Assembly: GCA_965649765.1 (NCBI GenBank)
Contig: OZ287750.1
Span: 31,682,001 to 31,746,000, forward strand
Length of the DNA stretch: 64,000 bases
Direction of reading: 5' to 3'
DNA from: Bispira polyomma
Lineage: Eukaryota
In this document: one piece after another, positions 1-64,000 of the stretch
Numbering within the stretch: position 1 is the first letter of the stretch
Layout of the letters: each line of letters opens with the position of its first letter
Notes under the pieces: generated by a model
What the model saw: only the letters and a program-made list of their open reading frames with translations
Told to the model about the DNA's origin: nothing
The model's database searches: none
Program-made: the position numbers and the translations under genes

Positions 1-520
1 TGGTCAGTACGTGTCGCTGCCATTGAAAAGACATTGGGGATGGAAGAGCACATTACTCAGGTGTATATTAATTTGAAGGACTCCAATTGCCAGGATCTTT
101 TAAACAACAAACAATACTATGTAGAATGATACCAGAATCCCTAATGTTTGGGTTCCAATGTACAGATCTATGACTATTCAAAAACTAAAATATATATAAA
201 TCACAGGAACGGCCACATTGTCAACTGATATATTTTAAATAAAGCATTTACATTTTTATTATTTGAACACATTTATTTTATTTTCTTGAAGTAACAAAAA
301 ATTAATTCTAATGCAAACTAAGATTGAGACAAGGATGGTTGACTGAGATTCTAAAACTCCGCAAAAGCTCAGTTAGTTTAGTATAATAGAAAGTTCAGCC
401 TCAGGCAAGGTTAATGTTTTTCCAAGTTAGCTCGAAAGCGGGTCATATATACTGGTACTAATACTTCAACGCATATGATAGAATGAACAAATATAACATA
501 ATCACAATTTTACTTCAGTT
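1..520. repeat. Extra copy of the kinase 3'-flanking region
   Basis: 1-520 aligns with ~14389-14860, and 210-495 is near-identical to ~2160-2435 (e.g. GTTAGCTCGAAAGCGGGTCATATA). Confidence 0.8.
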
Positions 521-2512
521 TCCCTGATTTTATTTTTTAACATTTAGAAGGACTGGTTTAAATTACTGACCTCATCCTGATACTTTAACTTTAAAGAGTA
601 CAAATTGTTTTGTCTTCACACCTGTGGAGGTAATACTATGTATGGATATTGTTTTACTACTTGACGTTAGGGTTCTGAAATAAATATAATACATTAACAA
701 AATTACTTGCTGATGTCAACACGTAAATAAGAGGTCTAGTCATAGAGACAAGTAAGGGAATCAGAACTTTCCTTGTTCAGGATTTAAAACAAGAGGAAAA
801 TTATAAACCTCCAAAAATAACGTCACTTTTAAAAATGGCGGCATTACACAATCATGCAATTTCCTTAGCTGACGCAATCAACAAAGTAGAATCTCACCTT
901 TGCTTGTTTGTATAATGCAGGAAATTAGGTCTGCCTATATACAGGCTATTTAAAAACACTGTGGAATCAAGCCCGAAAAGCCTTAAAATGTCCCTTTTTG
1001 TGTACTTTGTTCTGTGTAAGCTACAATATTTTAAAATTATTATGTTATAATAACAGTGAGATCAGAGCATAGTATTATTTACCTCAGCATAATAAATAGT
1101 GCAAGAGTGTAAGATACTCAGCATTAATGTGTTATCTTTCTTGTTCTGGGCAATATACTAACAGAAGTTTCATCAAATGTTATGTCAGACACTTTTTAAA
1201 GATTCTAGGCTAATAATGCACTTATTTATATCACTAAATTTGATATTATACATGGAAATACAATTTGAAGCCAGATATTGGCCAGAACAAATAACTGCAC
1301 AACAACTGAAAGCAGTACAAGTCATTGCATTATATGAATGCATTATGAATGAGGTAAGGGAGGGGGGCGTTGTTACATATATGTAGTTAATAGTTATAAT
1401 AAAATTGAACACAAACAGGCATAGACTTCCCACCAAGACGTGTACATAGTAATAACACTCATATACGGGTACATAATGATTAATTAATTGTTTAACCAGT
1501 GTAATTTTTTAGGAATTCCAAGGATCTGGGTTCAATCCCTGCTTAAAGCAACCAGGTATACACAGATACATAGTGGCTTTTATGACCACTTTAATGGACG
1601 GTCCTCGGTCATTGGGTCCTATCCCCAGTGGCAGGCTAAGAATTCGTTAGGGGACATTGATAAATGGTCATTCCCAATGATTTAGTTAGGGGATTGACAG
1701 TTACTGCTGCTAGTTGTCTGTACTTGGGCAGACAAGATAAAGGTTTATTAGTACTTTGAATACAAGATAAAGTTAGATAAATGAATACAACACAATACTA
1801 TTACACACATATTATGTATGTAATACATGAATACAAAACTAACTAAATAAAACATTTCTAAGATTAGTGGACGTGACTTAATTCCCAAACTCGTAAGTGT
1901 CAAATGTTTTCATTGGATATATTCCAAGTTTTATGAAAAACAGCATTTTTGAAAAATAATACACCTACTTTGCTTTTCTAATAGACCAAAAAACTGGGGA
2001 AAACCTTTTAAGTGTACCAGATATGTCATATAACCACGCAGAAAATTTCCACACACAAAAAACGCATTGCCCACACAGCCTCACTTCATTTATAAACAGG
2101 TAAACATGTACACTTGATTAACATAAACTAACATACTACTACCGTAATATAGTTACATCGCCACATTGTCAACCAATTTATTTTAAATAAAGCATTTACA
2201 TTTTTATTATTCGAACATATTTTATTTATTTTCTTGGGTAACAGAATCTCAATTCTAATGCAAACTAAGATTGACACAAGGATGGTTGACTGAGATTCTA
2301 AAACTCCGAAAAACCTCAGTTAGTTTAGTATAATAGAAAGTTCAGCCTTAGGTAAGGTTAATGTTTTTCCAAGTTAGCTCGAAAGCGGGTCATATACTAA
2401 TACTTTGACGCATATGATAGAATGAACAAATATAAGATTTTATTGTTTAATATTAGTTTGTACTTCTAAACACTTTAGCCGTAGTAGGCTCGGTGGTTGT
2501 TTTTAATTGATG

Positions 2513-4187
2513 TTATATGTGAACAAGCTGAGTTTTGACGTAACCTACTGCTGGTCTTCTTATTGGGTTGACATTTAACATCTCTTCTGCCAAACTACCC
2601 AAAGCATCTTTCCTCCTTGATGTTGTTCCTTCGAAAAAATTTAAAAACCAGTTAGAAATAGTACATTGTATTCAGATAGCAGAGTGTTGTAAGCTTGTAG
2701 TTTAAAAGACTCTAAACCTCTCTGACCTTGAAACAGCCCTATATCATTCAAACCCTGACCAGTAAGGTTGTGGAGCCCTGCAAAGTTATACTAGAATTTT
2801 TTCTAAGTTATGCTTTTTGAGATATGACAAAGATATTGTAAAATTACCTTGATGACCCCAAGTTGACATTAAACTCAAGATCAGAGGTCAAATTTGACCA
2901 GTGCATTAGATTGTTTAACCTATGCTCACAATACATTCCAAGTCTCTAAACCCAATAGTTAAAAAGCTATAAAGCAAAAAATTGAATCGTTTGGGGTAAT
3001 AAAAGTGACCTTGGAACAGATCTGTATAGTTAAAAACCTTACCAGTAATGTTGTCGATGACTACAGAGATGTACTAGAAAGTTTCATGACCTAAAGACTA
3101 AAATTCTGAGCAAATGGTAACATACATGTGGTAAGGAATATGCATGCAAAATTACTGACTGATCTCATCAGTGGTTCTGGAGTAGAAGATTGTCAAGGAC
3201 AGTGCTGCTTGTGAAGAAAAGATAGCAAACAATTTAAATATTTTTGCTCATCCAGATAATGATCAGATCCAGATGCCATGGACAAATGTTTATCCTTGGG
3301 CCCCAAGGAACATATTAAAAATCAGGAGGTTTATAGGATCTGTAGTTTCACAGAAGAAGATACTTTTGTAAATTGTTGATGTGGAAGTGGACCCATGGGA
3401 ATAAATAGGTGACTTTGTTAGCTGACTTCAAAACTGTTCCATTGAAATCCACGTTAACATTACACAGATTACACTTACTTAAAATAAGATATTTTTGAAA
3501 TTTTGATATAAATGCGACTATGTACTTAAAGTAATACTTACTGACACGTTCAGTGAGCACTTGTAACACCCTCCCAATGGAGTAGATATCTGCTGAGTTA
3601 TGGTATTGACCTCTGTTGATCACTTCAGGAGCCACATAGTATGGTGTACCACATAGAGTGTTGAAGTAGATGGTCTCAAAGTGCGAAATGGATTCTGCAA
3701 AGTTGCCTATGCCAAAGTCGGCGAGTTTGACATAGGGTCTCATGAATGGAAACAATGCACTGCTAAGCAATATGTTAGCAGGTTTAATATCCCTGTGTAT
3801 AACACCCTTGGAATGGATGTAGTTCACTGCATCGCAAACCTGCTTCATCACTGAAATGACATCATCGATGGTCATCCTGTTGTCTCGCATGTAATGCTCT
3901 AAATCACCCAGGTCACAATGCTCCATCCAAATCATCAATGCTCCATCAGAACTGACTTCTGCACTGTATATCTTGGTGACATTAGGATGCTCACTGACCT
4001 TTTTCAAGGTCTCTGCTTCTCTCATTGCCAGCTGCCTTGTTTCAGAGTTTGGTAACGCCACAAGCTTGACTGCATAATTACGGGCATACAAAGGATAGTT
4101 GACCAAGTATACAACTCCGAAGGCTCCACCACCAAGGTACTTATACCCTTCAACATCTCTCACAGTCCAACTAAACTCGTTGCCCAT
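2513..4187 (-). CDS. Small Ser/Thr protein kinase (copy K1), two exons (4187-3542, 2628-2513), 253 aa, predicted N-myristoylated
   Basis: Exon 1 has GxGxFG, AVK, HRDIKPAN, DFG, GTPYYVAPE and DIYS. Donor TCA|GTAAGT at 3541 (phase 1); acceptor TTTTTTCGAAG| at 2629. Exon 2 continues in frame as RTTSRRKDALGSLAEEMLNVNPIRRPAVGYVKTQLVHI*, supplying subdomain XI. N-terminus MGNEFS fits MGxxxS. Confidence 0.9.
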
Positions 4188-5840
4188 GTTCGTGTTTTTT
4201 TCCTTGTAGAATGTTTTAAAAAAAGGAATGAAATGAATTATGAATTTTTAAATTTTTGTAGTGTTCTGTTCGAGTGCAAAGACGTGAATATAGACAATAC
4301 TGTAGATATATGCACTGTCAATGTCTCATTGGCTTTCAGAAAACAAAAACCAAGTGAATACACACATCTGTGCTATTCCACAAGTATGGGTAATAATACA
4401 ATGGTAAAAGCTATCTGTGGTTATTTGAATAAAAGCCAGCAAAATTCCCCCAGAAATATATGGCTATTATTATACCTCTGAAGTTCCTTTTCCTCTTTTA
4501 ATAAATGAACCTAAGCAGTATGCATTGCCATTGAAGTGTCACTACATTATTTTCTAATAATATAGTGGTAGAAAATAATGTAGTGGCAGCGTTTTTCTAC
4601 ATTTTAATAAAGTAAATATTTAAAGAAGCATTCTTAATTTAATTTTGATTTTCATTAAAAAATGTTGTTTTAGTATGGTTGGGTTTTACAATAGATAAAC
4701 ACCAAGTGGCACTACTAAAGGCCCTCGTATACCATTAAGTTTACATAATGTAGTACCACTTGGTGTTTATCTATATAGTAATGCACACCGCTTGGGTTTT
4801 ATATTCAGTGAATCTTTTAAAAAAAGTGGCTAAACTGTCTGGGGAAGGAAATTACTCAAGCATGTAGTGGCTGCTTCTTTAACCATATAGTCGACAAAAA
4901 GTTCACAAAGCGTTCAAATATTCTTGAAAATTGTGTGAACTGTCTGCACGTGAACTGTCTGAGATATGCTAGAAACTTAGCCATATGGTTTCTAAAAGAA
5001 ATGATAGTGGATAGTTGTCTAAAAAAGCTAGGGTGTTGGAATCTTAGTGCCACTTTCATTACATTTCAATCATTCAATCATTATTCTAACTAGTTTAGGT
5101 TATGTAAATAAATGTTAGGATTATTATAGAAGTAGTTGTACAAAAAAGTACTAAACCTGTAAATCACAAGTAATGCTAGTGTGCCTAGTAGTAGTAATCT
5201 TGACCAAACAGCTGGATACTAAAATATGCTGTAACTGTCAACTAGACAGGTCAATATGTAAATGTTCAGTAGCAAGGTAACCTATAGAAATATTAACAAA
5301 GTTGCTTCAACAAAACTAACTAATTGTTGTATATGAGCTTATATGTTCAACAGTTGTGTACATAGTTTTCTTATTTTTCATATGTTTTGTAGAACTAGTA
5401 ATATTACCTGTAAATGTATGTAAAGTGCCAATTTGTGTTGGGAAGAACTTTTGGTGAATAGTGTATTTTTCATTTTATGTAGAAAGCTAAACTCAGTTCA
5501 ATATTATCATATGGGTCTGATGTCTGTAAACTGTTAAAGGGTGTGAAGGGGTATTTGATTTGGGTTTAAAGCCATTCTGTATTTGGGGTCACACAATCAA
5601 GTCAACATGTGTGTTGAAGGAAATTGAAGTTTGTGACATATTGTATTGTACACTGTGTGATAGGTAATAGGTGATTAACAGGTATGTTACAAATTTTGTT
5701 TTATGTAATAAGTTTTATATTCTTAGGTAATTACAGTTATAGTCCTGGTACTATTAATATTTGTATTTTAACTTAATAGAGATAAACTTCAGTTTATATT
5801 TTGTTTGGTAATATGATAATATTGACTCACTTGATAAAAA

Positions 5841-6092
5841 GGGGCCGCGGTGGCCTAGTGGTTAGCAAGCATTGCACTTCACAATCACTGGTCTCTCACC
5901 TCTGGGCGGCGTGAGTTCGAATCCCGTTGATGCCTGTGTGGGAAAGGTGGTAGTTCCTTACTGTGGGCCGCTGGTTTCAGTGCAAAACCTTTACCAACTG
6001 TATGCAGTGTTTCCTACAGCGTTTCCAACTACCCGTCCCAATATAACCTACTAAAAGGTACTAGAGTGGACGTTAAATATCCAAATTCAAAT
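5841..6092 (+). mobile_element. tRNA-derived SINE, full length
   Basis: A box TGGCCTAGTGG, B box GTTCGAATCC, and 3' end GTGGACGTTAAATATCCAAATTCAAATT. Three more copies occur in the window. Confidence 0.9.
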
Positions 6093-6589
6093 TTAAATTA
6101 TAACGTATTCAAATTTATGTTTAAATGTAGTAGTTTCAAATAGTTAATTATGGTAAGAAATTTTATTTTTTCCTTTCTTTACAAGGACTGGTTTAAATTA
6201 CTGGATGCAGATATGGTAAGCTGATTGCTGTATGGATTACATGTGATGAATCATGAACATTAATTATTTTTGAGACAGTGTTGTACTTTACCATATTGAC
6301 TTTATTTGATTCATGTTGATGGTGTTGTACTTGACCATATTGACCTTATTTGATTCAAGTTGATGGTGTTTATTTATTGTATTTTTTTATAGTATTTCAG
6401 CTTGTTATTTTCATAAATAAATTAGTTAACTCATATGTTAGTTCCCTGCGTTAATACCTGAGGCACGAATACAACACTAATGGAAATTTTAATAAAAATA
6501 AAACTCCAAGTACTATCAAGACTTGCCCATGGAACTGACGAAGATCTTACAAAAAAAAAAATGTTTTATGAATAATAAAAGACTGGTGT

Positions 6590-6715
6590 CACAATTTGAA
6601 CACAGTATCACAAATTGAAAATGGTTTCAAAAATTGAAAAAGTTTCACAAATTAAAAAAGGTTTTACAAATTGAAAACGGTTTTACAAATTGAAAATGGT
6701 TTGACACACATATGG
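6590..6715. repeat. ~19-bp tandem repeat (TTTCACAAATTGAAAANGG), probably a MITE subterminal array
   Basis: About six imperfect units are visible. Confidence 0.65.
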
Positions 6716-7137
6716 AAAATGGTTGTTGTGTGTGTAATCTGTACACGTCAAACCTCTTAGTCAATAAAGTAGGAACATTTATAATATTACGTACAGTTTA
6801 CAACACAAAACTTCATTAGTTAACATTTTTATGTGTATGTGTCACGTAGAGATGGATTACACATGTATGGAAAGAGAGCATAAAGAGAGAGACAAAATGT
6901 TGCGGTGTATGTTTGTGACGTGTAGCGATAACTTTTACGTTTTACATTTTGGGTCTATTGCTGGTTCAGGAAATGACAGTGAACATGTCACATTATGTGT
7001 ACGTTTATATTGCCAATATGGCATGAAGGAATGTATTCATTTTAGTGTGCACCCATAACATTCTTACTTCATTCAAGTACATGCTTTCTGTAAATAAAGA
7101 TATTGCCTCATAGATATTTGTGTTCATCAAACCACCT

Positions 7138-7403
7138 GGGGCCGTGGTTGCCTAGTGGTTAGCAAGCATTGCGCTTCACAATCACTGGTCTCTCACCTCT
7201 GGGCGGCGTGAGTTTGAATCCCGTCAATGCCTATGTGGGAAAGGTGGTAGTTCCTTACTGTGGGCCGCTGGTTTCAGTGCAGAACCTTGATCAACTGTAT
7301 GCAGTGTTTCCTCCAGCGTTTCCAACTACCTGTCCCAATAAACCTAAACAGGTACTACAGTGGACGTTAAATATCCAAATTAAAAAACAAAACAAAAAAA
7401 AAA
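7138..7403 (+). mobile_element. tRNA-derived SINE inserted in the Gypsy 5' LTR
   Basis: Same family as 5841, with an A-rich tail. 13-bp TSD CATCAAACCACCT at 7125-7137 and 7404-7416. Confidence 0.92.
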
Positions 7404-7568
7404 CATCAAACCACCTCCATATATTATTACATGGTGGCAGCGTGAAACTAAAGGAACAATTAATATGTGACCCGTAACGGGAAATAACTGTAAAAAGACC
7501 CATATATAAAAGTTGTATAAGCAAGGATATTCATATCTCATCAGGATGGCCAGCAGAAGATGAATTGG

Positions 7569-7747
7569 ATCCCATCGATGCCTATGTGGGAAAGGTGGTA
7601 GTTCCTTACTGTGGGCCGCTGGTTTCTCTGCAGAACCTTGATCAACTGTATGCAGTGTTTCCTCCAGCGTTTCCAACTACCCATCCCAATATAACCTACT
7701 AAAAGGTACTAGAGTGGACGTTAAATATCCAAATTCAAATTCAAACT
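7569..7747 (+). mobile_element. 5'-truncated SINE inserted near the start of Gypsy gag
   Basis: 3' two-thirds of the same SINE. 12-bp TSD AAGATGAATTGG at 7557-7568 and 7748-7759. Confidence 0.9.
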
Positions 7748-8183
7748 AAGATGAATTGGGAGCACGAGCCACTTTTAGACTCCGTTATAGCTTTCCAAGC
7801 AGGGATGAACTAATATCTTGAGGACAATAATGTCACTCGAGCTGGCAAGAAAAGCCGGAAGAAATCAAATTACAGCAACATTTAATCAGAGTGCCTAAAT
7901 GTAATGCACGAAATTCTACGCTTTCGCTATCTGTACGACCACCAGTTCAAGCTCATATGTGATCACGAACCACTTCAAATGATTTTTCACAAACCACTAC
8001 ATGCTGCACTACCCCGGCTACAAAGCATGATCCTTAAATTCCAAGGATACAACTTCGAAGCGATTTACAGACTAGGAGACTCCACGATCCTCGCTGACAA
8101 CCTTTCATGATAAATTTCTTGCAGCAAAAGCAAAATAACATTAAAACTGAGGCATCCACTGATCCCGTATTACATAAGCTCTT

Positions 8184-8805
8184 AGCCTACGCTTCCTTTC
8201 AGCATGTTTTTGTCGCCCGACGTCAGTCAGCCGTTTTTTCCCTTCTTTATACAATACTACCAAGTGCTTCCTTTCAGCAGATTTGCATCAGATCCGATCA
8301 GACGTCTGTTTGGCTTACAGATTTTATCTGTCAAGGAGGGAAAAATTGGAGGACTGACCAATTTTGCAACAAAAATGTCTGCAAAAATGGTATAGTTTTG
8401 ATATAGTTTTCATCCTATATATACTCAATATTCGTCAGATGTTGACGTTGAAAATGGCATGATAAAGGTTATTTTATTGTGATTACTGTGCTTTTTTCCC
8501 CACCAAAATCCGTTAAGAATCGGCTCAGATGTCATAATGACGTCAGTTTTATAGCTACGTCACAAATTATAAACCAGAAAGTAAAAATGGGTACCTTTCT
8601 TTAACTGTATATATCAATTTTGGTGAAAAAGAAAACCCAGTAATTTCAATAAAATAAGCTTTCTCATACCATTTTTTAAAGTCAACATCCGACGAATATT
8701 GGGTATTTATCTGATGTAAGGAAGTGCTACATCGGCCGACGTTGGATCGGATAGGACATACCCAAATCGCATGACGTCGGAATGTGCTAAAAGGAAGCGT
8801 AGGCT
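8184..8805. mobile_element. Non-autonomous DNA transposon (MITE), superfamily uncertain
   Basis: 21-bp TIRs AGCCTACGCTTCCTTTCAGCA / TGCTAAAAGGAAGCGTAGGCT (one mismatch). It interrupts Gypsy pol (...LHKL | IDYLQ...). Confidence 0.8.
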
Positions 8806-9379
8806 GATAGATTATCTACAAAGGATGGGCAGAGGAAGCAAAGCTGCTAAACCCTCAGCTTCAGGAATACTTTATTACTGGGATGTGTTGGCCCTTCAGG
8901 ATTGCATCATATTTAATGGGGCTATTCCACTTAGCCGATCGATTAGGCCTAGCCTCCCGAGTGTAACGATAATTTTTGGGGGGATGGCTCCCGATATATC
9001 TTAACAATCGGCCCGATTTTACTTTTCTATGCACAAATGGCTGCCTCGATCTCCCCGATAAGTTGGTAGTAATGGTTACGACCATAAAGATAACTCGGGG
9101 TGGCCACCCAATCCACTCGGTGTGGTTCACAATAACTCCTGGTAATTAACATCGGCGAAAACCTCGAAACGTCCTAGATTGTCACGTATAAACCCTATAT
9201 ATAGGGTACTTATCTCAAATCCAAACAGATGTAATTGTCAAGATGGCTCTACAAAGTGCAATAGAGATTATGAGGGGACTTCAAGTTTTGATGGCTTCAA
9301 TGCGACTGCAAGTGGTGGGTTTTTTACATCTGCAAAGAAGAATAGAAATGTTAAAAAGAGAGACAGACACAGAGAATAC

Positions 9380-9900
9380 ATGTCAAAGGAAAGTCGTCAC
9401 ATGAGGAAGGGCCAGATGTCGATTCTTGGTGAAGCCATTGCTCAAGCAACGTGAGGAACATGGGCATTACTCTGCTGCATTCCAAGAGATGCAGAGGCGG
9501 GTGGGGCATAAAATCAAGAAACTGGCCACCTGGTTTAGGAAGCCACTGTCCTCTGGACTGAAGATCACCATAATATTGAGACATTTGGCTACTGGGAATA
9601 CCCACGGTTCTCCACATAGCTTCTTTGCAGTTGGGAGATCCACCATAACCAAGTTGGTCCCCCAGGTGTGCCAGGCAAAAATTGATGAATACCAGAAGGA
9701 ATTCTTGTCTTGCCCGACAACTCCACAGGGCTGAAAAAAGGAATGTACCCAATGCCGTGGGCTCCATAGATGGAAAACACAGTGCAATTAGATGCCTGAG
9801 GAAAGGGGGAGCGAATACTTCGATTACACTCGATTGTAATGCTGGCTTTGGTTGACGCGGAATACAGAATCCTCTGGGTGGACCTTAGAACCATGTGTGA
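9380..9900 (+). pseudogene. Harbinger (HARBI1-like DDE) transposase remnant
   Basis: RKPLSSGLKITIILRHLATG...F.VGRSTITK..P.VC, then ...AVGSIDGKH and SIVMLALVDAEYRILWVD in shifted frames; 3' part deleted. Confidence 0.85.
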
Positions 9901-10009
9901 TCATTTATTTGTGGGGCCAGTATGCTTCTTGTAGTGAGGCTTTGTTTTTCATTCAACAATGAGCTCAGATAATGTTTTAAAATATTTGGGTGGCCCTAAA
10001 AAGGACCGA

Positions 10010-11470
10010 TTGGTTATGCTGTGTACACTCTACTGGTCTGGCAGGTCTGGCAGGGGTGGTGTTGAGGTGGAGGAGGATGCTGTGATGGCTGCGGACGAGG
10101 CTGTGGTGGTTGTGTCTGATCTGATGCTCAAAATGTGAAGGTGTATCTATGCTCTGGTGGCTGATATCCCCCGGGCCTACTCCCATATTTCTGACCATTG
10201 GTGAGACTGTTGAACTGTTCAGAATGTCTGACTCGACTGACCCAGGGTTGTCTAATGCCAGAATAGTCTCAGTTATACTAGATGTACTAGCTACACTTGC
10301 ACTTTGTGTTGGTGGTCATTGAACTGTCTTGATTGGTGAAGGGTTTGGAGGCTGTTACATCTGTGGTCTGGCTGGTGGTTTGTTGATGTACTGCACATAC
10401 TGTCGTGGTTGCTGCTGTGGGACAAAAGCATGTTGCCCCGTGCCACAGGAGGTACTCGGCTGTGGTTGAAAAGGGTGATTATGTTGTGGTTGTGGCTGCA
10501 AATGGGTGAATCCAACCCCATGTTCAGCCTGTTCCTGTAAGTTGAAGATCAGGTTGAAGGCCTCTTTCCTGTTTTTGAATGTGTTCAACAAAGTTTCTGA
10601 CAGTTTATCAGTCTCTAAGGATAGCCAGTTCATGAAGGCGGCTCTTGGTCTCTAGGCTTTGATTTGACGGCGTCAGGAAACTGGCTATCCTATCTTTCGT
10701 CCTGGACATGCTGTTTTTAAAGTCGGCTGCCATTGCATCACAGTGGGTTCGAGTGGACTGCCCTCCATAGACAGATGACTGTTGGGAAAGTCTGGCTGGT
10801 GACAGCAATGGTATTATGGACTCCTCCATATCCAGTTTAGCCTGGTCTGTGTCGGACTGGGATCCTGTTGGTGTCTGGGACCTAAGACCAGCAGAAGCAG
10901 AGCCAAATGATATGGCAGATTATGTGAGATGATGTGAGGCCGCAGGAACTTGAAGTTGTCCTTTACCAAGCTCTGTCTGTCCATCAACTCCCGGAGGAGG
11001 AGGGCTTCACCTGACTTTAGCACACTCAGCTTCCCGTAAATGGTGCGTTGGGACTGGAACCACTTCTTGACTTTCACAGCATGATCCCGCAGTACTCTTC
11101 CCAGGCCACATTTTTTTTCTGGTTGTCCTTGTAGTCAGGGCGGTGTTTGTTGAAAAGCCACTCTTGGTCTTTGAGGAAGTCGATGACAGCCCTATCTTGT
11201 TCGTCGGTGAGTAGCACTGTCTTCATCCTCTCCTTCCTCTGCTTCCTGGAAAGGATCAAGACCTCAGCATCAGCAGTTGACTCTCTGTATCATTGGATTC
11301 TGCTGTGTCTTGGGTCAGGTTGTATCTTGGGTCAAGGCTGTAAATTGCGAAAACTGGGTCTCCGGTACCATAGTCAGAGCCTCTTCAGGTCTGTTTACAT
11401 CAAACTCTGTCTCCTCCTCCTCCTGAAAAGTCGCCATCCTCCTCTTCTTTCCCCTCTTCTTGGGTGCCAT
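10010..11470 (-). pseudogene. Harbinger MADF/Myb-SANT partner gene remnant
   Basis: MAPKRRGK start. MADF-like LTDEQDRAVIDFLKDQEWLFNKHRPDYKDNQKKNVAWEE...KKWFQSQRTIYGKL and a Q/P-rich C-terminus; several stops and frameshifts. Confidence 0.8.
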
Positions 11471-12983
11471 ATTTAATAAAAAAATTAAATTACAATGTAC
11501 TATATAAAAACTTTTAAAACTTTTTAATTGCCAGTTGCTAATGTGTACTCTTCGCTGCTAAAAATAAATGAGGTGAAGATTACTGTCACAGCATCCCTTT
11601 ATATGTTTCTTGTCCCCCGATTTGACTCTTGAGCAAATAAGTTATCTTGACTTATCGTTGTCATCCTGAGTTGTCGTTCTTGTCATTCCCGAGTTAACCT
11701 TACACTTGGCCGTGAATCGGCTGCTTTCTGTCCTATCGTTAGGATAGAGCAATCACTAGGAATGGTTTATTTAATATTGCTTCTGATTTGGGTCCCGGGT
11801 GGCGATGATTGTAAAGATAAGTTGTTAGGATCTAACGATAAGTCGTTGCAAACTCCTGATTGCTCCAGAGTTATTGGGCGTGTGTCACCCAATCGCAGAG
11901 GTTTTCAAATGATTGGCTATATGGAACAGGGGTATTAAGGAAGGAGAGTTATCACTGAGACAAAATATCCTCAAAGACTTCATCATGGCCCCCAAGGTAT
12001 AAACAAAACATGCTACTGGGGAGGTCAATAGCCACAAGTTTGTCGAATTGCACGACTGTTCAATCATCGGACTACCATGACAGGATGAGAAATTTGAGAT
12101 CACATAGTAGTGCATATGCTAATATGCACACAAAATTGTTACCATCGCTGCTCAGAAATCAAGCTGTACATGTACTAGATGTCAACCGCAAAATGTGGTT
12201 CCTGCCCAATATGAAAAAGTAGGCAATTAGTCATTTTATGTGTAGACCGCAAATGGCACATGAATGTCCGGTTAGACTTCTATTGATATTCAGAGATGAA
12301 TGAGGTGACCAGCTTAATTTTGTGTATTTAAGGCCATAATAATTGTAAACTTGCAGCGTCAAGACCAACAGTCAAAGCACATTAATGACATTGCACAAAC
12401 AATGAAATAAATTAACTTGTAGAAGCTATCCAAGTTTATCATGGGTCTATCCAAAAACACTTTAAATTACTGTACAAATTATATAAATAACTCATTACTT
12501 TGTCAGATACATTGTAGAACTGTACATGCATAATTGCTGATCTACACTGTCACATGATTAACCACTGATGAACCAACTATCATCAGAAGTTAATCTCAAT
12601 TGATGTATGAAGTGACATCTTGAAGTTTTCAGTAATATGCTATAATTACATGCAAATATATAGTTTGCCTTTTTCTATGTGTGTAAAAAACCCCTCTTTA
12701 TCTATCATGTGTCCGTATGAACTATGATTTATGAAGTATTAAAATTCAATTCAAATTGCTACTTTTTAAGTGCTATACACTTTGTACCTCAAAGATATCA
12801 GTTTTCTTAGAAGAAGGGGGATGTTACACTATGTGTACCTATATATCACCTATATGGCACAGAGGTACGTATTCATTTTAGTGTGCACCCAAAATTTTGT
12901 ACTTCCTCCCGGAACATGTTTTTTGTAAATATGGATATTGTTGCATAGAATTTTGTGTTCATCAAAACAGCCTCTACATATTA

Positions 12984-13635
12984 TACGGAAGAATATAAGG
13001 GCCAACTTTTTTTTTTTTTTAAATTATTGAGATAATATCTCGATAAATTGATATAATTTAGAATTTTTTTTTTTTAAATTGTTGAGATAATATCTTTTGA
13101 TATTTATGGTGACTTAAGATCACCATAATGGGAATGATTTAAAATTTAACATTAACTATAATAACCATGCTTTTAAGGTTAACTTTAATTAAGAAAAGTA
13201 GAATGACTTGAGTTTATCTACCCATTATAGCATACTACTAGTGAAGAAGAGACTTAAGGTCATCTTACATCTTGTTTAAGTTACTTGAATCGTTACTAGT
13301 AACTCAGCAGTTTTAGTTAAGGCAACCTTAAGGGCTACCTTTCAAAATCAACTGCCATTTATATTTAAGGCATTACTTGTAGTATGTACTATATGTTATA
13401 AATGCGTTATATGCATAATTTACTAAAATGCCCAAACGCCATGCTATTAACATTGGAAAATAAAATATATTATACCAAAAAAAAACAAACTCAAAATTAT
13501 CTCGATTTATCGAGATATTATCTTAACAATTAAAAAAAAAAAAAAAAAATTCCTTTAAATTATCTCAATTTATCGAGATATTATCTCGACAATTAAAAAA
13601 AAAAGAAAAAAAGTTGGCCCTTGTACTCTTTCGTA
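12984..13635. mobile_element. IS3EU-type MITE in the Gypsy 3' LTR
   Basis: Long TIRs starting TACGGAAGAATATAAGGGCCAACTTTT / AAAAGTTGGCCCTTGTACTCTTTCGTA with subterminal repeats. 6-bp TSD ATATTA (12978-12983, 13636-13641). TAYGG termini plus a 6-bp TSD match IS3EU. Confidence 0.8.
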
Positions 13636-14936
13636 ATATTATTACAATGTTAGCATAACTTATAAAGATCTTTTTGTAAAAGCAAAAGTTTGTGCCTGCT
13701 AATATGAACAATCGGTCTGTGTATGTTAAGCATCTGCGGCGACCAAGTACATGGTGACTTCGATGACCACTTTAAAGGGTGGCTCATGGTCACTCGGTCC
13801 AACGGTCACTAAATACCCTTATGGAGGTTGATAAATGTTCATCCCCAGGCATCACTCTTCAGTTAGGAAATGACATTTACTACTGCTGGTTGGCTCTACT
13901 TGGGCAGTTTAAACAAATTTAAATTCATTCCAAGTTATGATTGTTTTCAGACAATATAACTTCAAAAAGTAAACCTAAACATGTAACACTAAAAAAGAAA
14001 TTGTAAAATGATATGTCAACATAAAGTTTTATAACAACCAGTAATGTAACAGTCAGTGTTCAACATGTCACAACCCTTTAAATTTTTCAAAATATTTAGT
14101 GAAACAATTTCACTTAGCACTCAACAAATGAGTTCATTCATAAAAGACATATGCTTTTGAAAACATCACCCCCTACCTTACTATTCTAAAAGTTCAAAAC
14201 CTGGGAAAATCATTGGAAGTGTATAACAATGTGTCATATAACCACAAGAAAAATTTTCACAAAAATTGTCCATGCAGAGGTGCTTTACTTAATTTATAAA
14301 ATCATCAAATGTATTCACACTTTGATAAGCATAACATACTCATAGAACAATGTGGATTACTTTTCAAGCATGAAATAGAACTACTCTTTGGTCAGTAGAT
14401 GTACCTGCCATGGAAAAAAATGGTGACATCAGAACATATTATTCGGGTGTATAATGATTGTCAAGAGAGGTCATTTAAACAACAACAATCCTTTGTAGAA
14501 TCCCTAGTGTTTGGGTCCTAATGTACAGATCCATCAAAACAAAAACTCTTTACAAATCAAATGGCGGCCACATTATCAATTGGTTTATTTTAAGTAAAGC
14601 ATTTACCTTTTTTATTCTAACATTTAATTTGGGGAAAACAGAATGTTATGTCTAATGCAAACCAAGCTTGCAAGATGAACATAAGGATGGGTGACCTCAA
14701 TTCCAAAAATCAGTAAAAACTCGGTTCATTTGGTATAATAGAAAGTTTACCCTTAGGCTGTTTTACCAAGTTAGCTCAGAAGCTGGTCATATAATAATAC
14801 TTTAACATAAAGAATAGAATGAACAAATATAAAATAATTACTATTTACTCAAGTTTCCATGATTTTATGTTAATATTATTTTGTACTTCAGAACACTTTA
14901 GTCATAGTAGACTCTGTGGTTGTTTTAATTGATCAG

Positions 14937-15638
14937 GGCATATATTTACGAAATGTCATTGACTTAGCCAAAATTTAGGCTATGGCCGGTTGTAAATCTA
15001 AGACTTCTGTCTCAGCTAAGTTTTGGGCTTAAATGATATTCACGAAAGGAGGCTTAGCTAAGACTGTGTTAAGACAAAAGTCTTAATTTTATATTGCTTT
15101 ATTTACAATAATACACCATATTATTTACAGTTTTTGTACACACTAATATACTATATGATTATTTAGGCCTATATGAACATCCTAGAGTAAAAATAAAATA
15201 AATATCAATTAACACAATTTTTTTTTATTAAACTTAGACTTAAGACTGGCTAAGCCCCTTCAAAATCATTTATGATTCAAAATGTTAGGAATTATATGAC
15301 TTTTTGTTTGATTCATAACAGGTTACAGTTTGGTTTGTTTGATATTTGATGTCATGCTATCAAAGTTAAATGTTTATAGTTTATAATACACGGCAAAAGG
15401 ACAATGCTTTATTTGTAATAGTTATGTAGAAAAGCCTAAGACTTTTTACGGTAAAGTTAAGCCCACTACCTACCTGTCTTAAAGTTAAGCCCTTGACTAA
15501 TCTAAAACTCAGGCTTAGCTGCTTTGTGAATACTGCTAAGTCTACCACCAAAGACTTAGCAATTTTTTCCCAAAAGTTATGACAAAAGTCTTAACTTTAG
15601 ACCTAAGTCCAGGCTAAGCCCTTTTGTGAATACGAGCC
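14937..15638. mobile_element. Harbinger-type MITE with CAG TSD, just downstream of the K2 stop codon
   Basis: Imperfect TIRs GGCATATATTTACGAAA / TTTTGTGAATACGAGCC; CAG at 14934-14936 and 15639-15641; internal CTTAG/CTAAG repeats. Absent at the equivalent K1 position. Confidence 0.75.
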
Positions 15639-15650
15639 CAGTCTTTGTTG

Positions 15651-17091
15651 TTATATGCGCCCAAGCTGATCTTTGACGTAACTTCCTGGTGGTCTCCTCT
15701 TAGGGTTGACATTCAACATATCTTCTGCCAAAATATCCAAAGCTTCTTTCCTCCTTGATGTTGTTCCTTCAAAATACAGGAATTTAGATAGAATATTAGT
15801 GTTGAATTTATATAGATTATTAGTGTTGATCAGACTGTTGATCTGGTTATAGAATGATTTGCAATTCTATTCCAAGTACATCTATAACGTTTAGACTTTT
15901 TTAATTGGGTTTTTAACATCACGTTTAACAGCTTAGGTCATATCACAATGGCCAGATTCAATGGTAGAAGAAAATTAAGTGCCTGTCCATCTTTGCTACA
16001 TGAAGGAACAAACGTTATTTACACTGATGTACAATATGTAAAAATGACAGTTATTGGGTATACCACCTGTGTGCAAGATGAAAACTAGGTTTCTGATGAT
16101 GAATCTTGCTCTATTGTGGTATTGTTAGGGAATGTGTGACTAACTGATGTATTGCATGTCAGTTTGGAGTAATATCAAATTTTAACACTTGAAAGAGTTA
16201 CTAATAACACAATGAAGTTTATGTGTACAAGTTTTAAAAACAAATTTCAAATTACACAATCTATTTTACACTATCTTCAGCTGTATGAAGTGATGTAAAA
16301 TCAAAGTAAATTCAAAATTAAAAAAGTGCGATTGAAATCCATGTCAACATTAAACACCCTACATTTACTTAAAATATGACATTTTGAAACTTTTGATATC
16401 AAAACAACGACACAAAATGTTACTGTGTAATAAAAGTAGTACATAGCAACGCATTCACCTAGCACTTGTAACACCCTTGCAATGGAGTAGATGTCTGCTG
16501 AGTTATGGTATCTACCTTTGTTGATCACTTCAGGAGCTACATAGGATGGTGTACCACATAGAGTCTGGAAGTAGATGGTCTCAAAGTGTGAAATGGATTC
16601 CGCAAAATTGCCTATGCCAAAGTCAGCGAGTTTGACATAGGGTCTCATGAATGCAAACAATGCACTGCTAAGCAATATGTTAGCGGGTTTAAAATCCCTG
16701 TGTATAACACCCTTGGAATGGATGTAGTTCACTGCACGCATACCTGCTTCATCACGGAAATGATATCATCTATGGTCATTCTGTTATCTTGTATGTATTG
16801 CTCCAAATCACTCAGGTCACAATACTCCATCCAAATCATCAATTTTCCATCACGACTGACCTCTGCACTGTATATCTTGGTGATATTAGGATGCTCACTG
16901 ACCTTATCCAAGGTCTCAGCTTCTCTTATTGCCAGCTGCTTTGTTTAGTAGTTTGGTAAAGACACCATCTTGACCGCATATTTACGGGCATACAAAGGAT
17001 AGTCGACCAAGTATACAGCTCCAAAGGCTCCATCACCAAGGTATCTGTACTTTTGAACACCACTTACAGTCCAACTGAACAGGTTGCCCAT
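15651..17091 (-). pseudogene. Kinase paralog K2, pseudogene
   Basis: Starts MGNLFSW at 17091 and is colinear with K1. In-frame TAA near 16946 (GAA in K1), 1-bp deletion near 16736, and the donor changed from GTAAGT to CTATGT near 16446. Exon 2 (15766-15651) is intact and the same 116-nt length as in K1. Confidence 0.9.
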
Positions 17092-18682
17092 GTTTGTTTG
17101 AAAAATCAAGGAAATCAATTGCTAAACTAGAGTAGTGTCCATACATGTATACAAAAAGAAACACTGTTCTGTTTGAGTGCAATAATGTGTGTGCAGCACA
17201 CAGATACAACTACAGAGATATGCATTTATAAACACCTTTACACTACCAATACACGTTTGATCAAAATTAAGTATTTGATGAGATCTTGAAAGATGATGTA
17301 CATTGGACCTGACACCAGAACAAAAGTACTACTTGAATACAATCTTCTGTGTTATATCAGTATTAAGTGTCAGGGCAATGGCAAAAAGCTGTGGCTTGAT
17401 TGTCTTTTATATCTAAAAAAAAACTCATTATTTCAAGAAAATGGGGTTAATATTTAAGTCATAGTATATTACTTACTACGTATTATTACATATTTGTCTT
17501 CCACATGCTCTCTCGTAACGATAGAGCTAATTGGTACGATTGCTCTGAATGGCCAAAAAGGTTTCACAAATATGAACAAAATAAAAACAAATTAAGAAAT
17601 TTCATAGTTATTTCACGATGTTTCTGATGCCAAAAACGCAACTTGAGAAGTATGAAACGTATAGAACTTCCTCTAGCTGGAAGCAATTTTTGATGGATAC
17701 GTATGCCTAACATGGATGTATGAAAACACAAAATAAATATAGCGAGAGTGAACATTTTGCGTATGTATCACATATTTGGATTACACATATATGGAAACAG
17801 GGCATAAAGAAATAGAGAACCAAAATGTTGAGGTGTATGTGTGCCTTGTAGTGATAACTTTTACGTGTGTAAACCGGTTACTGGTTCATAAAATGACAGT
17901 GAACATGTCAACATAACTTAAAGATCTTTTTCTTGAAACTAAAATTTTCTTCTTGCTAATATGAACAATTGGTCTGTGTATGTTAAGCATCAGTTGTTGA
18001 AAATATACTGTTTCTTGCTGTACGACTGGGTCCAATGTCAGATTGTAATCGATCTGGATCATAGGATTCATAGATTGTATATGGTTAATGGTGCCAGTTG
18101 CTACAATACAGTTACCAGTGCTGGTTGACTGTACTTGTACAGTGTAGAAAAATCTAATGTCTGGAATACCAGATAAAGGTAGATCAATCTGAATATAAGG
18201 CAATGCAACAATATAACAATTGAACCATATGTTTTTCTTAGATATATATAGGTTATTGGGAATTTCTGTAATTGACCTGTTGCATTAGTAGGAAGAAAAT
18301 CAACTGTTGTATGCTGAACAGAGGACCTGGTTTCGCTCCCAGGCAAATATGTAGATATGTAGTAGTTTGTATGACCACTTGGGGACATTGATAAATTATC
18401 ATCTTCAAATCCCCCCTCCCGTCAGTTAGGGGAATGACTGTACTTGGGAAGTCAAACAAATGTAAATTACCTGTTGGTAGTAGGATGAGATATTTGTTTA
18501 TTATAGTAACTAGTATATACATTTCATGTTACAATTAACAGTAAACACTAATAATCATACCCAATATGACAAGACCTTTTCAATCACTTCACATACATTA
18601 ATTGATATATTAATGTTACATACCACTATTAATAAGTCTCATTTGATAGTCAAGCTATTCATTTGATCATTTTACACATGCA

Positions 18683-19841
18683 TTATATATGCTCCAGTGT
18701 AGTTTTAACGTCGCCTGTGAGGATCACGCCTGGTCATCTTACTTGCTAATCTAGTTAGGGCATGTTTTTTAGTCACTAATCCTGTGGCTATATGGAAACA
18801 AAAACAGTAAATTTTATTTCTTTACAAGGCTCGGTTATATTTGTTTCAACATTGCCAATTAAAAGAGTTCACTTTTATGAAAGAGTGCTTATTAGGATTT
18901 CCAGTCAACCCTTGTTCCAATTTATTTCATATATAATAAAATGAATAGTCATTGAAATGGTTTAGGTTCCCTTAACCATATTTATATGTTTGTACAATAT
19001 ATAAATTATGCACACAGACAAGAAGAAATAATTTACAAAATTTTCACATGAAAGTCTCCAAGTTTCCACCTCTATTGAGATCTCTGTATAAAACTGTGTA
19101 GGAGATTTACCATCTCTAAGTTGGAGAATAAAATAGACCAGAAAGATTAATTACATTCCATCAAAGGTAAAATAATAATATTATTGCAAAACTGGACTTA
19201 CTTATTTTCTGAATCATAACTTCGAGCAACACTCCCATAGAATAGATATCAGCTGAGTTATTGTACCTTCCTCTTTGCCTCACTTCAGGAGCCACATAGG
19301 ATGGTGTACCACATTGTGTACTGAAGTAGATCTGCTCAAAATAAGTAATAGACCCAACAAAATTTCCAATCCCAAAATCAGCCAGTTTGACAAGCGGTAT
19401 TGCCCGAGGCAAACCCATCAATAATATGTTGGCTGGTTTAGTGTCCCTGTGAATCACACCCTTGGAATGAATGTAGTTCACAGCATCACATAATTGTACC
19501 ACCAGCGAGATGACATCCCCAACAGAAAGGCAAGTTATTTCCATGTAGTGTTTCAAGTCACCAAGGTCACAATGTTCCATTCAAATTAGCAATGCTCCAT
19601 CACAAGTGCTATTAGCTCCAACAATTTTTACGATATTTCTGTGATATCCAACCTTTTTCAGTGTGTCCACTTCTTTCAGTGCTTGCTTTTCTATGTGACC
19701 ATTGGGTAAGTTCACAACTTTCACTGCATAATTATCATCGTACCGCCAATATTTAACAAAGTAAACAGATCGAAAGGCTCCTCTGCCAAGACACTTATAT
19801 TTCTCAATATCCCTCTTTTTCCAAGAGTTTTTGTTACCCAT
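18683..19841 (-). pseudogene. Kinase paralog K3, probable pseudogene (exon 1 19841-19202; exon 2 18781-~18683)
   Basis: Starts MGNKNS. In-frame TGA at 19581-19583 replaces the Trp of IWMEHC. Donor A|GTAAGT at 19201; acceptor CAG| at 18782. Exon 2 reads RLVTKKHALTRLASKMTRRDPHRR, then a small deletion shifts the frame before the ancestral VKTTLEHI* tail. Confidence 0.85.
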
Positions 19842-22800
19842 AATAGAATTGATGAAATGTTCCCTCCTTTCATATGAAGAAAATTGAACTTTACAAGCCT
19901 TTGTTGGGTAAATTTTACAGTCAGTGCAAATTCATATTTAGTAAACTGATTACTGTGTTTGGATCAGCAATCTATGATGGCAAAAAAACCGTGTGAGGTT
20001 ATATTGCGATTGAAACAGACCAAAATATCAATGTTTAAATTGAGATTTTCTTATCTCTGTTTTCTAAATATTAAGCTATTGTCTGGTTGATTCACACAAC
20101 TTGATATAGTATGTAGATTTTAGCTTACCAGAAATTACTTTTGTAATCCAGGTATTTCTTTATGTAGTAGAATTATTTCCATGTACACTTACAAATAACT
20201 ATAAAAATATTCAGCTTTGCACTTTAGGCTGGATAAAGCCAGCTGATGTAAGCTAGTTATACCTGTTATACATGAGTGTGGTTATCTATATATTGTGTGT
20301 ACAAGATTGTATTAGATAACATTTACTAAGGGCAGTTTCCATGCAAAAAAAAACAACTATGAGAAATTTTTCTGTAATATTTATGGGAAAATATTATGTT
20401 GCATGCATGGTACATGTTACCATGGTAAACTGAATGCAATGAGTTTGTGTGAACTAGTACTACTAGTCTCCCCAGAGTGCAAGCAGGTAAGTCAAAGTTA
20501 TTTGAAAGATTTGGTTTGACCAAGATGATTGCCATGGGGTGAAAGGGTTGTGATAATATGCAAACGAGTTCTTAACACTTTGGACATGTTATTATATACA
20601 CATATTATTAGTAAATTACTACAACCAATCTAAGTTAAGGTTACCTTAACTTATGATATAACCAATTCTAAAGTTATGGTTACGTTAAAGCCTTCAGTTA
20701 AGTACATGCTGAGGTTAAGGTGCTCTTAGCTAAATTTCCATGCACCTGCATGCTATAGTGAGAAATGATCCTTTTTATCGGAATGTTCCAAAATGTTTCA
20801 GAAATATTTGATAAGTGAGTATTGGTCACACAAGTTTTAAACTGTTAAAAAAAAGCTTCACGGATCTGCCTTTTGTGCCATGTTTGATGGTGATTTCCCC
20901 ATTTTTGTTTAAAGTGACCATTCGTGTCACAAATGTGACAGTATGTGGCATAATTTGCAGTATGTGGTAAAAGGTTTGGGTTCATATTTATAAGTTTGCA
21001 AACTTATTAGTGACAACAAATTCTCTGCTCATTTCACGAAATGAGCAAGTAAATGTACGATTCCATGTGAGTGTGTATTCATGCAATATTGATGACACAA
21101 TAGTGATCTTAAGTGTATGTTTGTTCCGTGTTAGTGACACATTGTGACATATTAGTGTCAGAAGGTAACACAAATATGATTTTAAAATGTTTATATCAAA
21201 ATATGACAACAGAGAGAAATCTACAGAAGGATCGGCCACTTTCAGTTATATCACTTTCATTTCGTCAAATCTAGAAATTGTCACAGCATTTGAGCAACGC
21301 TCACACCAGTTGCTCTACACCTTTGTATCTGTTGCCCTAGCACACATGTATTAGTGGTCAGAAGTCCAGAGTCAGTGAGATGGTGAAAAAGTTCAAAAGA
21401 AACTTGTAAAATTATTGTAAGAAACTGCACTTTAAGTCCCATAAAAATTCACCATGTTATGTTCGATTTATATTTATATATATAGCACAGATAATTAATT
21501 TCCTTTAAGACACAACCAAAGGAGTATCATTTGTAAGGTTTGTCACAAACTTATATTGAGATTATTAATAATTGGTGAAAGCTCAGGAATGTGGCATTTT
21601 GACCTGGGAGAATTTTGTGAATTCAGTGCTGGCCCAGGTCCCAGATCCAGATAAACATGCTAAATGCCTTACAATATTTATTATATTTTTTCTACATTCT
21701 ACATTTAATATTGTGTATATTCGGTAATTAGGAAAGTGCTACTTCATAGTGGCTAGCCGCAGATTTATCCGTTTTATTAAAAAATATAACAAAATAATAA
21801 ACATTTTAGTTCCATCTTGTTAGTTAAATAACTACAGAAAATTAAAAAAAAGTCACTCTAATACACAAAAAAGCTGTTCTCAGGTGCAATTAGTTATTTG
21901 CAAACAGCATCAATATAATTCACTAACACCTGACACTTGAATGTATATAGTTGTAGCAATATAAAGTCTTAACTAAAACTCATCAGATAAACGGACATCA
22001 TTCCTACACCTGCGGGCACCAGTCCCTTAACTCTTAACGAAGGACAGGTGTAACCTTCTGCAAAACAAATTTTAGGCAATAATAAAACATTTAGATAAAT
22101 AGAGCATATTAAATATACATACGAGTATTAGATTATGAATGCAAAACCTGACACTTTGAACTTGACACACCGATATATATATAAAATTTGTACATACAGA
22201 CTAACCGGGGTTCACATTGAACACACCAATCGTACATAGAACGATTAATCAAGTTTGGTCTAGTTATTTAAAAAGTTTGGCATCACAGCATATTCTAAAT
22301 TATTGAAGATGACTGATCAAGAAAAATTTAAACTCATTTAACAAATAGATAGCCATCTACAAAACTAGTGAATCAATGTACCTGTTGCCAGATATGAACA
22401 TGATTTGTGTTTTAACTTTTAGTGTGGTAAACAAACTTTTTTAATTTTGTTGTTATTTAAGTTTTATAAAAAAAAAATTATTGTAAATTAAAATTGAATT
22501 TTTATTCTTTACCAAAATATTCAATTGCCAACAGTTTTTCAGTTAAAAGTAAACATGTATTATTTTAGAATATTTTGGGCCAATAAAACACAATTAAATA
22601 GGTGAACTGATCTACTTAATACAGTTTGATATATTCTTACAGTGGGTGTATATTTGTTTAAAATAAATTAAATCAAACTAGCAGTTTCCGTTACAGTAGA
22701 CAGACAGACACTTATTAAAAACACACAATGTTATACAATATTATCATTTCAATAGTTGGTTCCATCAGTTTGGGTTCTAAGATAAATTATTCACTTTGTA

Positions 22801-22946
22801 TACATACATTGGTTAACTGATTGTAGCAAATATATTCAAAGTTAGCATCACCACTTCCATCATTACTAATATATTGTCAACTTATTGTGCTTTACAAATC
22901 AGTTTTTAACTGATCCACATTATTGTTCTCTTTGGCCAGGTATTGT

Positions 22947-23059
22947 TCATATAGCACAAAGTTTTGTCTTGACGTCACTTCCACTTGGTCTGCGGCTGGG
23001 TTCACATCTGGTCATTTCACTTACCAATCTCTCTAAAGCAGCTTTCTTGTTTGACTGTT
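22947..23059 (-). pseudogene. Orphan exon 2 of a fourth kinase paralog (K4)
   Basis: Acceptor TTTTGTCATTACAG|, then phase-1 reading QSNKKAALERLVSEMTRCEPSRRPSGSDVKTKLCAI*, which aligns with K1/K2/K3 exon 2. No exon 1 was found in the window. Confidence 0.75.
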
Positions 23060-24299
23060 CTGTAATGACAAAAGTTTTTAGGGTATGTCAACATGACTAG
23101 GTACAAGATCATCATGTTCAACGTTTATAACTCTATAACTATAACTAATCTATCTGTAGCCTGCTTATCTATACACCATGCAGTAGCCACATATTTTACC
23201 AGCATGTTTATTGATATTGATAAAATCTGAATTAAAAAGGATAAGAATCTCATGATTAAAATACATTATTGTACTGAGAGTTTTGTTCATAATATATTTA
23301 CCTGGGGTGGAAAACCTCAACCAGAATTAAAAAGTGACACATATATTTATTTAATGGTTTCATCTGATATCCATCGTGTCTTAGTTAAAAAATTTAAATA
23401 ATTGTGTATTATATAAATTTATTCATATAAGTCGTGCACAAATAAAGTGCAAAACCACATTTAAAAACAGTAAAATGGAACCATTAGACATGTATTATTA
23501 ACTTGTGAGTAAATGTGAACTTTATGTTGTACATAGGTAATTCAGATTTCAAGTATTTCCTTGATATTTTTATTTTGGCTCACTGAGATCAAGAGGTATA
23601 TTTGACAGATACTTACCTACTTTAACAAAAAAACTTACTTAAAATTTAAGTAAACTAACATGCTGACTCATTAGATTACAAAATATCATGTTGCACACAT
23701 TGAAAGCACGGAAATGGAACTTTGGAGAAGAAATGTTGGATTCTTTTAAGTGTGATAGTTTGTATAAAAACACTGGGAATTTTAAAATAATAAATGAGCT
23801 TATACGGCGTAGACCGAGTTTTCTGTCCTCGACAATGCTTTGATTTACTGACGAGGGATGCCAACGACCGCATATCAGTAAAAAAAACACCGTTTCGACA
23901 ACAGAGAAATTGGTCTAATATGGCGGGAATTTTTAAAGAAAACTAATATACATCAACATACATGTATTTGTATATTTTTTCAGTTAAATTATAATAATCC
24001 CACGTGTCTATCTGATTAATTAAAACAGTAAATGAAATCAATTACAACACATTTACAACTCTTTCTGCAGAACAAAGCTTTACTGCACGAGTTCTCAATT
24101 ATTTACGTCTGATTCCCATAACGTGTTCGTGTAGTCCATAGACCTCACGTTTTGTAGCTGTGACGGTTATATATATTGTCATTTAATAGGGTCGTCAATT
24201 GATTGTTGAATAAACTGTCCACCCCGCCCCCCACACACACCCTCCTTATGTTTATATCACGTTCACAATGTTCAGTATCTAATGAATTAGACATATAAA

Positions 24300-25290
24300 T
24301 AGTTGTGTGTTATTACAGTGGTATTTTAAGTTAGTGTAGTTGTAAGTGAATGCAGTGGTATTTTAAATTAGTGTAGTTGTAAGTAGTATATTAGTGCACT
24401 ATGTACGTAGTAAATACAGTGATATTTAAGTGTAATTGTAAGTAGTATATTAGTGCATTATGTATATATAATGGAGTTGTAAATGAGTGTAGTTCTAAAT
24501 AAAAATGTAGTGGTATTTGAAATTAACGTAGTTGTAAGTAGTATATCAGTATATAATGGATGTATTATGTAGTTTTAAATTAGTGTAGTTTGAAGTAAAT
24601 GCTTTGGTGGTATTTTAAGTTAGTGTAGTTGTAAGTAGTATATTAGTATATTATGTATGTATTATTGTGTTGGAAATGAGTGTAGTTCTAAGTAAATGGA
24701 GTGGTATTTCAAATTAGTGTAGTTGTAAGTAGTATATTAGTACATAATGGATGTATTATGTATGTATTATGCAGTTTTAATTTAGTAAGTGAATGCAGAG
24801 GTATTTTAAATTAATGCAGTTGTAAGTAGGAAATTGGCGTATCATGTATGTACTGTGTAGTTGTAAATTAGTTTAGTCATAAGTAGTATATAAATACATT
24901 ATGTACAGCATAGCGGACGGGACAGCGATAGCGGACAATAACTTAAAACATTAGCATCTAAAATGGGTCAGAATACTTGTTAAATCCATAAACTGTGTAT
25001 ATTTTAAATTACTGTCCACTAAGCTGTTCACCGTCCGCTTAGCTGTCCACCCCTGTAGTTTTAAAGTAGTGTAGATATAAGAAAATCCAATGGTATTTTC
25101 TTAGTGTAGTTGTAAGTAAATTGGTACATTATGTATGTATTATCTTGTCAATTAGTGTAGATATAAGTAAATCCAGTCGTATATCAGGTTAGTGTAGTTA
25201 TAAGTAAATCCAGAGCTATTTTAAGTTAGTGTAGTTGTACGTTATTACTGTGGTATTTTAAGTAAGTGTAGTTGTAAGTAGTATGTTTTA
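24300..25290. repeat. Degenerate satellite (core TTAGTGTAGTTGTAAGTA)
   Basis: Many imperfect copies of the core motif. Confidence 0.8.
24906..25055. mobile_element. Short TA-flanked MITE (Tc1/mariner-like) within the satellite
   Basis: TA|CAG...AGCGGACGG...GACA at the left end and its inverse TGTC...CCGTCCGCT...CTG|TA at the right. Confidence 0.55.
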
Positions 25291-26070
25291 AGCCCTGTTA
25301 CACAAGTTTTGAGCAGTTTAAGCCCCGTTTTTGCCCTGTTTATGCCCCGACCACAGCCCTTTTCTCCAGTTCTCTCAAGATGTGCTTTCAGAGCCGAACA
25401 CACATAGAAGTTTTGAACATGTTCAAAATTTCCAGCTCTCCTCCAGTTCTTGCGAATCTCACCCGTTTATGCCTAGTTGATTCACAGATGTCATACGTTT
25501 ACTCAAGTTCACACAAGTCCTTCAAATTGGGAGCAAATGTCCTGATAGAATGTGAAGATGTGAACGCTACATACCATTACACTTTCCATAACCTTACAAT
25601 CGCAGATAGTGTAAGTGAATGTAGTGATATTTGAACTAGTGTAGTTGTAGTGTAGTTTTAGTGGTTCATCTAGGCTTATCATCTCAATATATTTAGACAA
25701 AATTAGATGTTTAAAAATTAAAAATCTCTGAAGTGTCCCTTTTGATTTCCAGGATGTATCTGCTTTCTGATCATTACAAAGAGAGAGAGTATTTTATTTT
25801 AGGTACCACCGCACAAATGATTACATTACAATAACAACATTGTAATATTGTTGTATAACTATATTATAAACAATAAATAAGATTTAAAATTGCAGCCAGC
25901 CCATATGACCTTGGCTTATGAGGCACTTTGTGCTCCATTAGTGATATTATATTATATAAAAGCAAACAGCATATTGAAGTATTTATGTAGCTCCAAATTG
26001 GTATTTCATTCTCTAAGGAGTTACTTCTCTAAACGATTGTTGTACAACATATCAGTTGGCAATGTTGTCT

Positions 26071-26165
26071 TGTGGCACTACCTTGAGTCAAACCAGGAAC
26101 CTTCTGATCACTATCAGTATTGGCACTACCTTGAGTCAAACCAGGAACCTTCTGATCACTATCAA
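26071..26165. repeat. 48-bp tandem duplication
   Basis: TGGCACTACCTTGAGTCAAACCAGGAACCTTCTGATCACTATCA occurs twice. Confidence 0.9.
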
Positions 26166-26198
26166 CTGCCTAATTACTTGGCCGCATGGTACAACCGT

Positions 26199-26920
26199 TA
26201 TAATAATAATAATAATATATATCAGACTTTTTTAGCGCTTATTTTCGTTGTAACGAATTCTAAGGCGCAAAAAAAACCACAGCCAGAGTTGAAAAACATA
26301 GGTGATAGACAGAAGCAAGTCGTCATCAATGCGTCAACCGAGAATGGGAAAGAGACTATGGAGGGAATGCATCATTGAACAGATAGGTCTTTAAACTGCG
26401 CCGGAAGGAATACAGGGACGGAGCTGTCCTAATGTGTTGAGGCAAACTATTCCATAGGGTAGGGGCATCATTTGCAAAACTTTTATCAAAGTGAACCTTT
26501 GACCTGTGTACTTTGGACTTATATTTTGGAACAAGAAGGAATCTATTTTTGGGAGCGGCTCTCCTGGTGTTGGCATTGCACTTGTAGTAACTCAAGTGTG
26601 GTTCAAAGTATTTAGGCAAACCTGAATCGAGAAACTTATATACCATTGTAGCAGTTTTAAAAACACACCGATACCTAACAGGGAGCCAGTGGAGTGACTT
26701 CAGAATCGGTGAAGCATTTGAAAGCTGAGCAGAACAACTGACCAGACATGCCAATGAGTTCTGGATGCATTGCAATTTCTTTAGGTCCTTTTTGGTCAAG
26801 CTGCGATACAGTGAATTGCAGTAGTCCAGTCTGCTACCAACCAGAGCATTTGCTGCAGTTATTGCAACCGATTTTGGAAGGTACCTCCTGATTCTCCTAA
26901 GGTTTCTGAGACTCATGAAG
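26199..26920 (-). mobile_element. 5'-truncated L2/CR1-group LINE (3' end)
   Basis: SRLDYCNSL...LHWLPV...PTLWNSLP...FRRSLKTYLF; L2-type 3' end GCGCCTTAGA...AAGCGCTA and an (ATT)n tail. Confidence 0.9.
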
Positions 26921-27238
26921 CATGGTTAGTTATTAATTATTCTGTAGCTACTGTGTTTTACAATTTAGATGTTATGAATTTTCCTGTGACTCCCAAACTA
27001 CAGCTAATACAAACTTCCTGATTTTTTTACAGGTACCTGAGACCATCAGTATTGGACACTTACCTCACTGGCATTGGTGGTAGATGGGCCAATAGAGTTT
27101 ACACTTGTCCTATAATACCCAATGGTTACCAGGCCTTGACCATAGTACATCTGGAAACGTTAAATGTAAGAGTTGCTGTGCGTGTTGAGGTATTTATTGG
27201 AAAAATAAAAAGACAATATTGAAATTAACATCACCTAA

Positions 27239-30200
27239 AGCCCCAGTCACACAGAGCCCACGACCGGGCTGCTGCGAGCTGAAAATCAAAGAAAAACCAC
27301 CGATCACTAGCAATTACCTTTAATTCTTTGTAAGATTTTTTTGTAGCAGTCACACATAATTTTAGCTTTTTGGGGTTGGTCACCGTTCACCTACCATCCT
27401 GGCGATGACCAACTTTCAATCCACGGCAGCTCTCTGGAGCTTGTAGCGATCCAAATCCAAATCAGCAGCAGGCCAAATCTTGGCAGTCAGAAGGCATCGT
27501 CAGCAGCAGCAGGCAGCTGGCCTAGCGATGCTGGTATACCTCAGGAGGAGGAGGAGGGCCAGGCAGTACTAGGTGAGGCCCTGGATTAGCAGGCGCCTGG
27601 AGTTTGGTGACTATGACAATCTTATGGTGGAGCTAGAGATAAAGTCACATGGTGATTTTCTAAACTCCCTCAGGATGGAACCAGCAATGGACCATGATTG
27701 GAACGATCCCCAAGTCATACCTGAAGACTGGAGGGATGAAGCTGTCTTCGCAAACTGCCAGAGTGTCAGGGGTCCCATGCAGTTTTCACGCAGGGCCAAG
27801 AAACAGAGGATTATTACAATAACTTTGGTGCTGTACCATGGCAGAGAGACATGCTTTCAGTGACTGTGACTATTTGTTATTATTTTTGTTACTGTTACAT
27901 TTGTTATTTGAAATCAAAGTGAATTGTTTATACAATAAATTGCTTCTGCACAGAGCTTCATTTCATTGTTTACATTGTCTTTGTTTAAACTGGTGTTCAA
28001 AGTGCTAAAACATTTTCTTAAATAAAGAAGCTTGACCATGACCACTTATAGAATAATTTTCAGCCTGCAACTGAGGGGATAGGACCCAGCCGCAGAGGAC
28101 CACCATAGAAAGTGTTTATCCTAAGCAATAGCCAGAGCCAGATTTAGATCTTGTCCAAGGATATTGTCCACCAATGGAAGTATGGACCTTAAGCTAACAA
28201 GTGTACCACAGGAGACCATAGGATACCATGACCTTGTGTGAATTTCAGATAATAAATGTTGTGCTATACTTTCTGTCTGACATATCATAACATTTATTAT
28301 CTGAATTATTGATCTTCAGGTAATGGGGACCTTGTGTTGTGTGAAACACAGATCCCCAGCAGAAATTGTAATAATAATGTGTGATCAATTCCACATTAAA
28401 AGTTTAATTCCAAAAGGTCCTTCTCAAAAAGGTCAAGTTAAAACCCAAGAGGTCATTCTCACTGAGGTCAAGTTAAAATCCAATGTATTCAAGATGTACA
28501 CCAAAGGTCAAGTTCAATTCCAAAATGTTGAACTCAATTCGAGAACCTTAAAGTTATACACCAAGGTGAAGTTCAAGTCAGAAAGTTTAAGTAGATTTTC
28601 TGAAGTTAAATTTTTGAAGTTAATAATTTATTTCAAGTTACAAAATCAGTAAGTAACAACAAAAGAATTTATTTAACAAAATAACATCCAATTAAATATT
28701 CACTTAAAAATTATACACATGTATAGGTTATACATTCAATAGTCCACAACAAAGTGTCCACCCAAACAGTCTAGTCAGGAATGCCACAATATCACAGTTC
28801 CCACTCACCCATCCCCCTCCCCCACACACACCCCAACAAGATAACAGTCCCACCAACGCTGTCTAACTACTGCTGTGCGTGACCCCAGTATTTGTCACCC
28901 TGTATGATGTAAGTTGTCACAACATCTCCAGCGGGGGCGTCAGTCGTTTGGGTGGTCTAAGGATTACATTATGACAGAGCGCCATGTGTAGGCAGCATGT
29001 GTAGAAAACTCTCTCAACAAGTGGAAAATTTGGATGTTTTTAGTGTATCTGGATCTGTACAAATTACATGTGTAGTGCAAATAGTAGCAAATAGGATTGT
29101 CATCAAAAGAAAATTTGCTGTAAATTGTGATTAGTAGTGACAACTAACGATGTGTTTATGTGGATATTCTTGCTAATTTTTCAAACTTGTTGACTTGAAA
29201 ATGCCCTTTAGTGTCAAGGTCATTACGCTTTTGATCAGCTGTTGTGTAGAAATGTGTGTATCAAGTGGTAATTGGGATAATTCACAAATGTCTCAACACA
29301 CAAGAAATGACCTCATAACAATAAGAGGTATTAGCTCAGCAACTAGGATACATCAGGATATAACTAGTACTATAAAAAGCCTGGGGTTAAATGCTAAATC
29401 GACAAGACGTGGCAAAAGAGGAGGAGTAAAGAGGCAACACCAACTGAAAAGACCTAGTGTTAGTGAAAGCAATCTGATATACATTAGATGTGAACCAGTC
29501 CCCCCACCCCTTTCTCTGACATATGTGTGTTTGTTAAATGCACAATCAGCCAGGAATAAAGTGAGTGTGCTGACAGATTATATCATTGGAAACAAGCTTG
29601 ATATAACTGTACTTACTGAAACATGGCTAAGGGATGAGGACAATGCAATGACTAAGGATTTAGCTCCTGATGGTTTCAACACTTATAGTGTCCATAGGAA
29701 ACTTAAATCTGGTGGAGGTGTTGCAGTTATATACAATGATGCCTTAGTTTTTAAGCCCAATGATCAAAGACAGTTTGACTCATTTGAATACATCCTGAGT
29801 TCAATTAGTAAAAACACAAAGAGTCTAACACTTGTAGTGGTGTATAAGCCACCTGGTTCAAACTCTTATCCCATGGGAGTGTTTTTTCACGACTTTTGTG
29901 AACTACTAGACATCATCTGTCCAGAAAAGGAGCAGTTGCTTATACTAGGTGACTTTAAAATCCACTATGACAAAATCAATGATAACAACCGCCGACATCT
30001 TGATGAGATATTGGACACATATGACTTAGTTCAACATGTACAAGGTCCCACCCACCAATCTGGCCATACTTTAGATCTGATTATTACAAGGAAGGATGAT
30101 GGACTAATTTCATCCACTCCTGTAGATGATCTCTACATCTCAGACCATGTGTCACTCATCTTTGATATTCAGCTCTCTAAACCTCTTCCTGAAAAGAAAA

Positions 30201-33200
30201 GAGTATCTTACAGAAAAATTAACAGCATTGACATTGACCTTTTTAGACAGGACATACAGGCATCTGAAGTTATCACTAAACCTACCAATGATCTGGATCT
30301 ACTTGTTGATCAATAAAATCAGTGTTTATCTAACATTTTGGACAATCATGCACCTCTTATTGACCGCTTTATAAGAAGTAAGCCAAAACAACCATGGAAC
30401 TGTGACCAAATAAAGATTGAAAAGTGGAATCTCAGAAAACTTGAAAGGGCATGGAGAAAGTCTCAAAATAAAACAGACAGAGATTCATTCAAGGCTCAGC
30501 GAAACAAGGTTAATGCCCTCATAAGATCTGCCAAATCAGAGTATTTCAGCACCTACATAGACTCTCACAAAGGCAACCATCGGGCCCTTTTCAAGACAGT
30601 TGCCAAACTTACTCACTCTAAGGCTCCTCAACTCTTGTCACCGCACAGTAACAAACAGGATCTGGTGAATAGCTTCAGTGGTTTCTTTGTTGAAAAGATT
30701 GATAATATAAGGAAGAATTTTTTGGACTGTAGACAAACGAAGGGAGGGGACTGGAGCATCTACCGCTCAGTTTACACAGTTCCGGACATTGTCTCAGGAT
30801 GAGGTAGCTGAACTCATTACTAGAGCCCCATCCAAATCCTGCTCTTTGGATCCTATTCCTACTTGTCTTTTGAAGCATTGCCTGTCTGATCTTCTACCCT
30901 GCATAACTAACATAATAAATATGTCTCTGCAAACTGGAAAATGCCTGAGTTTTTCAAACAAGCTGTTGTCACACCAATTCTCAAGAAAGAAGGGGCTGAT
31001 CCTGTGTTCAAAAACTTTCGCCCAATTTCAAACCTACCTTTTCTCTCAAAGCTCGTAGAAAAGGTTGTATGCCAACAACTTTCAAAATACAGAGATTCAA
31101 ATAGCCTAAATGAACCTTATCAATCCGCATACAGACCCTGTCACTCCACTGAACCAGCAGTATTGAAGGTGGTAAATGATATTCTGCTTGAACTGGATAA
31201 CAAGAAGGTTGTTCTGTTAACACTTCTTGATCTCTCAGCCTTCGACACGGTTGATCATAAAATCCTCTTAAATAGACATGTATGGTATACAAGGCACAGC
31301 TCAGCGTTGGTTTCACTCATACCTGGATAAGAGAAGTCAAAGTGTAGTGATAGATGGTGCTAAATCTGAAACACATACTTTGAAGTATAGTGTACCTCAA
31401 GGGTCAGTCATGGGACCTGACCTCTACTGCAAGTATACCAAGCCAGTGGCTGGAATTATAGGACAACATCTCATTAAATATCACCTTTATGCTGATGACT
31501 CACAACTCTATACATCCCTCAGTCCCAAAATAGACAATCAAGCCGATATAGTATGTAATCTTGAAAACTGTATTGATGCTATTAGCAAGTGGATGAGCAA
31601 CAACAAGTTGAAATTAAACCAGGATAAAATTGAATTTATACTACTCGGCAATTCCATCTACCGAAGTAAAATGTCAATCAACTCCATAAAAGTGAGTGAG
31701 TCTCTCATCAGTTCAAGTAAATATGTCAGGAATCTAGGAGTGTTTATTGACCAAGACCTCAATATGAAAAAGCAAGTCAGTCAACTTTGCAGATCCTGTT
31801 ACTTTCAGCTGAGGAACATTAGATACATTAGATCAAATCTCTCAATGGATGCAGCCAAAACAGTGGTTCAAGCCCTTGTCATGTCAAAATTAGACTATTG
31901 TAATAGTATTCTCTTTGGCATATCAAAAACACTATTAGATAAACTGCAAAGAGTTCAAAATTGTGCAGCTAGACTTGTGTTAGATTCAAATATGGAGCAC
32001 AGAAGTTCACTTGAATGCTTGAGAACACTGCATTGGTTACCTGTCAAATACCGGATTCAATACAAAATTGTTCTCTTGGTGTTTAAATCAATCAGAGGAT
32101 TGGAACCTCCCTATATCCAAGATCTGCTGCTTCCACACAAAAGCACACGACTACTGCAGTCTTCAAGTGAACACTTGCTAACAGTTTCTAAGGCAAAGTT
32201 AAAAACCTTTAGAGATCGGGCATTTTCTGTTTGTGGACCTAAACTATGGAATACTCTACCAAAGCATCTGAAAACCTGTACAGCAGTCAGTGTTTTTAAA
32301 AAGAAACTAAAAACTCACTTTTTCAGTTGTGCTTTTGAACATTAATTTATAATTGATGCTGTTAAGCGCATTGATTACTTTGTGTAGATTTTGCGCTATA
32401 GAAGAACTTTTATTATTATTATTATTAAGGTGTGCGTTGTCCCTGCATACTGTCCAGCATGGTCAACAGGTCCGAGAGACCTTTTACAAAGCAGTTTGTG
32501 AAAGGTTCATCTGTTGTTGTGGTGTTGGTGGTGACCAGACACCAGGTGGTGTAAAGGAGGACGACCCTGAAGCTTTGCCAGACGGAGCAGAGGTAGGCCG
32601 CAAAAGTGGCTGAGAGAAGACTGTTTGTGGTATTATCTGTGGTGGTACTGGTGGTTGGTTGGCCATCTTGTAGCTTATCATGGACTGGAATGTCTGCTGG
32701 TCAGTGTTGATTCTTTTACCTTTTAAAAAATACAAGGACAACTGTTAAATATAATGGTAAGTATTTGGGCAAGTATTTGGGTATATACAAAATAACCCCT
32801 GTCACAGCAATAACTGTGGCCTGTAAACAAAATGTTTTAATAAATGATAACTGGTAACATAACATAACATAACTGGTCAATCCAACTCTAATGTTGACCT
32901 AAAACATATGCAGTTACAGTTGTAATTAACATTCCATTAAAACACTTTACTGACAGTAATTTAGCTTGAGTAAGCTGGTCAGGGTTAAGTTGAGTGTTTC
33001 CAGTGGCAAAAGTGGCAGTGCTTCCAGCGGCAATAGTGCCAGTGCTTCCAGTGGTAAAAACGATGTCAGGTGTGACTGTGCCTTCTGGTACAGTGGTGGC
33101 AGCAGTCTCAGATGTGTCAGTGGCTTTAGCAATAGATATCACAGCCCCCACTAACTCAGTTTCATCCTGAAACAGGGGTTCCTGTGTGAGAAAAACATCC

Positions 33201-34067
33201 TCGATGTCTCCCTTCTTCTTTCCCCTCCTTCTGGCATTTCTTGGTAACAACTTTAAGAGTCAATTTTAAATGTTAATAAATGTTTATATGCACTTCAAGA
33301 ACTAAAACGCAGTAGTAGAAACCTCCGCACCAAAAAAGAAATACCAAAGACCTCATTGAAACTGATCGCCGAATACTAAAGAGCACCTATTTATACCCTG
33401 TAGGACCTGTTGCCGATCACTCTTTATTTGCTCTTTAGTTAGTCTGCGAGAAGTTTCCGATTGGTCGGGGTCCTGGGGAAGGGGATTTTAAAACAAGAGA
33501 AGAGCGTTCTCCAATAATTTGATTGGACGGCGATATGTGGTGAGAGCACTCGGTCAGGGACTTTCTATTGATGTGTCACATGTCGGCGACAGGTGGTGAG
33601 ATCGCTCTGGGATTGTTTGTACAACTGATTAGGGATTAGTCGTCACCCTGCTGAGATCACTAAAGATTGGTTTTTAGATCAACAACTGATCTTCAGACTG
33701 ATCAGAGACAGATGTTAGATAGGTTCCAGATTAAAAATATCAAAGACCTGATAAAGACAAACAAAAGCTTATGAAAAATTGTGGCACAGAGGTGGCACAT
33801 TCTAGGGAACCGTTCGCAGATCAGTGGGAGATCAAACAAAGACCTCCAGCAACCTTTTGAATTGTAGAGAGGAACAACTTGGAAGTCAGGTAACCTCTCT
33901 ACAAGCGAAACTATTTTAAGATCAACAAGGATCTAGTGGAAACTCCGGCAACCTCTAAGGATCGAACGCAAGAGAGTTTAAAGATTACAAAAGACTTCCA
34001 GCAACCTAACACATTTTTAGGTCGCAGCAGCTCTCTAACCGGTCGTGGGCGCTGTGTGACTGGGGCT
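27239..34067. mobile_element. PIF/Harbinger transposon (internally deleted) carrying an L2 insertion
   Basis: ~30-bp TIRs AGCCCCAGTCACACAG(A/C)GCCCACGACCGG at both ends, flanked by TAA/TTA. Transposase N- and C-terminal remnants are fused at 27573-27863 (RPWISRRLEFGDYDNLMVEL...LRM; IPEDWRD...AKKQR). Opposite-strand partner gene remnant at 33250-~28800. Confidence 0.88.
28963..32425 (+). mobile_element. Near full-length L2/Crack-group LINE (APE endonuclease + RT), disrupted
   Basis: ORF pieces 29195-32345: LLNAQS...LTETWL, GGGVA, LGDF, TLDL, SDH (endonuclease); VPQGSVMGP, YADDSQLY (RT). One stop (30314) and about three frameshifts; (TTA)n tail; possible TAAGG TSD at 28958-28962 and 32426-32430. 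Confidence 0.92.
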
Positions 34068-35013
34068 TTAGTTACTTTGTTTTACTGAGCAATCTAAAAG
34101 TGTTTCTTAAGTTAAGGTTACCTTTTGTGACCAAGTCATTTTTAATTTTAAGGTCACCTTTTGTGACCCTTCGTTTATGTATAAAGTTTAAAAAAACAGC
34201 TTTAATAAAGAATCATCTTAGTGATCATTAGTTCTTACTGTAACAATGATATGTATAAATTGCAGTTTAAAGGTTTACTAAAGTTGTAAATGAACCAATT
34301 TTCCTTGATCTTTTTCTACCTGTCTTTACCACTGTATTTTATGTCAAGTTTTTGTTTTGCTGGATATTAAGTAGTGACACTTTATTCACATTAAAACATT
34401 TCGAAAATATTTATAAAACACTAGCGGGTATATTCTTTAATAATATAATTCTGTGTTTTTTACAGAAAAAATAGATTCAAAGAAAACTACAGAAACGTGA
34501 TGCTTTGAGGAAAGGCCAATGTAAGCAGAAAATTAATTGAGCTGGCTTTCAATATTCTCCCCTTTTCTTCTCAATTGTATATTAATCAACATACCACTTC
34601 ATCGCATTGATATTTTTAATTGAAGTTTGTAATGTCAACCTGGTTTATTGTAGAATCACACAATGCCACAAAGCTGCACCTGTGATTTGCTGCACTGTTA
34701 AATGTGTCAATTGAGTTATTTTTAAATAGGAAGTTGTAAATTTTTAAATAGGCCATGAGGAAGTTGTAAAAGACAGTAAACTAAAATATATTGCAGACTG
34801 TAAACTGTGGTTTCTATAATTTAAAATATCTGAGATTACATGGTCTATTTTTGTATTGCCTGGACAAATTACGTCCGCATTACGTGCAGTATGTAATCAA
34901 TATGCATTAGTTCTCTGATCCCAGATACCCCAAGTCAGTGAAAGATGATAACTGCTTTTCATAATTTTATTAGTACTTTCTGCATTCTATAACAACTAAA
35001 AATTCGTTATATT

Positions 35014-35420
35014 CTACAAGAGAAGATGTTTAACCTCACCCTGAAAATCAAATACAACCCCTTTTGTTCCATTGTACTTGGGCAAAAACTTGAGAAGCCA
35101 CTTCATATTCTTAACACATTCAGTGTCAAAATGGACTATATCTTCATTGTGTGCATTACGCAGTATTCCAGAAGTTTGTTGATAAACCACCTGGACTGAC
35201 ATACACATTTATGAATGAAATAAAGTTGTCCCAAGAGACTGAAAATCCCTCTTTCTGACCAGAGGTTTTTAGAGAACACATGTTCAAGATCTCCATAAGC
35301 TTTTCCTTAGAGTGGACGTTGTGGTATCCTCAATGATGCCCAACCAATTCATACCAGTTGATGGGGTTCCAATATTAAAATGGGTAAATCCAATTTTGTA
35401 ATAAATCGATCAAAAACGTG
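35014..35420 (-). pseudogene. Old fragment of an Ngaro-like RT/RNaseH region
   Basis: RKRDFQSL and HFDTECVKNMKWLLKFLPKYNG resemble KRELQSLLG and ITPEFRRDLNWFTTFAEHFNG of element A pol. Confidence 0.55.
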
Positions 35421-37044
35421 TGCAAGGTCATACTGTGTGATGGTAATTTGATGCCCTGCGTATGCAGGATGTATCTTATTGCGTCTGTGACGCGTATACA
35501 GGCCAAGGCCCCTGCTCTTACGCCAAATAGCAGTGACGTGTCAATATAAGTGGGGTTGTAAGTCGTCTACAGGATTTAACTGAAGCCCTGTATGACCAGC
35601 TCAAGCCCACTCTAACATATACATTATCTGAATCTGGTATAAAATGTGAAAAATGGTGAACCATGGACATCCGTCGTGGGATGTTTTTTATAAGGCCCCA
35701 CAATTGCCTTAAATGTTCATGACAGAAGGCACCGGTGTTCTTTTTTTAAAGAATTAGGCACTAAAATTAAAATGTGGTAGTTTCCAAGGCCAGTGTCACT
35801 CTGGCCACTAATAGAAAGGTAACCTTTTACTTACCTGTGTTTTAACTAAGAAAGCGGAATGAACCCAAACACTGCATTGGATTGTTTTGAGCACTGTACA
35901 AAATCCTAATTAGAAAAATCGATGGTATCTTTCAAGCTCTCCTCTACATAGTTTAAGTTCAACTTTAAGTTGGCACACTTTTTTTTCCTCAGAACTGAAT
36001 GACATGCTTGATTAATGGGGGCGGAAATTCCCCTTGAATGTCACATTGAGTTTTAGTTTGTAAGTGGTTCCCCCAGAGTTTGACAGAAGTCCACGTTAGT
36101 GGAGCTATTTGACTTTATTATTTCCCCTTTTCTAATGTTACTGGGTACATTTGCAACACTCATATTAGAAATACCACTCTTTTTTCCCTACTATTTAGTT
36201 CACCTGCATAAACATTGACGATCACTTTTTTCCTTACAACCCTTTTCAAGTGAAGGAGCACTATTTGCTTCTACTTGTTTGACATTACTTTGACTAACAA
36301 ACTTAGTAAACTTATGCTTAGAAAGGTGCTCGTGAGCCCCTATGTCCAATTTTTTAGAACACTTTGTTTTGCTTTGTTATGAAACTTGTTGCTGAGATGG
36401 GCGTTTTGATTACCATGAGAAAAACTAACCTGACAGATATGTTAAAGCAACAAATTTACATATTCGAGATCAGCTGTTTTGTGAGCAAGTACTGTTATAC
36501 ACTTTACACGGTACCATTTTTTTCTTGGTTACATTTGTTTGTTTGGCCATTTTGGACATGTGCCTTTGGGCAAAAGTTCTAAATGCCTGTTTTCCATGCA
36601 GCACAAAAGTACCGCATGGGAACCTTTAGCCGCCTCCCAGCTAAAGTCGATTGCATCTATATCATGCAAGTATTGCAACATATTTTAAAGTGTGGTAGGG
36701 TCTTTTTGTTCTAAAAAGAAGGCGGAAAAATCTACTAACCATTGCCCAAGAGTCAGACCGTCATAGGCCACTTAGTCTCTATTTTTTCCAACCAAGCAAA
36801 ACTCTTGTGGCCACTTGACCACAGCTTTTACATGGACATCTTACTTTGGGCCACTTAGACCAATTTTTGTTTTTTATTGACAATTGTCTGATTCTGGTGT
36901 TGATCGTCCAAAGCATATAGCCCGAGGATGTAATTGGTTTCTGTAATGTGTACACAGCCAGGGGCGTAGCTAGTGTAGAAGCCAGTACCCCCAGGCATAC
37001 CAATTGAATGACATAATTTGTGTCTGTGGTGTGTACACAGCCAG

Positions 37045-39180
37045 CATTGCTGTTACACTGCTTTCCCAGCTGTATTTGTTTGTGACGAACCTCGCTGCTC
37101 ATCTCTGGACTTTTTCTATTAGCTGGATGTCTTTGGCTAAGTGTGGATCCCATATGGCACAGCAGTAGTCTGAAACTGACCTCACTAGGGTGATGTAAGC
37201 GAGTTCTTTCAGTTCTGACGGACACTGTTTTAGGTTTCGTTGTAGAAATCCTGGGGTTTGGTGAGCCTTTCCTGTGATATTTTTTGATGTGGTGAGACCA
37301 TTTCAGGCCTTCACTAAGCAGGACACCGAGGTAGGCATTTGTGGGAACTAGCTCTAGGGTGTGACCACTTAGTGTGTACATCGAGGTTAGTGGTTTCTTT
37401 GAGGTTGCAATACGGAGTAGATAGTATTTTTGCGCATTGAACTGCGCATACCCCATTCCTCTCCCCATATTTGTAGAGCATGCAGGTCTTTCTGGAGAAT
37501 GGTTTGGGCTTTAGAGGATTTGATATCGCAGTATAATAGGCAATCATCTGCAAACATGCACACAGTTGAGTTTACATGAAGTGGAAGGTCATTTATGAAT
37601 GTCAGGAACAAGAGCGGTCTAAGCACAGTGCCTTAAGGCACACCAGATTCTACTTGCACAGATTCTGAGCTGTCACCGTCTATAACTACACACTAGTATC
37701 TTGTAGTTAGGAATGTCCTGATCCAGTGGTTTATAGGTCCTCTTATTCCATAATGGTCCAATTTGGTTAGAAGTCTTTTATGCGGTACTGTATCAAATGC
37801 TTTGCTGAAGTCTAATACAGCAGCATCAACTTAGTGTTTATGGTCGTATAACTGGAGGAGGTCGTTACAGGTAAGAAGTAGTTGAGAGGCACACGAATGA
37901 CCCTCCTTGGTCATATGTTGGTCAAAGTGGTTCAGGATGTGTTTTTTGATGATATGTTCGAGTAGTTTACATGACACACATGTGAGTGATACCGCTCTAT
38001 AATTCACTGCCTCATGACGGCTTCCTTTTTTGAATATTGGTGCTATGTTGGCATTTAACCAATTAGTTGGCAAATCACCAGTATCCAATCATTGTCTAAA
38101 AATTGTTGATATTATGGGTACTATTTGTTCAGCACAGTTTTTTGAGGATGTGGTTTGATAGGTTGTCTGGTCCAGAGGCTTTGGAAGTGTCAAGTGTACT
38201 TAAAAGATTTCTGACCCCTTGTGTGTTGATGGTTAAGTGACCTATTGTTTGTTGTTTAGGTCCAAGGATGTTAAGAATTTTTTGTGGATTGATCTTTAGT
38301 GAATACTGATCGAAACTGTTCATTTAATAGTCGTGCCTTGTTATAACTGTCACTATACAGGGTGCCTTGTTGTTTAATTGAAGCTACACCTATACTGTCT
38401 TGTTTCTTGGATTTGATGTATTTCCAGAATGTTTTACTGTTCTTCTTGTTGAGGCTATCTTTCAATGATTGCTCAACATAGTTCCAGTGTGCTTTTTTGA
38501 TTGCATCTTGTGTTGTTTTCGTGTGTGATTTGAAGACATTCCAATCATTTTGGTTGTTTGATTTCTTGGCTTTGTTGTGCAGTCGATGTTTCTTTTTCTC
38601 TTCGCTTGGTGACGATACTGAATCTCTAAGAGAGGCTAGCATACTGAATGAATTACTTAAGTTGAGTTCGTATGAGTGAAATAATGTACCACTGTAGTTA
38701 TGAGTGTCATATTTTACACATATCCAGGATACAGATGTATTCTGCAGTCTATCAAATGAACTGCTGCAGATTTCAATGCATGATTTGTGATACCATATGT
38801 CACAATCGTCACACCATACTGCTCTGTCAGACCAGTTTACAGAATTTTCACAAAATCCGCAGGGGTAGATAGTAGGTTCTGGCCTTGGGTTGGTGGAGAT
38901 ATCTCCATTTAAGATCAGCAGTAAAAAACTGAGTGAGGTTGATGGTCTATTTTCTGTGATGTGGATTTGCAGGGCAAAATTTAGTTTTGAGTTGGTAAGT
39001 TGAAGTGTCCATAGTGCTGCGAGATGGTTTGGGTATATGGACCCTTTTGGTGTATAACATGTTGTGCTAGTTTTGTATATTGCGAGTAGCAGTATGATTA
39101 CAACGATGGTGTTCATGTTGATTTTTGGGGGCAGTGGCAGTTGATGAAGTTACTCCTCCATGGCGGCCATCTTTGATTTG
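37045..39180 (-). mobile_element. Decayed LINE (RTE-X/CR1-like) with PHD finger; endonuclease domain deleted
   Basis: PHD CGFC...CDDCDIWYHKSC; RT motifs KASGPD, NYRAVSLTCVSCKLLEH, LDFSKAFDTV and FADDCLLY in shifted frames; YY1-like AAGATGGCCGCC at the 5' end. Confidence 0.85.
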
Positions 39181-39252
39181 GTAGCTAATGTAAATAATAT
39201 TCCATAAGCGGTCATATGTGGCTTATGGTTGTAGATTTCCACTGATTTCCTT

Positions 39253-39415
39253 TGTAACATATATTACTATACTAAATGACGAAGACGTTGCCTGAAGATA
39301 TTATTCAATAAGTCTCTTTTATTGAATATTAACAAGAGTTTTTATATTTATTTTGAAAACACGTCCTGTCATCCGCGCATGCACACCACACCGCTACAAC
39401 GTCAGTTGTACAACG
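39253..39415 (-). mobile_element. Possible 3' LTR with upstream polypurine tract
   Basis: On the minus strand GGAGGGATGGGCA precedes (C/T)GTTGTAC...AATAAA...GTTACA. The adjacent 39420-40110 region is coding-like but unassigned. Confidence 0.4.
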
Positions 39416-41789
39416 TGCCCATCCCTCCTGACAGTTCTGCAGGTGCCTAGGTCAGAAACCCAAGTGACATGGGCACGTTATGATAATTAACAACAGAATA
39501 TCTTGCTGCTGCTGGATTCATCTGGAACTGTAGTACATTGTTTTAGTTCATCTATAGCCCTCTACGCTGGGACGTACATCGGTAGTATGGAGGCCGGGTT
39601 TAGCAAACTTTCAAACAAAGATCCCTGCTTCTGAATATGAGAGTGAGGTTCTTGTATTGACGGTTGACCATGTGATCTTGATTTCTGGAGATCTGGTGTG
39701 GATATACATGAGGGGTCCCTGTGAATGCTAGATTCCAGGACATTTATTCTATATGAAAGGCCCTTAGTGCATGCAATATCAAGGCATTCTCTGAGACAGT
39801 TTCCTTTCAGCTTGACTGGACCAGGAGATGGGATGTTATCTAAAGCTTATACACTACTTACAGTGTCGGCTGCTGCGTGGATGGAGATGATGTGTCCTTC
39901 CTCGGCTGTCTGTTGAGAAATGTCTATACTGTCTGCCAACGTGCCGTCTAGACCATTGTATGACTGTTCTATAATGACTACTGTACAGTTCTTTTTCCAC
40001 TGGCCGTGGGTGTGAGGTGTTGCACTTGCGACAGAATACGAAAACTTTCGTCAGAGTAGAGGTTCTGTCTGAATAGTGTGAGTTGACGACTGTCAGTAAA
40101 CATTGCAAATCACATCTGTGAGATCTTTTTTGATGTAGATACTTATAATACGATGTTTAAAATATAGTTGGGCTCTAGGCTTGCCAATTAAAGCACATAA
40201 ATCAACTTTTCAAAACATGAAATACTAAAAATCAAACATTGTGTCTAAAACCACACAATATTTTTCATGGAGACCACTTAATTTGTAAAGAAGAATGACC
40301 CCAACTGTGTTAACCAGGTAGTCGACAGAAGCTTAGCCAATCGGAAGCAAGCAAATGGCCAGTGACGTAGTGGGGGCTGAATCCCCTTAGCTGGTACTAC
40401 CCGGCATCTTGAGCTCAAATGATTCCATGTATACCAGAAATTTTCACATTTTCCCAAAACAAAAGTATTATATATTTATTGTAAGAGTATTCACCCATTA
40501 TATAACATTCCTATAGATTTCTTAAGATCCTAAGATTTTAAAAGTTTAAAATATATCAAGTGAGATGAGGGGTAATGCTAAGCCTTTTGAAACTGAAAAT
40601 AGTTGACTCATATTTAAATAAGATGATAGTTAAATCCTATTTAAAAGATTTGAGCCCAACCATGCTACTGTATGCATTAAACCTTATCACAAGATTTTGA
40701 CAAACTTTTACTATAATGTTTCATGTAGAACATTTAGAATAAAAAATGATTTGCTTTTTATTATCTACACTGTGACGTAAATATGACATTTTTGATGTGG
40801 GCTGGGTGATAGAATGAACCATATCACTGGGCGCCCGTTGATCCAAAAATAATGTTAAAATAAAATATGAACCTTAAACGATTTTTAGTGCTTCATAAAT
40901 ACCAATTTAAAGTTATTTTTCTTTATGGTAGCAATTTTGTACTTCTTTGTTTGTGTTATGTAATTTGCCATTAATTTTCTATATTTCGGTCTATTTATTT
41001 AGAAATATTTTGATCTATATAAGTATAATGATTACATTTTATGAGTGAATAATAAAAGCAAAAAAAAAAACCTTGTGGTGTGTAATAAAAAATATACAAC
41101 TCAAGAAGATAAAACGCCCAACGTTCGTGCCCTATCGGGCTCCTATTGTTTTACTATTATATCAAAGATTCCCGACTTTGAATAGTGTATCACTGAATAA
41201 TTACATCTGAAAGTTGTCACTGAAGTTTCTATCCATAAATATGGATAGGTATTCATGAGAATTGTAGAAAAGTTGTGGAAAAATATTAAAAGATTCGAAA
41301 ATTACTACTTCCTTATTTAACTCTTTGAAGTTATTTCATGTCATTGTTTTTTTTTCTGTAGGTGTTTTGTTTCTTCTTCCTTGGCATGTTTGATCTTTTG
41401 AATGTCATAATTAAATAGACACACTGTGCAGAACAAACCGAACAACATCAATAACAAATCAAAGAACAAAAGTAAAGGTTAAATGTGAAAAGCTAAAAGC
41501 TATACAGGGAACTAAATAAAAAAAATAGTTTATGTACTTTCACAACAAAAACATTGTATTCCATGGCTGAGTGGATCATTAAACCTAGGCCTGCTTGCAG
41601 GAAAAGTTTAGTTAATTTGACTGTAAATATGAGAAATATTAGAGTAATTTCTCTCAGTGCCCCTTATAGGTGTTTTACTTTCTGCACACCCACTATTTAT
41701 GTTAGATTTTATAAAGTCTCTGGGCAACAACAGATTAGAAGACAATACCCTGTTTGATCCTGGGTCTATATCACCAGTTAGGGAGGGTA

Positions 41790-42720
41790 ATTTTTTTTTT
41801 TTTTTTTTATTCACATAAATCATATAGCATCAATACTGTAACATGAAAAACTCAATTTTAAACAACATACGTAAATCATCGATACTGAAACATAAAAAAC
41901 ACAATTTTACACAACATACATAAATCATTAACATGAAAAACACAATTGTACACAACATACAACACAATTTTACACAACATACATAAATCATTGACATGAA
42001 AAACACAATTTTACACAACATATAACACAATTTTACAATATGAAAAAAAAGAAACAACAAAAGACAAGAAATGCAATAACAGTGTTTCACAAGATACACA
42101 ACCTACAAAATCACACTCATTACTAGTGTACTAAATGTTTCCTATATGTTACTTTTACAAAAATAAGAAAAATTCAATGTCTGGCAAACATGTAATCAAT
42201 TTAAAATCTACCGTAACTTACGTAAATAAATTGGCAAATACTGTCTAATTTTGTTGGAATTGACTTTGTCTATCTAATTCAATACTCAGAAAATATTGTT
42301 CTTCACGGTTTGTTTTAAGTCTCCTTTGTAATTCAATCAAAGTTGGCAATGTAGCTTTTATTGCACATGTGAAGATATAGTGTTTGGTGGTAACTAACAA
42401 GGTATTAATTGGGAGGAAGTTGCTGTCCGTGTTAATATGGCCTAGTATAATCTTGATTGGAGTAATGCATATAATTTTTTTTACTTTAACCGCTATCCAC
42501 CTTTTAAATTTTTTCCCAAAGTGTTTTAGCGTTTTCACATAAAACTAGTAGGTGTAGCAATGTTTCTGGATATGAATGACAACATCTACACATTGTAGAA
42601 TCACTTGACCAAAGAGTTTATTTGTTCCCACTATTCGATATAATACTCTATACTGAAACCAAATTAGTTGGTTATTCTTTATTCAGTTAAAACAAGCATG
42701 AAATATTCTTTTCCAAGTTA
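41790..42720 (-). mobile_element. L1/Tx1 LINE 3' end (C-terminal zinc region, 3' UTR with ACACAATTTTACACAACATA repeats, poly-A)
   Basis: WFQYRVLYRIVGTNK...C..C...ETLLHL; poly-T tract at 41790-41808 next to TTTATT. Confidence 0.8.
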
Positions 42721-42726
42721 ATTCAT

Positions 42727-42930
42727 GGGGCCGCGGTGGCCTAGTGGTTAGCAAACATTCCACTTCACAATCACTGGTCTCTCACCTCTGGGTGGCGTGA
42801 GTTCGAATCTCATCGATGCCTATGTTGGAAAGGTGGTAGTTCTATACTGTGGGCCGCTGGTTTCAGTGCAGAACCTTGACCGACTGTATGCAGTGTTTCC
42901 TCCAGCATTTCCAACTACCCGTCCCAATAT
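42727..42930 (+). mobile_element. tRNA-derived SINE, 3'-truncated at the junction with YR element C
   Basis: Same family as 5841; similarity stops after CCCAATATA. Confidence 0.9.
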
Positions 42931-42931
42931 A

Positions 42932-44510
42932 TACACTCTGGTGTCAGCCCTCCTCAGTTCTGGTACAAGGTTAGTGGGGGCCAATTAGGCCACCTGGGGT
43001 CATGGGGCCACATATAAAAGGCTTCAGCGCCTAACCAGCGCCATCATTAAATTTTAGTCTCTCAACACACAAGAGAGTTTTTACAATTGGGCGTCTGCTA
43101 CCCGGTTTTAATTGTTTTAAGTTTCAAATATCTCTTAATATGGCATCCAAACAGGTGTACCAATGTAATGTGTGTATGGAGAAGCACGAAAGACCTGCAG
43201 GCAAAAAGTGTTGCTTTGTAATGGTGGACAGCGTCGCTGATGAAGTACCCACGACTGGTCCTGTTGGAACATCTGATTCTGTGTCAGAGCAAATATTATT
43301 ACAGTTACAATCTTTAAACAACAAGATGGACAATATGGACCAGCATGTGAAGGTTACCGAGGCGGCACTGTGCCAACCCAGCGACAATCAGGCATGTAGT
43401 ACTTTACCTATTGTTAGACCTCAAACTAGTAGTACTGTTTGTAGTGAGAGTGTGGCCAAGGTGCCCCAATCAGTAGGTGAAACTGTTATTCCTTCTCTAG
43501 ATTACTTACGGTCTAATGCTAGTTTGCAAACCCAAGTCGACCAACGGTTGTTGCAGCTACAACAACTGAACGAACTCACTGGGTCAGGTAAACTAAAGTC
43601 CCAGCGGGGCGGTACCGATGCCCCAATTAAACGTGCTGTTGATTGGTGTCAAACTTTGTATTATCTGGTGCTAAGAAAACCCTACGTCTAACGTACGATG
43701 ACTTAATCCTCGTTCAGTTCACGTCAGGTTTTGTTAGGTGTGTCCAAGAACAAAAGTCCCAATAGGTTAAAGAATCCATACTTGAATATTTAGCCAATCT
43801 CATGGATGATGCCCAATATTTTTCGTGGGAGGCCGCCAAGGCCTCACACGCGATATTGCTAACAAACATGCAGTTAAATCGTCTTAAGTGGACGGATGTA
43901 GAAAAGGTTGATCGGATCCGTCAGGCACATGCTCAGCGCCATATATCCAGTAGTACTAGCAGTAGTCATAACTCCAAGGCTGGTGGTAATAGTAAGGGCA
44001 AAAGTCAAAGTAAAAGTCAGGGAGTCAATTGTCGATTTTTCCAGGAGGATACCTGCAAATTTAATGCAAGTCACAGGACCTCTGGACAACTATTCAAACA
44101 CAGTTGTGAATATTGTGAGGGTGCGCATCAGACAAAATTATGTACCAAGAAACTAAGGGCCCACTGCAGTAATGCAGTGGGTATGCCTGTATTTACTAGA
44201 GTTGTATATAGTTCAAATTTTAAAGATTTTAAATTGTTTTCTAATTGTTTTCTAATTTTAAAAAATATGCTTGTTGTGACCAAAAGGTGAAATTGTCCTG
44301 AAGTGATGTGTTGAAAAAGGGAAATAAAAATTTCCCAGTGACCAGTCCTGCTGTGGGTAAAATGGTAGGAAAGTACACACGTCCTCTGGTAGTTGTTAGA
44401 AGCAAAATGTATGTGAATAAATTTTCAACTGATCGGGGAAATGTTAACAATAGAAACAAAGGTGTGTACTCTTCTAACCAGGTCAACAAGTCAGAAAAGC
44501 ACAACAAGGG
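42932..44510 (+). mobile_element. Ngaro-like YR retrotransposon copy C (5' end, frameshifted gag, start of pol)
   Basis: The 5' region is homologous to element B (GGTGTCAGCCC..CTCAGTTCTG...GGGGGCCAATTAGGCCACCTGGGGTCA). The gag pieces 43140-43691 and 43802-44155 are very similar to B gag, with CCCH and CCHC-like fingers. Confidence 0.88.
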
Positions 44511-44514
44511 CTAT

Positions 44515-45775
44515 CCGTCGATTCCCAGAGTTTTATTATTTTTCATATTTTTTAATGCTAAACTTAGTTTTTTAAGTGTTATGGGACCTTCCAATTTAGA
44601 AACTTCTACAAGTGAAAGTTTATTTTTATCGTCGATTGAGCCTTCCCAATTTAAATCTTGTAAATCTTTTTCACTGTTTGCAAAGAGTTTTGCATAAAAG
44701 TTCCTTACTCGGTCAAGTATCTCTTTTTGTAATGTTACTGTATCACCATTTTCGAGTTGATTCTTTTTTATTTTTTTTCTACATATCTATATTTTTTTAG
44801 ATTACAGAAATATTTACTGGGTTTCTCGTTTAAATGTAGGTTCTGTACCATAGATCTTATCATATGGCTATTCATTTGGGACTCTCTTAAACATTGTAAT
44901 TCTTTTTTTTTACTTTACATGCGTTCTAAAGATTCAACGGTTTCCATGTTTTCTAAAATCTCAATCTCAACAGTCAGCCTCTTTTCATCTTGCAGTTTTT
45001 CCCTTTTAACTTTAGTTGCAAATTTGATTGTATCTCCTCTAATTCTTGGGAAAAGCATTTCTAAGAACATGTCATCGGGTATAGTAAATTTAATATCGCT
45101 ATCTGCAATTGAAGCTAAGTTGCTTAAATTATATACAGGTAATGCATATTGTTTTTTTATTTGTACAATAGATTCATTTATCATTCCTAGATAGTGAGGA
45201 TTTTTTAATTGACTACAATTAAGTCTCCAAACTCCTTTACCTTTTTTAAAGTTATTAAGCGTGATATCCATGTTTATATCTTGAATGGTCACTCCGGTAC
45301 CCCGGCTTTATATTACAATATTGAGTCAAGTCAGTTAAGGTGTCTGAAACTAAGAAGTAATCTTGTCGCGCCTGTTTTACTGGATTTCTCCTTCACCAAG
45401 TATATCTCTTAATTGTTAGATTAAAGTATCTGAAGGCATCATACAATTTAAATTGGGTCATTATGTATAAGACAGCTGATCTAGATTGGGGGTTATTTAT
45501 CCCCACATAATTATTTGAGTCTAGCTTTGGGTCAAGGATCAGGTTGAAATCTCCACATATAATTGTATATGTTTCATATGATTCCTCCATATATTCCCTC
45601 AATTTAAAAAAAAATTGTGGATTATCTGTATTTGGCGCATAGATGTTTATTATTCTCAAGGAAAAATCTGCCAGTTGCAAATCTATTAAAAGTACATTAC
45701 CAATACAGTCTTTAACAGTATTTTTCACCTTGAACTCAAAGTCGTTTTTTAAAATGATTGCCACTCCAGGGAGGG
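44515..45775 (-). mobile_element. L1/Tx1 LINE fragment (endonuclease and linker)
   Basis: GVAIIL, INIYAPNTD, GDFN, KGKGVWRLN, EKPSKYF; frameshifted. Confidence 0.85.
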
Positions 45776-45785
45776 TATTGATATA

Positions 45786-45967
45786 CCTGATCACTAGTTA
45801 AAGAGTGTCTTGTTTCATTACTGCCATAGATCATCGAGAAGACATCACTCCCTGAGGTGATTAAGTCAGGATTGATACCAGATCACTAGGTAAAGAGTGT
45901 CTTGATTCATTACTGCCATAGATCATCATGACGCCATCACTCCCTGAGGTGATTAAGTCAGGATTGA
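45786..45967. repeat. Two tandem ~91-bp units
   Basis: GATCACTAG(T/G)TAAAGAGTGTCTTG...CATCACTCCCTGAGGTGATTAAGTCAGGATTGA occurs twice. Confidence 0.85.
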
Positions 45968-46599
45968 GTTTTATTTCAAAACCGGAAAATGAACGGTGGC
46001 ACACTTTGAATGGTCTTGACAACACCTACCCAGCTTTATTATTATTGAAGCAGTTATTGATATGTCATCCTCTAATATGCTCATTATCTAGTTCTATAAC
46101 ATAGCCTGCGTCAGTAGGCAATGTCACGTTCAAATCTTGTCCAAGTATCTTATTCAAGCAAGGGAACTATCAGTACTAGTGAGAGTTAAACTAGGGACCT
46201 TCCGATCACCAGACCACCACAATAACCCAGTTTATACAATCTGCTCTCTCCTTCTTCCTTTCTCCTGCCACAAAACAAAGTGCTCACTAAAAATTACAAG
46301 TTTTGTGAACTGAAATTGCAAGCACAATTAGAAGAGTGCAATGTGCAAACTTCAGTGATAATGCACGGAGGATGATGAAAGGTGGTCTGTCATATTACAA
46401 TTATTGAACTACTTTCCAATCATTTATACCAACTAACATAGTGTTGATGACTGTCTACTTGTTAGATTCTAAACAAAAATGGCATGTATGATTTGATCTG
46501 TAATCTGCTGACCTATCAAACATTTATAGAGCGCCAAATGGCATCGCTGAATTTTGTCAAGCTTGTACACAATATAACAGAGGGCAATTTGGACTCTTT

Positions 46600-47035
46600 A
46601 CAGCCTTGTTGTATTGACCTTACTTATGATGTACTTCCATGAAATGCAATAGTCTTGCCAACAGTTCATGATTGCTTTGCCACCTGGCCCACAGTTTCAA
46701 GACTGAGATAGCTACGTATTCTGAGCAGATCGCGTAGATGGTAGTTGCAGCCCTGGCAGACACTGGCTACATGACTACTGTGTGAGTTATCTTGGCTGAA
46801 CACCAAAGTTCTTTACTTGATAGTGACATATTGTTCTCAAAGAGACTGATCGTGAAGAATGGTTTGAAAATGTCTCTAGTAGCATTGTCACCTATAGTAA
46901 TTAATTCAGTTTTATCTAGGTTGAGTGTAAGCTTGTCATTTCCCATCCATATTTGCACAGCCTCAAGACATTTTGCCAATTCTGATATGCTTGAGTCAAT
47001 GTTTCTTGCATCTGGTGCTAAATATATCTGTGTGT
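46600..47035 (-). mobile_element. L2/CR1-group LINE RT C-terminal fragment
   Basis: TQIYL...CLEAVQIWMGNDKLTLNLDKTE and CNYHLRDLLRIRSYLS. Confidence 0.75.
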
Positions 47036-47202
47036 GTCATAATATCATAATTGATACTATTACAGGCAAAAATCATCTAAATAGAATTGTAAATTTTAGT
47101 TATTTTTTTAGAAAAGCAGTTTTTAGACCCACCAAAATACAGGGAGTGGAGTTTCCCATGAGGGTACTTTTCTATCAGGTCACTTTTAATGAAATTCAAT
47201 GG

Positions 47203-50200
47203 TTTTTTTTATTATTTTTTTTTTAGACATACATTTTAATATCACACTAAACAGAGACATTACACTAAACATGATACAGGTATTAAGCATACGTTTGAAT
47301 ATTACACTAAAGAGATACATTACACTAAACATGATACAGGTATTAAACGTACGTTTGAATATTACACTAAACAGATACATTACACTAAACATGATACAGG
47401 TATTAAACATATGTTTGAATATGACACTACATGAATACAAACACAAAAAACGAAATAACAATACCACAAATGACAACAATTTTTTGTACATTTTGGTTGC
47501 CAGACAGTTAATGTATCAGTAATTTTACTTTATCCTTTAAAAATATGTCACTAAATTGCATACTTTACTATTCTTCTATAATTTCGATGAAGATGGCTTT
47601 TTAAATATTTACACTTTAAATAGTCATATATTCCACTTTATACTTTCAATTACTTTATTTAAATTGTTATCAATTCCTTCATCTGGTTTTATATTTGACA
47701 ATTTATATATTTGAAATTTATTCTTACATATATTTAGAAATTGAGGCAATACAAAGTATTTTTCTTTGCTTCTACAGTGGTTTATGTACCATTTGCCCAG
47801 TATAAAAAACCAATTACCAATTTCTGGCTTATCTTTTTCATCTAAATTTTGATTTAGATTTATTCCAAAAATAATTTCACATATTGTCCATTCTGGCCTA
47901 TTTCTCAAGTTAAGAGACCCTGTTAGCCATTTCTGTAAACTTTCCCAGAAAAGTTTGCTATATGCACACAAGAAAAAATGATGTTCTATTGTATCTATGT
48001 GTTTACAAAAATTGCAGAAGGGATCATCCTTTATATTCCACTTATATAAATTATAATTACAATTTATGATACGATGTATAAGTTTATACTGAAAAGATTG
48101 TAAAAAAGTCTCGTTTATTAGTCTGTGGGTGGCTAGGAAAATATTTTTCGAAGGAGCAACTTCTAGAAATAGGAATAAATCAGCCCATGTACTTATTGCT
48201 GTCGGTTCTTTCTGTTTAATACTTATAATTTTCCAATAAAGAGATTTGTTGATTATTTTGTCAAGTTTTATTAATTTACTCTTTATCCTGATGCATGTTT
48301 CTTCCTCTATGTAAGTACTTAATGAGTGGCCTTTGATCTTTCGTTTCCAAGAAGCAGGAATTGCAGAGCAAATAATATTGCAATTATGTATGCTAATGTT
48401 CCAGTTTAACTTTTGTCTAATTGCCTGAAATTGAAGAAGATTGCCCATGTCATCAGTTAAGCTTTTAACTCTTATGTTGTTTGCAATGTGTTTAGGGAGG
48501 TGGAAGAGTCTATAATCTAAAGACTTGTTGTTAGAGCATATATATTTGTTGTCAAACAGCAGTTCACTATATATTTCATCTACAGGTATAGGAGATCTGC
48601 CTTTCATGAAAAAACCAACACTCTAATAACTGTTTATGGAAAGGAGACAGGCATTTATTACTACATGCTTGAGGTAATTTATTATTTATCTTATTTTTTT
48701 CAATATTTAACATGTACCATGTTAATGTTTTCCAGTGTTCTTTTTCTCTTTCTTTTGAAATTAAACGTTTTACCCAGTTTATTTTTGCCAAGATGTGTAC
48801 GCTAAAGATATCAGGCATTCTAAGACCTCCTTCTGAATAGTTGACTATAATAGAATCTTTTTTGATGGTTTCTTATTCCATAGAAAGCTGAATTGCATTT
48901 TATCTAATTTTTCCAAAAAATATTCTGGACAGTAACACATAGAAAATATGTGACTTATTTGAGGTATAATCAGAGATTTAATTATTACAACTTTTCCTTT
49001 TAACGATAGGTGCCTACTTCCCCATATATAAAAGATCTTTTCTATAGATTTTAACTTGTTTTCAAAATTTAATCGAAACATCTCTTTATGATCATGAGAG
49101 AACCAGATCCCTAGTGTTTTGAAAGGCTTCACACTAAAAGTTAATTTATTTAATTCCTTGGGCACTTTACATATTTTAATTTTAATTTTACCGATAGGTA
49201 CCACCATTGTTTTTGATAGGTTTACTCTTAGCCTGGAGCAGTCTTCAAATCGGTTTAAGGAGGCAATACGTGTTACAATCGATGAGAGACTACTTAAAAA
49301 GAGTGTAGTGTCATCTGCCAATTGACAAATTTTGAGCTCTATGTTTTCTACTTTAATACCATTAATTAGGCTGTTACTTTTGATATGGACTGCCATAATT
49401 TCTGCCACAAGAATAAATAATAGTGCAGACAAGGGGCATCCTTGCCTGATTCCCCTGGTCAAGTTAAAGTAAGCAGAGAAAAAGCCATTGTTACCCACAC
49501 AAAACTTATTATCAGTATACAATAATGTTACCCATTTCCACCAATTTTCTCCGAAATTAAAAGATTTTAGACATTTCAATAAAAAAGGCAATTCTACGTT
49601 ATCAAATGCTTTTTCCAAGTCTACTAATAATATGTATCCAGGTATATTTTTTATGTCACAATATCTTAAAATGTCTTCTATGATTCTTATATTTTGTCCT
49701 ATATATCGGTTTTTATATATCCTACTTGGTCATTACAAATTAATTTTGGTAGCACTTTCCGAAGCCTGTTTGATAGAGCCTTTGTTAGTATCTTATAGTC
49801 TGCATTGAGAACACTTATTGGTCTCCAGTTACTTAAATATCTCACATCTTTTCCATCTTTTGGTATAAGAGTAAGAATTCCGTACTTTTGATCATTTGAT
49901 AGCATACCACTAGACCTAAAGGAAAAGGTAAAGCTATTATAAAGCATATCTTTTATATCAGACCAAAAAAATTTGTAAAAATTGGTGGTGAAACAGTCAT
50001 TACCTGGACTTTTTTCATTCGGTAATTATTTTAATGCCTTCAGGATTTCATCTATTTGTAACATATCTTCACAAATATTCTTTTCTATATCATCCAATCT
50101 CTTAATGTCTGGATTAGTTAAAAATATTTCATCTATGTTAGAGGACTTTGTAACTTTTGTAGCATTCAGGTCTTTATTAAAGTGTCTTTCTTCTTCCAAA

Positions 50201-51325
50201 ATACTTTTGGGTTCTGTAATCTCTTGGTCATTTGTTTTTATTAACTTTTTAATGTATTTATTGTTATAATTCCTTTTCTCTAAATTAAGAAAATATTTTG
50301 TATTTTTCTCTCCTTCCTCCGCCCATTTCGTTTTAGACCTAAGAATAATGCCCTCTTTTTTTTCCCTTTCAAAATTTTCCCATTCTTGTTTCCTTTCATA
50401 GTATTCATTAATTTTATTTGGATTTTCTCCAATTTCATTTTCTAGTTTTTCTATTTTTTGTAACACTTCTTTTTCCTTTTCTCTTTTTTCTCGTGATTTT
50501 ACCTTTGAATAAGATATTGTCACAGTCCTAATTTGACACTTTATAAAATCCCACAACGTATTTTTATTATCAATAATTACCTCATTTCTAATTAAGTCAA
50601 TTTCTTTTTTGATCAAATCGACATATACAGTGTCATATAGCAACTTATTATTATATTTCCAGTATCCAGGCCCCCTTTTCTGAGTTTCATTTACTTCAAA
50701 TTTGATATAAATTAAACTATGATCAGATCTATTCCCAGGTTTTATGTTGCATTCTATTACGTGGCAGGTGCTATGTACTGACATTAACCAAAAATCTAGT
50801 CTTGATTGGACCAATTGAGCCTTTGTTCTTTCTTTTCTTGTAAATTTAAGTTCGTTTGGGTATCTAATTCTCCAGATATCAACTAGATTAAATTCTTACA
50901 TCAGACTCTCTAAGTACTTTGTATACTGAGATGGTTTCTCTAACACGCCTCCCCGTTTATCTAAGTCACTATTCAAACATGTATTGAAATCACCTCCAAC
51001 AATTAGGTGTTGACAATCATAATCTTTAATTATTTCTTTTAATTCAAAGAGAAACTTTAGCTGCAAATCCACATGATCTTTAGTAGGTGCGTATACATTT
51101 ACAAATGTGAGAGATATTCCCTCTATATCACAGACCACGAGAAGTACCCTCCCATCTTTATCCCTTGATATTGTTTTTATGTCAAAATCAAAATTTAGAT
51201 TGGGGGGAATAAGTAAAGCTACTCCCCTGCTTTGACTCGTCCCATATGAAAACACTATTCCCCCCCCTCTTTTTCCCAGAGTCTTTCATCATCCGTGGTA
51301 CAATATGTTTCTTGCAAAAAGATAA
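47203..51325 (-). mobile_element. L1/Tx1-clade LINE, nearly complete ORF2 with frameshifts, 3' UTR and A-rich tail
   Basis: IIFLQET, SRGVALL, NVYAP, GDFN, SRLDFWL, SDH, WRPIS, EKAFD, GIRQGCPLS, LADDTT and C-terminal CxxC...H...C. A 60-bp tandem repeat lies at 47235-47430. Confidence 0.92.
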
Positions 51326-51405
51326 TTTCAGTTCCTCGGAGTAGTGCCTGAGGAAACTCAATTAACCGAACAAGTCATAGAAAGACAATACTGCGGTTAA
51401 ATATA

Positions 51406-51411
51406 TTTATT
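51406..51411 (-). terminator. Polyadenylation signal of element A (equivalent at 57817-57826 in B)
   Basis: AATAAA in the conserved context ATAGTAGCTG...AATAAAT..ATTTAACCGCA in both A and B. Confidence 0.6.
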
Positions 51412-51799
51412 TCATATTTACAGCTACTATTACTAAGATATTTATGTACAGTTCTTTGACATGATATGCACTTTGAGTGAGCATAAGGTCCCCTTAAGTC
51501 AACTGAGTTTAGGACTTTAGGTTAAACCAGAATGAATTTAAGTCACCCTAACTAAGAAAGAAGTTGACTTTAGAAATTTAGATTTAAGTTGAAACTTAGA
51601 TATGACTTTGAAGATTAACAAATTAAAGTTTGACTTAGGTTTTAAGTGGAACTTTAATTACATGAGTACAATATGTACTTTAATAATACAGGGGGACCTT
51701 ATGCCCACAGTTAATTCATTTAGTTTACAGGTAATTAATATGCTACTTGCACTGTTAAACTGACTAGATGTTACAGTGATGCCACCAAACCCCAAAATT

Positions 51800-52785
51800 T
51801 TAGTAGGTATTTTGTAGAATAGTTTTGAAGGAATCGGCAACTTGAGTACCAGCATTGGCAGAATCCGAAATGTAACGCCAGACGCAATCGGACGTCCAGG
51901 TGCCGTGCCTTTGGATGTCCTGAATGGTGACATTATTGTTAAAGGCAAAGGTGGCACCTGAACACCTGAAAGCGTGAAAGGTCAAGCCAGAGTACTGCGG
52001 GCCCAGCATTAGTAAGACATTCTTAAGATGCCTCCGAACCCTAGTATCAGTAAGGGGCAACCAAATGGCATTCTGCTTAAATTGAAACAAGGGCAGATCT
52101 TTCCCTTTAGGAGAAATAGCCAAACAGTTTTTTAAAGCTTGCACCGGACATAAGATGGAATTGGTTAAAGCTGGTATGGTGAGCAAGCGAACGGCATTAT
52201 TGTTTTGAAGGGTTTTAGACCATTTAATAATGAGGACAGCGTACCCTGGCTTGAAAAGAACATCAGCCCTTGCAAGCTGCTTAAGAGGAGAGTAAGCAGC
52301 AACCGAATGAGCACAGAGGTTAGACAGCCTCAGAAAGGAAAAGAAACTAGTAAGATAGACTGCTTTAAAAATTTGACCCATGTAAGTACTGTCGCACTTT
52401 ATAATAAGAGACCTCAACAACTGAACATCGAAAATTGACTTAAGTTTTACTTGCAACGGTCTATGCATCGCCAAAGCTTTATTATAATAGGTAATTCTTT
52501 TATCAGAAAAAACATCTACGGATATATGGAAGAGGACACACTTAGCCTTAATGGCAGCAAGATGATTAAGAACTTGACTAGCCGACACACCATTAAACGT
52601 TAAAAACTCTAAATAAGCTAAGAGATATAACACAGTCACCTTTTGAGGAGGCCAAGACATAAAGGCTCCAAACGCCAAGAACAGCCTGAACATTCTGTTG
52701 TAGGCTCTGTTAGTGGCAGGGGTGAAGGCAAGTACAAGTCTGTCACAAGCTTGCTGCATCAAGGAGATGGCCACAGGTTGTATAT
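51800..52785 (-). CDS. Tyrosine recombinase of element A (probably a spliced second exon)
   Basis: Full catalytic set: R (FLRLSN), K (KWSKT), HxxR (FHAFR), H/W (HGTW), Y (WRY). A splice acceptor GTTTTCTAG| lies at 52786. Confidence 0.92.
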
Positions 52786-52808
52786 CTAGAAAACATGACT
52801 AACACGTG

Positions 52809-55238
52809 CTATATAAGTGAGTTAACTTTTAATAAACTGCGGCAAGCAGGCAGCCACTGGACAGGCCCAGCTAACCTAAATAACGACAAATGGTCGGCTT
52901 CAGTTTCCTTCCATCTTGACAGCAAATCTGCAATTTTATTTTCTTTACCCAAAATATGTATGACAACAATATCAATACTAAACTTGCTAGCTAACATGTA
53001 TATGTTCCTAGAATACGTGGCTAATTCGGGATCTCTGGTGCGCCCTGTCCGTAAGACACTTACAACTGCCTGATTATCACACCTGACCAATATTCTACGA
53101 CCTTTCCATTTATGAACCCACAATTTTAGAGCTACCAAGATGTTAAGCATCTCCAAAGAAGCAATATTGACCTCAGTCATTTCTGGAGGAATGTTAATTT
53201 GGTACACTTGTTTCTCAAAAATACCCCCCATTCCAGTAAGGCAGGCATCCAATTCAATCTCACCAGTTATGGGCTTAGGCATGAAAAAAGAGACTCCATT
53301 GAAGTGTTCTGCAAAAGTAGTAAACCAATTCAAGTCACGCCTGAATTCAGGGGTGATGGCGATATACTTTCTGGTGTAATTATCTCGTAACAGCTCCAGC
53401 ATCCTATTCAAAAAGACCCGAGCATACTTTACACATTTAGAGATATATAATAACAAGCCAAGTAAAGACTGAAGCTCTCTCTTAGTGCAGAATTTTTTGG
53501 ATTTCCATTCGTGACACTTATCTTTAATTTGACTTAATTTCTCACCCGGGATGGAAGTAGTACCTCGAATGGTATCCACTACTATGCCCAGGCAGACGAC
53601 CTGCGTGCTGGGAGGAACCAATTTTTTCTGACTTACTGTCAACCCCAGCTCTTGTAGCAGTTCTTGCAATCTGAGGAAAGTTTTTTGAATTTTGCTGGGA
53701 ACAGAAATAGCCAAGAAATCGTCGATGTAGTTGTGGACATTATGATTTTCAGAGTGCATTATGAATCGCACGGCATCCGAAATTCTCTGAAAAATCGTGC
53801 TACCATTACGATATCCGAACGGCAGAGATCTGTCCACATAATAGGACTTCCACTTTAGACCTAGTAGGTCAACGTCGCCAGGGTCAATGGGTACGTGGCG
53901 GAACGCCCTACTTATATCGACCTTGAATATCTCACATCCTCTCCCCAATTTTACCACCTCACTAGTGAGATTATCAATGGACGGATAAGACAGTAGAAAT
54001 TCAACGCCCAAGTAAGAGGAAGGAGAAGCTCCCGCATTAACCGACCCCCCTTGAGGCCAACTCAAGTCTACAATTACTCTCCGGTTAATTGAGTTCGGTT
54101 TGTGTCTCGTCATAAGGGGAGAACAGTGCAGGCCCGGAAGAGGAGGTTTGTCAAATGGCCCTAACATAGCGCCGAACTCACATTCTTCTTTCATATAAGC
54201 CTCTACATGCTGTGGATATTCCTCAGCCGACTTATGGCTACTCTCACTGGATTCCAATTTTACTGAATGATCGACGTCCAGGGGAAATCCATATTTTATA
54301 AGGAGAGGCAATTGCCAATCCCAGTAATTTTTGAGGTATTTTTTCCAACTCTCGGGTCTTAATTGAGAGGGAACAGGGATTTGCAACCCTTCATAATTAT
54401 GCCTGCCATCAGCCCGAATTAAGTCATGCATTTGCAAAATGGAAAGTTCAGGCCCTCCCTCACCCTGATCTGCCATCTCACAGCCCAGAGCAGAGAGAGG
54501 AGTGAATCCATATGCATGTTGGGTTTGAGCTTGCCATTTTCTGTAAGTAGGATTTGAGGCAGCCTTAGCTAACATGCCTTTCTTATTTACTTTCTGTTTC
54601 AAGGCACAAGAGTACTTATCGGGACATTCGAGACTTTCCGGGCTATCTTCGGAAGCAGTTTTACTCCTGCCCTCGCCTCGGTCAACGGGCTTGTCACTAG
54701 GGCCAGAAAGGAATCGAACGGGCTCGTCCACATTTTCACCGTCATCGACCGGCAGCGACACTAAAGCTGTATACCTGTTAGCAAGAGGGAGGACAGCCAC
54801 ACCTCCATTGACCCGCCTCTCTTCGCCCCCATTCAACCTCGAGCACTTGACCTCCTTTGTTATCACCTTGCCTTGTTTCGCACCCCGGCCTGGCTTCACA
54901 ATGGAAGTCCATTGTCCCACAGAGGTACCAAGAGGCCTCAACAATGTGTCACTTTTGCCACGTAATATGTCTACCTTACTCTTGTCAACCCTTGCCTGTT
55001 TTACCGGCACCTCAGTAACACTTCTATTTACACACCCATACTTTTGAACTGGGCCATTCTTTTGCAACGCCTGGCTATAACTCAAGCCTGGCCTAGTGCC
55101 CTTCACATATTTACACGTTTTTCGCCACACAGACCTCTCAAATAATTGTGCACTCTTAAATTCAGTATTATAAACAAACCTACATTTGTGCTTCCCACTT
55201 TTAGCCACTGCATTAACGCAGTGGCCCCTCAGTTTTTT
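52809..55238 (-). CDS. pol: RT-RNaseH (pol) of element A; in the -1 frame relative to gag, probably reached by frameshift
   Basis: RVIVDLSWPQGGSVN, KVDISRAFRHVP, LPFG, NYIDDF; RNaseH ELDACLTG, LEMLN, CDNQAVV, NKIADLLSR. The frame is open from the slippery heptamer at 55238-55232. Confidence 0.93.
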   Translation of the reverse strand, partial: KKLRGHCVNAVAKSGKHKCRFVYNTEFKSAQLFERSVWRKTCKYVKGTRPGLSYSQALQKNGPVQKYGCVNRSVTEVPVKQARVDKSKVDILRGKSDTLLRPLGTSVGQWTSIVKPGRGAKQGKVITKEVKCSRLNGGEERRVNGGVAVLPLANRYTALVSLPVDDGENVDEPVRFLSGPSDKPVDRGEGRSKTASEDSPESLECPDKYSCALKQKVNKKGMLAKAASNPTYRKWQAQTQHAYGFTPLSALGCEMADQGEGGPELSILQMHDLIRADGRHNYEGLQIPVPSQLRPESWKKYLKNYWDWQLPLLIKYGFPLDVDHSVKLESSESSHKSAEEYPQHVEAYMKEECEFGAMLGPFDKPPLPGLHCSPLMTRHKPNSINRRVIVDLSWPQGGSVNAGASPSSYLGVEFLLSYPSIDNLTSEVVKLGRGCEIFKVDISRAFRHVPIDPGDVDLLGLKWKSYYVDRSLPFGYRNGSTIFQRISDAVRFIMHSENHNVHNYIDDFLAISVPSKIQKTFLRLQELLQELGLTVSQKKLVPPSTQVVCLGIVVDTIRGTTSIPGEKLSQIKDKCHEWKSKKFCTKRELQSLLGLLLYISKCVKYARVFLNRMLELLRDNYTRKYIAITPEFRRDLNWFTTFAEHFNGVSFFMPKPITGEIELDACLTGMGGIFEKQVYQINIPPEMTEVNIASLEMLNILVALKLWVHKWKGRRILVRCDNQAVVSVLRTGRTRDPELATYSRNIYMLASKFSIDIVVIHILGKENKIADLLSRWKETEADHLSLFRLAGPVQWLPACRSLLKVNSLI

Positions 55239-56296
55239 GCCCCTTTCTTATGACATTCACTAGTCTGGTGGCTACCCTCACATGTCTCGCAATGATGTTT
55301 ATATAACTGACCTCCAGTATTGTGAGAGCTGGGAAATCGACAATTTCCTTCCTGATAAAAGCGACAAGACATTGCACCCTTACGACGTACAGACCTACTG
55401 CTACTCGAGTTACTTGGCCGTCCATTCGCCCCAGAGGAATTTCTACTGTTCGACACATGGCGCTGAGCATGGGCTCTTCGGATTCGATCCATCTTATCTA
55501 CCTCTAGCCACCCCAACTTATCCATCTCCATACTTGTCAATACGACTGCATGGCAGGCCTTAGCTGACTCCCAAGAAAAATCCTGGGCATCCTCCATAAG
55601 ACCCCCCATGTAATCCAGCATGGCATTCTTCACTTCGATCGACTTCTCCTCGTGGGCAATCCGAGCGAAACCACACACCCATTGCAACACGGTTAACTCA
55701 TCGTAGCTAGGCCGAGACTTAGAACTACCCGTGAGCACATAGTTTTGAGGCCAGGCGGTGACCTTTCTTACCAACACCTCATTCGCCCCACTACGCTGGG
55801 ACTTCAGTTTACCTTGCGAGGTGGTCTCATTCAACGTCTTGAGATCTTTCAATCTCTGCTCCACTTGGAGCTGTATTAGGGCATTCTGGTTTAAAAAATC
55901 TATGCCAGGAATTATACTGTCGGACGTAGCGATAGATGGGCTCTTACCTACGCCAGCAGAGCAACTAGCAGGCCTGTCAACACTAGAACTGATCAAACTA
56001 CTACTTGCCTGAACGGGGACCTGATGACTGGGCTGACTACTGGTGAGGTTCGTCGCCAATGCGGCCTCATTCCTCTGAACCCGCTGGTCCATTTTTACCA
56101 TTAACTCGTTCATCGAGTGCAGTTGGAGTAATATCGCGTTCGTAACTGCATCGCCAGACTCACCGTTTGCGGGTTCAGTGTCAGAGGCAGCATCGATCTC
56201 CTCCCCAGAGGCAGAGTCAACGGTTGCAATAACGCAATTTCGCCCTACAGGACGCTCATGTTTGGTTAAACAGCGACTACACTCATAGACAAGCAT
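55229..56296 (-). CDS. gag: Gag-like protein of element A (355 aa)
   Basis: N-terminal CxxC...H...C, WPQNYV/YDELTVLQWVCGF core, and C-terminal CRFYQEGNC...H...HCETCEGSH zinc fingers; homologous to B and C gag. Confidence 0.85.
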   Translation of the reverse strand: MLVYECSRCLTKHERPVGRNCVIATVDSASGEEIDAASDTEPANGESGDAVTNAILLQLHSMNELMVKMDQRVQRNEAALATNLTSSQPSHQVPVQASSSLISSSVDRPASCSAGVGKSPSIATSDSIIPGIDFLNQNALIQLQVEQRLKDLKTLNETTSQGKLKSQRSGANEVLVRKVTAWPQNYVLTGSSKSRPSYDELTVLQWVCGFARIAHEEKSIEVKNAMLDYMGGLMEDAQDFSWESAKACHAVVLTSMEMDKLGWLEVDKMDRIRRAHAQRHVSNSRNSSGANGRPSNSSSSRSVRRKGAMSCRFYQEGNCRFPSSHNTGGQLYKHHCETCEGSHQTSECHKKGAKN

Positions 56297-56434
56297 AACT
56301 AAAAGGTGTTTCCACTAAAATACTGTAAAATATAAAACATATACACCACCAACAAAATGGCACCCAAACAAAATTTTAAACTAGTTGTTGCTCTGCTGAC
56401 GAACGATAAAGGCGGGAGATTTTGAAAAGGAGAG

Positions 56435-56444
56435 CCTTATATAG
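56435..56444 (-). promoter_or_regulatory. TATA box of element A (equivalents at 62791-62800 in B and 43011-43020 in C)
   Basis: TATATAAGG / TATAAAAGG at the same relative position upstream of gag in all three copies. Confidence 0.6.
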
Positions 56445-56589
56445 TCGTACACCATCCCACAATAGTAGACCAGGCTGGTACCCCAGAACTGAGGCCACGA
56501 ACGCTGAGAGCGTTCGCTTACAGTTTTAACTATTATCTAATTTAGAAAGTTACGGAGTAAATAGTACATTCTACATTTTTACTGCATTG

Positions 56590-57000
56590 TGTCAAGAACC
56601 AAATTAAAATTGCAGATATTTAATTTAAAAAAATGTCATGAACCAAATTAAAATTGCAGATATTTAATTAAAAAAAAATGTGACTGTAGGTAATATATTC
56701 TACATTTTAACGTCAGTTTTTAGAGAACCTTGTTGCAAATATTTAATTAATGAAACCATTCAGTCAAGTCACAGATATGTTACAGTATGCTACAGCAATG
56801 ATAGTCTATATATTACTTCATTAGTGTGTTCTTAATATAAGCTGTAGGTAATATAATCTACATTTTACTTCAGTTTTTAAAGAACCCAAAACACAATTGC
56901 AAATGTTTAATTGAGGAAGTTATTCAGACCAGTCACAGATATGCTACAGTCTGCTACAGCAATGATAATCTAAATATTACTTTATTAGTATGTTCTTGTA
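56590..57000. repeat. Local tandem duplications (~45-bp and ~160-bp units)
   Basis: GAACCAAATTAAAATTGCAGATATTTAATT twice; GTCACAGATATG.TACAGT.TGCTACAGCAATGATA twice. Confidence 0.75.
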
Positions 57001-57053
57001 TTTACTTAGCCAATTAACTTATAGTGGTTTGTCCATACCTCTGTTTGTGCCAA

Positions 57054-57272
57054 CTAATGTTTTAGACTTTCTCGAAGGTTGGTTAGGATTTCGCCCAGCA
57101 CATTGTCGCCCCTCCACTTGCTCTGATCAAGAATGTTTGCATCTGATAATGCAACACCACACGAGAAAAAACGATCTTGCTTGTTGGCCTCCACTATTGT
57201 TCCCACACTTTTTAGCAGCTTCTGTTGTAATTTTTTATTCTGAGTAAATTTTGGTAGACACTCTTTCTCCAT
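57054..57272 (-). pseudogene. C-terminal half of a NADAR (YbiA-like) domain
   Basis: KFTQNKKLQQKLL...IVEANKQDRFFSCG...KWRGDNVLGEILTNLRESL matches the NADAR pattern KFxQN..L...LL...LVEA...D..WG.G...W.G.N.LG..L..VR..L. Confidence 0.75.
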
Positions 57273-57399
57273 GGCACTTCTTTCAATGTTAATGTATTAG
57301 ATATTTTTCTTTGTAATTCTTAAAAAATGCTTATCTGTTCATGCTATTGTTTACACGGTAATTGGGTGATCTCTTATTCCTCTTATATCAGAAATATGT

Positions 57400-57647
57400 T
57401 AAAACTGTGTCATTTATTTAATAATATATCGACTTATTACCTTGATTTATCAAATGAGTAAATCAATGTATTGAAATGTTGTCTCTATTTATTAACTTAG
57501 GTCATATATTGAGATACTAAGTCAATATTTACGTATACTAAGCCAATTAGGTGATATAAAGTCGATTACTGAAGATAGTAAGTTGCTTACAGAATATAGT
57601 ATCTCAACAAATAGAAACAAATTAAGTGGCCCTAATACTCTTCCATA
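57400..57647. mobile_element. Right-end fragment of an IS3EU-like MITE
   Basis: Short AAGTC(A/G)AT repeats ending in AAGTGGCCCTAATACTCTTCCATA, similar to the right end of the 12984-13635 MITE. Confidence 0.55.
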
Positions 57648-57743
57648 CACATCAAACTGTATCGTAAATTCAATATCATTGACATGGTGACCCCAATACT
57701 TATAAATATTTAAAATTCAACTACGTTAATATTTATAACTATG

Positions 57744-60700
57744 TTCATTTCCCCGGTAACAGGCTAGTGATCCGAGGTCAGGAAGACAAGGTAAGTAGAC
57801 ACAGAATGCGGTTAAATTTATTTATTAGACTAAATGTTAGCAGCTACTATGTACATGGTGAGTCAAAGTCACCTTAAAATTTACTCAACAATGAAGGCAA
57901 CTTAAGGTCATCTTACATGCAAAATGAAATTTAGGAGAATAAATAAATTTGAGTAAGGTCACCTTACCTTATAATTTGTATGTTCATATTTGCTAGCCCA
58001 GAACGAATTGTTCCGGAGTAAGGTGACCTTAATTCCAAAGTAGAGTTTAGAGAGAAATAATTAGAAGTTAAGGTTACTTGAAAGAACCAGCTACTGTACT
58101 GTAGCATAAGTTGAGAATTAAGTATTCGAATTGATTACAACTGATATGAGTTGGGATTACTTCAACCACAGGCTACTGTACTGTAGTGCTGAAATGCGTG
58201 ACAGCCATTAGTTTCAGTCTAAAGTTACACCCCGTGAGACATGCAATTACATAGTACGTTTAACATTAACTGAAGAACTTACAAGTTACTTTGAATAGTG
58301 TAATTACATAATACTGTTGGGGTTAAAAGAGCAACTTAACTGCAATAGCAGTGGCAGTATATGCCAGGGATAAATAACGTTAAACTTATAACCAGCCAAA
58401 CCCCAATGGTAGGAATTAGGAAGTAGGTGATGAGGATAGGTGTTGCCTAAAGGAATCAGCAACCTGTTGTGCCCCATCAATAGTATCGGTGACATACCTC
58501 CAGATGCAGTCCGATGTCCAGGTGCCATGGTGTTGTATGTTTTGAATGCTTACATTATGATTAAAAGCAAAGATGGCACCGAAGGTGTGGAAGGTAAGTC
58601 CAGCACCTTGTAAGTAGAGTCTAGATAAAATGTCTCTCAAATGACGACGCACTCGAGTGTCAGTGAGTGGTTGCCAGTGATTATTACTTTTGAACTGAAA
58701 TAGAGGCGAATTTAACTCAGAAGGGGTAATTTTTATAATGTCCTCCAGTGCCCTGACTGGGCATAACATTGAGCTCGAAATTCGAGGAATGGAAATCAAT
58801 TTAATTTGGTTGTTGGTCTGCATGGTTTTGGACCATTTAACAAGTATAACAGCTTTCTCAGGCTGGAAAAATACATCAGAACTGGATAGATGCTGAAGGG
58901 GAGAGAATTGAGAAGCTGCATGGGGAACAAGATTCGACAAACGAAGAAATGAAAAGAAGCTAGTTAAATACAGAGCTTTAAACACGAGTCCCATGTATGT
59001 AGAATGACACATGGAAACAATGTTCTTGAGAGTATCAATGTCGAAAATCTTTTTAAGTTTTACATTGAGGGGTGCAGTTAATTTAACAGCTTTTTGGTAG
59101 TAAGCTATACGAGGGTCACTGAAGGCATTTATATCAATGTCATGTATTATGGACTGAGCCCTGATTGCAGACAAATAATTTGCCATATGGGGAGGTTTTA
59201 CTGAATTTAAATGTAACATTTCCAAGAAACATAATAAATAGAGCGCATTCACCTGATATGGAGGCCAATACATAAATACTGTAAAAGCCAGGTACACACG
59301 GTACATGGCCTTGTAGGATCTTGCAGTAGATCTACAGAAGGCCAAGTGAAGCTTATTGGTGGCATTACGATACAGTTGGTTTTGCAAGGGAGTCTTCTCT
59401 GAAATACAGGAAAATGACAGGAAGACTGATGCAAAGACGTTTATATAGCATTGTTTAGTATTAGATGTTCATGAGAAACTGGACACCACTGAGCTGCACC
59501 TACAAATTTCTGCAACTGAACACAATCCTGGGGCGAACCCTTCCACCTGGAGAGCAAAATCGGCAGTTGTATTGTGTTCGCCTAGGATGTGGATAACCTG
59601 TAATTCGACATCATACTGACTAGCTAACATGAATATGTTTCTTGAAAACAAAGCCAAAGTACTGTCTCTAGTTCTACCATGTGTAAGCACACTCACCACA
59701 GCTTGGTTGTCACATCTGATAAGAACCTTCTGAGCATGCCACAAAGGACCCCACAACTTTAAGGCTACAAATATGTTGAGTATTTCTAATGAAGCAATAT
59801 TCAAAGTTTGTAGTTCGACAGGAGTGTTTAGTGCATATACTTTTTGGCCAAACCCCCTCCCCTTCCCCTGCCTGTGAGGCACGCATCTAGCTCAACTGTT
59901 GCAGTTACGGGGTTATGGTGGAAAAAGGAGACACCATTAAATTTTTTGAGAAAGGTACGGAACCAGTTTAAGTCCTTCAGAATTCTGGGCTTACTTCAAA
60001 GGTTTTTGCTATGTAATTGCTTCTAAGCAAATGCAACATACGATTCAAAAAAAATCTTGAGTACACATTTTGAAAACGTATAGCAGGGAGCCGAGTAGAC
60101 ACTGGAGTTCCCTTCTAGTACAGTATCTTTTACCTGACCACTTATCACACATGTTCTGAATACTAGACAATTTGTCCTCTGGAATTGAGGTAGTAAAATC
60201 AACCGTATTTATAACAATACTCAGACATGTAACTTTAGTGTTAGGAGGGACTAGCTTTTTGTCACTCAGGGTCAAACCCAGCTCGGCCAATAAGTCTATG
60301 AGTCGCTGGTAAGTGCCATAGATTTTGGAGGGTATCGAGCAACAAAGGAGATCGTCGATATAGTTGACGATATGGTGACCTTCACCTTTCATTATATATC
60401 TGATACCATCTGACATTCTCTGAAATATGGCCGAGCCGTGCTTGTAGCCAAAAGGCAGCAAACCGTCCATGTAGTACCCCTCCCAGTACAGGCCTAATAG
60501 ATTTAGTTCTTTCGGGTCTATAGGCACGTGCCTAAAGGCATGGCTGATGTCTGCTTTAAAGATTAAAGAGCCTCTACCTATAGCAAGTACCTGAGAAGTT
60601 ATCGTGTCAATGGAAGGGTAGGTTAACATGAACTGTCTGCCCAAGTATGACTCAGGACACACGGCAGTATTTGCTGAGTGACCTTCAGGCCAACTCAAGT

Positions 60701-62884
60701 CGATTATGACACGACGGTTGGTAGAACTCGATTTGTCGCGTGTCAAGAACGGTGAAGTGTGTAATTGAGGAATTGGTGGCATATCAAAGGGACCATACAT
60801 TGCCCCAAAATCACATTCTTCTTTTAAATAATGTTTGACGTGTTCCGGGTACTGATCAGCAGAAGCGTGATTCTTGAGCTCAGACTTAAACTCATGTTGG
60901 TCCACATAATCGAGGGAAAAACCAAATTTAATAAGCAATGGGAGTCCCCAATCCCAGTAGCCTCTCAAGTAATTAGACCAAACTGTGGCATTTAGCTGAG
61001 AAGCAACTGGGATCTGGAGACCTTTGTAGTTTGGACGCCCGTCCTGCTTAATACGCTGGTGGAGCTTTAAATCATTGACAGGACGCTGATTTTCAGAATT
61101 GTCACATATTTTATGACCCCAAGATGAAAGGCGGATGAAGCCAAACTTGCCACCACTCTGGACATCCCATAATTTGAAGGTGTCACAATCTTTTGCATTA
61201 TTTAACCTTTTCCTTTTATCAGTAGCCCGGCACATGTCTAACGCATACTTGTCATCTGACAAGTCAGTTTTGACATCGACCTTTTCATCAGTCAACGAGG
61301 ACACCACGTCATTGTTTTTGTTCACAGGCGAATTGGTCACACAAAGGAGGGGCTCAACACAATCACCCAATTTGGCACCTTTTTCCAAACAATGGGTGTC
61401 AAGCACCCCAAACCTATTAGAAAGTGTTATGCAAAATTCATTGTTGGCACCCTCCGTGTCGCCCCCCTTTCTTTTGGACAATGTCCTTTTCTTGTTTTGT
61501 ATGGCAATTAAGCTCTTTGGACACTATTAGTGAATTACTTTTGACACCCCTTTTGTCTTGAGGCTTTACAACAGGGCAATGGCCTTCTGGCCAACTGGCT
61601 CGATTTGTCTCACACACAGTTTTATGAACACCTTTATTGATATGCTTTCCCAACAACTCACCCGTTTTGTTTACATTATGGACTTTGCACAAATTCTTTC
61701 TGGGGGACCCCGTCCCCAATTTCGCCCACATCAGAATGTTTGAAGAGTTGACCCGAGGTTCTATGAGTAGCATTGAACCTACAGGTCCCCTCCTGGAAAA
61801 ATCTACAAATCACGCCCTGACTCTTGCTGGCCAACTTTGTTTTATTACCAACGGATTTGGTACCCGCACCACTATTGGAACTGTTCGATATGTGACGTTG
61901 GGCATAGGCCCGACGGATTCGATCGACCTTGTCCATGTCGGTCCACTTAAGGCGGTCCAATTCCATGTTGGTTAAAAGGATGGCATGGGAGGCTTTAGCA
62001 GCTTCCCACCAAAAGTCATGTGCGTCATCCATAAGATTGGCAAAATATTCCAACATTGCTTCCTTAATTACTGGGGATTTTTGTTCTTGCACACACCTTA
62101 TGAATCCCGAAGTAAACTGAACCAAGGTTAAATCGTCGTAGGTGGGCCTAACCTTTTTGGCCCCCGAGAGCACGAAATTTTGTGGCCAATCGACTGCCCT
62201 CTTGATAGGAGCATCCGTACCCCCACGTTGGGGCTTAAGTTTACCTGCTCCAGTCAGTTGATTGAGCTGCTGGAGCTGGAGTAGCCGTTGGTCTACTTGG
62301 TTTTGTAAATTTTCGTTTGACCGCAGAAATTCTAGAGACGGAACTATTGTTTCCACCACTGGTTCAATTATACTTGGGGTAACAACATTGGGGACTACAT
62401 TAGCACTGGTAGTAGGTAAGATACTAGCCTTATTGGCGATGGGTGTGCACAGCGCCGCCTCCGTCACCTTAACGCGTTGATCCATGCCGTCCATTTTACT
62501 ATTGAGGGACTGTAATTGTTGTAAAATGAGCTCAGACACTGAATCCGACGGACCAGCACTGGATTCAACCGTAGGTACATCCTCGGCGACGCTGGCATCA
62601 ATAAATCTACATTTTTTGCCCATAGGGCGTTCGTGTCTTCCCATACATGTATTACACTGGTACTCTCGCTTTGGAGCCATGACAAATTTTAAAAGCTTTA
62701 AAACATTAAAAGGGTAGTAACGCCCAATTGTAAAAGCACTGTCCCTTTGACCAGTTAAAGTTTTAATGATGGCGCTGACTGGCCCCAAACCCTTATATAT
62801 GTGCCCTCGTGACCCCAGGTGGCCTAATTGGCCCCCAGTACTCTGGTAGCAGAACTGAGGGGGCTGACACCGAGGTGTCAGCCC
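57744..62884 (-). mobile_element. Ngaro-like YR retrotransposon copy B, defective
   Basis: gag from ATG 62680 with the gag-pol junction deleted near 61733; RT 61481-60045 (NYIDDL) with frameshifts in the RNaseH part; YR 59398-58416 lacks the Arg of HxxR (FHTFGA). Confidence 0.92.
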
Positions 62885-63784
62885 ACCAAAATTTCAACTA
62901 TCCCAATAATATATACTTAAATAAGTATGAGTATTACTCCCTGAACAATGTTTTTCAGTGCTATAGTAAAATACTATGTTGATTGATATGAACAAGGAAA
63001 CTATGATATATCGTAACAAATATGCACCTTTAACCAGGTGGTATGTTACATCCACAATATCATACCATTTGTTTGTGAGAAAGAAAAAAATGTACAGACA
63101 GCATTTCTTGAATATTTTATTTAACGTCAAACATGTAGTTAAAATCAACTCAAAAAATCAATCAAGCAATACATTATATTAGTAGTTTTTGCATTATCAA
63201 CATTGGGACAAAATTGCACCATACAAAAATAAACATGAGTTTCTCCATTTGAGTCTAAAACCTTTTGTGTATACTACACTAAATTGTAAGTAAAGTTCAT
63301 TATTTACAATATATTTTATAATATGTCATGTCAGTATATATCTCCATTACAATATCAAGGTTATATCCGAATTTGTTTAAAACATTAGACAGTTGAGAGA
63401 ATATATTATTGTAAAGTCAATGATCTTAGTACACATGGTTGTTGGTGCTGCTGGAATGATTTGAGATTGGGTTTTTTTACTTGCAAGCACACCTTGGAGG
63501 ATCTCCAGACGGGCATTCTGGAGTTCCTCTTGCACAATAGCACTGGTTGTCGGTGTCCCCTAGATTTCTGTCGCATCTGCCATTTTTCTGTCAACACAAT
63601 ATGTAGCAAACAGTATAGCACAATACATCAGAACGATATTCCTTACAAAGGTTCTTGCACACATGTTTTATTATTTTTAATTCTGTACTCCAGTTTAATG
63701 TAATCACAGTTTTTGCCAATAGCTTAGCCATTATTGTTATACATCTTTAACATAGTTTCTCAGGCTTAATCTAATCTAGTCGTA

Positions 63785-64000
63785 CTTTTATAGCACTTAA
63801 TCTTTGTACAACAAATTCTAAGGCCCAACAAACCCAAAACGTTAATCGAAAATCAAAAATAGTAGGCAGATGGAAGTCGTAACCAGGGAGACTACCGTAA
63901 ATGGTTACGACGGCTAAGGTGTAAAAGCCTGTCCAAAAAGATAGGCCTTCAGCTTACTCCTGAAAGAGGAGAAAGTTTGAGCCAGGCGAACATGATCAGG
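63785..64000 (-). mobile_element. 3' end of an L2/CR1-group LINE running off the window
   Basis: Minus-strand PDHVRLAQTFSSFRSKLKAYLFGQAF* followed by an L2-type 3' UTR. Confidence 0.75.

Follow-up and report, generated by a model that had tools for sequence, protein, structure and literature searches.

A candidate programmed −1 frameshift signal at the gag/pol junction of Ngaro-like YR retrotransposons in the genome of Bispira polyomma

Introduction

How does a YR retrotransposon express the reading frames that follow its gag? In the accessible text of the literature covered there is no experimental test of later-ORF expression in these elements. The question is raised in a concrete form by a copy, here called copy B, that lies in a 64,000-nucleotide stretch of Bispira polyomma contig OZ287750.1 (assembly GCA_965649765.1, forward-strand positions 31,682,001 to 31,746,000; hereafter the window, with positions counted from its first letter), where gag ends on a potential slippery heptamer and pol lies in the −1 frame. 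The window is part of a 1.04-Gb, 75-contig assembly, and our copy surveys cover that assembly.

PMC5009743, in its accessible part, ranks A_AAA_AAC with the eukaryotic heptamers most prone to shifting and places the start of stimulators 6–9 nt downstream; DIRS and tyrosine recombinase are not mentioned in that part of the source. Poulter and Butler (2015) are quoted, in the accessible part of PMC13003380, as proposing programmed frameshifts at the overlap of the Ngaro pol and recombinase ORFs. The accessible portions of PMC3783388, PMC9210276, PMC3212892 and bioRxiv 2022.06.16.496473 describe no junction signal. In the literature searched (main texts, with subscription papers mostly outside it) no YR retrotransposon is described with a heptamer or a stimulator. 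A gag/pol frameshift may already have been stated by Goodwin and Poulter (2004) or by Poulter and Butler (2015).

Results

Structure and classification of the element

Copy B extends on the minus strand from 56522 to 51329 and comprises A1, gag, pol, a recombinase ORF and B1. The 151-nt split direct repeat A1 (56372..56522) forms its 5′ end, at a boundary common to most family copies, and recurs as A2 in full-length copies; copy B ends with the 466-nt split direct repeat B1 (51329..51794, minus strand), without A2, spacer and B2. Its full-length sisters are arranged as A1 (151 nt), ORFs, B1 (466 nt), A2, a 731-nt non-coding spacer and B2. In five of the ten extended loci (L251–L255) A1/A2 and B1/B2 are 97–100% identical and the spacer stands between A2 and B2, and in L258 the B1-A2-B2 order is visible together with A1.

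The gag ORF (355 aa; 55229..56296, minus strand, in a stop-to-stop frame of 55229–56314) encodes C-terminal CCCH/CCHC-like zinc fingers followed by K-N-stop. The pol frame, which is −1 to gag (812 codons; 52809..55247, minus strand), consists of a linker of about 200 codons, RT (~53975–53583) and RNase H (~53153–52911), the latter two recognised by domain matches. No methyltransferase was found after RNase H, pol stopping about 33 codons past the RNase H match and Pfam at E up to 5 giving RNase H alone, and the domain search of copy B produced no match to a protease. A hydrolase ORF in the A2–B2 spacer is ruled out by the longest frames there, at most 62 codons in L251 and 77 in L254. The direct repeats and the lack of a methyltransferase also exclude a DIRS1-like class, which has inverted terminal repeats, an internal complementary region and a methyltransferase.

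By its split direct repeats, the missing methyltransferase and the recombinase in last position, element B is provisionally assigned to the Ngaro-like YR retrotransposons as these are defined in the accessible text of PMC8547959, PMC4157794, PMC3266345 and PMC6681497; a PAT-like element after methyltransferase loss looks identical to a Ngaro-like one (PMC4157794, accessible part). An Atlas search with Gag returned unnamed clusters only, with recognition below threshold. The 5′ flanks of 45 copies share no common 4-mer, and a target-site preference there was dismissed. The window also contains a decayed relative, copy A (57750..62880, ends approximate, minus strand), whose junction is deleted near 61737, and the junction of copy C, to which we return below.

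Anatomy of the gag/pol junction

On the minus strand the 3′ end of gag reads GGG GCA AAA AAC TGA and includes, in gag phase, the slippery heptamer A_AAA_AAC (55232..55238). It is followed by the 6-nt spacer TGAGGG (55226..55231, minus strand), made up of the gag stop TGA and GGG, and by a hairpin (55203..55226, core 55225–55204, minus strand) which folding and covariation mark as the predicted frameshift stimulator. The minus-strand arms GCCACTGC (55225–55218) and GCAGTGGC (55211–55204) enclose the 6-nt loop GTTAAT, and a G.U pair lengthens the copy B stem to 9 bp. The 52 nt immediately 3′ of the heptamer (55231–55180) have a folding energy of −19.7 kcal/mol (z −4.16), a stability that 0 of 200 shuffles attain, and among the 920 X_XXY_YYZ heptamers on both strands of the 64-kb window the copy B heptamer is the only one that precedes a 30-mer of −15 kcal/mol or lower. 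The initial annotation had placed a heptamer, a 6-nt spacer and a hairpin in exactly these positions and had described pol as open in the −1 frame through the site; both statements are borne out, the 812-codon RT/RNase H frame spanning the junction.

Conservation of the heptamer and position of the stop

Protein searches with Gag yielded 250 loci, which reduce to 205 distinct copies in 37 families (82% linkage) that are 39–100% identical to the copy B Gag. The heptamer stands near the gag stop in 181 of 191 resolved gag ends, in gag phase in 174 of them, and in 32 of the 37 families; each of the five heptamer-less families is a single decayed copy. The codon 5′ of AAA AAC varies (GCA, TCA, GTA, TTA, ACA, CTA, CCA, TAA) and always ends in A, as checked in 30 of 30 in-phase family representatives picked among heptamer-bearing copies. 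For comparison, AAA accounts for 322 of 527 other gag Lys codons and AAC for 126 of 305 other Asn codons. In copy B and most families gag has no stop in its own frame before the heptamer; the lineages with TAA at that place, which we call UAA-first, differ in this respect.

Two main junction types exist, with the stop immediately past the heptamer or one codon later. Exact patterns searched through the whole genome gave 686 + 88 matches to the first type and 385 to the second, with none in reversed controls, and these counts indicate more than 1,100 copies. The distance from the heptamer to CACTGC is 8 nt in both types (the arm starts 9 nt after the heptamer), and the heptamer-to-stem distance stays fixed while the stop is codon +1, codon +2 or within the loop. 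Conservation of the heptamer, the hairpin and the −1 register in intact relatives, on which the initial annotation had staked its reading, is found in the survey of 205 copies and 37 families.

The 6–7 As of the junction would also permit RNA polymerase to slip on the run and add one base, which would fuse the two frames in a minority of mRNAs. The C that invariably follows the As, their gag phase and the structure at 6–8 nt accord with tRNA re-pairing and not with such slippage, while the upstream UAA of the UAA-first lineages would still block such an mRNA, and we consider polymerase slippage scarcely credible.

A separate observation concerns the base before the run: G immediately 5′ of the six As is nearly absent (3 of 686 matches), and once among these three TGA stands directly before the heptamer. 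This avoidance is a constraint that the simple −1 slip model does not predict.

Outside assemblies provided 35 Gag homologues; 24 of the 26 whose zinc finger is intact have KN, or KN and one further residue, at their C terminus. Among the 40 longest of 120 listed outside Pol homologues, four open with KKLxxHCxNAV, which is encoded across heptamer and hairpin, and five more have KKR-type starts; all these homologues may come from close relatives. Scans of metagenome contigs (twice), of viral contigs and of prokaryote genomes detected no related locus, so that the junction DNA is known from this genome alone.

Variation of the downstream structure

In an alignment of 25 hairpin-type family representatives, which omits families without the CACTGC-type stem, 92% of cells are paired, and 14 cells in three outer/top pairs are changed on both sides, a number reached in 0 of 500 shuffles. 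Covariation across genomic copies, which the initial annotation had named as a check on the junction, is found in these three stem pairs. The inner six pairs are nearly invariant and do not covary within the main type, four never varying and two departing by mismatches only; since they never covary, they may be kept for their sequence and not for pairing. These six pairs include an AG that is in phase with the mid-gag splice donor described below.

Two families carry other structures 8 nt past the same heptamer. Family 14 (4 copies) forms another stem, of 9 bp and −19.4 kcal/mol, whose loop contains the stop; in family 12 (5 copies) two 9-bp helices cross and are predicted to form an H-type pseudoknot.

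The palindrome CACTGC-N6-GCAGTG might alternatively be mainly a DNA or RNA replication element, serving as recombinase half-sites, in packaging or in pairing with the 3′ end. With 6-bp arms that never vary and a 6-nt spacer of constant length, it resembles a tyrosine-recombinase site, and in five families the last bases of the B repeat, GGCACTG, match the 5′ arm. The B ends of other families differ, however, families 12 and 14 keep heptamer, spacing and a structure without this palindrome, and neither the heptamer nor the −1 register would be explained. We regard a replication element as the main function with strong doubt; a DNA-level role may be a second role of the palindrome rather than an alternative to frameshifting.

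Register of pol and its start codons

Pol frames of 800 codons or longer occur in 19 of the long-locus copies. In 18 of them the frame is −1, and 17 of those 18 are open from before the gag stop; in the sole remaining copy a deletion has removed the hairpin. When decayed copies are counted as well, the scored set grows to 176, of which 109 are in −1, 37 in 0 and 30 in +1; with the young family set aside, −1 accounts for 66 of 128. In 12 of the 13 families with a repeated linker length (599–1010 nt) that length gives −1. The linker read in the −1 frame has a dN/dS of 0.36–0.96 (median 0.57; 13 pairs, one pair skipped), and the RT core 0.10–0.22 in the pairs with a usable value, except for one decayed pair at 0.53; that the linker is free of stops partly reflects the choice of intact copies. 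The linker is weakly constrained, yet a motif R-x-x-Y-N-x-x-F soon 3′ of the hairpin (55158..55181, minus strand) is kept across families and in outside homologues, 600 nt upstream of the first in-frame AUG.

These data bear on whether translation of pol begins independently, on an AUG or near-cognate codon of its own, through reinitiation, leaky scanning or a shorter transcript. Some families do have an AUG 32–140 nt from the gag stop, and one lineage has a pol-frame AUG or GUG 16–25 nt before its stop. Against this, in three intact copies no AUG occurs until within the conserved pol block, conserved pol-frame residues are found upstream of the first AUG, and two UAA-first families have a −1 frame that is open for no more than 7 nt ahead of the stop. 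We hold independent initiation to be very improbable. The earlier statement that pol has no early ATG is correct for copy B, where the first in-frame AUG is codon 220 past the slip site (54575), and does not extend to the sister families, whose AUGs are scattered and unconserved between +32 and +1166 nt.

Recombinase ORF and predicted splicing

The tyrosine recombinase ORF (51800..52798, minus strand) is +1 to pol and does not overlap it in copy B; across copies an overlap is not fixed. The ORF has the R, K, HxxR, H/W and Y catalytic motifs of tyrosine recombinases. Pfam and PDB searches gave no match to it, and its Atlas neighbours carry Phage_integrase on 12–29% of members (score 0.98–0.99).

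A predicted phase-1 splice donor, AG/GTAAAC, lies in mid-gag (55807..55815, minus strand; the intron would begin at 55812). The site is AG/GT or GG/GT in 23 of the 24 families scored, and the Gly at the donor is coded GGT in 23 of 24 families as compared with 116 of 338 other gag Gly codons. The predicted phase-1 acceptor, TAG/AT with a T-rich tract (52784..52806, minus strand; the exon would start at 52785), belongs to a YAG that 16 families share at a single alignment column, in phase 1 and behind a T-rich tract, where the recombinase ORF begins; a crude best-tract pick of the acceptor gives phase 1 in 19 of 23 families. Removal of the predicted intron 55812–52786 would yield a Gag-N/recombinase fusion. 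Three runs of unrecorded kind cover the region evenly without a GT-AG joint and weigh neither for nor against splicing. A spliced recombinase in a YR retrotransposon is not described in the literature searched, from which subscription papers were mostly absent.

Pol itself could in principle be reached from the same donor, which is conserved and in phase 1, by splicing to the invariant GCAG/TG in the 3′ arm of the hairpin, with the hairpin damping the acceptor. The in-stem AG ends +24 past the heptamer, in phase with pol, family 14 has TTAG/G at the same +24, and such splicing would account both for the UAA-first lineages and for the invariant inner stem. When scored, however, with an acceptor model built from the 16 recombinase acceptors (leave-one-out scores −3.6 to 11.3, at least 1.0 in 15 of 16), the 24 in-stem AGs fall at −3.4 to −12.5, which is background-like (background median −6.0). 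Another AG stands just upstream in 14 of the 24, family 12 lacks an in-stem AG, UAA-first copies have no conserved phase-1 acceptor downstream, and the heptamer and its fixed spacing would be left unexplained. We judge a spliced pol improbable.

Copy C and the lineages with a stop before the heptamer

The junction of copy C (44147..44181, plus strand) has a deletion-shortened A run, a TAA stop and a hairpin with C-G outer pairs, the C-G outer pair being a family trait. The hairpin CCCACTGC-AGTAAT-GCAGTGGG (44160–44181) and AAGAAAC (44147–44153) are present as first described, but AAGAAAC is not a point-decayed heptamer: the nearest relatives read AAG AAA GGG TAA AAA AAC TAA, and the copy C sequence is by this comparison the product of a deletion that joined the Lys codons to the last C.

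An in-frame TAA directly 5′ of AAA AAC is found in gag of several lineages, and 27 of the 30 TAA-before-heptamer pattern matches are in gag frame; 88 of 94 pattern matches retain the second stop, 3′ of the heptamer. The literature searched, in which this point had no dedicated search, describes no stop before the slip site in a retroelement. A tree of copy C relatives with 84 rows, from which duplicates and six loci without a clean junction were dropped and in which about 25 loci were chosen not blind to state, holds 28 TAA, 40 sense and 16 frame-shifted rows. TAA is fixed in four subclades and along the ladder that gives rise to a young sense-codon burst, and its state requires 9 changes on the tree as against 21.9 when shuffled. 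Assembly homopolymer error as the source of the UAA is ruled out, for the state tracks the tree. Between TAA copies at dS 0.2–0.6 the dN/dS is 0.10–0.14 in pol and 0.11–0.15 in the recombinase, the pol tree of TAA copies agrees with their gag tree, and one TAA-first copy has all three frames unbroken.

A second UAA family, chosen by protein likeness, has 14 TAA and 12 TCA among the 26 rows listed, interspersed on the tree (figures from one row set and from the 24 correctly anchored rows of another), and in a third family 3 of 8 are clean TAA. These two families are also compatible with recurrent mutation and with movement in trans, the latter known for the DIRS-1 RT (PMC7192593, accessible part).

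Because of the in-frame UAA, ribosomes should stop before they reach the slip site. Plain −1 slippage cannot explain the UAA-first lineages together with the purifying selection on their pol, and a step beyond the −1 slip would be needed. UAA readthrough followed by the normal slip is the likeliest of the candidates, and one that we hold tentatively; the stem of these lineages starts 12 nt past the UAA. A one-tRNA −1 slip at the stop itself is possible and rather doubtful. In five of six such groups (three of them related) the codon before TAA could re-pair after a one-base backward shift, as against 6 of 30 sense families, but the copy C family has no re-pairing codon (A_GGG_UAA) and its pol is still at dN/dS 0.10–0.41, which weakens the slip-at-stop model. 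The same dN/dS led us to reject the notion that the copy C family is non-autonomous. That pol-dead copies moved in trans, or that the mutation recurred, is unlikely, and a small chance is left to some other explanation.

Discussion

Taken together, the copy B junction is probably a programmed −1 frameshift signal for making Gag-Pol. Most ribosomes would terminate at the gag TGA, and some, held up by the hairpin, would shift one base backwards on A_AAA_AAC and continue in the RT/RNase H frame; their product is predicted to be a fusion of Gag and Pol with about 1,160 residues. The pause, the slip itself and the ratio are what we infer, from a junction whose anatomy, conservation and −1 register, with selection on pol, are directly observed. 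The initial annotation had proposed Gag-Pol synthesis by this route, and the heptamer, the −1 register and the three-pair covariation lend it support, which does not cover the UAA-first lineages. The recombinase would come from a separate spliced mRNA, joining the mid-gag donor to the acceptor behind pol; if this prediction is correct, one transcription unit would yield Gag, Gag-Pol and a Gag-N/recombinase fusion.

A more inclusive scheme, to which we give somewhat less than an even chance, would unite these two routes (the −1 slip for Gag-Pol, the mid-gag splice for the recombinase) with a compound UAA-heptamer switch in several lineages, in which one hairpin would drive stop bypass and then the slip, the elements shuttling between one-step and two-step states and in this way tuning Gag:Pol.

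The element shares with Ngaro-like members of the order DIRS the A1-ORFs-B1A2B2 plan, gag, RT/RNase H, the recombinase in last position and the absence of a methyltransferase. It differs from them in the 731-nt non-coding spacer between A2 and B2, in the lack of a hydrolase ORF, and in a recombinase that is predicted to be spliced and not frameshifted, with no overlap of fixed frame with pol. The signal described here lies at gag/pol, whereas the quoted Ngaro proposal, as far as the accessible text goes, concerns the pol/recombinase overlap. In comparison with the −1 signals of retroviruses and Ty3/Gypsy elements (X_XXY_YYZ and a 3′ structure), the present elements have no protease and no DDE integrase, an absence stated for YR elements in the accessible part of PMC3783388, and some of their lineages have a stop before the slip site. 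As the element has no protease, a Gag-Pol fusion would not be cut by one. A known mechanism acting in a retroelement order for which it had at most been proposed before is well supported by the sequence data.

For the UAA-first lineages the nearest parallels may be found in structure-stimulated readthrough, which is described for the alphavirus UGA, the MuLV UAG and the UAA of Drosophila headcase, with stems 8–12 nt past the stop being stimulatory (PMC3159437, accessible part). The UAA-first distance is within these reported spacers, and the stop comes and goes among relatives as it does in some alphaviruses according to the same text. Here, however, readthrough alone would end two codons later, and a −1 slip must follow. 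A conserved short stem with a 4-nt loop is known from the gag/pol junction of Sirevirus, where a stop that blocks the expected route in one subset is called an open puzzle (PMC5009743, accessible part); in Sirevirus (Copia superfamily), in contrast to our elements, pol occupies the +1 frame, which also contains the extra stop, located 3′ of the one that ends gag.

The genome studied amounts to a natural mutational series for a single junction, comprising upwards of 30 families, 3′ structures of three kinds, stops that move and a variant whose stop precedes the slip site, and this series makes the question of YR expression testable with short reporters. It argues for Gag-Pol frameshifting beyond LTR elements and retroviruses, for the recombinase it predicts splicing in place of the frameshift proposed earlier, and its UAA-first junctions may reveal a two-step recoding cassette.

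In several lineages of the YR retrotransposons (loci L261-L278, L281-L330, L334-L371 and L389-L428) a UAA codon in the gag frame lies immediately 5' of the slippery heptamer A_AAA_AAC, and the pol of these lineages is under purifying selection. A G directly 5' of the heptamer's six As is nearly missing genome-wide (3 of 686 matches), and the codon preceding the heptamer is therefore NCA, NTA or TAA. For yeast frameshift signals, a bias in the E-site codon has been reported (PMC5009743). The structure following the heptamer also varies between families (groups of copies at 82% linkage): in family 12 (L237 and L238) the hairpin is replaced, at +9 to +58, by two crossing 9-bp helices, which are predicted to fold into an H-type pseudoknot.

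The B repeat, as read at the B1/A2 joints, terminates in GGCACTG in families 4, 6, 13, 15 and 24, and this end is identical to the 5' arm of the hairpin in the same families; in the remaining families it is GGAACTG or otherwise. In contrast to described Ngaro elements, in which B1, A2 and B2 are adjacent, the present elements carry a non-coding spacer of 0.7-1.1 kb between A2 and B2 (at 6240-6970 in L251; likewise in L254, L255 and L258).

Several copies end exactly after B1, among them the window copy, copy B, whose end is adjoined by a decayed LINE-type element. Such elements, with endonuclease, RT and zf-RVT matches, occupy 47624-51328 (-), 44300-45980 and 29177-32345 (+) of the window, which also holds three protein-kinase domain fragments (3348-4247, 16301-16765 and 19161-19580 (-)) and a PHD-finger match (38271-39149 (-)).

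A phase-1 splice donor-like site is kept in mid-gag and an acceptor-like site where the recombinase ORF begins, with corresponding sites in 16-24 families; in the window the predicted intron runs from donor to acceptor at 55812-52786 (-). This conservation points to a spliced mRNA from which a putative Gag-N/recombinase fusion would be produced.
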